Source: Peptococcaceae bacterium
Lineage (GTDB): Bacteria; Bacillota; Dehalobacteriia; UBA4068; UBA4997
Length of the DNA stretch: 64,000 nucleotides
Reading direction: 5' to 3'
NCBI GenBank assembly: GCA_022797295.1
Contig: JAAWKH010000004.1
Location: forward strand, 3,888-67,887
Shown one piece after another: positions 1 through 64,000 of the stretch. The notes beneath the pieces were generated by a model that saw only the letters and a list, made by a program, of their open reading frames with translations, was not told where the DNA came from and searched no databases. How positions within the stretch are numbered: the first letter of the stretch is position 1; each line of letters opens with the position of its first letter. The translations under genes and the position numbers were made by a program.

Positions 1-60
1 ATTGATTTGGGGTTAGATAATGATTGAGCAGTTTTAATAAATGGTGGATAAAAATCCATA

Positions 61-148
61 TTTTAGGGGTTCAATGAACCCCCTCCCAATGGCCAATAAA
101 AGGCTAATAAGGCTGAGTGTTCAGAGGTTTAGGGGTTCGATGAACCCG
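61..148. repeat. Two ~20-nt direct repeats (tttaggggttcRatgaaccc), each carrying a GGGTTC..GAACCC palindrome. Possible protein-binding or oriT-like sites.
   Basis: Copy 1 (62-82) contains a perfect 8-1-8 palindrome, ggggttca-a-tgaacccc (66-82). Copy 2 (128-148) is a degenerate version. The copies are 66 nt apart and lie upstream of the MobC-like gene. Confidence 0.55.
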
Positions 149-258
149 TTGAATGCTGCAATTTTGTTTAATAAGATGATGTGCAACATAATTATATATG
201 TAAATTTTATGCAGGCATACAGGGAAGTTTATTAAAACTAAATTTGATTGTTAAATTA

Positions 259-307
259 GCGAAATGTGGGTGAATGAATGCGCATACATTTCGCTTTTTT
301 ATGTTTT
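259..307 (+). terminator. Hairpin plus T-runs, resembling an intrinsic terminator.
   Basis: gcgaaatgt (259-267) pairs perfectly with acatttcgc (286-294) across an 18-nt loop, followed by ttttttatgttttttt. Confidence 0.45.
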
Positions 308-639
308 TTTGGCAGAAAGTTGAGCCAAAGATGCGCATTGATTCACCTTGGAATGTTGAAAGTTTTGTTTGGGAACAGGCATTTTGACAGGATTTTAAGC
401 AATATTACGGTCATATATTGATGTGGTTTTGTTTGGGAAAGCTCTATATATGGTATGGCAGTTTGGTGTTGGTGAGGAATGCTGAGGGATAATCTATAGA
501 GTGAGCTGGGATTTAGGCCTGCCAAGGCAGGGCAAGCATAGCAAAAATGTACATTTATACTGCTTTTTGGGAAATCCCCAATCCCCAGATTCCGCCTTTA
601 TGGGCGGGGAATAATAAAGAAACGAAAAAGGGTGATAAA

Positions 640-957
640 ATGAATAAAGAGAAAAAACATCATTTACATATTGAACTAACAGAACAGCAGTATGAATTAC
701 GGAAGAATAATTGTAAGGCTAGTGGTTTATCTATGCGATTGTATCTTGCCAGATTGCTTGAGGGGGTACCGATAAAATCAAGGCCGAGTGCAGAAATTAG
801 AGAGCTTCGAACTTAAGTTCATAAGATAGGCTTAAATATTAATCAGATTGCTCGCAGTATCAATGCGGGACAGGACTCGCCGGAATTGGCGCAAAGGGCA
901 TTATTTCTGCTGGGTAAGGTGTATGAGATGATGTATGAGATAGCTAAACATAGGTAA
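640..957 (+). pseudogene. MobC-like relaxosome accessory protein gene, interrupted by one in-frame TAA (814-816).
   Basis: The N-terminal part reads HIELTEQQYELRKNNCKASGLSMRLYLARLL (RHH-like). After the TAA the same frame continues VHKIGLNINQIARSINAG...YEIAKHR, which matches the MobC hallmark IGnNlNQIAR. An RBS-like aaaaagggtga precedes ATG 640. No relaxase gene follows. Confidence 0.7.
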
Positions 958-960
958 AAT

Positions 961-1003
961 ACAGATATTCTTTGTTTTGTAATACAAAAAAGATAATATC
1001 TGT
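961..1003 (+). terminator. 43-nt imperfect palindrome directly after the MobC-like gene (terminator or operator).
   Basis: acagatatt (961-969) pairs with aatatctgt (995-1003), with an inner ttttgta/tacaaaa pairing, followed by a T-rich tract. Confidence 0.4.
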
Positions 1004-1133
1004 TGTATTTTGTTACCTATTGTGTTATACTACATTGTGTATAATTATATCTAATATAGTATAACTTGGTTTTTTCTAGTCGAATTGTGCAAGTTAAATA
1101 TTTGCTCATACTTAAAATATACTTTGTTATATA

Positions 1134-3527
1134 TTGAACTTTATGGGTGGTAATATGGCGTTGAAAATTCCTTGGGAGCAGGAAGAAGCAGTAATATTAC
1201 TGGATGCTCTTTTAAAAGTGAGAAACGGTGATATAACTCGTAAAGAAGCTGTCGCTAATGTGTCTAATGAGTTACGCCAAAGAGCCATAAATAAGGGAAT
1301 TAAAATAGATGATATTTTTCGTAATATAAATGGCATTGGTTTGCAGATGTCTTTCATGGAATATATTATAACTGATGGAAAGCAAGGAATGCCTCAAGCA
1401 TCTAAACTGTTTAAGGAAACAATTAAATTATATAATGAAAAGAAAAATGAATTTGAAAAAATCTTAATCGAGGCGAAGCAAAATTTAAGTTCCGATTCTA
1501 ATAATGAACACAATATAAAAAATGTTAAAACTTTAGCCAGCAAACAAAAATTGTCTGGAGAAAATATAAAGGCTAGACGTATGGCTTTTAAAAATTGGTT
1601 GAAAAGTAATTGCTCATCTGAGTCTAGTATATCCAATTATGCATTTGCATTAAATGCTGCATTTGTTTTAGAACAGTGTGGGGCATTAGCGATGCGGCTT
1701 TCTTTGGTGGACAGAAATTTGTTTTTTATTGAAGATATTGATGAATTACGAAATATCAGAACAGGCTTGTTAATAAATCAGATAAAAGATAAACCAAGTG
1801 ATAAATTTATCTCTGTTTTAAATAAGTATATTGAATTTTGTAATGGTGGAGAACCTGAATATTTTGAAAAAATAAATCTTGCTGAGCAAACAGATCACAT
1901 TGATGGTACAATATTAGAGGAAAATAAAAAAACAATATATGATAATAATACGCAGTTGGCTTCTGAATTGCAAGAGCCTGTAACTGAACAGGCGCAGGTT
2001 GAATATGAGGAAGAAATAGAACAACAAAATATTAATGATCTTCAAACTGATAATAATATTTTGGATATTGTGGAATCAGATTACAATGTGCCTGAAGAAA
2101 ATGACTTTGGCTTTGAAATAATTCTTAAAGAAGATTTTCCTAATGGTTTTAGAATGAATTCTGCCATTGACAAGAATCGTTTCAGAAAGTTTTTTTCTGA
2201 ACGTTTTGCTTCGGATTTGCTAGAATCAGATGAATATATAGTTGAACAACTTGAGAAAATTGGTGTGCAGCGAGAAGGACGCATTTTTATTAAAAATGAT
2301 TCAGAACAACAGAAAATAATTCATTGTATTATTGATGATTTGACTAAGGCGTTTGATGATGGTGCAACTTGTGTATATATTGAAGCAATTTGGAAGCGTT
2401 ATCAAAATTCTTTATCTGATAATCTTTGTATATATAATATTGAAGCGCTGACGGATTTGTTAAAAAAGGAATTGCAAGATAAATATTCTTTCTTTTATAA
2501 CAAATATTTCTGTGTTTATAATAGACAAGCGGATACTTATCAAGATGTATTGAACTGTTTAAAAAAATATAGTGTACCTGTATCATATGAAACTTTATTT
2601 GAAAATCTTTGGTATTTGCCATCAGATAAAATTAAACAGATTTTAGCGTCAAATAAAATTTTTGTTTGTACTTCAAGAGGACACTATTTTTATGCTCCTA
2701 ATTTACCTGTTAGTTATGGAGAACTGGAGCAGATTTCGGATATTATTTCTGCTGAATTAACTAACAGAAGTTATATCAGTGATGTAGAAATGTACAGTCT
2801 GCTGCAAGAAAAATGTCCTATGGTGTTAATTAACACAGAGGAATTCTCGATGCCAGCCTTACGTAATGTTTTAGGATATTTGTTAAGTGATACATTTTCA
2901 TTCAATGGTAAAATAATAACCTTAAAAGATAAGCAGATTAGTTTATCGGATGTGTTTGCAGAGTTCTGTCATTTACATAAAATGCTAACTTTAAGTGAAA
3001 TAAAAGATTTTGCACAGGAACTGGATACAACTATTAATTGGAATATATGGAATACAATTAGGCAAAATATGGTGCGTATTTCTGAAACAGAGTTTGTGCA
3101 ATTTGATAATGTGAATTTTGATGTATCACTAATTGATAAAATGTTAGAATCAATTTGTCAACATGAGTATGTGCCAATTCAAAGTGTTGGCTTATTTATG
3201 CATTTTCCAGCCATTGGTATACAATGGAATAGCTATGTTTTAGAAAGCTATGTTTATGTTTTGAGTAAAAGTTTTTGTCTAATTAATGCTGGTTTTGTTG
3301 AGCATGGTTGCTATGGCGCTATTGTACGTAAAAACTCTATATTTGTTGACTATCAAAAATTAGTTGTTGATGCACTGGCTCATTCTCAACAATGGAATAC
3401 AAGCAAAGAGGCTTTAGAGTTTTTAATTCAAGAGGGTTATCAATCTAGTCGACGTTTTTCTAATATTGATAATGTTATAAAAGAGGCTAAACTTTTGCGT
3501 GAGCAATTAAACAAGTCTAAGGAATGA
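1134..3527 (+). CDS. Hypothetical 797-aa protein, first gene of the BREX-like operon. No catalytic motif recognised.
   Basis: Long ORF in an AT-rich context. Alternative ATG starts at 1143 and 1155. The stop lies 10 nt before the next gene. It has an N-terminal helical module (WEQEEAVILLDALL...FRNINGIGLQMSFMEY), an acidic linker at about 1970-2100, and no P-loop. Confidence 0.8.
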   Translation: MNFMGGNMALKIPWEQEEAVILLDALLKVRNGDITRKEAVANVSNELRQRAINKGIKIDDIFRNINGIGLQMSFMEYIITDGKQGMPQASKLFKETIKLYNEKKNEFEKILIEAKQNLSSDSNNEHNIKNVKTLASKQKLSGENIKARRMAFKNWLKSNCSSESSISNYAFALNAAFVLEQCGALAMRLSLVDRNLFFIEDIDELRNIRTGLLINQIKDKPSDKFISVLNKYIEFCNGGEPEYFEKINLAEQTDHIDGTILEENKKTIYDNNTQLASELQEPVTEQAQVEYEEEIEQQNINDLQTDNNILDIVESDYNVPEENDFGFEIILKEDFPNGFRMNSAIDKNRFRKFFSERFASDLLESDEYIVEQLEKIGVQREGRIFIKNDSEQQKIIHCIIDDLTKAFDDGATCVYIEAIWKRYQNSLSDNLCIYNIEALTDLLKKELQDKYSFFYNKYFCVYNRQADTYQDVLNCLKKYSVPVSYETLFENLWYLPSDKIKQILASNKIFVCTSRGHYFYAPNLPVSYGELEQISDIISAELTNRSYISDVEMYSLLQEKCPMVLINTEEFSMPALRNVLGYLLSDTFSFNGKIITLKDKQISLSDVFAEFCHLHKMLTLSEIKDFAQELDTTINWNIWNTIRQNMVRISETEFVQFDNVNFDVSLIDKMLESICQHEYVPIQSVGLFMHFPAIGIQWNSYVLESYVYVLSKSFCLINAGFVEHGCYGAIVRKNSIFVDYQKLVVDALAHSQQWNTSKEALEFLIQEGYQSSRRFSNIDNVIKEAKLLREQLNKSKE

Positions 3528-3537
3528 GGATAAATTC

Positions 3538-5898
3538 GTGTACAAATATACTTGGGATGAAGAAACTGGCGGTTTGCTTTTGCTTCCTGAAATATCAAGA
3601 TTTAGCAATGAACCACGACCAGTTTACTACAAAGAATTAGATGCTTTGGGATTTGATAAATTTTGGAACTATCCCAAAGATGATAAATTGCCTTTAATGT
3701 GGGCTGAAGCTAATAATTATATTTATAAAGGACAAATAGTTGCCAAGACTAAGGGAGGTGCCTTATATACTTCACCTGAAATAATACTTTTAGATAAGCC
3801 TGAACCTGATGGTATTGAATTGAAATTTGTAGATATTGACAGAATGATTGAAAAAAATAGAATAATTATGGAGGAATTAGTTCAGGAAACTATTCAGAAA
3901 GTTTATAATACCTATAAAAAATATAAAAATAAGGTTGATGTGTTTTATGTTGCTTTTAGTGGTGGTAAGGATAGCGTTGTTGCTCTTGATATAGTGCAAC
4001 GTGCTTTGCCGCATGATGATTTTATAGTATTGTTTGCTGATACTCAAATGGAATTTATAGATACATATAATGTTGTAAATCAAATTGAATTTTGGTGTCA
4101 AATAAATTGTATACAATTTTTTACTGTCAAGTCGCAATATAATCCGAATTACACCTGGAATCTTATTGGACCTCCTGCTCAAAAGATGCGTTGGTGCTGT
4201 GGTGTACATAAAACTGTGCCACAAATATTATTTTTGCGAACATTAACAAATAAATTAAATTTTAGGGGTATGGCTTTAATGGGAGTACGTTCTGATGAAA
4301 GTGTAACTCGAGGACGATACAACGAATTAAATTATTCTACAAAGCATAAGGGACAGTATGATTTTTATCCGATATTTAATTGGAGTTCAGCGGAGTTATT
4401 TATATATATTTTTCAAAATAAGCTAATTATTAACGAAACATATAAATCTGGCAATAGTCGTGCTGGTTGCTTGGTTTGCCCAATGGAGGCTTCAAAAAAC
4501 ACTTGGTTTAAGGAGCAATTGTATAAGGGGAGGGCACATGATTGTCGTACAACTACATTTTTTAATAAAATAATCATAGAACAAACAGTTGCATCAAATT
4601 TAGACCAAGAGCACCTTAAAGAATTTATGAATATTGGAGTTTGGAAGTCTAGGCATAATGGTAGTAAATTATTAACACAACACAGTATTTTTCATGAAGA
4701 AAAAATTGATAATAATGTAATGATAACATTAGATTATATATCTGTAGACTGGAGAGAATGGCTAAAAACTATAGGTCAACTAAATTTTTTATCAAATAAT
4801 ATTGTTAAAATTTTTATTGATTCAAATTGTTATATTTTGGAGTATGATTATGCAAATCAAAAGCATATTTTTACAGTTAGAAATATTGGACACACACAGA
4901 AAGATATATATTTTATTTCGTGGTTAAAAATTATTCTAAAAAAATCAGCGTATTGTATTAAATGTCAGATATGTGAAGCAAATTGTCCTAATGGATATAT
5001 TCATATGAGTGGCAATAAATTTTACATTGATGATAAATGTACAAAATGCAAACAATGTTATGATGTTAATGGTGGATGTGTAGTGGCTGCTTCACAATAT
5101 ATACCAAAGGGGGTAAATAAAATGAATGGTAGCATTGATCAGTATAAAAATATGGGAATTAGATATTCTTGGGTTGTTGAATACTTGGAGAAAGGTGATG
5201 ACTTTTGGAGTGATAACAACTTGGGAAGTGAAATGCAAAAGTCGTTAAAAAGGTTCTTAGGTCATGCTGGAATTTCTGAAAAAAATACTATAACTATATT
5301 CGGGAAGGTAATTTTTTCATTAAAGCATAATTCAACAATTATCTGGGCGCTTATGCTTTGTAACTTAGTTTATACATCGCAGTTTAATTGGTGGGTAATG
5401 AATATACAACAAAACAGAATATATTTACAAGAAGAATTGAACGAAATGCTTAAAGATACACTTACTGATAATCAAAGAAAGAATGTTTTATCTGGATTTA
5501 AAAATATTTTCTTTACTAATAATATATTAAGTCAGGAAATTGGTTTTGGTATAGTTACTGTTCTGGAAAAAGAACGAAATTCTTTTTTGGTTGATGCTAA
5601 AAGAAAACCTTGGGATAACCCCGACCCACGTGTTATTTTATATTCATTGTATAAGTTTGCCGAGGCTTGTGGGGATTACTATCAATTTTCCTTGTCAACT
5701 TTGCTTGATGATACTATTGAGCGTGATGGAGTTAGCCCTACTCGCATTTTTGGCTTAAACCGAGAAACAATGGTGCCAATTTTGAATGGGCTTGCTGTTA
5801 ATTACCCGGAATTTATTTCAGCAAGTTTTTCTCTTGGTTTGGAAACTATTGATTTGTATGCAGATAAAACTGCTCAAGATGTACTGACATTATTTTAA
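3538..5898 (+). CDS. brxP: BrxP-like protein: PAPS-reductase/DndC-type PP-loop domain, a ferredoxin-type double Cys motif, and a C-terminal region resembling DUF4007 (SspB-like, tentative).
   Basis: GTG start preceded by gagga. PP-loop VAFSGGKDSVVALD. Additional Cys pairs WCCG and GCLVCP. CIKCQICEANCP...CTKCKQCYDVNGGC at 4954-5079. Position immediately upstream of brxC-pglZ. Confidence 0.85.
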   Translation: MYKYTWDEETGGLLLLPEISRFSNEPRPVYYKELDALGFDKFWNYPKDDKLPLMWAEANNYIYKGQIVAKTKGGALYTSPEIILLDKPEPDGIELKFVDIDRMIEKNRIIMEELVQETIQKVYNTYKKYKNKVDVFYVAFSGGKDSVVALDIVQRALPHDDFIVLFADTQMEFIDTYNVVNQIEFWCQINCIQFFTVKSQYNPNYTWNLIGPPAQKMRWCCGVHKTVPQILFLRTLTNKLNFRGMALMGVRSDESVTRGRYNELNYSTKHKGQYDFYPIFNWSSAELFIYIFQNKLIINETYKSGNSRAGCLVCPMEASKNTWFKEQLYKGRAHDCRTTTFFNKIIIEQTVASNLDQEHLKEFMNIGVWKSRHNGSKLLTQHSIFHEEKIDNNVMITLDYISVDWREWLKTIGQLNFLSNNIVKIFIDSNCYILEYDYANQKHIFTVRNIGHTQKDIYFISWLKIILKKSAYCIKCQICEANCPNGYIHMSGNKFYIDDKCTKCKQCYDVNGGCVVAASQYIPKGVNKMNGSIDQYKNMGIRYSWVVEYLEKGDDFWSDNNLGSEMQKSLKRFLGHAGISEKNTITIFGKVIFSLKHNSTIIWALMLCNLVYTSQFNWWVMNIQQNRIYLQEELNEMLKDTLTDNQRKNVLSGFKNIFFTNNILSQEIGFGIVTVLEKERNSFLVDAKRKPWDNPDPRVILYSLYKFAEACGDYYQFSLSTLLDDTIERDGVSPTRIFGLNRETMVPILNGLAVNYPEFISASFSLGLETIDLYADKTAQDVLTLF

Positions 5899-5911
5899 AA
5901 GAGGTGTCAAA

Positions 5912-6685
5912 ATGAATCACGAAACATATCAAGATTATTTTAACATTGATCCTAAATATTATGCGGCTGTTACAGCTGACTTAATTAAAAGCGGTAAGGT
6001 TAAATGGACAGCCTTTTATCCACATGAAACTTTTGTGCGTTTACTTGAAAAAACGCATATTATGTTATCTGGCAAGGATTCTCGCTCACTTTGGGTTGAA
6101 GGTGCCTATGGAACGGGTAAATCTCACGCAGCTTTAACTGTTAAATCTTTGTTGGAAGCTAGCGATGATGAAATACAAGCTTATTTTGATGATTATGGTT
6201 TAAATAAGGATTTATGTCAGCAGCTTATCACTGATAAAAATAATGGTAAACTAATTACCATTCATCGTATTGGGACAGCTTCTATTCGTTCTGATCAGGA
6301 TTTAATTTTGGCAATACAAGATAGTGTGATTGATGCGTTACATAAGCATGGCATTGAGAACCGTGGTGAAGCCTCGTTAAAAGATGCCGCACTTAAATGG
6401 TTTGATGAAAAGGAAGCTAATCGAACTTATTTTGACAGCCTAATAAAAGAAGAAAAGTATATGTGGGAGTTTGGTGGCAAAACAGTTTTGGAGGTTATCG
6501 ACACCTTAAAAAATGGTAATGCTGATGTTGTTGCTAAATTAATGCGTAATATATTGCGTGTGGCAGAGGATAATGGCATAACAGCTTTGCGTTTGGACGT
6601 TCCCGCTTTGTGTGAATGGATTAAAAGCGTTATTGATGATAATGATATTTCGGCTATTTTATTTGTTTGGGATGAATTTACATAA
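5912..6685 (+). CDS. brxC: BrxC/PglY-like P-loop ATPase, N-terminal fragment (gene interrupted by an in-frame TAA at 6683-6685).
   Basis: RBS agaggtg. Walker A GAYGTGKSH. Walker B ILFVWDEF immediately before the stop. The reading frame continues open in the same frame after the TAA. Confidence 0.85.
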   Translation: MNHETYQDYFNIDPKYYAAVTADLIKSGKVKWTAFYPHETFVRLLEKTHIMLSGKDSRSLWVEGAYGTGKSHAALTVKSLLEASDDEIQAYFDDYGLNKDLCQQLITDKNNGKLITIHRIGTASIRSDQDLILAIQDSVIDALHKHGIENRGEASLKDAALKWFDEKEANRTYFDSLIKEEKYMWEFGGKTVLEVIDTLKNGNADVVAKLMRNILRVAEDNGITALRLDVPALCEWIKSVIDDNDISAILFVWDEFT

Positions 6686-6763
6686 TATTTTATTAATAAT
6701 CAGAATTCGCTTACAGGCTTTCAGGGATTAGCTGAAGTTAGTCAATCTCATCCCTTTTATTTT

Positions 6764-9700
6764 TTGATTGTAACGCATGAAAGTCAATCTTTGATTGAAG
6801 ATAAAGATAAGCGAAAGAAAATTCTGGATCGTTTTGTAGGTGGTGGTACAGTACGCATTGAAATGCCAGAAAATATGGCTTTCCGTTTAATGTCTAAGGC
6901 AATGAAAACAACGTCTGACCCTGTGCTGTTGCCTAAATGGCAGGAATACAAAGCAGATTTAAATGATAATTTAACAGATGTGCGCAATAATATTACTTCA
7001 CACGCTAAAAAAAATGCAACTATGGGTCAGAAAACTGTAATATCTGATGAGGAATTACAGAATATTGTACCCATTCATCCTTATGCAGCACTTTTGTTGA
7101 AGCATATGTCAGTTGCTTTTAATTCAAATGCTAGAAGTATGTTTGACTTTATTATTAGTAATGACATGACAGAGGCTAAAGGGTTTAAGTGGTTTATTAG
7201 TAATTATGGGCCTCTTGATGACCCAAATTTGTTAACAGTGGATATGCTATGGGACTTCTTTAATGGTAAAGATCAAACAGGGCTTAATGATGATGTTAGG
7301 GTTATTCTGGATTCATTTGGTTTGCTAAAAGCTGGAAGCTTAACACCTGAACAAGTGCGTGTATTTAAAACTATATTGCTGTTGGAAGCTATATCAGTTA
7401 GAGTGAATAGTGTGGAATTGTTGCGGCCAAATGAGCAGAACATTGATTTAGCCTTTTTAGGTACAGATTGGAATAAAGGAAAAGCTCGCAGTATTGCAGC
7501 AGGTCTTTGTCAACAGGGATTGCTATTTGAAAAGCCAGTTGGCAATGGTATGAAAGAGTATACAGTAGCAAATAATGGCGGTAACAAAGCTAAAATTGAA
7601 CAATATAAGGAAGAAATACGAAAAAGCACGAGGACTTTAGATTTAGTTGTATCTGCAGATTTGTTAAGCGCTTTGCAACTGACGGATTCTATACGAGGCC
7701 GTTATATAATGGAAGCTGCTTCATCTGCAAATTTCACACAGGCTAGTAATAAATTTAATTCTGTTAACAAACCTAATAGATTTAAGATACTTGTTACCTT
7801 TGCATTGAATGATAACGAATCTGCAAAACTTAAAGAGCTTAACAACAAAGCCATTCTGCAATCAGATAATGAGCTGTATTATATTGAATGTTTAACACAA
7901 ATGGGTAATGATTTATATGAGCAATATGTTGAAAATATGGCTTATAGCAAAAATTATGCTCAAAATGATAAACAACGTGCAGTTGGTTTTGAAAATCAGG
8001 CTCGGAAGTGTCTGATTGAATGGCAGCAAAAAATTGTCAATGGTGCTTTTATGTTGTATACGCTTGATAATAAAAGTGGTATTCGTTTGGCAAATTTTCA
8101 AGCATTACAAGAAGAACTACAGAAAATCAATCGGCAAAAATATCCATATAGCCTTGAACAATACAATTTGACAAGTACGATGTTTACCAAAGGGCCACTT
8201 GCTCAGGGGGCAGAGTGTGGTATCAATCAGGAGTTAAAGCAGTCTTTTAAATCATCTAATGTTAATACGAGCTTGTCTACTGCTTTGGCTGGTGCTTGGC
8301 AAGTAGAAAAATATTGGGAGGATTCGACAAAACAAAGCTTGCCTATTGTACATATAAAAAATGAAGTTGAGCGTCTTGTGCAGGATGGTTTTAATAAAGG
8401 TTCTGGACGAGTTAGCGTTCTATCTATTTTTGAGGCTCTGGAACAGCCTAAATATGGTTTTATGCCCAATAATGTTGCAGCTTTCATATTAGGCTTTGTT
8501 TTGAAAGAGTATGCAACTTCGGATTATTATTGGAGTAATGGTTCTAATAGCGATGTGATGAGTCCTGATAAGATGAAAGCAATGATTGCCAATGCAATCA
8601 ATCAAAAGGTATCACCATCAGCTAAATATAAAGAAGAATACATTGTTGCGATGAGTGTTGAACAAAGGGCATTTTTGCAATGTGCAGCCAATGTTTTCCA
8701 GATTCCAACAACTCAATGTGATTCAGTAGAAAGAGCCAGAGATCAGATAAGAATTAAAATGAAGGGCTTGATGTTTCCTATCTGGTGTTTAAAATACATT
8801 TTAGATTCCTCAACCTTGCAATCATCAAAAGAGCATATATCTAAAATAATTGATGCGTATTGTGGAATTGCTAATACCGCCAATGGTTATAGAGATACTG
8901 AAAGCGAGTTGGCGGAAGATATAGGAAAACTCGTTTGTGAACATCCATCTATAACGCAGGATTTGGTTAATTTATTTACAAATGAAAACTGTCGTAAAGG
9001 CATGTTGGCATATATTGATATTTTTCAAGGAGGTATATTGCCTAAACTAGCTGCAGAGATCAATGATAACGGTATTTATTTAGATGAAGTAAAACGAAAA
9101 TTTAATGCTGATGCAGCAAACTGGGTTTGGAGTTCAGATACTGCAGATGAAAAAATTTCTGATGTAATTTTGGAATATCATATTATTGCTGAAAGTAATA
9201 AAAGTTTGCCAATAAAGAGTAATACTCTGAATGATATAGTAAGAGAATGGAATAAGCGTACTAATAATATTAAAATGCCGTATGATGAATTACACAAATA
9301 TACTGGGGATTTCAGCGGTTTTTTGAAACAGTTATATTATATAAAACAGTCTGGTCAAATTCAGGAACAAAATAAGCCTAAATTTTATGAGTTACTTGTA
9401 ACACAGCGTGAGAATTTTGATTGTTTTTACAAAGAGCAGCTACCTTATTTTAAACAGCTAGCAAAAGGTTTTATTGATGATTTAGATGAAGAAACTATTG
9501 CCGATTTTTATACTAAATTACCATCAGGTCAATTTACAAAATCAATTAGTGAATATTATCAGTTTTTAGAAAATCAACTTGATATTTATAAAAAAGGGTT
9601 GGTTAAAGAGCGTTTGAAAACATTATGGCTAGATAGGACGTGTACTAAAGATCCTGAGGATTGGTCAGAGCGTTACGAAACTCCAATTTTGTGTATGTTT

Positions 9701-10135
9701 GATGATTCAGAGCGTGGCGAAGCTAAAACAATATTTGATATAGTGTTGGCTTATTCTTCGTCTGACGCTGATTTGCAGAAGGCTATAGATTATTTGAAAA
9801 GGGCAACATTTTATGAACGCTTAAATAATCCTACTGAGCGTGACCGTTGTTTTAATGAACGGATTATTGGTGAATATTCAGTTATGTTAAAGTCCGTTGA
9901 TGAGGTACGCAAAAATTTATTATCATATATTCCTGATAAACCATATAACTGGATGGATAATTCTGCTGTGCAAAACCGTTTACGTATGTTGGCTGAAAAA
10001 CAGTATAAATTAAATGGTTATGAACAGGCGCAAGCTGTTATTGACCATATGGATGCGGAACAATTGCGTCATTATTTGAATGAGTTAATATCTGATAACC
10101 TTACTGTTGGTTTGGAAATTTTGAAAAACAGCTAA
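6764..10135 (+). CDS. brxC: BrxC/PglY-like ATPase, C-terminal fragment. It is in the same frame as 5912-6685, and that frame is open from 6686.
   Basis: Frame 2 reads ...VWDEFT*YFINNQNSLTGFQGLAEVSQSHPFYFLIVTHESQ... with a single stop. The combined length of about 1400 codons and the position before pglZ fit BrxC. Confidence 0.8.
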   Translation: MIVTHESQSLIEDKDKRKKILDRFVGGGTVRIEMPENMAFRLMSKAMKTTSDPVLLPKWQEYKADLNDNLTDVRNNITSHAKKNATMGQKTVISDEELQNIVPIHPYAALLLKHMSVAFNSNARSMFDFIISNDMTEAKGFKWFISNYGPLDDPNLLTVDMLWDFFNGKDQTGLNDDVRVILDSFGLLKAGSLTPEQVRVFKTILLLEAISVRVNSVELLRPNEQNIDLAFLGTDWNKGKARSIAAGLCQQGLLFEKPVGNGMKEYTVANNGGNKAKIEQYKEEIRKSTRTLDLVVSADLLSALQLTDSIRGRYIMEAASSANFTQASNKFNSVNKPNRFKILVTFALNDNESAKLKELNNKAILQSDNELYYIECLTQMGNDLYEQYVENMAYSKNYAQNDKQRAVGFENQARKCLIEWQQKIVNGAFMLYTLDNKSGIRLANFQALQEELQKINRQKYPYSLEQYNLTSTMFTKGPLAQGAECGINQELKQSFKSSNVNTSLSTALAGAWQVEKYWEDSTKQSLPIVHIKNEVERLVQDGFNKGSGRVSVLSIFEALEQPKYGFMPNNVAAFILGFVLKEYATSDYYWSNGSNSDVMSPDKMKAMIANAINQKVSPSAKYKEEYIVAMSVEQRAFLQCAANVFQIPTTQCDSVERARDQIRIKMKGLMFPIWCLKYILDSSTLQSSKEHISKIIDAYCGIANTANGYRDTESELAEDIGKLVCEHPSITQDLVNLFTNENCRKGMLAYIDIFQGGILPKLAAEINDNGIYLDEVKRKFNADAANWVWSSDTADEKISDVILEYHIIAESNKSLPIKSNTLNDIVREWNKRTNNIKMPYDELHKYTGDFSGFLKQLYYIKQSGQIQEQNKPKFYELLVTQRENFDCFYKEQLPYFKQLAKGFIDDLDEETIADFYTKLPSGQFTKSISEYYQFLENQLDIYKKGLVKERLKTLWLDRTCTKDPEDWSERYETPILCMFDDSERGEAKTIFDIVLAYSSSDADLQKAIDYLKRATFYERLNNPTERDRCFNERIIGEYSVMLKSVDEVRKNLLSYIPDKPYNWMDNSAVQNRLRMLAEKQYKLNGYEQAQAVIDHMDAEQLRHYLNELISDNLTVGLEILKNS

Positions 10136-10144
10136 GGAGATATT

Positions 10145-12472
10145 ATGAATTGTAATAATATAAACGAATGTTTTGAACAAATTAATGCTTATTTTCAGGC
10201 CGAAAAACTTGGCTTACCATTAATTGTTAATGCTGAAAATGATAATGATTATCGAGAAATTATTCAGCTTTTGGAAGCAGACCATACCAAAAAGAAAATA
10301 TATGTATCAAACTATTGTTTCCCTAATGGTTTACCAGATGTTGATTCAGCGCTTGCTCAATTTTCTGATGATAAAAATGTTTTTATAGGTTTAGCTCAAG
10401 CGCTAATGTTTAGAAGTGCTAAAGATTTGGCAATTAAACTTGATGAAGTGTTGAGTTTATCAATTAGTGGATATGCGTTGATTATATTATATCGTTGCGA
10501 GCAGGTTTTACAGGATATTATGCGAAAAAGTAAAGATGAGCGTTTATCAGATCGCATAGCATTTGTTTTAGGAGATAAGTCTGCTTTGCCACAAATCAAA
10601 TTCATCAATAATGAAGTTGAAGCATCTGGTTATAATGTTTTTTCTAAGTTTAGTGACATACTGTCTGCTTTAGAACATATGCAGATAGATGGAGATACTT
10701 TATTCCTTTTAACTTCATTTTCACCCGATGTTTTTAGAAATTCTCTTTATCCAATATCAATAGCGCCTGATATTTATACAAGGTTGACAAAAAAATATTC
10801 AGATATTGCTAGTGCTGTTGATAAAAGCTATGCTACTTCTGAGCAATGGTGTTGGTTGGAGAAAAAAATGCACTCACATAATAGTTTCTCTGAACTTGTG
10901 TGTGCGAACTTTGGTAGCATTCATAATTTATCAATACATCTTATGGATATATTCGATAAAAATGATAAAAATCTACAATGGCTACATTGGTTGGCAATGA
11001 AGGTATTTGGTGAAAGTAATAATAAATATTTGACTTTAGCACTACGCAACTGTAATAATTTTGAAGATTTTAAAATTCATCTTTATTTAGATTTAATTGA
11101 CGTGGATATTGATGATGCTGATTTTGAAAAGTTATATCTCGAACGAAAGCGACTCTTGGCAATTATGCCTGAAAATATATCATTGGTAAAGAAATATTGT
11201 GATCGCTTAGGGCGTTATCAAAAAAATGCTATATTATATTTAACAGATAATACAGATATAGAAAAACACGAATTTTTGCAGTGTCTTAGCATATATGATT
11301 ATACGGAAAGTGAGTTAAATCAGGCTATTCAGAGATTATCTAAGCCTTTGACTTTATATATGCAACCATTTGTTTTTGATAATATTAATACTCGCTTATC
11401 TGATAAGGATGACTATTTAAGACCAGAGCTAACGAGGTATTTTCATAATTATAAAATACAGAAGTTAACAAATCGTTTGCAGTCTGGTTTTGTGGCTCAG
11501 GTCCAAAAATATGCATTAGATCGACCTTATAATAAATTGCAATCACGAAGTAGTATTATTTCACATATGGATAGAAAAGGTGCACAAGTATTCTTTTTTG
11601 ATGCGTTAGGTGTTGAGTATCTATCTTTTATATTGGCAAAATGCAAAGAATATGATTTAGTTTATGAGCTTTCTATTGGTCGTTGTGAGTTGCCATCAAT
11701 TACAACAAAAAACAAGGAATTTTTGCAATATTTTGCAGAAAATGCCTGTAACAAAATTGATGGCTTGGATGAATTGAAACACCATAGTGAAGTTTTCGAT
11801 TATGAAAAATGTAAGTTACCGTTACACTTGTTTGTTGAACTGGATATAATCGATGAAGAGTTGCGTAAAATTCAATCTCAGCTTGTTCAGGGAACAATAG
11901 AAAGGGCTATTATAGTAGCAGATCATGGGGCTAGTAGATTGGCGGTGCTTTATGGCAAGGAAAATGAAGCTTTGCCTAAAATATCTGATGGTACAGAGCA
12001 TAGTGGTCGTTGTTGTTTAGCTGAAAAAGATCCTGGTATAGAATACGCTGCCTATGATGATGGTTATGTTATACTAGCAAATTATGAACGTTTTAAGGGA
12101 GGACGTCGTGCTAATGTTGAGGTGCATGGTGGTGCATCGTTAGAAGAGGTTTTGGTACCTGTTATTACTTTAACAAGACAGCCAGAAAATGTTGAAATTT
12201 GTTTTGTTGATTCAACAATTATATTACGTCCTCGTGAAATCCCTGTTTTAGTTTTGTATTCTAGTATTCCTCTGCAAAAACCAAGACTTAAAATAAATGA
12301 TGAATTTATTGAGGGTGAATTTGTGGCAGATGCAAAGCATGCCAAATTCGAATTACCAAAAGTTAAACGTAAAGGTATATATCGTGCAGAGGTTTATGAT
12401 GGAGAAAAGAATATGTCTGTAAATTTAAGTTTTACTGCTCAAAAACAAACAAGAGAAATAGATTTGTTGTAA
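10145..12472 (+). CDS. pglZ: PglZ-domain protein (alkaline-phosphatase superfamily, BREX core component).
   Basis: RBS aaggag. Motifs VFFFDALGVEYLSF, CELPSITTKNK, IIVADHGASRL and NVEVHGGASLEEVLVPVI. Confidence 0.9.
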   Translation: MNCNNINECFEQINAYFQAEKLGLPLIVNAENDNDYREIIQLLEADHTKKKIYVSNYCFPNGLPDVDSALAQFSDDKNVFIGLAQALMFRSAKDLAIKLDEVLSLSISGYALIILYRCEQVLQDIMRKSKDERLSDRIAFVLGDKSALPQIKFINNEVEASGYNVFSKFSDILSALEHMQIDGDTLFLLTSFSPDVFRNSLYPISIAPDIYTRLTKKYSDIASAVDKSYATSEQWCWLEKKMHSHNSFSELVCANFGSIHNLSIHLMDIFDKNDKNLQWLHWLAMKVFGESNNKYLTLALRNCNNFEDFKIHLYLDLIDVDIDDADFEKLYLERKRLLAIMPENISLVKKYCDRLGRYQKNAILYLTDNTDIEKHEFLQCLSIYDYTESELNQAIQRLSKPLTLYMQPFVFDNINTRLSDKDDYLRPELTRYFHNYKIQKLTNRLQSGFVAQVQKYALDRPYNKLQSRSSIISHMDRKGAQVFFFDALGVEYLSFILAKCKEYDLVYELSIGRCELPSITTKNKEFLQYFAENACNKIDGLDELKHHSEVFDYEKCKLPLHLFVELDIIDEELRKIQSQLVQGTIERAIIVADHGASRLAVLYGKENEALPKISDGTEHSGRCCLAEKDPGIEYAAYDDGYVILANYERFKGGRRANVEVHGGASLEEVLVPVITLTRQPENVEICFVDSTIILRPREIPVLVLYSSIPLQKPRLKINDEFIEGEFVADAKHAKFELPKVKRKGIYRAEVYDGEKNMSVNLSFTAQKQTREIDLL

Positions 12473-12494
12473 GTTTTAAGAATGGAGTAGATAT

Positions 12495-13961
12495 ATGAAT
12501 GGATTACAGTCATCAGAAATGATTGAAAGATTGAAAGATAGCTTTGATGAAATGGTTGTTTATAAGGATTTACAGAAGAGTAACTTTATTTCATCTTTCA
12601 AGTTACCGTCATTTATGCGAGATTGGGTACTAAAGCGTTTTCAGGATGACGATGGTGAGATTGATGTTGAAGGAGCAACAGATTTTATCAAAGAGTTTAT
12701 TCCTAAAAAAGAAGATTGGAAAGCTATTATGAATCGTATTGTTCAATATCAGGAACAAGTACGTTTCTTAGCCAAAGTTTCAGTTAATATTGACATTAAA
12801 ACGCAGGGCGTATCTTTCTCATTACCAGATTTTGGTCTTTCTTTTAAAGATACTATTATATCAAGAGATGTTTGGGAAATGTGCAGTGCTTCATTATTAA
12901 AAGCAGAAGAAAACTGGGGTATTGTAGAATTAGGATATCAATTTCCGGAAAATGATAGAACTTCTGGTAAAATCAAATTAATTAACTTTCAAGATTTTTG
13001 TCCATACATTATTGACTTGGATGAGTTTAGATATGCCAGAGAATCCTTTACTTTAAATGAGTGGATTGATATTATTTTGGGAGCCATTGATTATAATGCG
13101 GCTGGTTACGAAACACAAAAACAAAAGTTAGCCATGATTACGCGTCTACTTCCTTTTGTTGAGAAAAGATTAAATATGATTGAATTGGCACCTAAAGGAA
13201 CAGGTAAATCTTATTTATTTGGTTCGGTTAGTCGCTATGGTTGGCTGTCATCAGGTGGAACAATGTCAAGAGCAAAAATGTTTTATGATGTGGCAAGACG
13301 CACAGAAGGACTTGTTTTTGGTCATGACTATGTAGCGTTAGATGAAGTACAAACCATTAATTTTACGGATGTTGATGAAATGCGTGGTGCATTAAAAGGC
13401 TATATGGAAAATGGTAAATACACTGTTGGTAATCATGAGGGAGCAGCAGATTCAGGTATAATCCTTTTAGGCAATATTCCGGCCAATTCGATGAATGAAT
13501 ATGGGAATATGTTTGTGGAATTGCCAAATGTTTTTCATGAAAGCGCCTTAATTGATCGTTTCCATGGGTTCTTAAAAGGATGGGATTTGCCTCGCATGAA
13601 TGATGATTTAAAAATTTGTGGTTGGGCTTTAAATTCAGAGTATTTTTCAACTATTATGCATGAATTGCGTGATGATCCAACTTATCGTGCTGTTGTTGAT
13701 TCTTTGGTAATAGTACCGGAAAAGTCTGATACGAGAGATACTGAGGCAATAAAAAGAATATGTACGGCCTATTTGAAATTGTTATTTCCAAATGTTCAAT
13801 GTGTTGAAGATATTGTGGCAGCTGACTTTAATAAATACTGTTTACAGCCAGCTAAAGAAATGCGAGCAATTATAAAAATGCAGCTTAGTATTCTTGACCC
13901 GGATGAGTTTGGCGGTAAAACTGTTCCTGATTTAACAATAACGGATATTGAGGATTTTTAA
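12495..13961 (+). CDS. brxL: Short BrxL-like AAA+ ATPase (TIGR02688-like, from memory). No Lon-protease C-terminal domain is evident.
   Basis: The N-terminus, VVYKDLQKSNFISSFKLPSFMRDWVLKRF, resembles the BrxL N-domain. Walker A ELAPKGTGKSYLF. Walker B YVALDEVQ. 488 aa. Position after pglZ. Confidence 0.75.
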   Translation: MNGLQSSEMIERLKDSFDEMVVYKDLQKSNFISSFKLPSFMRDWVLKRFQDDDGEIDVEGATDFIKEFIPKKEDWKAIMNRIVQYQEQVRFLAKVSVNIDIKTQGVSFSLPDFGLSFKDTIISRDVWEMCSASLLKAEENWGIVELGYQFPENDRTSGKIKLINFQDFCPYIIDLDEFRYARESFTLNEWIDIILGAIDYNAAGYETQKQKLAMITRLLPFVEKRLNMIELAPKGTGKSYLFGSVSRYGWLSSGGTMSRAKMFYDVARRTEGLVFGHDYVALDEVQTINFTDVDEMRGALKGYMENGKYTVGNHEGAADSGIILLGNIPANSMNEYGNMFVELPNVFHESALIDRFHGFLKGWDLPRMNDDLKICGWALNSEYFSTIMHELRDDPTYRAVVDSLVIVPEKSDTRDTEAIKRICTAYLKLLFPNVQCVEDIVAADFNKYCLQPAKEMRAIIKMQLSILDPDEFGGKTVPDLTITDIEDF

Positions 13962-13964
13962 AAG

Positions 13965-14165
13965 ATGTTCAATAATTATTGTGTGTCATGTGGCAAACAA
14001 CCATTATCTAAGGATGAATTAGGTATTTGTAAGAAACTATTGGGCGAAGATATTATATCTTTTTATTGTTTGGATTGTCTAGCGGATTTCTTAGAAGTTT
14101 CCTTAGAGGATATTATAGCTAAAATAGAAGAATTCAAAGAAGATGGTTGTGTGCTTTTTAAATAA
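13965..14165 (+). CDS. Small Cys-rich (CxxC...CxxC...C) zinc-ribbon-like protein.
   Basis: 66 aa, with CVSCGK, a single C, CLDC and GCVLF. It starts 3 nt after the brxL-like stop and ends 10 nt before the desulfurase start. Confidence 0.6.
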   Translation: MFNNYCVSCGKQPLSKDELGICKKLLGEDIISFYCLDCLADFLEVSLEDIIAKIEEFKEDGCVLFK

Positions 14166-14175
14166 GGAGTCAAAG

Positions 14176-15297
14176 ATGATTTATGCAGATAATGCTGCAA
14201 CAACTAAATTAGATAAAGATGCTTACGAAGCAATGTTACCGTTTTTGTTGAATGAATATGCTAATGCTTCGCAACCCTATTCGTTTTCTCGTAAAACTAA
14301 AGCAGCATTAAAAAAGGCAAGACAGATGATTGCAGATTGTATAAATGCATTGCCGGAAGAGATTTACTTTACATCTGGTGGTACGGAAAGTGATAATTGG
14401 GCTATAAAAGGTTTGGCATTTGCAGATAAAGAAAAACGAGCAATGATAACATCTGCTTTTGAGCATCATGCTGTTTTGAATTCCTGTGCTGCTATAGAGT
14501 ATCTTGGATATCCTGTTGCATATATGTGGCCTACAAAGGCAGGTTTAATAAAAGCAGATATTTTAGAAAAGTATATAACTAATACAACTCGTCTTGTGTC
14601 TGTTATGTTTGCAAATAATGAAATTGGTACAGTTCAGCCAATAAAGGAATTGTCTACAATGGCTCATTCTTATGGTGCATTATTTCATACAGACGCTGTA
14701 CAAGCAGTGGGGCATATACCTATTGATGTACAGGATTTAGGTGTTGATATGTTGTCTGCTTCGGCACATAAGTTTAATGGTCCAAAAGGTGTAGGTTTTC
14801 TATATATTCGAAATGGAACGTCAATTTGTTCATATTTAAATGGTGGTTCTCAGGAATTTACAATGCGAGCAGGTACTGAGAATGTGGCAGGGATTGTAGG
14901 TATGGCAGTTGCTTTACAAAAAAACTGCGAGAATATAAAGAATAATATTGCTCACTTATATAATTTGGAAAGAATAATTGTTGAACGACTAAATAAGTGC
15001 GGTATCGATTATATTCGTAACGGAATCGAAAATGGGCTTCCTGGTCTGTTGAGTTTATCATTTAAAGGCTGTTCTGGAGAGCAATTACTACATCGTTTAG
15101 ATTTACAGGGAATTGAAATTTCCACTGGCTCTGCCTGTAATAGTGTGAAAACAGAAATTTCTCATGTTTTAACTGCAATTGGTTTGGAAGATAACTACGC
15201 AAAAGGAACTATTAGAATCTCTTTTGGAAAGGACAATAAATGCAGTGACGCTGAAAAAATAATCAATGAGTTAATACATGTTATTCATGCTCTTTAA
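14176..15297 (+). CDS. Cysteine desulfurase, NifS/IscS class-V aminotransferase family (analogue of DndA/SspA by context).
   Basis: ATG 14176 is preceded by aaggag. Motifs IYADNAATT, FTSGGTESDN, the PLP-Lys motif SASAHKFNGPKGVGFLY, the active-site loop STGSACNS, and GTIRISFG. AT-rich like the rest of the operon. Confidence 0.9.
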   Translation: MIYADNAATTKLDKDAYEAMLPFLLNEYANASQPYSFSRKTKAALKKARQMIADCINALPEEIYFTSGGTESDNWAIKGLAFADKEKRAMITSAFEHHAVLNSCAAIEYLGYPVAYMWPTKAGLIKADILEKYITNTTRLVSVMFANNEIGTVQPIKELSTMAHSYGALFHTDAVQAVGHIPIDVQDLGVDMLSASAHKFNGPKGVGFLYIRNGTSICSYLNGGSQEFTMRAGTENVAGIVGMAVALQKNCENIKNNIAHLYNLERIIVERLNKCGIDYIRNGIENGLPGLLSLSFKGCSGEQLLHRLDLQGIEISTGSACNSVKTEISHVLTAIGLEDNYAKGTIRISFGKDNKCSDAEKIINELIHVIHAL

Positions 15298-15344
15298 TCT
15301 AAAATTTTTGAGAATAAAAATATAGCGGTATTTTATTCATTTTA

Positions 15345-15386
15345 CCTATGTAAACACTTGACGAAATTGTTTACATAGGTTTTTTG
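15345..15386 (+). terminator. Intrinsic terminator closing the BREX-like operon.
   Basis: Perfect 12-bp stem, cctatgtaaaca (15345-15356) with tgtttacatagg (15368-15379), followed by tttttt. Confidence 0.8.
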
Positions 15387-15419
15387 TATCTAAACATTTT
15401 TCAAAACTTGGGTATTCAT

Positions 15420-15610
15420 CTACCCGGTATTCGGGAGGGGGATTAGGGGAGAAAATATCTTAATAATTTTCAAAATCTGTTAGCCAGAATCTATATATCT
15501 GAAATGAGATATAGAGTGGAAGAATTATTTTGAAAAAATCGAAAAAATTTTTATAAAAATGTTATCCACTTGCCTGTTATCCGGGAGGGGGTATAAGGGG
15601 ATAATATAGA
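15420..15610. repeat. Two ~40-nt G-rich direct repeats (core cgggaggggg-N4-6-agggga), 150 nt apart, between the cargo operon and xis.
   Basis: Copy 1 is 15420-15460 (ctacccggtattcgggagggggattaggggagaaaatat). Copy 2 is 15569-15610 (cttgcctgttatccgggagggggtataaggggataatat). By eye they are roughly three-quarters identical, with one indel. Confidence 0.6.
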
Positions 15611-15869
15611 TTTTTAGATAACTCCTCTAATGTTCTTTGAAAGCTGAATGACCGTCTTGAAGTGATACTCCTTCTTGGAGCAGGCCAGGACTCTGCAGCA
15701 ATAAATGTGTGGGCAGATGAGCTAGCCGGAGGAAGAAAACGCCGCTGAAATATTTGGGGCAGGAACTGATTCGAGGTAGAACGGCAAAAACCTGGGCAAA
15801 AAAGATGACTTTCTGCATCGTTAATTTGGTAAATGAAAAAATGAATGAATTGAAAAGGAGTGTGATAAG

Positions 15870-16073
15870 ATGTTTGAAAAATATCCAGACGTAGTTTCCG
15901 TACCGGAGCTATGCAAAATGCTGGGCGGTATCAGCAAAAAGCTGGCCTATAAAATGCTGGCTAATGGCGAGATCTTTAGTGTCAGGGTTGGCCGCTCATA
16001 TAAAATACCCAAGGTGAGCGTTATCGCCTATCTAACAGGAAATGTGCTGCCTGATAAAAATAAGACTGCTTAG
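15870..16073 (+). CDS. xis: Excisionase-family helix-turn-helix DNA-binding protein.
   Basis: 67 aa with VSVPELCKMLGGISKKLAYKMLANGEIFSVRVGRSYKIPKVSVIAYL, typical of the MerR-like excisionase family. It lies immediately upstream of int. Confidence 0.8.
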   Translation: MFEKYPDVVSVPELCKMLGGISKKLAYKMLANGEIFSVRVGRSYKIPKVSVIAYLTGNVLPDKNKTA

Positions 16074-16118
16074 CAGGTTTTATCGCAATAAAGCTGGCTT
16101 TTTCGAGCTAGTTGTGAT

Positions 16119-17354
16119 ATGTTTTGGTTGTCAGCAGCAGGCAAATTTTATGGATTGGAGGAAAGAACATTGACAGGATGCTTGCAAATCAAGAATGACA
16201 AATTTTATGCGGTGCTAAATCTCAAGGTGGATGGTAAGCGTAAGCCCAAATGGATACCGCTGGGTATTCCAATCCGGGGTAATAAGCGGAAAGCGGAGGC
16301 CGAGCTGAACCGCCTGATTGAGGAATATGAAAAGGAGGAGGAAATAAGGGCAAATCACAGCGAGGCTGAAATATTGTTAGCCGATTACTTGCAAAAATGG
16401 CTGAATATGGTGAAGCCCACAATAGCCTATTCAACATACCATAGCTATCGCAATATGATTGATGCCAGGCTGGATAAGTATTTCCGGGAGTTGGGAGTTA
16501 CTCTGGGCGAGTTAACGGCCAGTCAGATACAGGATTTTTATCAGATAATTCTGGACGAGGGCTTTACCACCAACACCGTGATTCATTACCACGCAGTGTT
16601 GCGGAAAGTCTTGCATAGTGCGGTTAAGAAAGAGATGATACCCAGAAACCCGGCAGATAGCGTGGATAAGCCAAAAAAGAACCACTATCAGGCAGCTCAT
16701 TATACGGAAGCGGAAATGCTGGAGCTGTTCAAGGTGATTGAGGGTGATCCGTTGGAGCTTCCAATTAAGATAGCGGCATATTATGGTTTGCGGCGCAGCG
16801 AGGTGCTGGGGCTTAAATGGGAGGCAGTGAATTTTCAGGAGAAAACTCTGGCGATCAATCACAAAATCATCGAAGCCAAAGTGGACGGCAAATTTGTGCC
16901 GGTAGGTGAAGATGTGCTGAAAACCAAGTCAAGTATCAGAACTCTGCCTTTGCTGCCGGTTATTGAGGAGCTGCTGTTGCAGGAGAAAGAAAAGCAGGAG
17001 TTTATGCAAAAGGTATTCAAGGAGGGCTACTGTAAGGATTATCGGGAATATATCTGCGTAGACCAGACGGGTAAGTTGTTCAGGCCGAATTTTGTAACGG
17101 AGCATTTTGCCTATCTGATAAAGAAATTTGGTTTGAAGAAAATACGCTTCCATGATTTGCGGCATACCTGCGCCAGTCTGTTACTGGCTAATGGCGTGCC
17201 AATGAAGCAAATTCAAGTATGGCTGGGTCATTCCACATTCAGCACAACGGCGGACATTTATGCTCACCTTGATATGTCGGCGCAGATTCAGACCGGAAGT
17301 GTGGCTGGAGCTCTGTTTGGGCAAGGGAAAAGCCTGCCCAATGCTTCGGCATAA
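16119..17354 (+). CDS. int: Tyrosine-type site-specific integrase.
   Basis: The C-terminal catalytic region reads IRFHDLRHTCASLLLANGVPMKQIQVWLGHSTFSTTADIYAHL, with an upstream RRSEVLGLKW. The likely true start is TTG 16170, which follows ggagga. The stop is 14 nt from the tRNA 3' end. Confidence 0.92.
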   Translation: MFWLSAAGKFYGLEERTLTGCLQIKNDKFYAVLNLKVDGKRKPKWIPLGIPIRGNKRKAEAELNRLIEEYEKEEEIRANHSEAEILLADYLQKWLNMVKPTIAYSTYHSYRNMIDARLDKYFRELGVTLGELTASQIQDFYQIILDEGFTTNTVIHYHAVLRKVLHSAVKKEMIPRNPADSVDKPKKNHYQAAHYTEAEMLELFKVIEGDPLELPIKIAAYYGLRRSEVLGLKWEAVNFQEKTLAINHKIIEAKVDGKFVPVGEDVLKTKSSIRTLPLLPVIEELLLQEKEKQEFMQKVFKEGYCKDYREYICVDQTGKLFRPNFVTEHFAYLIKKFGLKKIRFHDLRHTCASLLLANGVPMKQIQVWLGHSTFSTTADIYAHLDMSAQIQTGSVAGALFGQGKSLPNASA

Positions 17355-17368
17355 GACAGGCTTGTAAG

Positions 17369-17460
17369 TGGCGGAAGCGGTGGGATTCGAACCCACGTGG
17401 CGCTCATCACGCCAAAACGATTTCGAGTCGTTCTCGTTATGACCACTTCGATACGCTTCC
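17369..17460 (-). tRNA. tRNA-Ser, anticodon CGA, with a long variable arm and encoded CCA.
   Basis: The reverse complement reads GGAAGCG-TA-TCGAAGTGGTCATAACGAG-AACGA-CTCGAAA-TCGTT-TTGGCGTGATGAGCGCCAC-GTGGG-TTCGAAT-CCCAC-CGCTTCC-G-CCA. It has a 7-bp acceptor stem, a 5-bp anticodon stem, the loop CT-CGA-AA, a canonical T-loop and discriminator G. Confidence 0.92.
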
Positions 17461-17479
17461 AAAATATTGCTGTCATAAA

Positions 17480-17508
17480 ATGATAGCATATTCGAGCGAT
17501 TTTTGCAA
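17480..17508 (-). promoter_or_regulatory. Sigma-70-like promoter for tRNA-Ser.
   Basis: On the minus strand: TTGCAA, a 17-nt spacer, then TATCAT, about 20 nt upstream of the tRNA 5' end. Confidence 0.45.
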
Positions 17509-17518
17509 GGGTTTTTTG

Positions 17519-18028
17519 TTAAAAAATTAAGCAGGAAAGTTCAGCTGAAATGCAACCGATAATAGCGCCAAAAAGGACGTCGCTGGGATAATGTTGGCCT
17601 AGATAGATGCGGGAAAGGCCAACCAGAGCACAAACAGGCAACAACAAAGGAAAGGCCCAAGGGTGCAGAAGTGTGACAACGCCAGCCAAAGCAGTGATGG
17701 TGGCAGTGTGGGCGCTTGGAAAGGATGGGTCATATTGCATTAATTTGCTGAAGATGTTGACGTCTGGCAATTTGATGTGCGGGCGTACTCTTTTGCAGAT
17801 AAATTTAATACTTTGAGCCGAGAACTGAGCGAAAAATACTGCACCCAAAATGTTGGTGCCAGGCACTGAGGGAATAAAAAGCATAAAATAGAGGCAAATA
17901 CCAACCACTGAGGCAAAACCTGCCAAATGTGTAAAAATTGGCATAATCCAGTCTAACAATCGGCATTTTAGTTTTTTGTTACAAAAGTTGAAAATGGCTA
18001 TATCAACGCGGGTTAGTTTCTTGGACAA
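17519..18028 (-). CDS. PAP2-family phosphatase (membrane protein).
   Basis: Motifs KRVRPH, PSAHT and SRIYLGQHYPSDV. Several hydrophobic segments. TTG start after gaggtga. Confidence 0.88.
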   Translation of the reverse strand: MSKKLTRVDIAIFNFCNKKLKCRLLDWIMPIFTHLAGFASVVGICLYFMLFIPSVPGTNILGAVFFAQFSAQSIKFICKRVRPHIKLPDVNIFSKLMQYDPSFPSAHTATITALAGVVTLLHPWAFPLLLPVCALVGLSRIYLGQHYPSDVLFGAIIGCISAELSCLIF

Positions 18029-18052
18029 AAAATCACCTCATAATTAGGGCAT

Positions 18053-19216
18053 TTATTTATAAGTAACGTAAATGTTGCAGTTGGCAATGTTAATAACATA
18101 GGAGCCTGGTTCCCAAAGCTCAATATCACTGAAAAAGTAGGTGTTGTTGACGGTTACGGTTTGACTTTTTTTCGCACTGTACATTGATTGGCTGCTGTTG
18201 GAAAGCTTGTAGATGGTGATAACTTCCTGTCGGGCTGTGCTGCGGCCATTAAAGGTTAGTTTGGCTTCGCTGGTGGTTAGGTGCTGCGGAGTATCAATGA
18301 AGTAGGCGCGGGTTGGTAGCACTTCTGCCGTTAGGTAAACTTCGTTGCTGCCAGGAACCCGATAGGCGGAAACGCCAATGTAAGAGGCCGAAGGATTAAG
18401 CAGAATGGCGTTGGTGGTTGGGTCGTTCAGCCAAGCGTTAACGGCGGAAGAAACATTGCTTAAATCATAGTTGACTTTGGCAATAATCTCCGAGGGGCCT
18501 TGCAGGTTGAAAGCCTGGGCCCGTTTGGCTGGGCTGCCCTGGCTGGGGGAATTAGTGGCAAAATAAGCGTTTTCCGCCATATCTTTGCTGTGTTCCTCTG
18601 CAATAGATACCAGCTCGCCTAGGGTGATAAAGGTTTCCAGCTTCTTTTGCTGGCGGACATTGTTGATTTGCTGCAAGGCTTCAATGGCAATGTTTTCAAC
18701 CTGGGGAATACTCTCATCTGGAGATGGGGTGAATTGACCGGCGTGTATTGGTGTGTCAGAATCGGTGTAAATGAAAACAGAGAGGGTTTGCGGCTCCCAT
18801 TCAACCAGACAGTGCAGGGCCTCGCTGATGAAGCGCACCGGCACCAGTGTGAAATCGTTCATTAGAAAGGGTTTGGCGTCAATGGTATATTCCTGACCGT
18901 TAATGCTGGCCGTGGTTTGGCCCACTGTCAGGTTAATTTCCGTGCCCTCATGCATAATGGTGATTTTTTTGCTGGCGCTGTCATAGTCCAAAGTGGCGTT
19001 TAAGGCCTCGGCACAGGCGCGCAAGGGTAAATAAGTGCGTCCGCTAATCAGCTGCGGCTCAACGTCTGTTAGCAAAAGTTCTTCATTAATAAAAATTTGG
19101 ATGGTGCTGGCCAAAGTGATTTTGCCTGGCACAATCAGCATAAACATCAGCAGAAATAGGGCTAAAAATTTTTTGAATTGGTAAGAAAATATCGGCCGGT
19201 TGGTGTTGCTTTTCAT
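18053..19216 (-). CDS. Secreted protein with a copper-amine-oxidase N-terminal-like domain and a CAP (SCP/PR1-like) domain.
   Basis: Start chosen at the internal ATG (MKSNTNRP...) after cgagga, followed by a signal-like FLALFLLMFMLIV. Motifs GRTYLPLRACAEALNATLDYD and LVPVRFISEALHCLVEWE. CAP-like EEHSKDMAENAYFATNSP...NAWLNDP. Confidence 0.8.
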   Translation of the reverse strand: MKSNTNRPIFSYQFKKFLALFLLMFMLIVPGKITLASTIQIFINEELLLTDVEPQLISGRTYLPLRACAEALNATLDYDSASKKITIMHEGTEINLTVGQTTASINGQEYTIDAKPFLMNDFTLVPVRFISEALHCLVEWEPQTLSVFIYTDSDTPIHAGQFTPSPDESIPQVENIAIEALQQINNVRQQKKLETFITLGELVSIAEEHSKDMAENAYFATNSPSQGSPAKRAQAFNLQGPSEIIAKVNYDLSNVSSAVNAWLNDPTTNAILLNPSASYIGVSAYRVPGSNEVYLTAEVLPTRAYFIDTPQHLTTSEAKLTFNGRSTARQEVITIYKLSNSSQSMYSAKKSQTVTVNNTYFFSDIELWEPGSYVINIANCNIYVTYK

Positions 19217-19504
19217 TAATTTAATCCTCGCTTTGCTGCTAATAATGGTATCATATGGATAAGGTTGTTTTACCTTATCACAACAAATTGCGCTATGGTG
19301 TTTGCTGTTGGGCAAGCAAATCAGCCTGCGCTTTCAGTTTGGCTTCTTTGAGGTTTACATTATACTATAATTCGTCAAAACAATATATTTCTACAAAAAC
19401 AAATAAAATCCTTTATTTGTTTAGGATTTTTTATTGTTTATTTTGGGATAAAAAGCGGCCTTTTATGCCATCCTAATAAACAAAAAAGAAAAGAGGCTTT
19501 AATT

Positions 19505-19798
19505 ATGGATACAAATAAAGAAAATGAATTGCTGCAAAATTTGGATAAACAAACGCCGCCGGCCACGGATGGTCATTTGGCTGACGGTCGTCCGGCTCGG
19601 CTTGGCGCAAGTTGGGCGGCGGTTAATCCACCTGCCACTCAAGCGGTTCAGCCTAGCGGAGCCAGCTCCCAGGCCAGTCAGCCCTCTATGGATGGCTTGG
19701 AGGGGCTTTCGGATATTGAGCGGGTGACGCCGGAAATGGTAAACCGAATGGAGGCCTACGGTACGGAAGCAGTTTACGACGCTAACAAAAATCATTAA
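19505..19798 (+). CDS. Hypothetical small P/A/Q/S-rich protein.
   Basis: RBS aagagg 8 nt before the ATG, and a terminator hairpin downstream. The fully overlapping antisense ORF is judged spurious. Confidence 0.45.
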   Translation: MDTNKENELLQNLDKQTPPATDGHLADGRPARLGASWAAVNPPATQAVQPSGASSQASQPSMDGLEGLSDIERVTPEMVNRMEAYGTEAVYDANKNH

Positions 19799-19866
19799 GC
19801 ATCCAGTTTATATTAGGTTTATATTTTAATAGTATAATCGCAGAGTAATAACCTTTTTGCAAAAAA

Positions 19867-19910
19867 TTTGAGGGGTACTGGCTGTTTTACGACAGCTTGT
19901 ACCCCTCAAA
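19867..19910. terminator. Bidirectional terminator hairpin between convergent genes.
   Basis: tttgaggggtac (19867-19878) pairs with gtacccctcaaa (19899-19910). A/T runs lie on both sides. Confidence 0.75.
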
Positions 19911-19931
19911 AACAATAAAGTTGCTGATTTT

Positions 19932-20846
19932 TCAAATTTGCTCCAAATCGTAGGGAGTGGTTTGGTAAACATAATAGTTTAGCCAGTTGGTGAACAGCAG
20001 GTTAGCGTGGGCCCGCCAGTGGTTGACCGGTTTTTGGTTTGGGTCGTTTTGGGGAAAATAATTCAGGGGAATTTGCACCGGCAGTCCGTTGGCCAGGTCG
20101 CGCTGGTATTCGTCCCGTAGCGTGTAGAGGTCGTATTCGGAATGGCCGCTGATAAAGAACTGGCGGCTTTCCTGGTCGCTGACGATATGAATGCCAGCTT
20201 GGGGCGAAATTGCCAGCACGCGCAACTGCGGTACATTGGCAATGGCTTCAGGGTCGGATTGCGTGTGGCGGGAATGGGGTGCATAATATTCCTCGTCAAA
20301 ACCGCGGAACAATCGGGCTTTGGGGTTTAACAGCTGGTGGCTGTAAATACCGCTTAGTTTGCCGGGCAGCTGCTGCTTGGGCACGCCGTAATGATAATAA
20401 AGGCCGGCTTGCGAGGCCCAGCAGATGTGCATGGTGCTGTGTACGTGAGTTTGCGTCCATTCCATAATCTGGCAAAGCTCCGGCCAATATTCCACTGCCT
20501 CAAATGGCATATTTTCCACCGGCGCGCCGGTGATGATAATACCGTCGTAATTTTCGCTTTTGATGTCCTCAAAAGTGCGATAAAAAGCGGAAAGGTGTTC
20601 TTCCGAGGTGTTTTTGGCGGTGTAGCTTTGGGTGTGAATCAAATCCACCTCAATTTGTAGCGGTGTGTTGGCCAAACAGCGCAGCAGTTGGGTTTCTGTG
20701 GCAATTTTGGTGGGCATCAAATTTACAATGCCAATGCGTAGCGGGCGAATATCCTGTGTTAAGGCGCGAGTTTCCGTCATCACAAAAATATGCTCGTTTT
20801 CCAGAATTGGTCTGGCCGGTAAATCGTTGGGAATTTTGATAGGCAT
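19932..20846 (-). CDS. metA: Homoserine O-acyltransferase (MetA family).
   Basis: MPIKIPNDLPARPILENEHIFVMTETRALTQDIRPLRIGIVNLMPTKI..., 304 aa, RBS ggagg. Confidence 0.93.
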   Translation of the reverse strand: MPIKIPNDLPARPILENEHIFVMTETRALTQDIRPLRIGIVNLMPTKIATETQLLRCLANTPLQIEVDLIHTQSYTAKNTSEEHLSAFYRTFEDIKSENYDGIIITGAPVENMPFEAVEYWPELCQIMEWTQTHVHSTMHICWASQAGLYYHYGVPKQQLPGKLSGIYSHQLLNPKARLFRGFDEEYYAPHSRHTQSDPEAIANVPQLRVLAISPQAGIHIVSDQESRQFFISGHSEYDLYTLRDEYQRDLANGLPVQIPLNYFPQNDPNQKPVNHWRAHANLLFTNWLNYYVYQTTPYDLEQI

Positions 20847-20923
20847 TAGAGTGAAGCCTCCTTAATTTTCAGAAAAATAAAAGACCAAAAGCCTAGATAA
20901 ATCATAGGCAAAAGGCTATAATT

Positions 20924-20952
20924 ATTATATAGTAAAAACTGTTGCAAGTCAA
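20924..20952 (-). promoter_or_regulatory. Sigma-70-like promoter for metA.
   Basis: On the minus strand: TTGACT, a 17-nt spacer, then TATAAT, about 75 nt upstream of the start. No S-box-sized leader. Confidence 0.5.
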
Positions 20953-21041
20953 TGATTTTGCTTATATGAAAATTTTATATAAAGCTATAAGAAAAATATA
21001 TAGGCCGGCTACTTTGGGCCGGTGCAAGGAGCGATGATACA

Positions 21042-22823
21042 ATGCTGAAAAAGCTGCTGCCATGTGCGCAGGGGGTTAGGTTGCCAATGGCCTTAACGCC
21101 GCTGTTTATTGTGGGCGAGGTTTTGATGGAAATTCTTATCCCGTTGGTGATGGCCCAAATTGTTAATGTAGGCTTGGCGGGAGAGGGCGATTTGGCTTAT
21201 ATTTGGCGGATGGGCGCTTTGATGGTGGCGTTGGCTTGCTTATCGCTGCTGTTTGGCGTGTTGGCTGGGCGCAGCGCGGCTGTGGGAGCAATGGGTTTTG
21301 CCAAAAATGTGCGGGAGCGGATTTTTGCCAAAATTCAGGGATTCTCTTTTGCCAAGCTGGACAAATTCAGTACGCCCTCTCTGATAACTCGCTTGACCAC
21401 GGACGTTACAAATACGCAGATGGCTTTGATGATGGGGTTGCGAATTCTTTTCCGGGCGCCGTTGATGTTGATTTGTGCGGCGGCTATGGCTTTTTACATC
21501 AACGCCCGGCTGGCTTTGATTTTTCTGGCGGCTTTGCCTTTGTTGGCCGGCGCTATATTTTGGATTTCCAGCAAGGCTTTTGGTCGCTTTAAGATATTGC
21601 TGACCAAATATGATAAGCTGAATGACCGCACTCAGGAGGATTTAACGGCTATCCGGGTGGTTAAGGCTTTTGTGCGTGGAGATTATGAGATTGCGCTGTT
21701 TGACAAAAGCATTGATGAGCTGCGGGCGGCCAGCTTTCGGGCCGAGGGCTTGATTATCTGCACGATGCCGCTAATGCAGCTGGTGATGTATGGTTGTATG
21801 CTGGCGGCGGCTTGGTTTGGCGGCAATATGATTATCGTTGGGGATATGCTGCTGGGGGATTTGATGGGCTTCATCAGTTATATTTCTCAGATTTTAATGT
21901 CCGTGATGATGATTGCGATGATTGCCGTAAATTTAATTTTGTCGCGAGCTTCGGTTAGCCGAATTGTGGAGGTTTTGGAGGAGCCGTCCGGGATGGCGGA
22001 GCCGGCGCAGGCTTTGCCGGCGCAGTCTGGCGAGGTGGTTTTTGAAAATGTCAGCTTCAGCTATCCGGGCGCGGGCGGCCCGGCCTTGCAAAATATCAAT
22101 CTGCGGATTGCCGCCGGCGAAACGGTGGGCATTATCGGCGGCACTGGTTCCGGCAAATCCAGCCTGGTGCAGCTAATCCCCCGGCTTTACGACGTTAGCT
22201 CCGGCCGGGTGTTGCTGGGCGGCGTGGATGTGCAGCAGCAAAGCCTGGCGGAGCTGCGCTCCAAGGTGGCCATTGTTCTGCAAAAGAATTTACTGTTTTC
22301 CGGCACAATTTTGGAAAACTTGCGCTGGGGTAATCCTGAGGCCAGCCAGGCGGAGGTTGAGGCGGCCTGTCGGTCTGCGGCGGCGCATGATTTTATTCTC
22401 AGCCTGCCGCAGGGTTATCAAACAATGTTGGGGCAGGGCGGCGTGAACCTTTCCGGTGGGCAGAAGCAGCGTTTGTGCATTGCCCGGGCTTTGCTGCGTC
22501 AGGCAGCGGTGATTATTTTGGATGATAGCACCAGCGCGGTGGATACGGCCACGGATAAGCAAATCCGTCAGGCTTTGGCGGCGGAAAGCCGCAGCCGCAA
22601 AGTTACCACGCTGATTGTGGCTCAGCGTATCGCTTCGGTGCAGGAGGCGGATAAGATTGTGGTGCTGGATGGCGGCCGCATTGACGGCGTGGGCACGCAC
22701 GCTGAATTGCTGGCCAACAACCATATTTACCAGGAGGTTTACTATTCGCAGCAAAGCAGTTCGCAGCAAAGCTGCTCACAACAGAATTTTGTGCAGAAAG
22801 GGGTGGCGGAAATTGGCGGCTGA
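21042..22823 (+). CDS. ABC transporter, fused permease/ATP-binding subunit (exporter type), first of a pair.
   Basis: Six-TM N-terminal half. Walker A GGTGSGKSS, signature LSGGQKQR, Walker B IILDDSTSAVD. Confidence 0.92.
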   Translation: MLKKLLPCAQGVRLPMALTPLFIVGEVLMEILIPLVMAQIVNVGLAGEGDLAYIWRMGALMVALACLSLLFGVLAGRSAAVGAMGFAKNVRERIFAKIQGFSFAKLDKFSTPSLITRLTTDVTNTQMALMMGLRILFRAPLMLICAAAMAFYINARLALIFLAALPLLAGAIFWISSKAFGRFKILLTKYDKLNDRTQEDLTAIRVVKAFVRGDYEIALFDKSIDELRAASFRAEGLIICTMPLMQLVMYGCMLAAAWFGGNMIIVGDMLLGDLMGFISYISQILMSVMMIAMIAVNLILSRASVSRIVEVLEEPSGMAEPAQALPAQSGEVVFENVSFSYPGAGGPALQNINLRIAAGETVGIIGGTGSGKSSLVQLIPRLYDVSSGRVLLGGVDVQQQSLAELRSKVAIVLQKNLLFSGTILENLRWGNPEASQAEVEAACRSAAAHDFILSLPQGYQTMLGQGGVNLSGGQKQRLCIARALLRQAAVIILDDSTSAVDTATDKQIRQALAAESRSRKVTTLIVAQRIASVQEADKIVVLDGGRIDGVGTHAELLANNHIYQEVYYSQQSSSQQSCSQQNFVQKGVAEIGG

Positions 22824-24669
22824 AACAAATAAGGAGACTCAAAAAGATTTACCAAAGGGCTACAAAAAAGGCCCCGGCAATTTGCGGGGAACGCTGTTGC
22901 GGCTGTTGGCGCTTATGCGGCCTTATCGGTTGCGCCTGTTTTTGGTGCTGCTGGCCATTTTGGGCAGTTCCGCGGCGGCAGTGGCCAGCAGTTACTATTT
23001 GAAACCGCTGTTCAACAATTATATTTTGCCGTTTGTGGGCCAGCAAAACCCGGATCTCTCCGGTTTTGCGCGTTTGATGGCCTTGATGGGCGGCATTTAT
23101 CTGTTGGGTGCAGCCTGCACCTTTATCTACAACCGATTAATGCTGGTGATTTCCACCAACACGCTGGCTAATATCCGGCGGGATATGTTCCGGCATATGC
23201 AAAGCCTGCCGCTGAAATATTTCGACGCTCACCCACACGGCGAGGTGATGAGCCTTTACACCAACGATACCGACGCGCTGCACGATTTGTTGAGCATGGG
23301 GTTGCCGCAGTTTTTGGCTTCCGCTGTTACGCTGCTTGGTGTGCTGGCGGCTATGCTGATTTTAAGCCCTGCTCTCACATTGCTGGTTTTGCTGATGTTG
23401 GCTTTGATGCTGCTGGCGGTGCGTTTGATTGGCCGGCGTAGCGGTTTTTACTTTAAGCGGCAGCAGGCGGCTATCGGCAGCTTAAACGGTTATGTGGAAG
23501 AAATGATTGGCGGCCAGAAGGTCATCAAGGTGTTTCAACATGAGCAGGCCTGCAAGCAGGATTTTGACCGTTTGAATCTGGAGCTTTGCCAGGCTTCCAC
23601 CAATGCCCACACCTTTGCCAATATTCTGATGCCGGTGATGATGAATCTTTCCTATTTGCATTATGCTCTGACTGCCGTGCTGGGTGCGGTGCTGGCAGTT
23701 TACGGCTGGCTGGATTTGGGCGCTATTGCGGCCTTTTTGCAGCTGACCAGGCAATTTGCCCAGCCGGTGACTCAGATTTCCCAACAGTTTAACAATGTGC
23801 TGCTGGCTTTGGCCGGGGCTGAGCGCATTTTTGCGTTGCTGGATGAGCAGCCGGAGCAGGACGACGGCCAGGTGCGGCTGCTGCAAGACGGCCAACAGTG
23901 GCAGTGGCGGCAGGCGGATGGCGATCGCCAGCCGGTGCGGGGCGAGGTGCGGCTGGAGAATGTGACTTTTGGCTACACGCCGGAAAAGACCGTGCTGCAC
24001 AACGTCAGCTTTTACGCCAAGCCGGGCCAAAAGATTGCGCTGGTGGGCAGCACCGGCGCTGGCAAAACCACCATCACAAATTTGCTAAATCGTTTCTATG
24101 ATGTTGAGCAGGGCTGCATTTTGTTTGACGGCATTGATATTAAGCAAATAAAAAAAGCGGACTTACGCCGCTCCTTGGCTTTTGTTTTGCAGGATAGCCA
24201 CTTGTTTTCCGGTAGTATCCGCGATAATATTCGCTACGGCCGGCTGGACGCCACCGACGCGGAGGTTGAGGCCGCCGCTCAGCTTGCCAATGCAGATGGC
24301 TTTATCCGCCAGCTGCCGCAGGGATATGACACGATTATCAGCGGCGACGGCGGCAATTTATCGCAGGGGCAACGGCAGCTTTTGACGATTGCCCGCGCCG
24401 CCGTGGCCAATCCGCCGGTTTTGGTGCTGGATGAAGCCACCAGTTCAATCGACACCCGCACGGAAGCGTTGATTGAAAAGGGTATGAATAGCTTGATGGA
24501 GGGCCGCACCGTGTTTGTGATTGCCCACCGTCTTTCTACTGTGCGCAATGCCAACGCCATTTTGGTGATTGAGGGCGGCCAAATTATTGAGCGGGGCGAC
24601 CACGCTGAACTGTTGCGTCAAAAGGGACGTTACTATCAGCTTTACACCGGATTATTTGAGCTCAGCTGA
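22813..24669 (+). CDS. ABC transporter, fused permease/ATP-binding subunit, second of the pair.
   Basis: Walker A GSTGAGKTT, signature LSQGQRQL, Walker B LVLDEATSSID. Start uncertain. TTG 22813 (after ggggtgg, overlapping the upstream gene by 11 nt) is preferred over the long ORF-track start at 22615. Confidence 0.88.
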   Translation: MAAETNKETQKDLPKGYKKGPGNLRGTLLRLLALMRPYRLRLFLVLLAILGSSAAAVASSYYLKPLFNNYILPFVGQQNPDLSGFARLMALMGGIYLLGAACTFIYNRLMLVISTNTLANIRRDMFRHMQSLPLKYFDAHPHGEVMSLYTNDTDALHDLLSMGLPQFLASAVTLLGVLAAMLILSPALTLLVLLMLALMLLAVRLIGRRSGFYFKRQQAAIGSLNGYVEEMIGGQKVIKVFQHEQACKQDFDRLNLELCQASTNAHTFANILMPVMMNLSYLHYALTAVLGAVLAVYGWLDLGAIAAFLQLTRQFAQPVTQISQQFNNVLLALAGAERIFALLDEQPEQDDGQVRLLQDGQQWQWRQADGDRQPVRGEVRLENVTFGYTPEKTVLHNVSFYAKPGQKIALVGSTGAGKTTITNLLNRFYDVEQGCILFDGIDIKQIKKADLRRSLAFVLQDSHLFSGSIRDNIRYGRLDATDAEVEAAAQLANADGFIRQLPQGYDTIISGDGGNLSQGQRQLLTIARAAVANPPVLVLDEATSSIDTRTEALIEKGMNSLMEGRTVFVIAHRLSTVRNANAILVIEGGQIIERGDHAELLRQKGRYYQLYTGLFELS

Positions 24670-24679
24670 GGCTGAGCTC
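24658..24679. terminator. Hairpin spanning the ABC gene stop codon, between convergent genes.
   Basis: Perfect 9-bp stem, gagctcagc with gctgagctc, and a 4-nt loop. The T-tract is weak. Confidence 0.45.
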
Positions 24680-24692
24680 GGCCGTGTTTGGG

Positions 24693-24893
24693 TTAAAAAT
24701 TGTTGCCAGTCATGTAAAACAGCAAACAAATAGCTAAAAACAGGCAAATTCCGCCCAAAATTTTGCCCAAATTTTTGTTGCTGCGGCGATATTCAAAGGG
24801 GTTGAGGAACAAGTCCTTGATAATCTGCCAGGTGGTTTTGTTTTCTTCCCGGCCGCCTTTGCGTTTTTTGCGTTTGCTCATTTGCTTTTGCAC
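24693..24893 (-). CDS. Hypothetical small membrane protein.
   Basis: Basic N-terminus (KRKKRKGGREENK) followed by one hydrophobic helix (ILGGICLFLAICLLFYM). aaggag lies upstream. The start (GTG or internal ATG) is uncertain. Confidence 0.4.
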   Translation of the reverse strand: MQKQMSKRKKRKGGREENKTTWQIIKDLFLNPFEYRRSNKNLGKILGGICLFLAICLLFYMTGNNF

Positions 24894-25275
24894 GCTCCTT
24901 TAACTTTTAAGCTTATATTATCATAGCATATTTTGTTTGCCAAAGCTAGCTTTTTTTAGGAACAATTTATAACGGCGTTTGGTTTGAAAACGCCGCTATA
25001 AATTGTGTGTGAACACTTAGCGATTGGCAAGTCCACTTTAGTGTATGCAGACAGAGCTTAGTGAGAACCATTTCAACTAGCCGCGTCTTTTAGGGTGGCG
25101 GATAGTTGATTTGCTTTTTAAATTTAAGGTATCTTTTGGAGAATTGCCGTAAATGTTTGAAATTTTAAAAAAGATATGATATAATAAAAAAGAAATAAAG
25201 TAATTATTGATATTTTAAGTTGGTTTTGATAGTTTTAGGTTTTTAGATAGGTTTGTTGTGCTAAGGAGTTTTTGT

Positions 25276-26886
25276 ATGCTTCAGAAAATTAGAGTGGGCC
25301 GCCTGCTGCTGGGCTTTGGCCTGGCCTGGTTTTGTTTGCTGCTTTGGCCTGCGCCAGCCTGGGCGGAGGACGGCTCGGCGGCTTATGTGCAGCGGGACGG
25401 CGGGCGAATTTACACGGTTATTAACACTGTGCGGGTGGAAAACCGCAGCTCCCGGCTCATCCGAAACATCAATCTTGAGGTGCCGCTGGCCTCTAACCAA
25501 AGCGTGCATTGGCAGGATGTGTTGGGAGAGGAACTTTTTCCTCAGCCGCAAAGCATTGATCAGGCAGCCGATGGCAGCCGCACGGCTCATTATTTGATTG
25601 AAGAACTGCCGGCTGGCCAAAGTGTGGAACTGGTGCAGCGGGTGGCAGTGCAGAATTATTGCGTCACTTACGATGTGAGCGAGCAGGATTCCGCCTTGGA
25701 GCTGGAGGGCTTGGATGTTTATTTAGCGCCCTCTGATGAGATAAATTCTGATTCGTCGGAAATTATTTCTTTTGCCAAAGCTGCCACGGCGGCCTCCGCT
25801 AACCCCTATTTGCAGGCGCGCTTGTTGTTTTCTGCCGTCAACGGTTATTTAACCTATGACAACACGGAGCGTGAAAGCCGTTCTGCTCAGGCTGCCTATG
25901 CGCAGGGCAGTGGCAACTGCGTGGATTATGCCAATTTATATGCGGCCACCTTGCGGGCAATGGGCATTCCGGCCAGAGTGTGCGGCGGCTTTTTGTATGA
26001 CCCAACAGTGCAGTTGGACAATGCTTTTTTAAGCCCCAAGGGGCATATCAACGCGGACAGACTGCGGCATAATTGGGTGGAATTTTACATAAAAGGCGTG
26101 GGCTGGTTGGTGGCCGACCCCACCTTTTCCTATAGAGATGGCGACTCTTCCGGCCAGATGACGGATTGGTCCCGCTTTGCGAATATTGTGAATTCCCACC
26201 GCTTGATTTACACCTGTGAATATCTGCCGGATAATAACAGTGTTATTTACAATTATCAGGGGGCGGCTCCATTGATTAGCTATAGCTCCGAGCTGGCCCT
26301 GTACTCGGTGATTTCGCCCTTTACGGATTTAACCAACCATTGGGCGGCGGAGGCGGTGCTTGGTTTGTACTACAACACGCCGCCGTTGGTGAACGGCCTT
26401 TCCGAAAGTTACTTTGGCGTGGGCGAAAACCTGACGCGCGCTCAGTTTGCGGCCCTGCTGAACCGGGCGTTGGACCGGGTGGCTCCACTGCCGGACGGTG
26501 CGCTGGCGGATAAGCTTTACACAGACATTGCCACCGGCCATTGGGCTTATGATGATATTTATAAGGCGGCGGCCCGCGGCCTGCTCTCCGGTTACACGGA
26601 CGGTACGGTGCGGCCGGACGCTTATATCACCAGGGCGGAGGCGGCCGTGATGTTGAACCGGATTATTGGCGGCGGCGATTTGGCGGCGGAGCTGCCCTAT
26701 GTTGATATGCAGCAGGGCTACGCTTGGGCCAGAACCGCCGTGGGCAATTTGTATCGCCTGGGGATTATGCATGGCGTTGCGCCGGATACGTTTGCGCCTA
26801 ACAAACTGATTACCAGAGGCGAGGGGGCGGCTATTATTTACCGTTGGTTGCAAAGCGATGTTTACTATGAAAAATATTTTGATTAA
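25276..26886 (+). CDS. Cell-wall-anchored transglutaminase-like protein with three C-terminal SLH domains.
   Basis: ATG 25276 follows aaggag. Signal peptide ...PAPAWA. Transglutaminase core GSGNCVDYANLYAATLRAMGIPARV...HNWVEFY...ADPT. Three SLH-like repeats (FTDLTNHWAAEAV, YTDIATGHWAYDDI, a YAWARTAVGNL-type repeat). Confidence 0.88.
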   Translation: MLQKIRVGRLLLGFGLAWFCLLLWPAPAWAEDGSAAYVQRDGGRIYTVINTVRVENRSSRLIRNINLEVPLASNQSVHWQDVLGEELFPQPQSIDQAADGSRTAHYLIEELPAGQSVELVQRVAVQNYCVTYDVSEQDSALELEGLDVYLAPSDEINSDSSEIISFAKAATAASANPYLQARLLFSAVNGYLTYDNTERESRSAQAAYAQGSGNCVDYANLYAATLRAMGIPARVCGGFLYDPTVQLDNAFLSPKGHINADRLRHNWVEFYIKGVGWLVADPTFSYRDGDSSGQMTDWSRFANIVNSHRLIYTCEYLPDNNSVIYNYQGAAPLISYSSELALYSVISPFTDLTNHWAAEAVLGLYYNTPPLVNGLSESYFGVGENLTRAQFAALLNRALDRVAPLPDGALADKLYTDIATGHWAYDDIYKAAARGLLSGYTDGTVRPDAYITRAEAAVMLNRIIGGGDLAAELPYVDMQQGYAWARTAVGNLYRLGIMHGVAPDTFAPNKLITRGEGAAIIYRWLQSDVYYEKYFD

Positions 26887-26941
26887 GCCAAATTTTTAAT
26901 AAGTTTGTTTGGAAATTTATTTAAGGGAGAGTTGCTAAGTT

Positions 26942-28108
26942 ATGGAAAATTTTACATTTAAAAGTCCCACCCAGTTTATTTTTGGTATGGATACGCACAA
27001 AAGAGCCGGCAAATATGTGGCCCAATGCGGCGGTAAAAGGGCTTTGGTGCTTTACGGCGGCGGTTCTGTGCTGCGTAGCGGCGTTTTGCATGAGGTTGTG
27101 GATTCTTTGGACGCGGCCGGTGTGGATTGTGTGACGCTGGGCGGCGTGCAGCCTAACCCCGGCAGCTCGTTTGTTTATAAGGCGATTGAGGCGGCCAGAG
27201 AGGCCAGAGTTGATTTTCTGCTGGCGGTGGGCGGCGGCTCCGTGATTGATACGGCCAAAGCGGTGGCTATGGGTGCGCCTTATGGCGGCGATTTTCTGGA
27301 TTTTTACCGCGGTAAGCCGGTGGAGGAGGCTTTGCCGTTGGGCGTGGTGCTGACTATTCCGGCGGCCGGTAGCGAGGGCTCGCCCAACACGGTGATTACT
27401 GATGAGGAGAATAAAATCAAAAAGGGCACCAAGGCGGATTGCTTGCGCCCGCAGTTTGCTATTTTGAACCCGCAGTTGACTTTTACTCTGCCTAAATATC
27501 AAAGCGCCTGCGGTATATCGGATATGATGTCGCATATTTTGGAGCGTTATTTTAGTAAAACGCCGGACAATGCGGTGACCGACCGCATGTGCGAGGCCGT
27601 TTTGCTGGCTGTTAAGGATGTGGCTATGCGGGTGATTATCGACAATGAGGATTACCAAGCGCAGGCTAACCTTATGTGGGCCGGTATGCTGGCGCATAAC
27701 AATATTTGCGGTGTGGGACGGGAGCAGGACTGGGCCAGCCACGCTTTGGCGCACCAGATTTCCGCTTTGTTTGATTCCGCTCACGGCGCGGTTTTGGCGG
27801 TGATTTTCCCGGCCTGGATGCGCTACTGCCTGGATGAGGATGTGGAGCGTTTTGCTCGCCTGGCGGCCAATGTTTGGGAGGTGCCGGAAAGCGATGACAA
27901 ACGGCAGATGGCTTTGGCCGGCATTGAGCGTTATCAGGAGTTTTTGCGCGGTTTGGGTTTGCCCACCAAGCTGGCGCATTTGGACGTGCCGGAAGAGTCT
28001 ATTCCTGAGCTGGTGGAGCTGTTGGTTGCTTCCAACGGCCCAACGGTGGGCAATTTCAAAAAGTTGACGGCCGCCGACGCTGAGGCTATTTATCGTTTAG
28101 CCCTGTAA
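26942..28108 (+). CDS. Iron-containing alcohol dehydrogenase (butanol-dehydrogenase/YqhD-like).
   Basis: FIFGMDTHKRAGKYV, LAVGGGSVIDTAKAVA and conserved His motifs (SHILERY, AHNNICG...SHALAHQIS). Confidence 0.9.
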   Translation: MENFTFKSPTQFIFGMDTHKRAGKYVAQCGGKRALVLYGGGSVLRSGVLHEVVDSLDAAGVDCVTLGGVQPNPGSSFVYKAIEAAREARVDFLLAVGGGSVIDTAKAVAMGAPYGGDFLDFYRGKPVEEALPLGVVLTIPAAGSEGSPNTVITDEENKIKKGTKADCLRPQFAILNPQLTFTLPKYQSACGISDMMSHILERYFSKTPDNAVTDRMCEAVLLAVKDVAMRVIIDNEDYQAQANLMWAGMLAHNNICGVGREQDWASHALAHQISALFDSAHGAVLAVIFPAWMRYCLDEDVERFARLAANVWEVPESDDKRQMALAGIERYQEFLRGLGLPTKLAHLDVPEESIPELVELLVASNGPTVGNFKKLTAADAEAIYRLAL

Positions 28109-28121
28109 TGTGTTTGTGGAA

Positions 28122-30353
28122 ATGCGGTTTGTGGGAGTGGTCGTCAATAAAAAGACGACTGCGTTAAATCGGATATTTTATTACAGCGTGCCGGCGGAGC
28201 TGGCTGACCAGGTGCATTTGGGCCAAATTGTGGAGGTGGATTTTGCCAGCCAACGTTTGGAGGCCATTGTGGTGGAGGAGGCTGACGCGGTGGATTGGCC
28301 GCCGGAAAAAATTAAGCCTTTGCGCCGGGTTATCAGTTCGCAGCCGCTGTTTGGCCCGGATTTGCTGGCTCTTTCCCGCTTTGCGGCGGAATATTACCTG
28401 TGCAGTTGGGTTAGTATGTTGCAGGCAATGTTGCCGGCGGGGATGTATTTAACTGGCAAAATGCCGCGGACTCAAACCCGGCGTTTGGCGCAGTTGACGT
28501 CGGAGGAGGCTGATTGGGCCGGCCTGCGCGGCGTTAAGCAAAAGCGAGTGTTGTCCTGCTTGCAAGCCGCCGGTGGGCCGCTGTCTTTGCCGGAGCTGTT
28601 GGAGCAAACCGGGGCCAGCCTGGCCACGGTGCGCACCCTGGCGGAGCGCGGCCTGCTTCAGCTGACCGAGGAGCTGATTTGGGAGGGCGAGCCGTCAGTT
28701 GCGCCAAAGCCTCGGCCGGAGCTGAGCCCAGACCAAAAACGGGCCTTGGCGGAAATCCGGGAAAATTTTGCTTCATATAATAATGATAGCCCTAAAAAGC
28801 CGGTGTTGTTGCACGGGGTGACGGGCAGCGGCAAAACGGAAATTTATTTGCGCCTGGCGGAGGAACAGCGGCAGGCTGGTCGTCAGAGCATTATTTTGGT
28901 GCCGGAAATTGCCCTGACCCCGCAAACGGTGCGGGTTTTTCAGCAACGCTTTGGCGGTGGGGTGGCCGTGCTACATTCCGGTCTGACGGCGGCGGAACGC
29001 CGGGCGGCTTGGTTGGGCATTGCTCAAGGGCGTTATGATTTGGTGATTGGCGCGCGTTCCGCCGTTTTTGCGCCCACGCCCCGGCTGGGCTTGCTGGTGA
29101 TCGACGAAGAGCATGAGGCTAGCTACAAGCAGGACAATGCGCCGCGCTTTCACACGCGGGTGTTGGCGGAGGAGCGTTGCCGTCTGACCGGCGCAGGCCT
29201 GGTGTTGGGCAGCGCCACGCCGGATGTGGAGAGCTATTTTAAGGCTTTGCGGGGCGATTATTTGCTTTGCCAACTGCCGCAAAGGGTGGCCGGCCGGCCG
29301 GCCGGCGTGCAGCTGGTGGATATGAGCCAGGAGTTTCGCGCTGGCAACAACAGCGTTTTCAGCCGGCTTTTGCAGCAAAAGCTGCGGGCCAACTGGCAGG
29401 CTGGCAAGCAAAGCTTGTTGTTTTTGAACCGACGCGGTTATGAATCCTTTGTTTCTTGTCGACACTGTGGTTATGTGGTGGAATGCCCGCATTGTTCCGT
29501 GGCGATGGCTTATCACATTGGCGACGAGGTTTTGAAATGCCACTACTGCGAACAAACATTGCCCACGCCTGCCAGCTGCCCTAAGTGCGGCTCTGCGGCT
29601 ATTCGCTTTTTTGGCGCGGGCACCCAGAAGATTGTGGAGGCGGTGCAGGCTCTGTTGCCGGAGGCCAAAGTGGCCCGGCTGGACCGGGATGTGACGGCTC
29701 AACGCGGCAGTTACGAGCAGGTTTATCAAGCGATGTTGGCCGGGCAGATTGATGTTTTGGTGGGCACTCAGATGATTGCCAAGGGGTTGGATTTTCCGCA
29801 TCTTACGCTGGTGGGCGTGGTGGCGGCGGATATTGCCCTGCATATGCCGGATTTGCGCAGCGGCGAGCGGGCCTTTCAGCTGACCTGCCAGGTGGCCGGA
29901 CGGGCTGGCCGGGCCGAGGGGGCGGCCGGCGAGGTTGTCGTGCAAACTTATCAGCCGGATTCGGATATTTTGCAGGCGGCTGCCCGGCAGGATTATCAGG
30001 CTTTTTATCAACAGGAAATTTTGCGCCGGGAGCTGGCGGCTTATCCGCCGTTTTGTTCGTTGATTAGGTTGGTTATCAGCGCAACCAATTTGTGGCTGGC
30101 GCAGGATATTGGCCGCCGCCTGGCTTTTTTGTTGCAGCAAGCGTTGGAGGACAGGCCGACTGCCGCTGTGCAGTATTGGGGGCCGAAGCCTTGCCCAAAG
30201 GCTAAAATTAAGGATCGGCACCGTTTGCAAATCTTGCTGAAAAGCCCGGATTTGGCGTTGGCCCGCGCTGTGGTTCGGCAGGCGGTGGCGGCTTTGCCGT
30301 TGCCTAAGGAGGCCAATCTGGCTGTTGATGTGGAGCCGCTTAATATGATATGA
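28122..30353 (+). CDS. priA: Primosomal protein N' (replication restart helicase PriA).
   Basis: LHGVTGSGKTEIYL, VIDEEHE, and the Cys-rich zinc region CRHCGYVVECPHCSVAMAYH...CHYCEQ...CPKCGS. GTG codons at 28110 and 28116 are alternative starts. Confidence 0.92.
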   Translation: MRFVGVVVNKKTTALNRIFYYSVPAELADQVHLGQIVEVDFASQRLEAIVVEEADAVDWPPEKIKPLRRVISSQPLFGPDLLALSRFAAEYYLCSWVSMLQAMLPAGMYLTGKMPRTQTRRLAQLTSEEADWAGLRGVKQKRVLSCLQAAGGPLSLPELLEQTGASLATVRTLAERGLLQLTEELIWEGEPSVAPKPRPELSPDQKRALAEIRENFASYNNDSPKKPVLLHGVTGSGKTEIYLRLAEEQRQAGRQSIILVPEIALTPQTVRVFQQRFGGGVAVLHSGLTAAERRAAWLGIAQGRYDLVIGARSAVFAPTPRLGLLVIDEEHEASYKQDNAPRFHTRVLAEERCRLTGAGLVLGSATPDVESYFKALRGDYLLCQLPQRVAGRPAGVQLVDMSQEFRAGNNSVFSRLLQQKLRANWQAGKQSLLFLNRRGYESFVSCRHCGYVVECPHCSVAMAYHIGDEVLKCHYCEQTLPTPASCPKCGSAAIRFFGAGTQKIVEAVQALLPEAKVARLDRDVTAQRGSYEQVYQAMLAGQIDVLVGTQMIAKGLDFPHLTLVGVVAADIALHMPDLRSGERAFQLTCQVAGRAGRAEGAAGEVVVQTYQPDSDILQAAARQDYQAFYQQEILRRELAAYPPFCSLIRLVISATNLWLAQDIGRRLAFLLQQALEDRPTAAVQYWGPKPCPKAKIKDRHRLQILLKSPDLALARAVVRQAVAALPLPKEANLAVDVEPLNMI

Positions 30354-30388
30354 AAGGCAGATAAAATCGATGTTGCAGCTGATTTTAT

Positions 30389-30417
30389 TTGCTTTTTATA
30401 TATGACCATGGTATAAT
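30389..30417 (+). promoter_or_regulatory. Sigma-70-like promoter with an extended -10, upstream of the TerD-domain gene.
   Basis: TTGCTT, a 17-nt spacer containing TG-g, then TATAAT (tggtataat). Confidence 0.5.
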
Positions 30418-30561
30418 GTGACTGATTAGCTCTTATGACAACAATATAACCGCATTTTAATGGATACCATAATGATATACATAAAATAATTTTGCTTCTA
30501 TGGTGCGATTGTTTTTAAATATTGTTGTAAATATTAAATATAGCAGATATGGAGGGACGCT

Positions 30562-31749
30562 GTGAATATTCAACGTGGCACAAGAGATAAACTGGATAAA
30601 TATGTGGATTTGAACCAAAATGTTGAGGTTTTAATGAATGTTGCCGGCAGTTCGGTATATGACTACAGCTGCTTTGGCGTGGATGAAGCTGGCAAACTTT
30701 CAGAAGACCGTTATATGGTGTTTTATAATCAGGTGCAGTCGCCTAATGGTGAGGTTGTATATTCCGCGGATGGACAAGGGGCCAAATTTGTGTTAAAGCT
30801 TGCTCAGCTGCCTACTTCCATCAATAAATTGGTGTTTACTGTCAGTATTGATGGTAATGGTACAATGGGGGATATAACTTCGCACGTAGTGTCAATAGGA
30901 CAAAATGGTCAGCAGCTAATAGAACTGCGAATGAGTGGTAATGATTTTCACAGTGAAAAGGCAATTATTGCTATTGAAATTTATAAAAAGGATGTTTGGC
31001 GTTTTGCGGCAGTGGCCAATGGTTTTAACGGCGGCCTTGGCGATTTGCTGCGGTTTTATGGCGGTGAAGAGATGGAAGCACAGCCGCAACCCCAGCCTCA
31101 GCCCCAACCAAAACCTCAACCTCAACTTTCATCTCCGCCCCAAAATATTCCTCAGAAAGTGGAGCTGCGAAAAGGGGAAAAAGTGAACCTGCGCAAAAAT
31201 AGCAACGCCAGCTTGGGTGAAATATTGATTAATTTGAATTGGCAACAGCCTGTTGCTAAAGGAGGACTTTTCGGTTCGCAGTCTAGGGCCATTGATTTGG
31301 ATTTGGGTTGTTTATATGAACTGAAAAATGGTCAGAAAGGATGCGTCCAGGCCCTTGGCAAGGCTTTTGGCAGCTTGAATAATCCGCCGTTTATTGCATT
31401 GGATGGTGATGATAGAAGCGGAGCCTCCGCTGGTGGAGAAAATCTTCGGGTAAATGGCGCTATGCTTGCGCAAATTAAGCGTATTTTAATTTATACATTT
31501 ATATACAAGGGCGCTGCTAAATGGGCGGAGGCGCAAGGTGTTGTTTCGGTGAAATGCCCTGGAAGCCAGGAGATTATCGTGCGTATGGACGAATATGGCT
31601 CTAATCTGCCTATGTGCGCTATTGCATTGTTGGAGAACTATAACAATGAAACCTTTAGCGTGGAAAAGGTTATTCGGTTTTTCAAAAATCATAAGCCAAT
31701 GGACGAGGCCTTTCATTGGGGGCTAAAATGGGTGGCAGGCAGAAAATAG
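30562..31749 (+). CDS. Two-domain TerD/TerA-like (tellurite-resistance family) protein with a Pro/Gln-rich linker.
   Basis: The N-terminal TerD-like part reads YDYSCFGVDEAGKLSEDRYMVFYNQ...LVFTVSIDG. The linker is QPQPQPQPQPKPQPQ. The second domain reads IDLDLGCLYELKNGQ...ALDGDDRSG. GTG start after ggaggg. Confidence 0.8.
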   Translation: MNIQRGTRDKLDKYVDLNQNVEVLMNVAGSSVYDYSCFGVDEAGKLSEDRYMVFYNQVQSPNGEVVYSADGQGAKFVLKLAQLPTSINKLVFTVSIDGNGTMGDITSHVVSIGQNGQQLIELRMSGNDFHSEKAIIAIEIYKKDVWRFAAVANGFNGGLGDLLRFYGGEEMEAQPQPQPQPQPKPQPQLSSPPQNIPQKVELRKGEKVNLRKNSNASLGEILINLNWQQPVAKGGLFGSQSRAIDLDLGCLYELKNGQKGCVQALGKAFGSLNNPPFIALDGDDRSGASAGGENLRVNGAMLAQIKRILIYTFIYKGAAKWAEAQGVVSVKCPGSQEIIVRMDEYGSNLPMCAIALLENYNNETFSVEKVIRFFKNHKPMDEAFHWGLKWVAGRK

Positions 31750-31793
31750 TTAATTTGATTATTAAGCAATATTAAAAATTGGGAGTGGTTAGC

Positions 31794-33476
31794 ATGGTTG
31801 AAATAAAAACTGATTTAAAAAGCTGTGAGATGAAAGAGGGCTATATGCGCTCGCCTCAACGTTCATTGCTTTACGCATTGGGACTGACGCCGGAGGAGAT
31901 TAACCGGCCGCTGGTGGGCATTGTGAATTCCTTTAACGAGGTTGTGCCGGGGCATATGCACCTGCGCCAGGTGGCGGAGGCGGTGAAAGCCGGGGTGCGG
32001 CTGGCCGGCGGCACTCCGTTGGAGTTTCCGGCGATTGCCGTTTGCGACGGCATTGCTATGGGGCATGTGGGTATGAAATATTCTCTGGCTAGCCGGGAGC
32101 TGATTGCGGATTCGGCGGAAACGATGGCTTTGGCCCACGCCTTTGACGCTCTGGTTTTTATCCCAAACTGTGATAAGATTGTGCCTGGCATGTTGATGGC
32201 GGCGGCGCGGCTGGATTTGCCTTGCGTTTTTGTCAGCGGCGGGCCAATGCTGGCCGGCAAGCTGAACGGGCGCACGCTGGACTTGAATTCTAACTTTGAG
32301 GCTTCCGGCGCGTTTGCAGCCGGCAAAATTGACCAAGCCGAGCTGGACGCGATTGAGCAGAACGCCTGCCCAACCTGCGGCAGCTGTTCTGGTATGTTCA
32401 CGGCCAATTCGATGAATTGCCTTTCCGAGGTTTTGGGTATGGCCTTGCCAGGCAACGGCACTGTGGCGGCGGTGGATTCCGGCCGCCTGCGTTTGGCCAA
32501 GCAGGCTGGTATGCAGGTTATGCGCCTGCTGGAGGCGGATTTGCGGCCGCACGATATTATGACGGCGGCGGCTTTCAAAAATGCCCTGATTGCGGATATG
32601 GCGATGGGTTGCTCAACCAACACGGTGTTGCATTTGCCGGCCATTGCGCACGAGGCCGGCGTGCCGCTGGATTTAGATATGATTAATGAAATTAGCGAGG
32701 TTACGCCGCATTTGTGCAAGCTGGCCCCGGCTGGTGAGCACCATATTGAGGATTTGCAGGCGGCCGGCGGGATGTCCGCTTTGTTGGCGGAGTTGGCTAA
32801 ACAGGGCTTGCTGGATACCACTACTAAGACGGTTACCGGCCAAACGCTGGGCGAGAATATCCAGAACGCCAAAGTGCTGCTGCCGGATGTAATTCGCAAC
32901 GCGGAAACGGCTTACAGTCAAAAGGGCGGTTTGAAGATTTTGCGCGGTAATTTGGCTTTGGACGGCGCGGTGGTGAAACGGGCTGCCGTGGCCCCGGAAA
33001 TGCTGGTGCACAGCGGCCCGGCCCGCGTGTTCGACGGCGAGGAGGAAGCCGTGGCGGCTATCACCGGCGGCCAAATTAAGGCTGGCGACGTGGTGGTTAT
33101 CCGCTATGAGGGCCCCAAGGGCGGCCCTGGTATGCGGGAGATGTTGACCCCAACCTCAGCAATTCAGGGCATGGGGCTGGGTGAGAGCGTGGCTTTGATT
33201 ACGGACGGGCGTTTTTCCGGCGCAACTCGCGGCGCGGCTATTGGCCATGTGTCGCCGGAGGCTGCCGAGGGCGGTTTGATTGGCCTGGTGCAGGAGGGCG
33301 ACCGGATTGAGATTGATATTAATGCGGGCAGTTTGCAGCTGGCCGTGCCGGAGGCGGAGCTGGCTGAACGTCGGGCGGCTTGGGTGCAACCGGAGCCTAA
33401 AATTAAAAAGGGTTATCTGGCTAAATATGCGCAACGGGTAACATCCGCCGCCACCGGCGCGGTGACGGTGCGCTAA
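31794..33476 (+). CDS. ilvD: Dihydroxy-acid dehydratase.
   Basis: [59 protein letters not shown]. Confidence 0.95.
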
Positions 33477-33510
33477 GCTAATATAAAAATAGGGAAAAGC
33501 GGAGGGCTAT

Positions 33511-33993
33511 ATGAAGCATATATTGAATGTGCTGGTACAGGACCGCTCCGGCGTGTTGGTGCGAGTGGCCGGGCTGTTCAGCCGCCGGGGCTACAACATC
33601 AACAGCCTGACGGTGGGCAGCACGGAAAACCCCGGCGTGTCCTGTATGACGATTGTGGTGGAGGGCGACGACCGCATTATTGAGCAGGTGACTAAGCAGC
33701 TGCACAAGGTGGTTGAGGTGCTGAAAATCAATGACGTGACCAATGAGGAATATGTGGGCCGGGAGCTGATGTTGCTGCGCGTGCAGGCCAACAAGGAGGA
33801 CCGGGTGGAGATCATGCACCTGTGTGAAATATTCCGCATAAAAATTGTGGATATTAACCGCAAAAGCTTTATTATTGAGGCCACTGGGACGCACAGCAAG
33901 CTGGACGCTATCGAGCAGGCTTTTCGGCCCTTTGGTATGCAGAAAATGAGCCGCACCGGCATCATTGCTATGGTGCGCGGTGAAAAGGGGTGA
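33511..33993 (+). CDS. ilvN: Acetolactate synthase small (regulatory) subunit.
   Basis: HILNVLVQDRSGVLVRVAGLFSRRGYNINSLTVG (ACT domain), 160 aa. Confidence 0.93.
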   Translation: MKHILNVLVQDRSGVLVRVAGLFSRRGYNINSLTVGSTENPGVSCMTIVVEGDDRIIEQVTKQLHKVVEVLKINDVTNEEYVGRELMLLRVQANKEDRVEIMHLCEIFRIKIVDINRKSFIIEATGTHSKLDAIEQAFRPFGMQKMSRTGIIAMVRGEKG

Positions 33994-35714
33994 GCGTTTT
34001 GGCAGAGATTAAAGACACTGAAAACCGCCAGCTGAACGGTGCACAGGCGATTATCGCTTGCCTGGAGCTGGAGCAGGTGGACACTGTTTTCAGCTATCCG
34101 GGCGGCGCGGTGCTGAGCATTTTTGAGGCTCTGCGGGAATCCAATAAGATTAAAAACGTGCTGACGCGGACGGAGCAGGGCGCCACCCACGCGGCCAGCG
34201 GCTATGCGCGGGCCAGCGGCAAGGCGGGAGTTTGCATTGCCACTTCCGGCCCGGGGGCCACCAACCTGGTGACGGGGCTGGCCACGGCTTATATGGATTC
34301 CATTCCGATGGTGGCTATCACTGGGCAGGTTTCCACCGCCATGATTGGCACCGACGCTTTTCAGGAAATTGATATAACCGGTATCACCAGGCCGATTGTG
34401 AAACACAGCTATTTGGTGACGAATGTGAACGACCTGCCGCAGGTGATTAAGGAAGCCTTTTATCTGGCGACTACCGGCCGTCCTGGCCCGGTGCTGGTTG
34501 ACGTACCCAAGAATGTGGCGGATAGCCTTTGCAAAGCGGCCATTCCGGGTCAGATTGACCTGCCCGGCTACAAGCCGACCTTTAAGGGGCACCAGCTGAA
34601 AATTCAAAATGCCTGCAAGCTGTTGCAGGCAGCCAAAAAGCCGCTGATTTACGCCGGCGGCGGGGTGATTAGCGCGCGGGCGGAGGAGCTGCTGCAAAAG
34701 CTGGCTCACCGGCTAGACGCGCCGGTTGCGGTGACGTTGCTGGGCAAGGCGGCTTATCCTTTCCGGGACGGTTATTATATTGGTATGCTGGGCATTCACG
34801 GCGCGCCGGCCGCTAATTTGGCGGTTTCCGAGTGCGATGTGTTGCTGGCCGTGGGCGCGCGTTTTGACGACCGAGTGACGGGAAATGTGGCGGAATTTGC
34901 CAAGGAGGCCAAAATTATCCACGTGGATGTGGACCCGGCGGAGATTGGCAAAAACGTGCCGGCCGACGTGCCGATTGTGGGCGACGCAGCGGCGATTATT
35001 GAGGTTATGCTGGATTTTTTGGAGCAATCTGAGCATGATGTTTGGCGGGCCAAGATTGAAAGCTGGCGGCCTTTGCACAGCGACGCTTACGACGCTAATC
35101 TGGCAGGCGCGGCCAATGGTCAGCTGCATTTCCGGGAGGTTTTGCAGGCGTTAAATCGCCAAACTAAGGGCAAGGCCGTGGTGACGACTGACGTTGGCCA
35201 GCACCAGATGGTGGCGGCCCAGTTTTATCACGCCCGGCAGGGCGGCGGCTTCATCAGCTCCGGCGGTTTGGGCACTATGGGCTACGGCCTGCCGGCTGCG
35301 GTTGGCGCTCAGCTGGCCCGGCCGGAGGCTTTGGTGGTTTGCATAACCGGCGACGGTAGTTTTCAGATGACGATGAATGAGCTGGCCACGGCAAAGGCGC
35401 AACGGCTGCCGATTAAGGTTATCCTTTCCAACAACAGCAATTTGGGTATGGTGCGGCAGCTACAAAAATATTACTCTGAGGAGCATTATTTTGGCATTGA
35501 TTTGGAGGGCAACCCTGATTTTGCCAAAATTGCCGAGGCTTATGATATGGCCTATTTTCGGCTGGAGAGGCCGGAGGATGTGGAGGCCACTTTGCAGGCT
35601 GCTTTGGCCTGCGACCGCCTGACGTTGGTGGAATGTTTAATTGCCAAGGAGGAAATGGTTTACCCCATGGTGCTCAACGGCAAAGGACTTTCCGAGATGG
35701 TTGTGGCGGAATAA
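33990..35714 (+). CDS. ilvB: Acetolactate synthase large (catalytic) subunit.
   Basis: TRTEQGATHAASGYARASGKAGVCIATSGPGATNLVTGLATAYMDSIPMVAITGQV, and the ThDP motif GDGSFQMTMNELAT...NN. The GTG start overlaps the ilvN stop by 4 nt. Confidence 0.95.
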   Translation: MSVLAEIKDTENRQLNGAQAIIACLELEQVDTVFSYPGGAVLSIFEALRESNKIKNVLTRTEQGATHAASGYARASGKAGVCIATSGPGATNLVTGLATAYMDSIPMVAITGQVSTAMIGTDAFQEIDITGITRPIVKHSYLVTNVNDLPQVIKEAFYLATTGRPGPVLVDVPKNVADSLCKAAIPGQIDLPGYKPTFKGHQLKIQNACKLLQAAKKPLIYAGGGVISARAEELLQKLAHRLDAPVAVTLLGKAAYPFRDGYYIGMLGIHGAPAANLAVSECDVLLAVGARFDDRVTGNVAEFAKEAKIIHVDVDPAEIGKNVPADVPIVGDAAAIIEVMLDFLEQSEHDVWRAKIESWRPLHSDAYDANLAGAANGQLHFREVLQALNRQTKGKAVVTTDVGQHQMVAAQFYHARQGGGFISSGGLGTMGYGLPAAVGAQLARPEALVVCITGDGSFQMTMNELATAKAQRLPIKVILSNNSNLGMVRQLQKYYSEEHYFGIDLEGNPDFAKIAEAYDMAYFRLERPEDVEATLQAALACDRLTLVECLIAKEEMVYPMVLNGKGLSEMVVAE

Positions 35715-35749
35715 ATTTTGGTGGAATAAGAGGAAAAGGAGCTTGTTTT

Positions 35750-36232
35750 ATGACTGAGCAAAAACTGCGGCCGCCTTTTATTGAGGCAGATTGGCCGACC
35801 AAAATTGAGTATATGAATGAAAATGAAAATTTTTACCACTCCGACGGCCTGGAGGTGGTGGAGTTGGGCCAGGGTTGGGTGCATATGGTTATGCCGGTGC
35901 AAAAGCGGCATTTGAACTTGCAGGGGCAGGTGCATGGCGGCTGGCTGGCGGCCTTGATTGGCCAGGCCGCTGGCAAAGCTGGCCTTTCCTATGGCTATTT
36001 TGTAACGCCGGAGCAGGTTTCGCTCAATTATCACAACAGCTGCGCCGGCGGCGTTTTGCACGCTGTGGCCAAGGAAAAGAACCGGGGCAAGCATTTGGGC
36101 ATTTACACAGTGGATGTGCGGGACGAGGCTGATTTGTTGATTGCTTCCGGCACTGCCACGCTGTATATTCAGGATAAGCAGGTGGATTTCCCGCGCGAGA
36201 GGCGGCAAATTTCCGCCCAGGATTTTGTATAA
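35750..36232 (+). CDS. PaaI-family (hotdog-fold) thioesterase.
   Basis: ATG 35750 follows aaaggag. Motif NLQGQVHGGWLAALIGQAAG. 160 aa. Confidence 0.8.
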   Translation: MTEQKLRPPFIEADWPTKIEYMNENENFYHSDGLEVVELGQGWVHMVMPVQKRHLNLQGQVHGGWLAALIGQAAGKAGLSYGYFVTPEQVSLNYHNSCAGGVLHAVAKEKNRGKHLGIYTVDVRDEADLLIASGTATLYIQDKQVDFPRERRQISAQDFV

Positions 36233-36247
36233 GGAGGCGGCCAGAGA

Positions 36248-37936
36248 ATGAACTGGTTGGAGGAAACTCGATTTGAACTGAAAAAGGACTTGCAAGCGGC
36301 GGCCGAGGCGGCCCGCACTTCTGGCGAGCTGAGCTTTGAGCAACTGCCTGATTTTGTGATTGAACGCCCGCGGGATAAGGCCCACGGCGATTTTGCCGCC
36401 AATCTGGCAATGCTGTTGGCCCGGCAGGCCAAAATGGCTCCGCGCAAAATTGCCGAGCTGATTGTGGCCCGGCTTTACCAGGCGGAACCGGCGGTTTACG
36501 TGGAAAAGGTGGAGATTGCCGGCGCGGGCTTTATCAATTTTTATATGAAACCAAATTGGCTGGCGGAGGGCCTGGCAGACGCTGCCGCCCGCGGCGCAGC
36601 CTTTGGTGAAAGCAATTTTGGCCAGGGGGAGCGGGTGAATATTGAGTTTGTGTCTGCCAACCCCACTGGGGAGCTGCATTTGGGTAACGCCCGCGGCGCG
36701 GCTATTGGCGACAGCTTGGCTAATATTATGCAGGCGGCTGGTTTTCAGGTGGAGCGGGAATATTATATCAACGACGCCGGCAAGCAGATTGAAAACTTTG
36801 GTCTTTCTCTGGAGGCGCGTTATCTGGAGCAGTTGGGTCAGCCGGCGGAATTTCCAGAGGACGGCTATCACGGCGAGGATATTATCAGCACGGTTAAGGA
36901 ATATATTGAAGCGGAGGGCGACAAGCTGCTAACTGTGCAGCCGGACTTGCGGCGGGAGCTTTTGACCCGTTTTGCTCTGCAAAAGAAGCTGGACGCTATC
37001 CGCACGGCCCTCAGCCATTACGGCGTGGAATATGACACCTGGTTTAGCGAGCAGACTTTGCACGATTCCGGTGCAGTGAAGCAGGTGGTGGCGGATTACA
37101 AGGCGGCCGGCCTGCTGCTGGAGCAGGAGGACGCTCTGTGGTTTGCGGCCGACCGTTGCGGCTGTGAAAAGCCGGAGGTGTTGGTGCGGGCCAACGGCAT
37201 TCCCACCTACTACACGGCGGATATTGCCTATCATAAGAATAAGTTTGAGCGCGGCTTTGCCCGCCTGATTAATATTTGGGGCGCCGACCATCACGGACAC
37301 GTGGCCCGCCTGAAAGCGGCCGTGGGTGCGCTGGGCTATTCGGCGGACAAGCTTGAGGTTATTTTAATGCAGCTGGTGCGCCTGTTCTCCGGCGGGGAAA
37401 TTGTGCGCATGTCCAAACGGGCCGGCACTTACGTAACCCTGGAGGAGCTGCTGGAGGAGGTTGGCCGCGACGCGGCGCGTTTCTTCTTTGTGATGCGTTC
37501 CGCGGATAGCCAGATGGATTTTGATTTGGATTTGGCTAAAAAGCAATCTATGGACAACCCGGTTTTCTATGTGCAATATGCCCACGCTCGTATTAACAGC
37601 ATTTTGCTGCAAGCCAGGGAGCAGGGCGTTGAGCTTGATGAGCTGGCCAAGGTGAATTTTGGCCTGTTGCAGGAGGAGAGCGAGCAGGATTTGCTGCGGA
37701 AATTGCTGGAGCTGCCGGACGAAATTGCCGCGGCGGCGCAGCAGGAGGCTCCGCACAAAATTGCGGCCTACGTGATGGAGCTGGGCGCGCTGTTTCATAG
37801 CTTTTATGCCGGTTGCCGGGTTTTGGGCGTGGAGGCTGATTTGCAGCAGGCCCGCCTGTGGCTGTGCCAGGTGACGGCCGGCGCGGTGGCAAAATGCCTG
37901 CATTTGCTGGGCGTTTCTGCTCCGGAAAAAATGTGA
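36248..37936 (+). CDS. argS: Arginine--tRNA ligase.
   Basis: SANPTGELHLGNARGAAIGD, RMSKRAGT, and the C-terminal anticodon-binding DALR-type region. Confidence 0.95.
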   Translation: MNWLEETRFELKKDLQAAAEAARTSGELSFEQLPDFVIERPRDKAHGDFAANLAMLLARQAKMAPRKIAELIVARLYQAEPAVYVEKVEIAGAGFINFYMKPNWLAEGLADAAARGAAFGESNFGQGERVNIEFVSANPTGELHLGNARGAAIGDSLANIMQAAGFQVEREYYINDAGKQIENFGLSLEARYLEQLGQPAEFPEDGYHGEDIISTVKEYIEAEGDKLLTVQPDLRRELLTRFALQKKLDAIRTALSHYGVEYDTWFSEQTLHDSGAVKQVVADYKAAGLLLEQEDALWFAADRCGCEKPEVLVRANGIPTYYTADIAYHKNKFERGFARLINIWGADHHGHVARLKAAVGALGYSADKLEVILMQLVRLFSGGEIVRMSKRAGTYVTLEELLEEVGRDAARFFFVMRSADSQMDFDLDLAKKQSMDNPVFYVQYAHARINSILLQAREQGVELDELAKVNFGLLQEESEQDLLRKLLELPDEIAAAAQQEAPHKIAAYVMELGALFHSFYAGCRVLGVEADLQQARLWLCQVTAGAVAKCLHLLGVSAPEKM

Positions 37937-37974
37937 AGCTGAAATCAAAAAGCTAAAAACCAGAGGTTAAAACA

Positions 37975-39549
37975 ATGACTAAGTATATCTTTTTTACCGG
38001 CGGCGTGGTGTCTTCGTTGGGCAAAGGTTTAACGGCCGCTTCCTTGGGGGCTTTGCTGAAAGGCCGCGGCCTGAAAGTGGGCGTGTTGCGGCTGGACACT
38101 TACTTCAACACCGACACTGGCCAGATGAACCCTTATCAGCACGGCGAGGTTTTTGTCACCAACGACGGTTGCGAAACGGATTTGGCAATGGGCCATTACG
38201 AGCGTTTTATGAATATGAGCCTGCAAGGTCACAGTTGCAGCAGCACTTTGGGGCGTATTTACCGCCGGATTTTAGACCGCGAGCGAGTGGGTGATTTTGG
38301 CGGCAGCACGGTGCAGGTTATTCCGCACGTGACCAATGAGATTAAGCGCACTATCACTCGCGGCCTGGCAGAACAGGCTTATGATGTGATTATTGTGGAG
38401 ATTGGCGGCGTGGTGGGCGATATTGAATCGCTGGCTTTTGTGGAAACCATTCGCCAGCTGCGTCACGATTTGGGCAAGGAGCAAACCTTGTTTGTGCATG
38501 TGGCTTTGGTGCCTTATTTGCGGGTGGCCGGCGAGGCCAAAACCAAGCCGGTGCAGCACAGCGTGAAAACCCTGCGCAGTTTGGGTATTCAGCCGGATAT
38601 AATCATCTGCCGCACTGAGGTGGAATTGGATGAAACCGCGGTGAGCAAAATTTCGCTGTTTTGTGATATTGAGCGGCGGGCGGTTTTGCAGCAGGTTTTT
38701 ACGGATAATGTTTACGAGCTGCCGTTGACTTTGCACCAGCAGGGTTTGGATCATATTGTGGCCGAAAAATTGGGTTTGCCTGCCGGTGAAGCGGATATAA
38801 GCGGTTGGAACGCATTTTATCAGCGCAGTTTGGCAAATAATAAGCCTGTGGAGATTGCTTTGGTGGGCAAATATACCAGCCTGCCCGACGCTTACATCAG
38901 CCTGGTGGAGGCGTTGCACCATTGCGGCCTAAATTTGGGGCTGGACGTGCAGGTGCGGATGTTGGCCGCACAGGAGCTGGAGGAGGCCAATGTGGCGGCA
39001 AAGCTGGCCCAATACAGCGGGCTGGTGATACCGGATGGCTTTGGCGTGCGCGGCACGGAGGGTATGATTGCCGCTGCGGGCTGGGCCCGGCAAAACAGCC
39101 GGCCTTGCTTGGCTATTGGTATGGGCATGCACGCGATGGCGGTGGAATATACCCGCAATGTGGCTGGCTTGCCTGCTCAAATGCCGGAAACCGGTTCGTC
39201 TGACGTGCTGTTTCAAGCCAGAGGCGGCGGCAGTTTGGAAAGCGGTTTGCTACCAATCAGCTTGGCTGATTTCAATAGTCATTTGTTCCAAATTTATGGC
39301 GATTTGGAAATATCCGAGCGGCACCGTCATCGTTATGTGCTGCGAGAGGATGCGGCTTTGGCTTTGCAGCAGGCCGGAATGGTTATTTGCGCCCGTTCGG
39401 CGGAAAGCCGTTTTGTGGAGGCTTTGGAATTGCCGGCGAGCGAACATCCTTGGTTTGTGGGCTGTCAGTATCATCCCGAGTTTTTGTCCCGGCCGGAGCA
39501 GCCGCACCCGCTGATTAGCAATTTCCTTAAAAAATGTTTGGTGGACTAG
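37975..39549 (+). CDS. pyrG: CTP synthase homologue with substitutions at normally invariant active-site positions.
   Basis: YIFFTGGVVSSLGKG, VEIGGVVGDIES, ERHRHRY and HPWFVGCQYHPEF are present. The GATase nucleophile motif reads AIGMGMH instead of GICLGMQ. Confidence 0.85.
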   Translation: MTKYIFFTGGVVSSLGKGLTAASLGALLKGRGLKVGVLRLDTYFNTDTGQMNPYQHGEVFVTNDGCETDLAMGHYERFMNMSLQGHSCSSTLGRIYRRILDRERVGDFGGSTVQVIPHVTNEIKRTITRGLAEQAYDVIIVEIGGVVGDIESLAFVETIRQLRHDLGKEQTLFVHVALVPYLRVAGEAKTKPVQHSVKTLRSLGIQPDIIICRTEVELDETAVSKISLFCDIERRAVLQQVFTDNVYELPLTLHQQGLDHIVAEKLGLPAGEADISGWNAFYQRSLANNKPVEIALVGKYTSLPDAYISLVEALHHCGLNLGLDVQVRMLAAQELEEANVAAKLAQYSGLVIPDGFGVRGTEGMIAAAGWARQNSRPCLAIGMGMHAMAVEYTRNVAGLPAQMPETGSSDVLFQARGGGSLESGLLPISLADFNSHLFQIYGDLEISERHRHRYVLREDAALALQQAGMVICARSAESRFVEALELPASEHPWFVGCQYHPEFLSRPEQPHPLISNFLKKCLVD

Positions 39550-39590
39550 CTTAATATAGGTTAATATAGTAAGACTAAAAGGAGAAGTTT

Positions 39591-40709
39591 TTGGTGAATT
39601 CAACTGAGGAATATCAATTTCGTTTGCTGCCGGACGAGCCCGGCAACGCAGAAAAATTTGACGCCTTTGTGGCGGCGCACCCAAAGGGGCATGTGCTGCA
39701 AAGCTGGAACTGGGGCTGCGTGAAGCAGCCGGCTTGGGAGCCTTTGCGCCTGGTGGCGGAGGACGGAGCGGGCCAAATTTGCGGGGCGGCTTTGTTGCTG
39801 CGCCGCACGTTGCCGGCCGGTTTGGGGCAAATTTTTTATTCACCCCGCGGGCCGGTGGTGGATATTGCCAATGAGGCGTTGTGGCAGCAGCTGGTGGCGG
39901 AGGTGCGCCGCTTGGCCAAACAGCAGGGTGTGATTTACTGGAAGGTGGACCCTGATGTGGATATTGACGCGCCGGAGGCCGAGCTTTGGCGCAGCCGCTT
40001 AAAGCAGGCTGGTTTTGCTATTGTGGACAAGGGCGAGGGCTTTGAGGGCATTCAGCCCCGCTTTGTGTTCCGGCTGGATATTTCGCCGGATGTGGAAACG
40101 ATGTTGGCTAATTGCCACCAGAAAACCCGCTATAATATTCGGCTGGCCGGCCGCAAGGGTGTGGAAATTGTCAGCGGCGCCGGGCGTGAATGTCTGCCGG
40201 AATTTTATCGGATTTTAACCACAACAGCCACGCGCGACCATTTTCTAATTCGTCCTTACAGCTATTTTGAGGGCTTTTACGACCATTTGCACCCGGTGGG
40301 GCAGACGGAGCTTTTTATGGCTTACTATGAGGGCGAGGCCATTGCCGGCACCTTGGCCTTTAGGATGGGCGATAAGGCCTGGTATATTTACGGAGCCAGC
40401 GCCAATTCTCACCGTAATTTGATGCCTAACTATTTAATTCAGTGGACAATGATTGAATGGGCCAAAGCTCAAGGTTGCACGATGTATGATTTCCGAGGCG
40501 TGCCGGGCCACGTGGCGGAGGACCATCCGCTTTACGGTCTGGTGAAGTTCAAAAAGGGCTTTGGCGGTAAATATACAGAGTTTATCGGGGAATATGATTT
40601 GGTGTTTAATTCCGCAAAATACGGTCTTTATAACTTTTTGGAGCCGATATACCAAAAAAATGTGCGGCGGGTTATTAATTTGAAGAAAAAGTTGAAAGGC
40701 CAGAAGTAA
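39591..40709 (+). CDS. FemAB-family peptidoglycan interpeptide-bridge aminoacyltransferase.
   Basis: AFVAAHPKGHVLQSWNWGCVKQ, FYSPRGPV, ANSHRNLMPNYLIQW, YDFRGV..., 372 aa. Confidence 0.85.
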   Translation: MVNSTEEYQFRLLPDEPGNAEKFDAFVAAHPKGHVLQSWNWGCVKQPAWEPLRLVAEDGAGQICGAALLLRRTLPAGLGQIFYSPRGPVVDIANEALWQQLVAEVRRLAKQQGVIYWKVDPDVDIDAPEAELWRSRLKQAGFAIVDKGEGFEGIQPRFVFRLDISPDVETMLANCHQKTRYNIRLAGRKGVEIVSGAGRECLPEFYRILTTTATRDHFLIRPYSYFEGFYDHLHPVGQTELFMAYYEGEAIAGTLAFRMGDKAWYIYGASANSHRNLMPNYLIQWTMIEWAKAQGCTMYDFRGVPGHVAEDHPLYGLVKFKKGFGGKYTEFIGEYDLVFNSAKYGLYNFLEPIYQKNVRRVINLKKKLKGQK

Positions 40710-40724
40710 CGGAAAGAGGTTGTT

Positions 40725-41918
40725 ATGTCGGATATTCGGGAACGATTGCAGCATTGGCTGGAGATTGATTTAGACAAGCTGACCGCCAATTTACAGACAG
40801 TGAACGGTTGGCTGCGCGAGCAGCGCCCAGACGCGCCGCCTGGCTTAATTGCCGTGGTGAAAAACGACGCTTACGGCTTTGGGGCGGTGCCCTGCGCGCG
40901 CGCTTTTGCCGAGGCTGGGGCTTTTATGTTGGCGGTGACCAGCCTGGAGGAGGCGCTGGAGCTGCGCGAGGCTGGTCTCACCCAGCCGGTGCTGGTGTTT
41001 CTGCCCCCGCAAGCTGCGGAGTTGCCGCTGTTTGTGCAATATAACCTGACGGCCACGCTGGATAGTCTGCACACAGCGGAGCTGTTGCAGGGCTGGAGCC
41101 AGTTGGAATGTCATCTGAAGTTGAACACTGGAATGAACCGCTTTGGTTTGGAGCCCGGAGAGGAGCTGGCGGCGGCCTTGGGCCTTTTGCAACAGCCAGA
41201 CGCGCCAAAGCTTTGCGGCGTTTATTCGCATTTGGCAACCGCTCTGGAGCCGGAGGAAAAATTTGCCAGGCTGCAAATTGAACGTTTTGGGCAGGCTAAG
41301 GCACAGGTGGAAGCTGCTGGCTTTGCGGAGACTTCTATCTGTTGGCATTTGGCCAATTCCGCCGGTTCCTTGCGTTATCCAGAGGCGCATTTTAGCGCGG
41401 TGAGGGTTGGCTCGGTGCTTTATGGGCAGTTGGGATTGGCTAAAAAAAAGGGTCTGTCGCTGGCGGAGCCGTTTGCCGCCAAGGCGCGCGTTGCGGCTAT
41501 CCGGGAAATTGCCAAAGGAGCCGGCGTTGGCTACAGTCAGGAGTTTGTGGCTAAGAAGCCAACGCGGCTGGCCGTAATATCCTATGGTTATGGCGATGGC
41601 TTTGGCGTGACGGCCAGCGCCAGGGAGCTCACCATCAAAGATAGCGTGCAGGAGATGAGCCGCAATGTGGGCAAGTTGGTTTTGGGCCGCTATCAGCGCG
41701 GCGTTTTTTGGCAAGGCCGCTTGCTGCCGATTTTGGGCCGGGTGGCAATGCAGAGCATGATGGTGGATATTGGCGATTTGTCTTTGCAGGTGGGCGATGT
41801 GGTGGAGGCGCCGATGCGCCGCACCGCTGCAAGTTGCCGCTTGCCCAGGGTTTATTTGCGGCAAGGCCAGGTTGTGGAAGCCAGGGCTTTGTTGACCAAA
41901 TCGCTGCTGAAAGATTAG
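40725..41918 (+). CDS. alr: Alanine racemase.
   Basis: PLP-lysine motif IAVVKNDAYGFGAV, LKLNTGMNRFG, YSHLA, RVGSVLYG. Confidence 0.88.
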   Translation: MSDIRERLQHWLEIDLDKLTANLQTVNGWLREQRPDAPPGLIAVVKNDAYGFGAVPCARAFAEAGAFMLAVTSLEEALELREAGLTQPVLVFLPPQAAELPLFVQYNLTATLDSLHTAELLQGWSQLECHLKLNTGMNRFGLEPGEELAAALGLLQQPDAPKLCGVYSHLATALEPEEKFARLQIERFGQAKAQVEAAGFAETSICWHLANSAGSLRYPEAHFSAVRVGSVLYGQLGLAKKKGLSLAEPFAAKARVAAIREIAKGAGVGYSQEFVAKKPTRLAVISYGYGDGFGVTASARELTIKDSVQEMSRNVGKLVLGRYQRGVFWQGRLLPILGRVAMQSMMVDIGDLSLQVGDVVEAPMRRTAASCRLPRVYLRQGQVVEARALLTKSLLKD

Positions 41919-42095
41919 TCCGTCCCAAAAAATGTGTAAAAAAGCACAATTTTTATTGGGAAAAGTGAAAAAGGGGTTGCATTTTGGTCTCTGTGGTGAT
42001 AAAATAATACAAAGTTCTAAAAAACTTTATGCTGCCAGGCTCGCCCACGGTAGGACAGGCTGTGGCGTGGGCAGGCTTTGTAGGAGGTAATCACA

Positions 42096-42371
42096 TTGAA
42101 TAAGAAAGAACTGATTAATGCCATTGCTGAACAGGCAGAATTAAGCAAAAAGGACGCGGCCAAAGCCGTGGAAGCTTTTGTGGAGGTTGTTACCAACAGC
42201 CTGAAAGAAGATGACAAAGTGCAGCTGATTGGCTTTGGCACCTTTGAAGTGCGTGAACGTGCGGCCAGAGAGGGCCACAATCCGCATACTGGGGCTAAAA
42301 TTCAAATCCCGGCCGCTAAGGTTCCGGCATTTAAGGCCGGCAAGGCATTGAAAGACGCTATTGCAGAGTAG
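42096..42371 (+). CDS. hup: HU-family DNA-binding protein.
   Basis: [32 protein letters not shown]...[48 protein letters not shown] start after aggagg. Confidence 0.95.
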
Positions 42372-42407
42372 CGCTTTGGCCTTTGCGTGATGTTTAATGC
42401 AATGATT

Positions 42408-42441
42408 GGGGAGGAATGGCTGCGGCTGCTCCTCCTTTTTT
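42408..42441 (+). terminator. Intrinsic terminator of hup.
   Basis: ggagga (42410-42415) pairs with tcctcc (42430-42435), followed by tttttt. Confidence 0.65.
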
Positions 42442-42481
42442 GATTATAATTTTGGGGAATGTAATTGGTAAAGGAGAAAAA

Positions 42482-42757
42482 ATGCGTTTAGATAAATATT
42501 TGAAAGTTTCGCGCCTGATTAAACGGCGCACTGTGGCCAAGGACGTTAGCGGGGCCGGCAAGGTGCTGTTGAACGGCCGCCCGGCCAAAGCGGCCAGCGA
42601 CGTGCAAGTTGGCGACCGCCTGACGTTGCTTTTTGGCCGCCGGGAGGTTGAGTTGGAAATTTTGGAAATTGCTGAAAGTAAACGGGCGGAGCTGGCTGCT
42701 GGAATGTATAAAATTTTGCGGGAAACCAAAATTGAAACAGAGGACGCCAGCTTTTAG
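42482..42757 (+). CDS. S4-domain RNA-binding protein (YabO/Hsp15-like).
   Basis: ATG 42482 follows aaaggag. MRLDKYLKVSRLIKRRTVAKDVSGAGKVLLNGRPAKAASDVQVGDRL. Confidence 0.88.
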   Translation: MRLDKYLKVSRLIKRRTVAKDVSGAGKVLLNGRPAKAASDVQVGDRLTLLFGRREVELEILEIAESKRAELAAGMYKILRETKIETEDASF

Positions 42758-42840
42758 CTAAAGCTTTACGTATATTCGGACTTTTTTTGGCGCAGGCTAC
42801 TCTTGAGCGGTTTTTGTAAACTGAAAAAGGAGGCGGGTTT

Positions 42841-42999
42841 ATGCCGAACGAAACAGATAAAACGGCCCATAAGCCGGAATTGGCGCGGGCCTTGCGGCAG
42901 GCACTAAGAATTTTCCGCCGCCGGCAGGAGGCTGAAAAATCGGAGTTTGCGGCAGAGTTTGACCGTTTAAGCCAGGGCAGGGAACCGGAGCTTAAATGA
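42841..42999 (+). CDS. Hypothetical 52-aa protein, below the ORF-track length cut-off.
   Basis: Strong RBS aaaaaggagg 7 nt before the ATG. Translation MPNETDKTAHKPELARALRQALRIFRRRQEAEKSEFAAEFDRLSQGREPELK. A perfect terminator hairpin lies 18 nt downstream. Confidence 0.5.
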   Translation: MPNETDKTAHKPELARALRQALRIFRRRQEAEKSEFAAEFDRLSQGREPELK

Positions 43000-43016
43000 T
43001 TTTTAACTATTAAATT

Positions 43017-43046
43017 AGCGGCAGAAGCTTTTTGGCTTCTGCCGCT
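43017..43046. terminator. Bidirectional terminator hairpin.
   Basis: Perfect 12-bp stem, agcggcagaagc with gcttctgccgct, and a 6-nt loop, between convergent genes. Confidence 0.75.
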
Positions 43047-43056
43047 GCTCTGCTGA

Positions 43057-44067
43057 TTAAAAACTGAAACGTAAATCACGCCGCCAAGTGGTGCGGCCGG
43101 GATTGCCCTCTGCCCGCCAAATGGCTTTTTGCGATAAGTCATAAATGGTTGACCAAACCGTATCGTGGCCGGTTTGCCGGTCATATTGGCAGAGAAAGCC
43201 CTGCCTGCCGGCTAAAATCTGCTCCGCAGTTTGGCGGCTAGGGCAGCCTGGGCCAGCTTGTAGAGTCCGGTTTAGCGTCTGCCAGCGTTCTTCCGCCTGC
43301 CAGTTATCTACAGCCGGCCGAGGTTTTGCCGCCATTTCCGGCAGGTGAAAGCTGTTGGTGGCAAAAACATATGGTTGGGTTTGCTCCGGCCGCTTGATTG
43401 CAATTTGCCCGGCCTCACATTCAATCAGGGCAATTTCTCCCTGCGCGTCGGCTACTGTTAAGGTTTGAGCGGAGGCGATTGGTAGTTGCTGTAAGCTTTG
43501 TAGCACTTCCGAGGTGTTGCGGCATTTTTCCAGCAGCCAGCGCAGCAGCAGGCCGGCGTTGAAGCCCGGCTGTATTTTGGCCGGAGCGACTGAGGTTAAA
43601 CCAACGGCCAGGCCATGCTGATTGACGCCATCTTCCATTTCAATAAAGGCGGTGGTGTTGCCCTGAAAGCTGAAACCGCCGTCGGTAAAATGATAAATTA
43701 CATTCAGATTAAGCTCAGCCAGTTCGATAAGAAAATCACTGTTGCGGCCCAGCAGAATTGGCCCAGCTTTTGGCGCGCTGGCCAAGCAGGAGCATTGGCA
43801 AGCCGGCGGCAGGGCGTACATACTGAAAAGTAATGTTTGCACATCAGCCTCCGAGCAGTTTTGGCCAACAGACAAGCCGGCAATTTCCTGCAAAACTTCC
43901 GGAAAAAACTGCTGGTAAATTGGCAAACAGGCGGCGGCAAAGGCTCGGCGTTCCTGTGTCAGTGGGAATGGGGCTTGTTGCAGCAAGCTTTGCTTCTGGT
44001 CGGCCAACTTTTGGCCAAAGTTTAGGCCTGCGTTATAATGCGTATCGCAAAAAATTTCGTGTTTCAT
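43057..44067 (-). CDS. Peptidase C45-family (acyl-CoA:6-APA acyltransferase-like) autoproteolytic hydrolase.
   Basis: FPEVLQEIAGLSVG, CSCLAS...ILLGRNSDF, FIEMEDGVNQHGLAVGLT. RBS gaggag. The family call is from overall pattern memory only. Confidence 0.6.
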   Translation of the reverse strand: MKHEIFCDTHYNAGLNFGQKLADQKQSLLQQAPFPLTQERRAFAAACLPIYQQFFPEVLQEIAGLSVGQNCSEADVQTLLFSMYALPPACQCSCLASAPKAGPILLGRNSDFLIELAELNLNVIYHFTDGGFSFQGNTTAFIEMEDGVNQHGLAVGLTSVAPAKIQPGFNAGLLLRWLLEKCRNTSEVLQSLQQLPIASAQTLTVADAQGEIALIECEAGQIAIKRPEQTQPYVFATNSFHLPEMAAKPRPAVDNWQAEERWQTLNRTLQAGPGCPSRQTAEQILAGRQGFLCQYDRQTGHDTVWSTIYDLSQKAIWRAEGNPGRTTWRRDLRFSF

Positions 44068-44283
44068 TTAATTTCACTCCTCAAAAAGTTTTTTTGGAGC
44101 TGTCGACAGCTGGAATAATAGCTATTGCCTAAAGGATAATTGAATAAAAATTTTATGTCAAGCCCTTTTTTTGCTTTTTTGAAATTAAATTGGACGGCAT
44201 TTGCTTGCTATTTGGGTCATATAGTGCTAAAATAAAAATAAGGCCTAAAAATAATGTAGGATATTAAGCAGGAGGAAACCAAA

Positions 44284-45306
44284 ATGAGTGATGAAAAAGC
44301 TTTGCAGAGGCCGATTTTGGATCGTGTACGTGACGCCTTGGATGAAAATGGCTGTCTGCCGGATGATTTTCAGCTTGAGGGGCCGCTTGAGGAGGGCCAG
44401 ATTGGTTTTGCTCCCGGGGCGATGGATGGCATAATTATGTATCACAGCGGCGGCGGCGCAAATAAGCAGCTTTTGGCTAAATTGCAGGATGTGACAACTC
44501 AGGTGGCGGCAGGCCTGGATTTTGACGAGGCCGAGGCCAGACTGGCGGCTGTTTTTGCCGAGCGGGCAAATAGTCAGGCCAAACCGGAGCGCAGGTTGGT
44601 TAGTAACTACGACGAGATGCTGGTTTGTATTGATGGCTTGCACGAATGGATTTTGGCTAATAAGGAGCAGATTGATCCTAATACGATGATGGATTTTGCC
44701 CTGCGCCTGCTGCATACAACCAGCAGTGTTGGCGCGGTCAAATATGCGCTTTCTCTGCTGGAGCTGCTTTCTGAAACAACTGGTGCATGGCGGGGGCTTG
44801 TGCGCGATTTGTCTGCCTGTGATGAATTTACCTTATATGGCGTGTTTGTTGCGCGAAATTGGGAAAACGCCAGTGATGAGCTTTGGCAGATGGCCAAGAG
44901 AGTGGACGGCTGGGGCCGGGTGCATGCAGTGGCGGAGCTGGAGCCGGAAAACCAGGAGATGAGGGAATGGCTGCTGGACGATGGCTGGCGTAATAGGGTT
45001 ATGCCGGCCTATTCCGCATTGCAATGCGCTGTTAAGGGTGGTTTTGCTGGCCGCTTAAAGCAGCAGGAGCTGACAGACGGGCAGTTTGAAGCGGCCACTG
45101 GCTTGCTGGCCGGTTTGCTGGACGAGGGGCCGGTGGCTGGTATATCGAGGATTGATGAGCCGGATGGGCTGCTGACGGCATATTTGGAGCACGCCGGCAG
45201 GCATAATCTTGGGGATGATGACCTTCGGCTGCTTGCTGATATTGCCGGGCTGGCGGAGGCCTGCGGTTGGCAACAGGTGCAGGAGTTGGCGCAGGCGCTT
45301 TTGTAA
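44284..45306 (+). CDS. Hypothetical acidic 340-aa protein.
   Basis: Strong RBS caggagga. GC-rich codon usage like the neighbours. No motif recognised. Confidence 0.7.
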   Translation: MSDEKALQRPILDRVRDALDENGCLPDDFQLEGPLEEGQIGFAPGAMDGIIMYHSGGGANKQLLAKLQDVTTQVAAGLDFDEAEARLAAVFAERANSQAKPERRLVSNYDEMLVCIDGLHEWILANKEQIDPNTMMDFALRLLHTTSSVGAVKYALSLLELLSETTGAWRGLVRDLSACDEFTLYGVFVARNWENASDELWQMAKRVDGWGRVHAVAELEPENQEMREWLLDDGWRNRVMPAYSALQCAVKGGFAGRLKQQELTDGQFEAATGLLAGLLDEGPVAGISRIDEPDGLLTAYLEHAGRHNLGDDDLRLLADIAGLAEACGWQQVQELAQALL

Positions 45307-45335
45307 GATAACAGAAAATTGGAGAATAAATAATA

Positions 45336-46682
45336 ATGAAGGTAATAATTGTGGGAGCTGGCAAGGTTGGTTTCAGCATTGCCGAAACCTTGTCCAACAA
45401 GGATATTGAGGTGGTGGTGATTGACACCGACCCCGAGCGTTTGCAGACAGTGCAGGAATATTTGGATGTGCAGGTGATGTTGGGCAACGGAGCGGCGATG
45501 TCGGTGCAGGAAAAGGCGGGCATTGCCGGCAGCGACCTGCTGATTGCCGTGACGGAGCTGGATGAAATTAATATGATGACCTGTTTTGTCGCCAAATCAT
45601 ATGGGGTGAAAAGTACTATTGCCCGTGTGCGTAAGCGGGAATATAGCGAGTTGGCCAAATCAGAGCGGCAGGAGCAGTTGGGCATTGACCTGATTATTAA
45701 CCCTGAATTGCTGGCCGCTCAGGAGCTGGGCAAGCTGGTGCTGCACCCGGAGGCGCACGAGGTGGAATATTACGCCGACGGCCAGGTGGTGATGTTGGGA
45801 CTGAAGCTGGAGGACGACAGCAAAATTCTTAACTGCCGGCTGCGAGACGTGCATTTTCCGCATCCCTGCGTGGTGGTGGGCGTTATTCGGGGCGAGCAGA
45901 TGATTGTGCCCAATGGCGACACCCAAATTTTGCCTAAGGATGAAATTTTTCTACTTTCAGACGTCAAGGATATGCTTTCGTTGGAAATCTTTTTGGGGGC
46001 CCGCAAAAGGGCCATTAACAATGTGGCTGTGTTTGGCGGCGGCTTGCTTTCCTTTTATCTTTGTCAGATTTTTGAGTCCAAGCACCGGCGTATTAATGTG
46101 AAGCTGTTTGAGGAGAACCCTGAAATCTGCCAGGATTTGAACGAGGCCCTAAGCCGCACGGTGGTTATCAACGGTTCTGGCCGGGATATGGATTTGATGG
46201 AAGATGAAAATATCGCCGATATGGACGTGGTGCTGGCGGTGAACGATGATGACGAGGCTAATGTTCTGATTTCAATGATTGCCAAGCACGTGGGGGCCCG
46301 TAAGGTTATTTCTCAAATTCGCCGCTCCGATTATGTGAATATGATTGAAAATTTTGGCATTGACAAGGCCGTAAGCCCGCGCAGCCTGATGGTGGCGGCT
46401 ATTTTGCGTTTTATCAACCGAGGCAGTGTGTTAAATTTGAAGCTGTTGCAGAATGATATGGCTCAGATGAATGAGTGTGTGCTGCCGAAAACCAGCAAGC
46501 TGGCCAACAAAGCCTTAAAGCAGCTGCGTTTTCCTGAGCAATCCATTGTGGGATTGATTGTGCGCAACGGAGATATTATTATTCCCGGCGGTGAAGTTAG
46601 ACTGTTGCCGGGGGATAATCTGTTGACCTTTTCCGCGACGGCTTCCGCTCAGACGGTGATGGATTATCTGGCGCAGGGCTGA
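45336..46682 (+). CDS. trkA: Trk potassium uptake system, NAD-binding peripheral subunit TrkA.
   Basis: MKVIIVGAGKVGFSIAETL, plus a second Rossmann/RCK repeat (VAVFGGGLLSFYL). Confidence 0.92.
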   Translation: MKVIIVGAGKVGFSIAETLSNKDIEVVVIDTDPERLQTVQEYLDVQVMLGNGAAMSVQEKAGIAGSDLLIAVTELDEINMMTCFVAKSYGVKSTIARVRKREYSELAKSERQEQLGIDLIINPELLAAQELGKLVLHPEAHEVEYYADGQVVMLGLKLEDDSKILNCRLRDVHFPHPCVVVGVIRGEQMIVPNGDTQILPKDEIFLLSDVKDMLSLEIFLGARKRAINNVAVFGGGLLSFYLCQIFESKHRRINVKLFEENPEICQDLNEALSRTVVINGSGRDMDLMEDENIADMDVVLAVNDDDEANVLISMIAKHVGARKVISQIRRSDYVNMIENFGIDKAVSPRSLMVAAILRFINRGSVLNLKLLQNDMAQMNECVLPKTSKLANKALKQLRFPEQSIVGLIVRNGDIIIPGGEVRLLPGDNLLTFSATASAQTVMDYLAQG

Positions 46683-46716
46683 GTTGTTGGCTGAACTTTG
46701 AAATAGGGAGATTAGC

Positions 46717-48171
46717 ATGCGTTTTGGCGTTGTACTTTACAATTTAGGTAAAATTTGCTTGGTGCTGGCGGCGGCCATGGTGTTGCCAATGACCTTTGAG
46801 TTGGTGAAACGGGAAGCCGTGATGGGCGCTTTGCTTTCGGCGCAACTGGTGATGTTGGGCTTGGGCGGCGGGCTTTTGCTGTTGTTTAAGAAAGACAGCA
46901 AAACGCCTCTGCGCAATCGGGAAAGCTGCGGCATTGCCACCTTTGCCTGGTTGCTGGCCGGCGCTTTGGGTGCGTTGCCGTATATTTTTAGCCACACCTG
47001 TAGCCCGGTGGACGCTTTTTTTGAAAGCCTTTCCGGTTTTACCACCACCGGCTCCTCCATTTTGCCGGATTTGGAGGCTTTGCCCTCTGGTATTTTAATT
47101 TGGCGCGGTCTGACGCACTGGCTGGGCGGTATGGGTATTGTGGTGCTGCTGGCGGCTTTGGCTTCCGGCAACGCGGCCAACAAAATGTATAAGGCGGAGG
47201 CGCCCGGCAATGCCCTGACGGAAAAGCTGGCCCCTAAAAGCGACGATATGGCTCAAATTCTTTGGATGACCTATGTTGGTATTTCCGCTTTGCTGTTGGT
47301 TTTGCTGATGTTGAGCGGGCTGAACTTTGTGGACGCTCTTTGCCACACATTTGGCACGGTTTCCACCGGCGGTTTTTCCAGCCGCAACGCCAGTATGGCT
47401 GCTTTTGACGATAACGCCGTGGCGCAATGGCTGGTGGTGCTGTTTATGGCTCTTTCCGGCACCAATTTGGCTTTTTATTATCTGCTGTTTTTCAAACGGC
47501 GCAATTACTTTTGGCGCAGTGAGGAATTTCGGGTTTATATCTGCATTATTTTGCTGGCTTCCGTGGCGGTAACCTGTTCCTTACTTTATAACAATTATTA
47601 TCCAGACCGTACGCTGGAATATAACATCAGGCAAGCCTCTTTTCAGGTGGTGAACATAATGACCACCACCGGTTTTTACTCAGCGGATTATGACCTCTGG
47701 CCATCATTTTGTCGCGTAGTATTGTTTTGTCTGTACTTTTTGGGCGGCTGTGCGGGCAGCACTTCCGGTTCGGTTAAAATTAGCCGTTGGATTATCACAG
47801 TGAAAAGCTGCTTTGCCAATCTGAACAAAACATTGCAGCCGCGGCTGGTTTCTTCTGTTAAGCTGGATAAAAAAATTCTGCCGCAGGCCACTTTGAACAC
47901 CGTGCAGGTTTTTTTGCTGATATTTTTTCTGTTGGCTGGCTTGGGCACGTTGACTATGGCGGCGATGGGCCTTTCGCCATTCGAGGCTATTTCCGTTACG
48001 TTGGCGGCGTTGACCAACGTGGGCCCGGCTTTTGAAAGCTTTGGCCCAACCTGCAATTATACAAGCCTGCCGGCTTTTGCTAAAATGTTCTTGGCTTTTT
48101 ATATGCTGTTGGGCAGGCTGGAGTTGATGTCGGTATTAGTTATTTTCACAAGGGGGTTCTGGCGCAAATGA
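46717..48171 (+). CDS. trkH: Trk-type potassium transporter membrane subunit TrkH.
   Basis: Multiple TM segments with selectivity-filter-like SGFTTTGSS, TVSTGGFS, IMTTTGFY and GGCAGSTSGSVK. Confidence 0.92.
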   Translation: MRFGVVLYNLGKICLVLAAAMVLPMTFELVKREAVMGALLSAQLVMLGLGGGLLLLFKKDSKTPLRNRESCGIATFAWLLAGALGALPYIFSHTCSPVDAFFESLSGFTTTGSSILPDLEALPSGILIWRGLTHWLGGMGIVVLLAALASGNAANKMYKAEAPGNALTEKLAPKSDDMAQILWMTYVGISALLLVLLMLSGLNFVDALCHTFGTVSTGGFSSRNASMAAFDDNAVAQWLVVLFMALSGTNLAFYYLLFFKRRNYFWRSEEFRVYICIILLASVAVTCSLLYNNYYPDRTLEYNIRQASFQVVNIMTTTGFYSADYDLWPSFCRVVLFCLYFLGGCAGSTSGSVKISRWIITVKSCFANLNKTLQPRLVSSVKLDKKILPQATLNTVQVFLLIFFLLAGLGTLTMAAMGLSPFEAISVTLAALTNVGPAFESFGPTCNYTSLPAFAKMFLAFYMLLGRLELMSVLVIFTRGFWRK

Positions 48172-48956
48172 GCAAGGATATAAATCATAATATGGAGCCG
48201 GCTTTCACGCGCGCTTTGTATTTTGAAAACACCCAGGTGCCGGATTATTTGATAAACAATTATCAGGCTATTGGTCTTTCCGACCAGCAGTTTATTGATT
48301 TGCTGCGGGTTTTGGCCTGTCAGCAAAAGTTTTCAGCTTATGTGGAGCAGGACAAGCTGCTGGCCAAGTGGAACGGTCAGCAGGCGGAGATGAGCGCAGC
48401 CTTGGCGGCCTTGCAGCAGCAGGGGGTTTTAGAGCGGCTTGAGGATGTGCCGGGCGTGGTGTTCTCGTTGGCCGGGCTTTACAACAAGCTGCTGGAACTT
48501 TGGGTTTTTCAGCACAGCGTGCCGGCTGCTACTAATGCGGAGGTTGAGCCGGAGCCAGCTGCGGTTGATGAACGGGAGGTTATCCGGGCGGCTTATCAAC
48601 TTTTTGAGGGCGAATTTGCCCGGCCGCTTTCCCCGCTGGAGCTGGAGAAGTTGAATGCTTGGTTGATTGCCGACCGTTGGGATTTTGCCTTGCTGAAAGA
48701 GGCGATGCGCCGGGCGGTGTTGCATAACGCCTTAAATTTGGCTTATATTGACAAAATTTTGCTGCGTTGGAAGCGGGAGGGTATCACCAATATGGAGCAA
48801 TTACTGGCCAGCGAGGCTAATCAGGAAGCGGAAACATCGGCTGATAAAACGAACCGCCGCGCCAGACAAGCTCGCTCTTCTCGCGTTGCTCGTAATAAAC
48901 CGCAGGCGGCGGAACCGGGTTTTGCGGCGGAGGTGGATTACGCCCAATATTTTTAA
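48168..48956 (+). CDS. DnaD-domain protein (replication initiation / membrane attachment family).
   Basis: RPLSPLELEKLNAWLIADRWDFALLKEAMRRAVLHNALNLAYIDKILLRWKREGI. The start overlaps the trkH stop (atga). Confidence 0.8.
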   Translation: MSKDINHNMEPAFTRALYFENTQVPDYLINNYQAIGLSDQQFIDLLRVLACQQKFSAYVEQDKLLAKWNGQQAEMSAALAALQQQGVLERLEDVPGVVFSLAGLYNKLLELWVFQHSVPAATNAEVEPEPAAVDEREVIRAAYQLFEGEFARPLSPLELEKLNAWLIADRWDFALLKEAMRRAVLHNALNLAYIDKILLRWKREGITNMEQLLASEANQEAETSADKTNRRARQARSSRVARNKPQAAEPGFAAEVDYAQYF

Positions 48957-48965
48957 GCGAAGCAA

Positions 48966-50033
48966 CTAATAGAACCAGGGCATTTCCATATCCCGCGCTC
49001 CTTTCCACCAATGGTAAAACCAGTTGGCGACCGGCGCCAGAGAAGCCGCTAACGGTACGGCGATAATCATACCGGTGACGCCGAACCAGTAGCCGCCCAC
49101 CAGCACGGCGCAGATGATATACAGAGGGTGCAGGCGCACGGCTCCGGCCATAATCCGCGGCGAAATGACGATATTTTCCATTTGCTGCACCACCAGCCAG
49201 ATGGCCAGCATTTTGATAACGGCCAGTTTGCCTTGAACCAGCACCAAAAGCAGGCACGGCAGGAAGGCTAGCAGAGGCCCCAGGTAGGGTATCAGTTCTG
49301 CTACTGCCATAATCAGGCCCAGAGTGAAGCTGTAGTCGACGCCAAACAGCCAAAGCAGCAGATAAAACAGCAGGCCAACGCAGACGGCCACCAGCAGATA
49401 GCCGCGCACAAAACCGGTCAGCATTGCGTTCAGCTCAGCCAGCAGCGGTTTTAGGCGGCGGCAAAAATGGCTTGGCAGTTGCTCCTGCGCTAGCTTGGCA
49501 AATGTTTGCCGGTCTCGCAATAGGTAAAAGGCGAAAACCGGCGCAAAAATTAGCGTGGACAGGTTGCTGAACAGGGACGGCAGCAGTTTTAGGCTGCGCG
49601 TCAGCCAGTTGTATAGACCATCGCCAAGGCTTTGAATGAAATCGGCCATACAGTCGTCTACAAAAGCCGGCAGTTGCGGAAGCCCCAAGCGTTGCGGCAG
49701 GGCGGTGTGGCAATCCTGCCAAAGGCTGCGGCAGCTGGCCACGGTTTCGGGCAGTAATTGGCCAATGGCCGCCAAATCCCGCCAAAGCCGGGGCACGCCC
49801 CAACCAAGGATGGCTGCCAGCCCGCTGAACAGTGCGAGATAAACCAGCAAAATGGCCAGCCAGCTAGGCAATCGCCAGCTTTCCAGCTTTTTTACTGCCG
49901 GCAGCAAAATGTAGCACAAGGCAGCCGCCAGGCCCAGAGGTAGCAGCAAAGCCCGGCAAAGCAGCAGCAGGCTTAAAATCAGGGCGGCGTAAAAAAGCGC
50001 CCAGGCCAGTTTTTTTAGGCGAATTTTGGCCAT
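48966..50033 (-). CDS. AI-2E family (PerM/UPF0118) transporter.
   Basis: Eight or so hydrophobic segments. The C-terminal conserved region reads AVAELIPYLGPLLAFLP...QQMENIVISPRIMG-type. Confidence 0.85.
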   Translation of the reverse strand: MAKIRLKKLAWALFYAALILSLLLLCRALLLPLGLAAALCYILLPAVKKLESWRLPSWLAILLVYLALFSGLAAILGWGVPRLWRDLAAIGQLLPETVASCRSLWQDCHTALPQRLGLPQLPAFVDDCMADFIQSLGDGLYNWLTRSLKLLPSLFSNLSTLIFAPVFAFYLLRDRQTFAKLAQEQLPSHFCRRLKPLLAELNAMLTGFVRGYLLVAVCVGLLFYLLLWLFGVDYSFTLGLIMAVAELIPYLGPLLAFLPCLLLVLVQGKLAVIKMLAIWLVVQQMENIVISPRIMAGAVRLHPLYIICAVLVGGYWFGVTGMIIAVPLAASLAPVANWFYHWWKGARDMEMPWFY

Positions 50034-50116
50034 TCTAAAGCGTTGAACCTCCCGTTTAATTTTTTTAATTTTTTGGATGTAAGGCGGCCTTGTGGCCGCC
50101 TGTTGCCTTTGTTTTT

Positions 50117-50374
50117 TTAAGGCACCAGCCGGTTTATCCAGCGGCCGGTTTTAATCATTGCATTGCCGGTTTTGTGAGCCATCATACAAAATTCATCTGC
50201 AAATTCCTCGGTGACGTTGGAAACCGCGCCCATCATACGGCGGCTGCGCGCACCATGTCCGCTATGCAGACAACTGCTGGATTTGGGCATGCTCATTGCT
50301 CCAAGTGCGCTGAGCGTGCCCAGCCCTGCCACCACGGCGGCGCAAACCATTGCTTTGTTCATGCTTCTACTCAT
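50117..50374 (-). CDS. Hypothetical small protein with an N-terminal hydrophobic (signal-like) segment.
   Basis: RBS ggaggtg 6 nt before the ATG on the minus strand. The overlapping + strand ORF has no RBS. Confidence 0.55.
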   Translation of the reverse strand: MSRSMNKAMVCAAVVAGLGTLSALGAMSMPKSSSCLHSGHGARSRRMMGAVSNVTEEFADEFCMMAHKTGNAMIKTGRWINRLVP

Positions 50375-50549
50375 CTTGACACCTCCATTTTACATTGAAA
50401 CGTGGTTCAATTTTTATTATGCCGTGATTTTTAGATGTCTATTAAGCTAAAAAAGCGGAAAATGTGGAAAATTTTTGTAGACAAGTCCCCTTGCTTCTGT
50501 TAAAATAAATAGACTACAAAATCAGAAAAAAGCGAGGTTTAACAAGCGA

Positions 50550-51971
50550 ATGCCAGCTGATAAAATTATAGCTGAACAAACTGTTGAGCATACTATAAAA
50601 GAACGTAATTCAGATGAGCCTTTTGTTGACGCTGCCTATGCCAAGGCCCTGCATTTTTTGGCAGAACGCACAAAATTTGGTATAAACCTGGGTTTGCAGC
50701 GGATTGAAAAGCTGTTGGCTTTGTTGGGCAATCCGCACCGGCAAGGCGCGCCTAAATATATTCATGTTGGCGGCACCAACGGCAAGGGTTCGGTTTCAAT
50801 TATGCTGGCGGAGATTTTGCAGGCTTGCGGTTATAAAACCGGGCTTTTTACCTCGCCGCATTTACACTCCTACCGGGAGCGTTTTCGCTTGAACGGCCAG
50901 CCGTTGAGCAAGGCCGAGCTGGTGCACCAACTGGCAATTATTCAGCCGCTTCTGGACCAAATGGCGGCCGCCGGCGAGGAAGCGCCCACCGAGTTTGAAA
51001 TCAGCACGGCTCTGGCCTTGCATTATTTTACGGAGCAGCAGGCGGATTGGGCGGTTATTGAGGTTGGTATGGGCGGCGAGATTGACTCCACCAACGTTAT
51101 TCAACCGGAGCTGGCTGTGATTACCAATGTGGCGATGGATCATATGGCTTATTTGGGTGAAACCGTGGCGGAGATTGCGGCGGTGAAAGCCGGCATTATC
51201 AAGCCTGGCGTGCCAACCCTGACGGCGGCGCAGAACCAGGCGGCGTTAGCGGTTTTGCAAAAGAGGGCGGCGGTCAAGGATACGTCGCTTGAGCAGTTGG
51301 GCCGTGATTTTGCTTATCTGCCGCGCAAAGTTGCGGAAAGCGGCCAAATATTTGACTGGCAAAAATTGGCTGTGAATAATTCAGATGAAAATAATTTGGT
51401 TTACGCTGACTTGTCAATTCAGCTTTTGGGAGAGCACCAGCTGGCCAACGCTTCTTTGGCGGTGGCGGCCGCGGCAAAGCTTGATTTGCCTGAGGCGGCG
51501 GTGCGGCAAGGGTTGGCGGCGGCTCGCTGGCCTGGCCGTTTGGAAATTGTCAACCGTCAGCCGTTGACTGTTTTGGACGGTGCGCATAATGTGGCTGGTA
51601 TGCAGGCTTTAAGCGCCGCTTTGCAGCAATATTGGCCGGGGCGGCCGATTGTGGCGGTTTTGGGTATGCTGGCGGATAAGGAACGGGCGGAGGCGTTGCG
51701 TTTGCTGTTGCCTTTGGTGAGCCGGGCGGTTATTACTAAGGTGCCCAGCCCCAGGGCGGGCGATTGGCAGGCGTTGGCGGAAATCTGTCAGGAATTTGCC
51801 GTGCCTTGTCAGCTGGTCGAGTCGGTGCCGCAGGCGGTTGCGGCAGGCCGGCAGATATTGCAAAGCGATGAATTGAACGGTAAAGAGCCGTTGTTTTTGG
51901 TGACGGGTTCTTTGTATATGTTGGCGGAGGCGCGGGCCTATCTGCTGGGAATTGAACAGGAGAATTATTAA
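50550..51971 (+). CDS. folC: Bifunctional folylpolyglutamate synthase / dihydrofolate synthase.
   Basis: IHVGGTNGKGSVSIMLAEIL, FTSPHL, VIEVGMGG, LDGAHN. Confidence 0.92.
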   Translation: MPADKIIAEQTVEHTIKERNSDEPFVDAAYAKALHFLAERTKFGINLGLQRIEKLLALLGNPHRQGAPKYIHVGGTNGKGSVSIMLAEILQACGYKTGLFTSPHLHSYRERFRLNGQPLSKAELVHQLAIIQPLLDQMAAAGEEAPTEFEISTALALHYFTEQQADWAVIEVGMGGEIDSTNVIQPELAVITNVAMDHMAYLGETVAEIAAVKAGIIKPGVPTLTAAQNQAALAVLQKRAAVKDTSLEQLGRDFAYLPRKVAESGQIFDWQKLAVNNSDENNLVYADLSIQLLGEHQLANASLAVAAAAKLDLPEAAVRQGLAAARWPGRLEIVNRQPLTVLDGAHNVAGMQALSAALQQYWPGRPIVAVLGMLADKERAEALRLLLPLVSRAVITKVPSPRAGDWQALAEICQEFAVPCQLVESVPQAVAAGRQILQSDELNGKEPLFLVTGSLYMLAEARAYLLGIEQENY

Positions 51972-51972
51972 G

Positions 51973-52584
51973 ATGAGCATTAAGCTGATTTTGGCCTCAG
52001 CCTCGCCCCGGCGGCTGGATTTGCTGCGGCAGGCTGGTGTGGAGCCGGAAATTCAAGTGGCCGAGGTGGCGGAGCTGACAAACGAGCTGCCGCCGGCAGA
52101 GCTGGTGCAGGCCAACGCCAGGCTGAAAGCGGAGGCAGTGGCGGCTTTGCAGCCGCAAAATGGAGCGGAAGCCGCTGAGGTTTACATTGTGGCGGCGGAT
52201 ACGGTGGTGGCTTTGCAGCAGGCTGGCGCTTGGTGCATTTTTGGCAAGCCGGCGGACGCGGCGGAGGCCGGGCGGATGTTGCAGGCTTTGTCTGGCCGGG
52301 CGCACAGCGTTTTCACCGGGGTGGCGGTTTGGCATGCCGGGTTGTTGCAAAGCGGCGTGGCGGAAAGCCGGGTGCATTTTCGGGAGCTGGGAGCGGCGGA
52401 AATTGCCGCTTATGTGTCCGGCGGCGAGCCTTTGGATAAGGCTGGGGCTTATGCTATTCAAGGTGAGGCCGGTAAGTTTGTGCAGAAGCTGGTTGGCGAC
52501 GTGGATAATATCGTTGGTTTACCGTTGCGGTTGCTGTCTGAAATGTTGCCGGAGGGTGCTTTGCCTGGCTATTCGACAAATTAA
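51973..52584 (+). CDS. maf: Maf-like nucleoside-triphosphate pyrophosphatase (septum formation protein).
   Basis: ATG 51973 lies just after the folC stop. LILASASPRRLDLLRQAG, ADTVV, KAGAYAIQG. Confidence 0.9.
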   Translation: MSIKLILASASPRRLDLLRQAGVEPEIQVAEVAELTNELPPAELVQANARLKAEAVAALQPQNGAEAAEVYIVAADTVVALQQAGAWCIFGKPADAAEAGRMLQALSGRAHSVFTGVAVWHAGLLQSGVAESRVHFRELGAAEIAAYVSGGEPLDKAGAYAIQGEAGKFVQKLVGDVDNIVGLPLRLLSEMLPEGALPGYSTN

Positions 52585-52659
52585 GTGTTGAAAAACACAA
52601 TCTGAGGAAAAAAATAATAAAAAATTAATAAAAAAAAGCAGAAAAACCTGCCTAACCTG

Positions 52660-52689
52660 TTGTATTTAAGGGGGAAAATATACTATAAT
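52660..52689 (+). promoter_or_regulatory. Sigma-70-like promoter upstream of mreB.
   Basis: TTGTAT, an 18-nt spacer, then TATAAT. Confidence 0.4.
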
Positions 52690-52802
52690 ATAAGTTGGAC
52701 AGTTGCTTACAAAGCTGTTTGGAGATTGTTGAAGTGTAATGTTAAAGAAAAATGTTTTAAGAGTGAACAACAGGGACAGCGCCGAAGAAAGGGGCAGATG
52801 TT

Positions 52803-53813
52803 TTGTTTAATATAGACATTGGTATTGATTTGGGAACCGCTAACACGCTGGTTTATGTGAAAGGCCGCGACGCGATTACCACGGAGCCTTCCGTGGTGGC
52901 TATTGACAAGAACACCAAAAAGATTTTGGCCGTGGGCAATGAGGCCAAAAAGATGTTGGGCCGCACGCCCGGCAATATTATGGCTATCCGGCCGGTTAAA
53001 GACGGTGTGATTGCCGATTTTGACACCACGCAGAGTATGTTGAAGTATTTTATTGATAAGGCGATTAAAAACCGTTCGATTTTTTCTCGGCCGCGTATTG
53101 TGATTTGCGTGCCGTCAGGCGTTACCACCGTGGAGGAGCGAGCCATTCGGGAAGCCGCGCTGAACGCTGGGGCCAAGGAGGCTTACCTGATTGAGGAGCC
53201 TATGGCGGCGGCCATTGGCGCCGGGCTGCCGGTTATGGAGCCGGTGGGCAATATGATTGTGGATATTGGCGGCGGCACCACCGAGGTTGGCCTGATTTCT
53301 CTGGGCGGTTTGGTGACGGTTCATTCCGTGCGGGTGGCCGGTGATAAGATGGACGAGGCTATTGTTAACTATATCAAGAAGAATTTTAACCTGGCGATTG
53401 GCGAGCGCACGGCGGAGGAGATTAAAATTCAAATTGGCTCCGCTTATTTGGAGCGCGAGGAAATGGGCGAAACTTACTCCGTGCGCGGGCGGGATTTGAT
53501 GACCGGCCTGCCAAAAACTGTTACCATTACCACCGACCAGATTAATCAAGCCTTGGCGGAGCCGGTGGCGGCGATTATCGACGCAATTAAAATTTGTTTG
53601 GAAAAATCCCCGCCGGAGTTGGCGGCCGATATTATGGACCGCGGCATTGTGATGGCTGGCGGCGGCTCCTTGCTGCGCGGCCTGCCCAAGCTGGTTTCTA
53701 TGGAAACGCATATTATGGTGCATTTATCTGACCAAGCGCTGAACGCCGTGGTTTTGGGCACCAGCAAGGTGCTGGAAAATATCCATATTTTGGATAACGG
53801 TAATCGTAAGTGA
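52803..53813 (+). CDS. mreB: Rod shape-determining actin homologue MreB.
   Basis: [52 protein letters not shown]. Confidence 0.96.
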
Positions 53814-53853
53814 TAGCTTTAAGGCGATTTTAGGTTGGAGGGTGTAGTTTTTT

Positions 53854-54690
53854 GTGACTCCTAATAGAAAGAGGCTTTTGATTGGCGGCATTGTTGTGGT
53901 GTTGCTGATTGGTGTGTTTTATCTGGCTAGCATAACCTCCACAGAGCGAGAAAATATTTCCAAGTTGGAGCAGATTTTGCAGGATTTTTTGGCGCCTATG
54001 CAAAAGGGGGCCAAGGCAATCGCCGCTAATATTGGCAACTGGGGCGCTTATCTGGAGGGCATTGACAATCTGCGGGCGGAAAATGAGGAGCTGCGCAAGG
54101 AGCTGAGCAATTTGCGGTTGCAGCTGGTGCAGATTGAGGAATATAAGCTGGAAAACGAACGTTTAAGCGAACTGTTGAATGTGGTGGATGATTACACAGC
54201 CAAATTTGATTATGTGACCACCTCTGTAATCAATCGGGAACCTAGCGAGTGGTACAAGCAGATGACTATCAACGGCGGCTCCAAGGATGGATTTGCGCCT
54301 GGTATGCCGGTGATTTGCGCTCAGGGTCTGGTTGGGCGAATTATCAGCACCTCTGAGTACAATTCCACGGTGTTGTTGCTGACTGACCGCAGCGGCGCGG
54401 TTAGCGCGATGGTGCAGAACACCAGAACGATTGGCGTGGTGGAGGGCGACGGTGAAACTGACAATTTGAGCATGATTCACGTGCCCTATGATGCGGAAAT
54501 TGAAAATTATCAGCAGGTTTTAACCTCCGGTTACGGCGGCATTTATCCGCAGGGCCTGCTGGTGGGCTATATTAACAATATCGACCTGCAAAGCGACGGC
54601 TTGATGTTGAATATTGACGTGCGCTCCTATGTGGATTTTGCCCACCTGGAGGAGGTCATCGTTCTGATGCCCAAAAACAGGCGCAATTAG
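53854..54690 (+). CDS. mreC: Rod shape-determining protein MreC.
   Basis: N-terminal TM segment, coiled coil (ENEELRKELSNLRLQL), GMPVICAQGLVGRI, TSGYGGIYPQGLLVG. Confidence 0.92.
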   Translation: MTPNRKRLLIGGIVVVLLIGVFYLASITSTERENISKLEQILQDFLAPMQKGAKAIAANIGNWGAYLEGIDNLRAENEELRKELSNLRLQLVQIEEYKLENERLSELLNVVDDYTAKFDYVTTSVINREPSEWYKQMTINGGSKDGFAPGMPVICAQGLVGRIISTSEYNSTVLLLTDRSGAVSAMVQNTRTIGVVEGDGETDNLSMIHVPYDAEIENYQQVLTSGYGGIYPQGLLVGYINNIDLQSDGLMLNIDVRSYVDFAHLEEVIVLMPKNRRN

Positions 54691-54705
54691 AATGGGAGGG
54701 CTTTT

Positions 54706-55224
54706 ATGATTAACTGGCGGCGTTGGCTGGTGCTGGTGGTTTTATACCTGGCGGCGTTTTTGCTGCAATATGGCGTGCTGAACAATTTGGGCTGGGGTGT
54801 TTTGTGCCCGCGGCTGTTGTTGTTCTTCCCGGTTTACGCCGGAGTGTTGCGGGGCGCTTTGCCGGGCCTGGGGCACGGGCTGTTTTGCGGCTTTTTGCAA
54901 GATTTGGTGGTGGGCCGCTTTTTGGGGTTAAATCTGTTGGTTTGGGGCTTCACCGGTTTTTTGTGCGGCCACTTTACCAAGGGCCTGTTTAAGGAGAATT
55001 ATCTGATTGCTGTGCTTTCGGTTTTTGCAGTGCATTTTGCCAACTGTTTGCTTTATGCTCTGCTGGCCGGCTTGCTTTCCGGCAGTTTTTTCTCGATGAC
55101 TTTCATCAGCAAGATTATCTTGGGCGGCGCTTTGGTGAACTGCTTTTTGGCGCCGATTATTTACGTACCGGTTTACCGCTCGCTGTTATATGGCTGGCTG
55201 CGGCCGCTGAAAAAGCAGGCTTAA
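54706..55224 (+). CDS. mreD: Rod shape-determining protein MreD.
   Basis: Polytopic 172-aa membrane protein immediately after mreC. RBS gggagg. Confidence 0.85.
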   Translation: MINWRRWLVLVVLYLAAFLLQYGVLNNLGWGVLCPRLLLFFPVYAGVLRGALPGLGHGLFCGFLQDLVVGRFLGLNLLVWGFTGFLCGHFTKGLFKENYLIAVLSVFAVHFANCLLYALLAGLLSGSFFSMTFISKIILGGALVNCFLAPIIYVPVYRSLLYGWLRPLKKQA

Positions 55225-55252
55225 ATCTTTATTATAATAGATGCTTATTAAT

Positions 55253-55291
55253 ATATTGGCGCTGAAATTGGCAAGCGCCAATATTTTTTTC
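55253..55291 (+). terminator. Intrinsic terminator of the mreBCD operon.
   Basis: atattggcgct (55253-55263) pairs with agcgccaatat (55274-55284), followed by ttttttt. Confidence 0.8.
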
Positions 55292-55320
55292 TTTAAGGGC
55301 AAAAAAATCTAAAAAAAAGC

Positions 55321-55349
55321 TTGTAATAGCGACTGTTTTTTGTTATAAT
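55321..55349 (+). promoter_or_regulatory. Sigma-70-like promoter (extended -10) for the ACT-hom-thrB-aspartokinase operon.
   Basis: TTGTAA, a 17-nt spacer ending TGt, then TATAAT. Confidence 0.55.
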
Positions 55350-55424
55350 AGCTGCTATACTCTGTATGCGCAGGGTGGATATTCTTCCGCAAGCTGCGGA
55401 CAAGTTGCAGAGAGGTTTGAATTT

Positions 55425-55880
55425 ATGAACAATAACCGAGAAGCTTACATTATTTATGATGATATTCTGCCAGAGGCTATTAAACGCACGGCTTTGGCCA
55501 AGCAGCTTTTGGCCAGAGGCGAGGCTCACAGTATTAATGAGGCGGTGAAAATGGCCAATATCAGCCGCAGTGTGTTTTATAAGTATAAGGATGGTATCTT
55601 TCCTTTTTATCAGCAGGAAACTTACCGGGTGGTGGTGTTGAACATTCGGATGGATAACTCGCCGGGGCGGTTGATGGCCGTTTTGGCAGTGTTGGCGGAC
55701 AATCACTGTAATATTCACACCTTAAATCAGGATATGCCGTTGGCCGGAATTGCCGCCGCCACTATCACAATGGAAATTTCGGAAAGCGAACTTTCCCTGG
55801 GCGGTTTGCTGGAGCAAATTCAGCAAATTCCCGGTATCATTTCGGCCAGCTATATTGGCGAGCTAAATAACAGATTATAA
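55425..55880 (+). CDS. ACT-domain protein (UPF0735/PheB-like).
   Basis: N-terminal HTH-like AHSINEAVKMANISRSVFYKYKD, then ACT VVVLNIRMDNSPGRLMAVLAVLADNHCNIHTLNQ. Confidence 0.85.
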   Translation: MNNNREAYIIYDDILPEAIKRTALAKQLLARGEAHSINEAVKMANISRSVFYKYKDGIFPFYQQETYRVVVLNIRMDNSPGRLMAVLAVLADNHCNIHTLNQDMPLAGIAAATITMEISESELSLGGLLEQIQQIPGIISASYIGELNNRL

Positions 55881-55906
55881 ATTTAATATGAAAGGTTGAT
55901 AATAAA

Positions 55907-57238
55907 ATGCAAAATACAAAGCAAGAGGCAGCGAAAGCACGGACGGTGAATGTTGGCCTGATTGGTCTGGGCACGGTGGGCGGCGGCACTTTGCAGCTGC
56001 TGGCTCAGAACAGTCAGCTGATTGCCGACCGGGGCTTTGCCTTGCACGTGAAGAAGGTTTGTAATTTGGATGTGCCTTACACCGAGGCCAAAATTGCGGA
56101 GCTGGGCCTGACGGATACCACCGCCACCAGCGATTTTCATGATTTGGTGGACGACCCGGAAATTGATGTGGTTATTGAGTTGATTGGCGGCATTCATCCG
56201 GCCCTGGAGATGGTGCAGGCGGCCTTGCAGGCTGGCAAATCCGTGGTGACGGCCAACAAGGATTTGGTGGCTTCGCACGGGGCGGAGTTGTTTAAGCTGG
56301 CGGAGGAGCAGCGGGCGGATTTTCTGTTTGAGGCCAGCGTGGCCGGTGGTATTCCGATTTTGAAAGCTTTGAAAGATAGCCTGGCCGCTAATAATATTGT
56401 TGAAATTATGGGTATCGTCAACGGAACGACCAATTATATTTTATCCCAAATGTCTAGCACCGGGGCGGACTTTCAGCCCTGCTTGCAGCGGGCGCAGGAG
56501 CTGGGCTATGCTGAGGCCAACCCAACCAATGATATTGAGGGCTTTGACGCGGCTCGCAAAATGGCGATTTTGGCTTCCATTGCTTACAATGCCAATATCA
56601 CTGAGGATATGGTTTATGTGGAGGGCATTACCAAAATCAGCAAGTTTGATATTGATTACGCCGCTCAGCTGGGCTATGTGATTAAGCTGGTGGGTCTGGC
56701 CCGGCCGCAGGGCGATGAGGCGGCGGAGGTTTGCGTTTATCCGTTGATGATTCCGTCCGGCCATCCGCTGGCTGCGGTGAATGATGTTTTTAATGCGGTG
56801 TTTGTGGAGGGCGACGCGCTGGGTCAGTCGATGTTTTACGGCCGGGGCGCAGGCTCCTTGCCGACGGCCAGCGCGGTGGTTGGCGATGTGATTGCCGCCG
56901 CCCGGCACGTTGTGAACGGTACCCGCGGCAGTTATGGTCTGCGTCAGTTTGCTAGCCGTCGCGTGCTGCCGGTGGGCGAATGCTTCAACAAGTTTTATAT
57001 TCGCCTGATGGTGCAGGATAAGCCCAAGGTTTTGGCCCAGATTGCCGAGGCCTTTGCGGATTCGGAAATCAGTTTGGATTCGGTTATCCAAAAGCGGGTG
57101 ATGGACAGCGGCCTGGCGGAAATTGTTTTGATTACGCACCACGTGCGGGAGGCCAACTTGCAGGAGGCGATGGGCCGTTTGCACCGCCTGGCCTGTGTGG
57201 ATTGTGTGGCTAGTATGATTCGCGTTAAAGGAGAGTAG
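55907..57238 (+). CDS. hom: Homoserine dehydrogenase.
   Basis: VNVGLIGLGTVGGG, VVTANKDLVA, FEASVAGGIPI, GIVNGTTNYIL, and a C-terminal ACT domain. Confidence 0.94.
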   Translation: MQNTKQEAAKARTVNVGLIGLGTVGGGTLQLLAQNSQLIADRGFALHVKKVCNLDVPYTEAKIAELGLTDTTATSDFHDLVDDPEIDVVIELIGGIHPALEMVQAALQAGKSVVTANKDLVASHGAELFKLAEEQRADFLFEASVAGGIPILKALKDSLAANNIVEIMGIVNGTTNYILSQMSSTGADFQPCLQRAQELGYAEANPTNDIEGFDAARKMAILASIAYNANITEDMVYVEGITKISKFDIDYAAQLGYVIKLVGLARPQGDEAAEVCVYPLMIPSGHPLAAVNDVFNAVFVEGDALGQSMFYGRGAGSLPTASAVVGDVIAAARHVVNGTRGSYGLRQFASRRVLPVGECFNKFYIRLMVQDKPKVLAQIAEAFADSEISLDSVIQKRVMDSGLAEIVLITHHVREANLQEAMGRLHRLACVDCVASMIRVKGE

Positions 57239-57242
57239 GGCT

Positions 57243-58148
57243 ATGCTGCAAGAGGTAAATGTTAAGGTGCCGGCCACCACGGCTAATATGGGCGCCGGCT
57301 TTGATACCTTTGGCATGGCGCTGGCAATGTATAACACAGTTGGGTTGCGGCGGGTGCAGGGCCGCGGCATTCGTCTGGCCAATGTGGGGGCGCATACCAA
57401 GGGAATGGAGCAGCCCAAGGAAAATTTGACGGTGCGGGCTGCCCGGCGGGTTTTTGAGGCGGCCAATGAGCCGTTTGGTGGTTTGGAATTTAAGATGTAT
57501 AATGTGATACCGGTTTCCCGCGGATTGGGCAGTTCCGCCGCCGCCATTGTGGGCGGTCTGAAAGCGGCCAATATGCTGCTGGGCGAACCTTTGACAGACG
57601 AGGGCTTGCTGGAGCTGGCCGTGGAGCTGGAGGGCCATTCAGACAACGTGGCCCCGGCTTTATACGGCGGCTTTGTGTCATCCTGTCAGCGGGGCGGCAA
57701 AACGGTGGCGTTGCGCTTGCAGCCGCCGGCGGAGCTTAGGGCGGTGGCGGCTATTCCTGATTTTTTCCTTTCCACCAGCCGGGCCCGAAAAATTTTGCCG
57801 CCGGAGGTACGCCGGGAGGATGCCGTTCATAATATTCAATGTGCGGCTTTGATGGTTGGGGCTATGGCCTGCGGTGATTTGCAGCTTTTTGCCACCGCTT
57901 TTGACGACCGCCTACACCAGGAGCAGCGTTATCGGTTGATTAAAGGCGCCAAACGGGTGCTGCGCTCGGCCAGGGCGGCCGGAGCGTTGGCGGCGGGACT
58001 TTCCGGCGCCGGGCCGACGCTGATTGCTTTCACTGACGGTGACGGCGTTGCCATTCGTCAGGCGATGCGTCGGGCTTGGTTCGCTTGCGGCGTGCACCCC
58101 AAGGTGCAGATTTTGGAGCAGGATAACCAGGGCGCTCAAGGTTGCTGA
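57243..58148 (+). CDS. thrB: Homoserine kinase.
   Basis: VKVPATTANMGAGFD, and the GHMP motif PVSRGLGSSAAAIV. Confidence 0.93.
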   Translation: MLQEVNVKVPATTANMGAGFDTFGMALAMYNTVGLRRVQGRGIRLANVGAHTKGMEQPKENLTVRAARRVFEAANEPFGGLEFKMYNVIPVSRGLGSSAAAIVGGLKAANMLLGEPLTDEGLLELAVELEGHSDNVAPALYGGFVSSCQRGGKTVALRLQPPAELRAVAAIPDFFLSTSRARKILPPEVRREDAVHNIQCAALMVGAMACGDLQLFATAFDDRLHQEQRYRLIKGAKRVLRSARAAGALAAGLSGAGPTLIAFTDGDGVAIRQAMRRAWFACGVHPKVQILEQDNQGAQGC

Positions 58149-58174
58149 ACGCATTAAATTAAGGGGGAAAAATA

Positions 58175-59392
58175 ATGGCATTAATTGTGCAAAAGTTTGG
58201 CGGCAGTTCAGTCGCTAATATTGAACGGATTCAAAATGTGGCCCGTCGGGTGGCCCGAACGGTGGACGCCGGCAATCAGGTGGTGGTGGTGCTCTCTGCA
58301 ATGGGTGATACCACTGATGATTTGATTGCGCTGGCCCGGCAGCTGACCGCATATCCTTCAGAAAGGGAGATGGATATGCTGATGTCTACTGGGGAGCAGC
58401 AAAGCGTGGCCCTGCTGGCCATTGCCCTGCAAAGTATGGGCTACAAGGCGGTTTCTCTCACTGGGGAACAGGCTGGTATCCGAACCGACCGGGTTTATAG
58501 CCGGGCAAAAATCCTCTCCATTGATTCGGTGCGGCTGGAGCGGGAGCTGGCTTCGGGCAAGGTGGTTATTGTCACCGGTTTTCAGGGCATTGACTCGCTG
58601 GGGGAAATTCACACCCTGGGGAGGGGCGGCTCGGACACTTCCGGCGTGGCGTTGGCCATTGGTCTGAACGCTGATTTTTGCGAAATATATACCGACGTGG
58701 ACGGGGTTTACACGGCCGACCCGCGGATTGTGCCAAACGCGCACAAGCTGGCGGAAATATCCTTTGATGAAATGCTGGAGATGAGCAGCCTGGGCGCGGG
58801 CGTGTTGCAGCCGCGTAGTGTGGAGGTGGCAAAAACCTTTAATATGCCGATTTGCGTGCGCTCCAGCTTTAATGATAACGAGGGCACTATGGTGAAGGAG
58901 GAAATTGATATGAAGCAGTTGGAACGTGAGGTTTTGGTGAGCGGCGTTGCTTACGACGACGACGTGGTTAAGGTGACGGTTTACGGGGTGCCGGACCGGC
59001 CGGGCATTGCCAGCGTGCTGTTTGGAGCATTGGCGGATGCGAAGATTAATGTGGATATGATTATCCAAAGCGGCCACAAAGACGGCAGGAATGATATTTC
59101 CTTTACCTGTGGCAAGGAAGCTGACGGCAAGCTGGAAGAGATTTTGGAGCCGGTGGTGGCTCAGCTGGAGGCGGAGCATTTTGCCCTGGCGGATGATGTG
59201 GCCAAAGTTTCCATTGTAGGCGCGGGAATGATTACCAATCCCGGCGTGGCTGCCAAGATGTTCAAATGCTTGTATGATAACGGCTTTAATATCGATATGA
59301 TTTCCACCTCGGAGATTAAAGTGTCCTGCATTTTGCAAAAGGAGGGCGCCAAGGATGCGGTGCGGGCTCTGCACGACAGCTTTGGCCTCTGA
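58175..59392 (+). CDS. Aspartate kinase (monofunctional, with two ACT domains).
   Basis: ALIVQKFGGSSVANIERI, VVVLSAMGDTTD, LGRGGSDTSGVALA, YTDVDGVYTADPR. Confidence 0.94.
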   Translation: MALIVQKFGGSSVANIERIQNVARRVARTVDAGNQVVVVLSAMGDTTDDLIALARQLTAYPSEREMDMLMSTGEQQSVALLAIALQSMGYKAVSLTGEQAGIRTDRVYSRAKILSIDSVRLERELASGKVVIVTGFQGIDSLGEIHTLGRGGSDTSGVALAIGLNADFCEIYTDVDGVYTADPRIVPNAHKLAEISFDEMLEMSSLGAGVLQPRSVEVAKTFNMPICVRSSFNDNEGTMVKEEIDMKQLEREVLVSGVAYDDDVVKVTVYGVPDRPGIASVLFGALADAKINVDMIIQSGHKDGRNDISFTCGKEADGKLEEILEPVVAQLEAEHFALADDVAKVSIVGAGMITNPGVAAKMFKCLYDNGFNIDMISTSEIKVSCILQKEGAKDAVRALHDSFGL

Positions 59393-59425
59393 TAATAGGA
59401 AAAAAAAATAGATAGATAAAAATGC

Positions 59426-59465
59426 TGCACCGTTCCTTATTTGAAAAGGGGCGGTGCATTATTAT
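59426..59465 (+). terminator. Terminator-like hairpin after the aspartokinase gene.
   Basis: tgcaccg (59426-59432) pairs with cggtgca (59452-59458), with partial inner pairing, followed by a T-rich tract. Confidence 0.5.
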
Positions 59466-59497
59466 AATGAAAAAAAATTTTTATCACGGATTTTTTA

Positions 59498-59526
59498 TTG
59501 ACATTGCAAAAAAAATCGGCTAAAAT
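59498..59526 (+). promoter_or_regulatory. Sigma-70-like promoter upstream of the O-antigen-ligase-like gene.
   Basis: TTGACA, a 17-nt spacer, then TAAAAT. Confidence 0.55.
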
Positions 59527-59620
59527 ATTCCTGTAATAGTCAAAAGATGTCTTTCTAGTTGATAATTGTTTTAATAATAGCTAGGATTTGTCCTGGTAAC
59601 CAAAAGGATGGCGAGCAGAT

Positions 59621-61015
59621 GTGGGTGGCGGCTTTTGGCGCTTGATTGACCATTATATTGTGCTGTGCCTGTTTTTGGCGCTGTTTATTTTGACGCTGCT
59701 GGGGGTTGGCGATGTGCGGACTGTCAGCCTGCTGGGCTTGCTTTTGTGCGCGGTGGGGCTGGTGCAAGCGCCGGCGGTGGCTGCGGCTGGCGCCAAAATT
59801 GATTGCTGGATTTTGGGTTCGCTTTTGGCTTACAATCTGCTGAGCGCTTTTTCATCTTGGGTCACGTTTGGGAATATTGCAGATGGATATGCAGGTTGTC
59901 AGCTGATTTGGCCGCTGCTTTATCTGTTGCTGGCAGGGCTGAGTGCCGACGAGCAGCTTTGGTTGCGCCGTCTTTGTGCTGGTTTTGCAGGGCTGGTGGC
60001 GTTGGCTGGTATTGCTCAGTTTTGTTATGCTGTGCTGACGACGGGAAACGCCCGTCGTTTGGCTGGTCTTTTGGGCAATCCCAACGCTTTGGGCATTTTT
60101 TTGGTGGTTGGTTGGCTGATTTGGCAGGGCTGCCGGCCGAAGTCAGCCTCCAGCAAGCAGCCAAATTTAGCATTGAATTTGTGGTTTGCCTTGGAAGCTT
60201 TTATGCTGATGGCTTTGGCTTTAACCCTTTCTCTGGGCAGTTTTTTGGCGATGGCTGTGGGCATATTAATTCTGGTTTTGGGACGCAAAGCAGAAAGGGG
60301 CTGTTCTGCGGCGGTTGTTTATTTGGCTCAACTTTTGGCTAAGGCGACTTTTGGCGTTGGCACAGGCCTGTTGTTATACCTGGCGGCAGCCCGAACGGAT
60401 TATTCCTGGCTGTGCCTGCCATTTTTGCTTTATGCTTTGGCGGTGGCGGCTGGCTGGCGGGATTTTGAGCGTTTTTTGTTGGCTAAACCTAAGGCGGCGG
60501 TTGGCCTGGCGGCTTTTGGCGGTTTGGTGGCGGCCGGCCTGGTTTTGGTGCGGCCCAGCAGCTTGGCCACTTTTGCCGAACGTTTGCAAATGATGAGCAA
60601 CGGTTTGAGCTATTGTTGGCAAAATCCGCTTTGGGGCGTGGGGCCTTATCAGTGGCGAGGGCTGAATATGCAGGACGCTGATAAGTTCTTTAACACGTGG
60701 CATATTCATAATGCGTTTATTCACGTGTGGGTGGAGCTGGGCTTGCTGGCTGCTGTGGCGTTGTTTATTTTGGCGGTCAGGATTTGCTTGAAGCATCTGC
60801 GGCAGCCTGCGGCCAGGGCGGAGTTTGGCGCTTTTTTGACCCATAGCATGTTGGACACCAGCTTTTTTTACCTGGGCATTACGGCTCTGGTGCTGCTGAC
60901 GGTTGCTCAGCCCTCGCAAACCTTTGGGCTGCGTTTAAGCTGTTGGGTTTGGCGTTTGCTTTTTGGCCTGCTGGCTTTACTGTTTGCCTGGAATTGCTAT
61001 TGCTTTGTGGGATGA
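59621..61015 (+). CDS. O-antigen ligase / Wzy_C-family polytopic membrane protein.
   Basis: At least 10 hydrophobic segments, and the periplasmic-loop motif NTWHIHNAFIHVWVELGLL. Confidence 0.8.
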   Translation: MGGGFWRLIDHYIVLCLFLALFILTLLGVGDVRTVSLLGLLLCAVGLVQAPAVAAAGAKIDCWILGSLLAYNLLSAFSSWVTFGNIADGYAGCQLIWPLLYLLLAGLSADEQLWLRRLCAGFAGLVALAGIAQFCYAVLTTGNARRLAGLLGNPNALGIFLVVGWLIWQGCRPKSASSKQPNLALNLWFALEAFMLMALALTLSLGSFLAMAVGILILVLGRKAERGCSAAVVYLAQLLAKATFGVGTGLLLYLAAARTDYSWLCLPFLLYALAVAAGWRDFERFLLAKPKAAVGLAAFGGLVAAGLVLVRPSSLATFAERLQMMSNGLSYCWQNPLWGVGPYQWRGLNMQDADKFFNTWHIHNAFIHVWVELGLLAAVALFILAVRICLKHLRQPAARAEFGAFLTHSMLDTSFFYLGITALVLLTVAQPSQTFGLRLSCWVWRLLFGLLALLFAWNCYCFVG

Positions 61016-61018
61016 GGC

Positions 61019-61702
61019 GTGATGATGGTGCGAATTGCTTTAAGAAAAAGTGAATTTGCCGGTGTGCAGCTGCTTTTGGCGGGTTTTGCCGTGGCGACAG
61101 CGCTGGTCTTGCTGCTATGCTGGACGGCCTCCGGGCGACTGCCTGATTATATTGGGCGGGAGCTGGCCGGGGAGGAGTTGGCAGCGGTGCTTGGCCGTAA
61201 CAGCAGCCTGGCGGAATATGCCTGGCTTTCGCCTTGCGCTGATTTTCCGCGGGCGGCTAAAATTGACACTATCACCATTCATCATATGGGGGCGGATTTG
61301 CAGCTGGCCGAGCTGGGCGAGCGTTTTGCTAATCAGGACCGGCGAACTTCGGCCAATTATGGTATAGATAACCAAGGGCGGGTTGGTATATTTGTGGAGG
61401 AGGCCAATCGAGCCTGGACTTCCAGCAATGCGGCCAACGACGCGCGGGCGGTGACTATTGAGGTTGCCAATGATGAGATTGGCGGCGATTGGCAGGTGAG
61501 CGAGGCGGCCTTTGCGGCTTTGGTGGAGCTTTGCGCGGACGTTTGCCGGCGCAATGATATACCAGAGCTGACATATACCGGCAATGCGCAGGGGAATTTA
61601 ACCTGCCACCGGATGTTTGCCAACACCGTTTGCCCGGGGCCTTATCTGGAGGGGCGGCTGGGCGAGCTGGCCGCGGCGGTGAACCAAAGGCTGCGGGAAT
61701 GA
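61019..61702 (+). CDS. N-acetylmuramoyl-L-alanine amidase (Amidase_2/PGRP fold) with an N-terminal membrane anchor.
   Basis: IDTITIHHMG, SANYGIDNQGRVGIFVEEANRAWT, AVTIEVAND, CHRMFANTVCPG. Confidence 0.85.
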   Translation: MMMVRIALRKSEFAGVQLLLAGFAVATALVLLLCWTASGRLPDYIGRELAGEELAAVLGRNSSLAEYAWLSPCADFPRAAKIDTITIHHMGADLQLAELGERFANQDRRTSANYGIDNQGRVGIFVEEANRAWTSSNAANDARAVTIEVANDEIGGDWQVSEAAFAALVELCADVCRRNDIPELTYTGNAQGNLTCHRMFANTVCPGPYLEGRLGELAAAVNQRLRE

Positions 61703-61764
61703 GATAAATTTATAGGTAATATCAGGTTTCGGAACAAATTTTGTTAAAAGGAGTTTTTCGGAAA

Positions 61765-64000
61765 ATGAATATTAACGTGAGAGGGAAAAGGATTTTTAGC
61801 CTGGCGATTTTATTGTTGCTGCTTGTGCTTTCCGCCAGCACGATGATTTTTGCAGATGTTCGCAGCGGCGGCTCCTACAAGCTGATTATTGAAAAGATTA
61901 TTAATGCAAATGAATTTGCTGGTGACGCTGAGGCCTTAAAGGCGGCTCAGGAGCAGGAATATACTTTCCAGGTGAGGGGCAGCGTGTTGTCTGGAAGTGA
62001 GTATAAGCCATTTAATGAAACCGTTAAAGTTAAAGGCGGCGAGCAGTTTGAGTTGTCTATGGATAATGTGTTTTCCGCAAGCGTGGTGGAGATGACGGAC
62101 AACAGCAATGTGGCGGTGCCGGGTTGGCAGATGAGCACCAGCGATTTCCAGAGCACTATGTATGTGAGAGAGCGGGAGACAGTTTTTTCCATCAACAAGC
62201 CAAACGGGCAGATTACGATTAGCAAACCGTCTAATTTAGAGGGCGAACCGCTGCGAACTTACACCTACTGGATTCATCCTGTCAATCAGGAAACAGGCGG
62301 CTGGAGCGAGGTTGTTTATATCCAAAATGGTGAAACAAAAACTGTTACCGGTGTGCCGGTTGGTGAATATAAGATTGAAGAGGTGCGCACCCGCGAGGGC
62401 TTTGATTTAGATATTCAGCATGCGGCGGTGGCAGTGGCGGCAGGCGATGAGGCCAGAATTGATTTTGTTGGTGATTACGGCAAGTTGACGCTGACGCCGC
62501 CGGAGGATGGTTTGCCGCATACATATGAGCTGAGCAGGGGTTCTACTTCTTATATGGAAACCTGGCAACCAAACGAGGGCCCTCATTTGATTAGGAAGCC
62601 GTTAACACAGGGTTCTTATACTGTGCGAGAGGTTATGTATGAGGGGTTTGAGGGGTTTGAGGTAAGTTCGCCACGGACAGCTGATGAAATTACTTATACA
62701 TCTTCAAAGTTTGGCAAAAATCTGATTTTTAATATTCCAGATGGAGTTAATGCCCAAGGTGATGGGATAAAAGTAGGCTTTAGGAATGCTAAGGGATTGG
62801 CGGCTGGTACAAAATATAATGTTAAATTGACGGGATTGTGGAGTGGCGAATCTGCACAAAGGGAGAGAAGCGTTAATTTTAAGGTTTTTGCCAATTCCAA
62901 CATTGCTTATATGAATCCTCCCTATCTTATTTCGGATAGCCTTAAAATTAATATAGCAAAAACAAATGGTTTGACTCAAACAACATTGAGATTGAATTAT
63001 CCGGCAACAGCTATGGTTACTAAGCAAAGTAATGGAAATAGTTTGACTATACAGGCGGGTAATTTAAAACAGTTGATAATCAGTAAGCCAGCAGATGATA
63101 ATCCTTTGGCTGGTAATGTACTTTATCATTATACTGTTACGCGCAATGGGTACAACGAGGAATTTACCTTACGTGCTGGTGAAAGTATCACTTTGGATGG
63201 TTTGACTTGGGGTTACAATTATACAATAAAAGAAACCATAGAACCGCTTGAATCAAAACCATTTACGCTTGAGGTTGAGGATTTGGCCAGCACCTCAACG
63301 ACTGGTTCCAGTTTGTCTGTAAATATTATTAATGAAACTGGCACAATTACTGTTGCTAAGCCAGCCATCAATTCGATTGAGCATCGGGATGGACGCACTT
63401 ACTTTTACACACTGTCTAAGCCGGACGGCAGCGAGCAGGCCTTTGAGCTGAAAGCTGGCGAGAGCCAAAGTTTTGGGCCAAACCTTGCTCCTGGCGTATA
63501 TAATGTGCAGTCGGTTAGGGATAGCAATTTGGGTTTCCAGATTAGCTACAGTGACAGCTGTATGGTGTCTGTGCTGAAAGGCGGCGCGCCCTCAACGGTT
63601 AAGGTGACAAACCATTTTACCAAAGCGCTGGGCGGTTATTATGTGGTGCATGAGTATTATCCGAACAGAGCGTCGGTTGGCGTTACTAATGATATGCAAG
63701 AAAGAAGCCATATCTTTGCAAGGGGCGGCAAGCAGCTGGATGATACGCAATATACGGATAAAGATGTGGAGCTGATACTCAATGGGCCAAGCGGCCAGGA
63801 GTATATTTACTGCGACACGGTTTATGGGACGACCAGCGGTGGACGCAAAACAGAAGAGGTGAAAGCGCCCAGCCTGAATTTGGCAAATGGAATTTACGGC
63901 GTGAATGAGGATGTGTACAATCTGAAGCCGGATGTTCAGCGTATTAATAATAATCCATACATTATTGGCAGCGACGCTAATAATGCTAAACAAAATTCTG
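61765..64000 (+). CDS. Large secreted surface protein with repeated Ig-like (pilin/Cna-B-like) modules. It is 3'-partial and runs off the window.
   Basis: Frame 1 is open from ATG 61765 to position 64000. It is absent from the ORF track because there is no stop in the window. RBS aaaggag. Signal peptide FSLAILLLLLVLSASTMIFA. Repeated pattern G-x-I/L-T-I/V-x-KP...Y-x-Y...GE-S/T...G-x-Y-x-V/I-x-E. Confidence 0.8.
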   Translation, partial: MNINVRGKRIFSLAILLLLLVLSASTMIFADVRSGGSYKLIIEKIINANEFAGDAEALKAAQEQEYTFQVRGSVLSGSEYKPFNETVKVKGGEQFELSMDNVFSASVVEMTDNSNVAVPGWQMSTSDFQSTMYVRERETVFSINKPNGQITISKPSNLEGEPLRTYTYWIHPVNQETGGWSEVVYIQNGETKTVTGVPVGEYKIEEVRTREGFDLDIQHAAVAVAAGDEARIDFVGDYGKLTLTPPEDGLPHTYELSRGSTSYMETWQPNEGPHLIRKPLTQGSYTVREVMYEGFEGFEVSSPRTADEITYTSSKFGKNLIFNIPDGVNAQGDGIKVGFRNAKGLAAGTKYNVKLTGLWSGESAQRERSVNFKVFANSNIAYMNPPYLISDSLKINIAKTNGLTQTTLRLNYPATAMVTKQSNGNSLTIQAGNLKQLIISKPADDNPLAGNVLYHYTVTRNGYNEEFTLRAGESITLDGLTWGYNYTIKETIEPLESKPFTLEVEDLASTSTTGSSLSVNIINETGTITVAKPAINSIEHRDGRTYFYTLSKPDGSEQAFELKAGESQSFGPNLAPGVYNVQSVRDSNLGFQISYSDSCMVSVLKGGAPSTVKVTNHFTKALGGYYVVHEYYPNRASVGVTNDMQERSHIFARGGKQLDDTQYTDKDVELILNGPSGQEYIYCDTVYGTTSGGRKTEEVKAPSLNLANGIYGVNEDVYNLKPDVQRINNNPYIIGSDANNAKQNS

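What the first reader, a model, noticed from the sequence alone, without database searches (positions are those of the whole stretch)
1134..15297. AT-rich 14-kb operon: type-4-BREX-like core (brxP-brxC-pglZ-brxL-like) with its own cysteine desulfurase and no methyltransferase, a candidate sulfur-based BREX/Dnd-Ssp hybrid defence system
Seen: seven co-directional reading frames lie at 1134-3527, 3538-5898, 5912-10135 (one in-frame stop), 10145-12472, 12495-13961, 13965-14165 and 14176-15297. They are separated by only 3-22 nt and closed by a strong hairpin plus T-tract at 15345-15386. They are visibly far more AT-rich than the chromosome right of 17.5 kb (not computed). Motifs read from the translations are as follows. 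ORF2 has the PP-loop FSGGKDS. ORF3 has Walker A GAYGTGKSH and Walker B VWDEF. ORF4 has FFFDALGVEY, ELPSITT, VADHGASR and HGGASLEEVLVPV (PglZ signature). ORF5 has APKGTGKSY and VALDEVQ. ORF7 has SAHKFNGPKG (PLP lysine) and STGSACNS (active-site Cys). Established: brxP-brxC-pglZ-brxL is the defining layout of type 4 BREX in the Goldfarb et al. 2015 classification, a BREX type without the PglX methyltransferase. A cysteine desulfurase plus a PAPS-reductase-like ATP pyrophosphatase plus a large ATPase is the core logic of Dnd (DndA/C/D) and Ssp (SspA/D/C) DNA phosphorothioation. Inference: the two logics are physically fused here in one operon. The self-mark of this BREX variant is therefore probably a sulfur-containing DNA modification, with PglZ, the BrxL-like ATPase and ORF1 as the sensing or restriction arm. 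ORF1, the Cys-rich mini-protein and the desulfurase are not part of the canonical four-gene description. I am not aware of experimental characterisation of this combination.
Basis: partly seen in the sequence, partly recalled or inferred. Interest (0 to 1): 0.88.

Follow-up and report, generated by a model that had tools for sequence, protein, structure and literature searches.

The report
Phosphorothioate-type (type 4) BREX operon
This is a real seven-gene type 4 BREX phage-defence operon that marks DNA with sulfur, a kind published in 2024-2026, here with its key ATPase gene broken by a stop codon and led by a conserved, still unnamed DNA-binding-like gene.

Summary
Seven co-directional, tightly packed genes lie at 1134-15297. 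They have 32.8% GC against 52.1% for the chromosome. All cited motifs are present, there is one in-frame TAA in brxC, and a hairpin terminator closes the operon.

Profile searches identify BrxP, BrxC, BREX-4 PglZ, short BrxL and an IscS/NifS/DndA-like cysteine desulfurase.

Yuan et al. (bioRxiv 2024, Nat Commun 2026) showed that type 4 BREX brxP and brxC make phosphorothioate DNA. [quoted passage not shown] So this is the standard build of the system and not a new hybrid.

In 89 PglZ-centred loci the same seven-gene order occurs in 56 of the 57 loci I could assess on both sides.

Three things remain of interest:
- ORF1 belongs to a large family called only "hypothetical". It is a tandem winged-helix array and always sits directly upstream of brxP. 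I did not find it described as a BREX-4 component.
- The centre of brxP is swapped between otherwise near-identical operons.
- This clone carries a genuine brxC nonsense mutation (E258*), identical in six independent assemblies, so sulfur marking is probably off here.

The operon is cargo of an island integrated at tRNA-Ser.

The parts
640..957 (+). NikA/MobC-like mobilisation gene of the island, with an in-frame TAA at 814-816 (context only, not part of BREX)
   Evidence: NikA-like 1.5e-06 for 640-813 and MobC 5.7e-07 for 817-957. Sequence. The intact 126-aa homologue sits in the same position in L001.
1155..3527 (+). ORF1: leader gene of the operon, 790 aa from the ATG at 1155 (797 aa from the TTG at 1134). 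It has a helical N-terminal domain, a disordered acidic linker and a C-terminal module of about 470 aa made of 5-6 tandem winged-helix domains.
   Evidence: No Pfam, PADLOC, NCBIfam or PDB sequence hit. AF2 model of the C-module: pLDDT 94.2, pTM 0.80. Foldseek returns only tandem winged-helix arrays. Homologues lie directly upstream of brxP in 61 of 61 assessable PglZ-centred loci and in the ORF1-selected genome loci.
3538..5898 (+). brxP: PP-loop PAPS-reductase-like sulfurtransferase with a ferredoxin-type Cys cluster and a DUF4007/SspB-like C-terminal region
   Evidence: PDLC02510 2.9e-221 over the full length; PAPS_reduct residues 138-315; Fer4 residues 468-510; PDLC02511 residues 534-740. 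FSGGKDS at residue 140.
5912..10135 (+). brxC/pglY-type P-loop ATPase (SspC-like), 1407 codons, interrupted by TAA at 6683-6685 (E258*)
   Evidence: PDLC02485 4.2e-49 (N-terminal part) and 7.3e-181 (C-terminal part). Homologues have GAA or GAG at this codon. The same stop occurs in six independent assemblies that are 100% identical to the window.
10145..12472 (+). pglZ, type 4 form: DUF7864 + DUF7863 + alkaline-phosphatase-type core + DUF7862
   Evidence: NF033445 BREX_PglZ_4 2.3e-126, 423 bits against a cut-off of 140; PDLC02554 5.9e-86; Pfam DUF7864, DUF7863 and DUF7862.
12495..13961 (+). brxL, short form (488 aa, ATPase without the Lon-like C-terminal domain)
   Evidence: BrxL_ATPase 9.9e-111; BrxL_N 3.6e-28; TIGR02688 407 bits against a cut-off of 329; PDLC02505 2e-215.
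13965..14165 (+). 66-aa Cys-rich mini-protein: CxxC...CxxC zinc-ribbon-like part, a helical tail, and an invariant Cys62 in the sequence GCxLF
   Evidence: Present in 74 of 74 assessable loci. Invariant C6, C9, C35, C38 and C62. Only weak zinc-ribbon and HTH-like family matches. Matches the 'small zinc-finger protein' described in PMC12839542.
14176..15297 (+). IscS/NifS/DndA-like class V PLP cysteine desulfurase
   Evidence: Aminotran_5 3.9e-80; PADLOC SspA 8.7e-127 and DndA 1e-126. Below the equivalog cut-offs of NifS, IscS and DndA. PLP-lysine motif at residue 196 and Cys motif at residue 316. Present in 73 of 74 assessable loci.
15344..15386 (+). Intrinsic terminator closing the operon
   Evidence: 16-nt arms followed by TTTTTT; -16.8 kcal/mol, z = -5.2.
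15870..16073 (+). Excisionase-like HTH_17 gene of the island
   Evidence: HTH_17 4.6e-10.
16119..17354 (+). Tyrosine integrase of the island
   Evidence: Phage_integrase 1.6e-22 plus SAM-like N-terminal domains.
17369..17460 (-). tRNA-Ser(CGA): integration site and right border of the AT-rich island
   Evidence: ARAGORN. GC rises from 0.33 to about 0.5 here. Chromosomal genes follow: metA, ABC exporters, priA, ilvD.

Best explanation
Window 1134-15297 is a complete seven-gene type 4 (phosphorothioate-type) BREX operon. It is AT-rich cargo of an integrative, mobilisable island inserted at tRNA-Ser(CGA).

Proposed mechanism for the modification arm:
- The cysteine desulfurase takes sulfur from L-cysteine as a persulfide (family knowledge).
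- BrxP has a PP-loop ATP pyrophosphatase domain, a ferredoxin-type Fe-S region and a DUF4007/SspB-like DNA-binding C-terminus. Together with the P-loop ATPase BrxC it places the sulfur in the DNA backbone at short motifs. The requirement for BrxC, and the sufficiency of a brxP+mcrA+brxC construct, were shown for homologues in Bacteroides. It is inferred here.

Proposed mechanism for the exclusion arm:
- PglZ and the short BrxL act on unmarked incoming DNA (inferred).

Accessory proteins:
- The mini-protein with five invariant cysteines probably works with the desulfurase, either as a sulfur relay or docking factor or as a small regulator (inferred, weak).
- ORF1 is a tandem winged-helix array with a variable N-terminus. 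It is a conserved seventh component, most likely a nucleic-acid-binding sensor, scaffold or regulator (inferred).

Status in this clone: brxC is cut by a nonsense codon (E258*) directly after the Walker B motif. Phosphorothioation, and with it defence, is therefore most likely switched off.
For: - Family assignments come from three profile libraries.
- No methyltransferase is present in the island part of the window.
- The operon is tightly packed and ends in a single terminator.
- Published genetics: deleting brxC abolishes phosphorothioate, and brxP+mcrA+brxC reconstitute it in a host that has its own SufS. mcrA, brxZ and brxL are dispensable for modification (PMC12914056).
- The desulfurase occurs in 255 of 457 type 4 taxa, together with a zinc-finger partner (PMC12839542).
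- Conservation of the layout: ORF1 module 61/61, mini-protein 74/74, desulfurase 73/74, all seven genes 56/57. ORF1-selected loci from 80 species across many phyla are followed by brxP-brxC-pglZ-brxL wherever the contig reaches far enough, with one exception, L038.
- ORF1 fold.
- The brxC stop is a G-to-T change of a conserved Glu codon and is present in six independent assemblies.
- Island context: integrase, excisionase-like gene, tRNA-Ser and MobC-like gene.
Against: - Nothing was measured in this organism. Phosphorothioate, its motif and phage protection are all inferred from homologues at 30-60% identity.
- Anti-phage activity of desulfurase-containing type 4 systems has not been reported in the papers I read. 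Yuan et al. say it 'awaits investigation'.
- The roles given to ORF1 and the mini-protein rest on fold and gene context only.
- A split BrxC (257 aa + 1123 aa) or stop-codon read-through could keep some activity.
- The clone with the stop is widespread (its BrxL protein occurs in 87 blocks of the collection). That would be a little unexpected for a useless 14-kb operon, although every copy I read (six loci) is 100% identical to the window, so it may simply be recent.
Confidence: 0.85

Rival explanations
1. The operon is still functional in this clone. The TAA is read through, or the 257-aa Walker A/B fragment and a re-initiated 1123-aa C-terminal fragment assemble into a working split BrxC.
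For: - All six other genes are intact and full length.
- The stop lies at a domain boundary directly after Walker B.
- A TTG at 6764 opens a 1123-aa frame, and public gene callers also call it.
- The clone is found in many samples.
Against: - No Shine-Dalgarno-like sequence precedes the TTG at 6764.
- All examined relatives encode one 1400-1407-aa protein with Glu at this codon.
- A second nonsense mutation, in the island's mobC-like gene, suggests decay.
- All copies are 100% identical, so selection on the fragments cannot be tested.
Confidence: 0.12
2. This is a new hybrid created here by fusing a BREX core with a Dnd/Ssp sulfur module. On this view the desulfurase, mini-protein and ORF1 are recent or accidental neighbours.
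For: The desulfurase scores equally well against the PADLOC SspA and DndA models. The classical four-gene description of type 4 omits these three genes.
Against: - The same seven genes occur in the same order in 56 of 57 assessable loci from metagenomes and IMG/VR, at 27-63% PglZ identity.
- The desulfurase and zinc-finger association is already published.
- BrxP scores only 32-40 bits against the DndC and SspD models, compared with 735 bits for BrxP.
Confidence: 0.02
3. The main role of the system is not phage exclusion. The phosphorothioate marks might serve as an epigenetic or redox-related modification, or in addiction of the mobile island to its host, with PglZ and BrxL acting in that role.
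For: - Yuan et al. report uneven genomic distribution of phosphorothioate, with enrichment in rRNA genes, and oxidation sensitivity.
- They could not obtain a brxP deletion in B. salyersiae.
- The operon travels on an integrative island.
Against: PglZ and BrxL are hallmark BREX defence components. According to Yuan et al., type 4 BREX was reported to have anti-phage activity in their reference 35. Fast evolution of ORF1 and PglZ and the allele swapping in brxP fit an arms race.
Confidence: 0.08

Closest known systems
BREX type 4 (brxP-brxC-pglZ-brxL), as validated in Bacteroides salyersiae DSM18765 (Yuan et al., Nat Commun 2026, PMC12914056) and surveyed by Rakesh & Krishnan (NAR 2026, PMC12839542)
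   Same: It has the same four core genes in the same order and no PglX. The PglZ is of the BREX-4 type and BrxL is the short form. BrxP is a PAPS-reductase fused to a DUF4007-like region with an Fe-S segment. The desulfurase and small zinc-finger protein occur as in 56% of type 4 taxa.
   Different: The B. salyersiae operon carries mcrA and relies on a housekeeping SufS. This operon has its own desulfurase and no McrA-like nuclease. ORF1 is not named as a component in the text of either paper that I could read. It could be the 'unknown Bs02795 gene', but I could not check this. brxC is a pseudogene here.
SspABCD(-SspE/FGH) single-strand DNA phosphorothioation system
   Same: The logic of the modification arm is the same: cysteine desulfurase (SspA-like, 8.7e-127), PAPS-reductase (SspD-like, 1.3e-10), DUF4007/SspB-like region fused into BrxP, and a large P-loop ATPase related to SspC (2.8e-10) (homology stated in PMC12914056).
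   Different: Scores against the Ssp models are weak except for the desulfurase. There is no SspE or SspFGH. The effector arm is PglZ plus BrxL. SspB and SspD are fused in one protein.
DndABCDE-DndFGH phosphorothioation restriction-modification
   Same: A DndA-like desulfurase (1e-126) and a DndC-related PP-loop domain (1e-09) are present.
   Different: There is no DndB, DndD, DndE or DndFGH. BrxP reaches only 32 bits against TIGR03183 DndC (cut-off 290), and the desulfurase reaches 316 bits against TIGR03235 DndA (cut-off 480). Per PMC12839542, BrxP lacks the DndC-specific Cys dyad.
BREX type 1 (brxA-brxB-brxC-pglX-pglZ-brxL)
   Same: BrxC, PglZ and BrxL families are shared. It follows the same 'mark self, exclude non-self' logic.
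   Different: The mark is N6-adenine methylation by PglX. BrxL is long, with a Lon-like domain. BrxA and BrxB are separate genes, whereas PMC12839542 places their counterparts inside BrxP (DUF4007) and PglZ (iSTAND) in type 4.

Membership tests
BREX type 4 | brxP encoding a PAPS-reductase-domain protein | tested here: met
   PDLC02510 2.9e-221 over residues 1-785; PF01507 2.7e-25, 89.8 bits against a cut-off of 22.5.
BREX type 4 | brxC/pglY P-loop ATPase adjacent to brxP | tested here: met
   PDLC02485 matches both halves (4.2e-49 and 7.3e-181) with Walker A and Walker B present. The gene is interrupted by TAA at 6683-6685.
BREX type 4 | pglZ of the type 4 clade | tested here: met
   NF033445 BREX_PglZ_4, 423 bits against a cut-off of 140. 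The Pfam PF08665 model itself gave no hit at E <= 0.01.
BREX type 4 | brxL present | tested here: met
   TIGR02688, 407 bits against a cut-off of 329; Pfam BrxL_ATPase 9.9e-111.
BREX type 4 | No PglX methyltransferase in the operon | tested here: met
   No methyltransferase family was found among the ORFs of 1-17.5 kb. The island continues to the left beyond the window, and that part was not seen.
BREX type 4 | Phosphorothioate modification of host DNA that depends on brxP and brxC | not testable with these tools
   Shown for homologues (PMC12914056). Here brxC is a nonsense allele, so the prediction is that the mark is absent.
BREX type 4 | Protection against phage | not testable with these tools
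   Needs plaque assays.
Ssp (SspABCD) | Separate SspB, SspC and SspD proteins that reach family-level scores | tested here: not met
   SspD 39.5 bits and SspC at most 36.6 bits, against 735 and 602 bits for the BrxP and BrxC models. The SspB-like part is fused into BrxP.
Ssp (SspABCD) | PT-sensing effector SspE or SspFGH | tested here: not met
   No PADLOC hit to these families among the nine proteins scanned.
Dnd (DndABCDE) | DndC equivalog | tested here: not met
   TIGR03183, 32.1 bits against a cut-off of 290.4.
Dnd (DndABCDE) | DndA equivalog cysteine desulfurase | tested here: not met
   TIGR03235, 316 bits against a cut-off of 480. NifS (TIGR03402) scores 424 bits against 531. It is an IscS/NifS-type desulfurase but reaches no curated equivalog cut-off.
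Dnd (DndABCDE) | DndB, DndD, DndE and DndFGH present | tested here: not met
   No hits.
tRNA-integrated mobilisable genomic island (context) | Tyrosine integrase next to a tRNA gene, an excisionase-like gene, a mobilisation gene and deviant base composition | tested here: met
   Integrase 16119-17354; tRNA-Ser 17369-17460; HTH_17 gene; NikA/MobC-like pseudogene; GC 0.33 against 0.52. The left end and the att repeat lie outside the window.

The most novel reading that the evidence does not exclude
The ORF1 family is an unrecognised, near-obligatory component of phosphorothioate-type BREX. It consists of 5-6 tandem winged-helix domains behind a hypervariable N-terminus and is always encoded directly upstream of brxP. 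On this reading it acts as the DNA- or invader-sensing or specificity-coupling subunit that links phosphorothioate status to the PglZ/BrxL effector arm. In addition, recombinational swapping of the brxP core between otherwise near-identical operons re-programmes the phosphorothioate motif, much as specificity-subunit shuffling does in type I restriction-modification systems.
Probability: 0.3. Interest if true: 0.55.

Novelty: new member of a known kind. Interest (0 to 1): 0.33.

Why it matters
The headline idea, a BREX that marks self DNA with sulfur in place of a methyl group, is already established. This locus therefore does not open a new question. Three smaller points remain useful.

1. 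The survey shows that the working unit in this clade has seven genes and not four. One gene family, ORF1, has roughly 2000 clusters at 50% identity and is annotated only as hypothetical. If ORF1 is needed for defence, reconstitutions with brxPCZL alone would miss it.

2. brxP alleles that are about 52% identical sit inside operons that are 77-99% identical. These offer a natural experiment on which protein sets the phosphorothioate motif, a question that Yuan et al. left open.

3. A widespread clone with a natural brxC-null allele, together with intact close relatives, gives a ready-made comparison for studying the cost and benefit of phosphorothioation in a gut bacterium.

Tried and rejected
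- ORF1 as a known family. There were no hits in Pfam (whole protein and five segments, up to E = 5), PADLOC, NCBIfam or PHROGs (one 0.007 match of unknown function). PDB sequence searches with a single sequence and with a 26-sequence profile also found nothing.
- ORF1 C-module as a paralogue of the DUF4007-like C-terminus of BrxP. hhalign gave probability 1.1%, so I rejected this.
- ORF1 as a nuclease. I saw no catalytic motif by eye, and Foldseek found only winged-helix arrays with a pLDDT 94 model. The global TM-scores are low (<= 0.2), so the match is at the level of domains and not of the whole architecture.
- Mini-protein identity. Only sub-threshold matches to zinc-ribbon families (DUF2197, Lar) and a NirDL-like HTH.
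- brxC stop as an assembly error. Rejected, because six independent assemblies carry it.
- Host identification. An exact look-up of the window's IlvD found nothing. The genome-contig scan returned no locus closer than 43% ORF1 identity.
- att repeat of the island. No copy of the tRNA end occurs within 1-18.5 kb. The left border is outside the window.
- Goldfarb et al. 2015 could not be opened. What I say about it rests on my own knowledge and on how Yuan et al. cite it.
- The gene-neighbourhood supplement of the NAR paper is not held as text. I could not check whether ORF1 appears there unlabelled.

Full report
**1. Observation**

The gaps between them are 3-22 nt, and a Shine-Dalgarno-like stretch precedes each of the six genes from brxP onward. 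The third frame has 1408 codons and one internal TAA at 6683-6685. All eleven quoted motifs were found at the expected residues. GC is 32.8% across the operon and 52.1% to the right of 17.5 kb. The hairpin at 15344-15380 plus TTTTTT folds at -16.8 kcal/mol with z = -5.2. ORF1 most likely starts at the ATG at 1155, because close homologues begin MALKIPWEQ.

**2. Identity of the genes**

Three profile libraries agree.
- ORF2 is BrxP. PADLOC PDLC02510 gives 2.9e-221 over the full length. PAPS_reduct covers residues 138-315, a ferredoxin-type Cys cluster covers 468-510, and a second BrxP model covers 534-740.
- ORF3 is BrxC. PDLC02485 matches on both sides of the stop.
- ORF4 is the type 4 PglZ (NF033445, 423 bits against a cut-off of 140).
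- ORF5 is the short BrxL (TIGR02688, 407 bits against 329).
- ORF7 is an IscS/NifS/DndA-like cysteine desulfurase. Aminotran_5 gives 3.9e-80 and PADLOC SspA and DndA give about 1e-126. It falls below every curated equivalog cut-off.
- ORF1 and the 66-aa protein match nothing at family level.
- No methyltransferase is present.

**3. What is already known**

Yuan et al. (bioRxiv June 2024; Nat Commun 2026, PMC12914056) showed that type 4 BREX makes phosphorothioate DNA. Deleting brxC in Bacteroides salyersiae abolishes the mark. Expression of brxP+mcrA+brxC reconstitutes it in B. thetaiotaomicron, which supplies SufS. mcrA, brxZ, brxL and an unknown gene are dispensable for modification.

Rakesh & Krishnan (NAR 2026, PMC12839542) surveyed 457 type 4 taxa. 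They found a cysteine desulfurase in 255 of them (56%) and called it a potential sixth core component. [quoted passage not shown] They also described the Fe-S region of BrxP, DUF4007 as a BrxA homologue, and an inactive STAND domain at the N-terminus of PglZ.

**4. Is the neighbourhood accidental?**

No. I collected loci around PglZ relatives: 80 from metagenomes and 9 from IMG/VR. PglZ identity to the window was 27-63%. I scored all ORFs with the window proteins and with an ORF1 C-module profile. The results were as follows:

| Component | Present / assessable loci |
|---|---|
| ORF1 module directly upstream of brxP | 61 / 61 |
| Mini-protein | 74 / 74 |
| Desulfurase | 73 / 74 |
| All seven genes in order | 56 / 57 |

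I also searched in the other direction. A scan of one genome per species with the ORF1 alignment returned 80 loci. They come from Clostridia, Negativicutes, Bacteroidota, Alphaproteobacteria, Verrucomicrobiota, Planctomycetota, Spirochaetota, Cloacimonadota, Thermotogota and others. In nearly every locus with enough DNA, brxP-brxC-pglZ-brxL follows immediately. The one clear exception is L038.

Denitrovibrio acetiphilus DSM 12809 carries a version with a 515-aa ORF1 that consists of the C-module only. It has the mini-protein, no desulfurase in cis, and a divergent WYL regulator gene.

Both samples favour relatives of this operon. Whether ORF1 is universal in type 4 BREX remains open.

**5. ORF1**

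An exhaustive HMMER search found 2007 cluster representatives with E <= 0.001, of which 796 had E <= 1e-30. They share residues of about 315-790 and have N-termini of very different lengths. The sources that name these proteins call them only hypothetical or uncharacterised.

An AF2 model of the C-module, built from a 65-sequence alignment, reaches pLDDT 94.2 and pTM 0.80. Foldseek against the PDB returns only tandem winged-helix arrays: UFL1, SelB WH1-4, Egalitarian, Dcc1, Rpc5 and ESCRT-II.

One relative fuses the module to three RNA-polymerase alpha-CTD copies, a sigma-70 region 4 and a HARE-HTH. The module is unrelated to the DUF4007-like end of BrxP.

ORF1 is the fastest-evolving gene of the operon. 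Median identities to the window are:

| Protein | Median identity |
|---|---|
| ORF1 C-module | 30% |
| PglZ | 34% |
| BrxC | 42% |
| BrxP | 46% |
| Mini-protein | 59% |
| BrxL | 61% |
| Desulfurase | 61% |

I read ORF1 as a nucleic-acid-binding sensor, scaffold or regulator. This is an inference. I did not find it described as a type 4 component in the text I could read of the two papers. It may be the 'unknown Bs02795 gene' of Yuan et al., which was not needed for modification, but I could not check this.

**6. The mini-protein**

It is strongly conserved. C6, C9, C35, C38 and C62 are invariant, and the last lies in the sequence GCxLF near the C-terminus. Only weak zinc-ribbon and HTH-like similarities were found. 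This fits the description in the NAR paper.

A role as a persulfide relay or desulfurase partner is my speculation. The Denitrovibrio locus keeps the mini-protein without a neighbouring desulfurase. Any such role would therefore have to work with a housekeeping enzyme as well.

**7. State of this copy**

The stop is a G-to-T change of a Glu codon (GAA or GAG in relatives) directly after the Walker B motif. Six independent assemblies are 100% identical to the window over up to 21.5 kb and carry the same stop, so it is not an assembly error. They comprise one JGI metagenome, four NCBI MAGs and one Logan run.

Close relatives have an intact BrxC: 1407 aa in L001 and L183, and Glu at codon 258 in L184. 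Because brxC is required for modification in B. salyersiae, this clone most likely makes no phosphorothioate.

The island's NikA/MobC-like gene also carries an in-frame TAA. This is consistent with decay of the element.

**8. Context**

An excisionase-like gene and a tyrosine integrase follow the terminator. The integrase abuts tRNA-Ser(CGA) at 17369-17460. Ordinary chromosomal genes follow: metA, ABC exporters, priA and ilvD. The left end of the island lies outside the window.

**9. Side observation: brxP alleles**

Among closely related operons the central part of BrxP (about residues 150-700) exists in at least three alleles that are only about 52% identical overall. The BrxP ends, ORF1 (77-95%) and BrxC (91-99%) stay similar. 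This looks like cassette exchange. It could reflect switching of the phosphorothioate motif or escape from phage inhibitors.

**10. Verdict**

This is a real and well-formed member of a known kind of system. What remains of interest is the ORF1 family, the brxP mosaicism and the natural brxC-null clone.

Noticed in passing
window 640-957: The island's NikA/MobC-like mobilisation gene has an in-frame TAA at 814-816. This is a second nonsense mutation in the same island, besides the one in brxC. The homologue in L001 is an intact 126-aa protein.
   Followed up: partly
window 3538-5898 compared with L001:12258-14588, L183:3006-5417 and L184:4521-6932: There are three brxP alleles (786, 776 and 803 aa). 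They are about 52% identical overall, falling to roughly 20-58% between residues 150 and 700. They sit in operons whose ORF1 is 77-95% identical and whose BrxC is 91-99% identical, and the BrxP ends are conserved. This indicates recombinational replacement of the brxP core.
   Followed up: partly
L168-L173 (JGI 3300051405; GCA_948638025.1, GCA_948644105.1, GCA_948478725.1, GCA_948493965.1; SRR11792749): Six independent assemblies are 100% identical to the window over the parts they cover (within 2495-23961), including the brxC stop. The window's BrxL protein is indexed in 87 blocks of the collection. The clone is therefore sampled widely.
   Followed up: yes
L096, L104, L146, L153 (brxC); L097, L103 (pglZ); L178 (brxP): Other metagenomic copies also show split brxC or pglZ frames. 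L178 has an insertion of about 2.9 kb inside brxP. I cannot tell whether these are real inactivations or assembly errors.
   Followed up: no
L106:7126-12535 (- strand): One metagenomic contig carries a second, inverted partial copy (brxC-brxP-ORF1 module) downstream of the desulfurase of a complete operon.
   Followed up: no
L187 (Denitrovibrio acetiphilus DSM 12809, CP001968.1:579889-602138): This cultured organism with a complete genome has a six-gene version: an ORF1 of C-module only (515 aa), brxP, brxC, pglZ, brxL and the mini-protein. There is no desulfurase in cis, and a WYL/WCX (BrxR-like) regulator gene lies divergently upstream. It would be a convenient experimental system.
   Followed up: partly
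protein P0074 (1780 aa): A relative of ORF1 fuses the winged-helix C-module to three RNA-polymerase alpha-CTD domains, a sigma-70 region 4 and a HARE-HTH. Other relatives reach 2088 aa with no recognisable N-terminal domains.
   Followed up: no
window 79-87 (-), 15433-15441 (+), 15583-15591 (+); also 62-81 and 128-147: The G-rich motif GGGAGGGGG occurs only three times in the 64 kb, and all three flank the BREX operon (1 of 100 shuffles gives three or more). A 20-nt direct repeat, TTTAGGGGTTCAATGAACCC, lies at 62 and 128. These could be recombinase or regulator sites, or chance.
   Followed up: no
window 961-1003 and 1024-1065: A 21-nt inverted repeat, probably the terminator of the mobC-like gene, and a 25-nt AT-rich palindrome lie just upstream of ORF1. 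This is where the operon's promoter or operator would be expected.
   Followed up: no
window 2000-2100 (ORF1 residues about 239-314): An acidic, low-complexity linker is predicted to be disordered. It is the most variable stretch of ORF1, only 14% identical between the window and L001 while the flanks are 64-94% identical.
   Followed up: no
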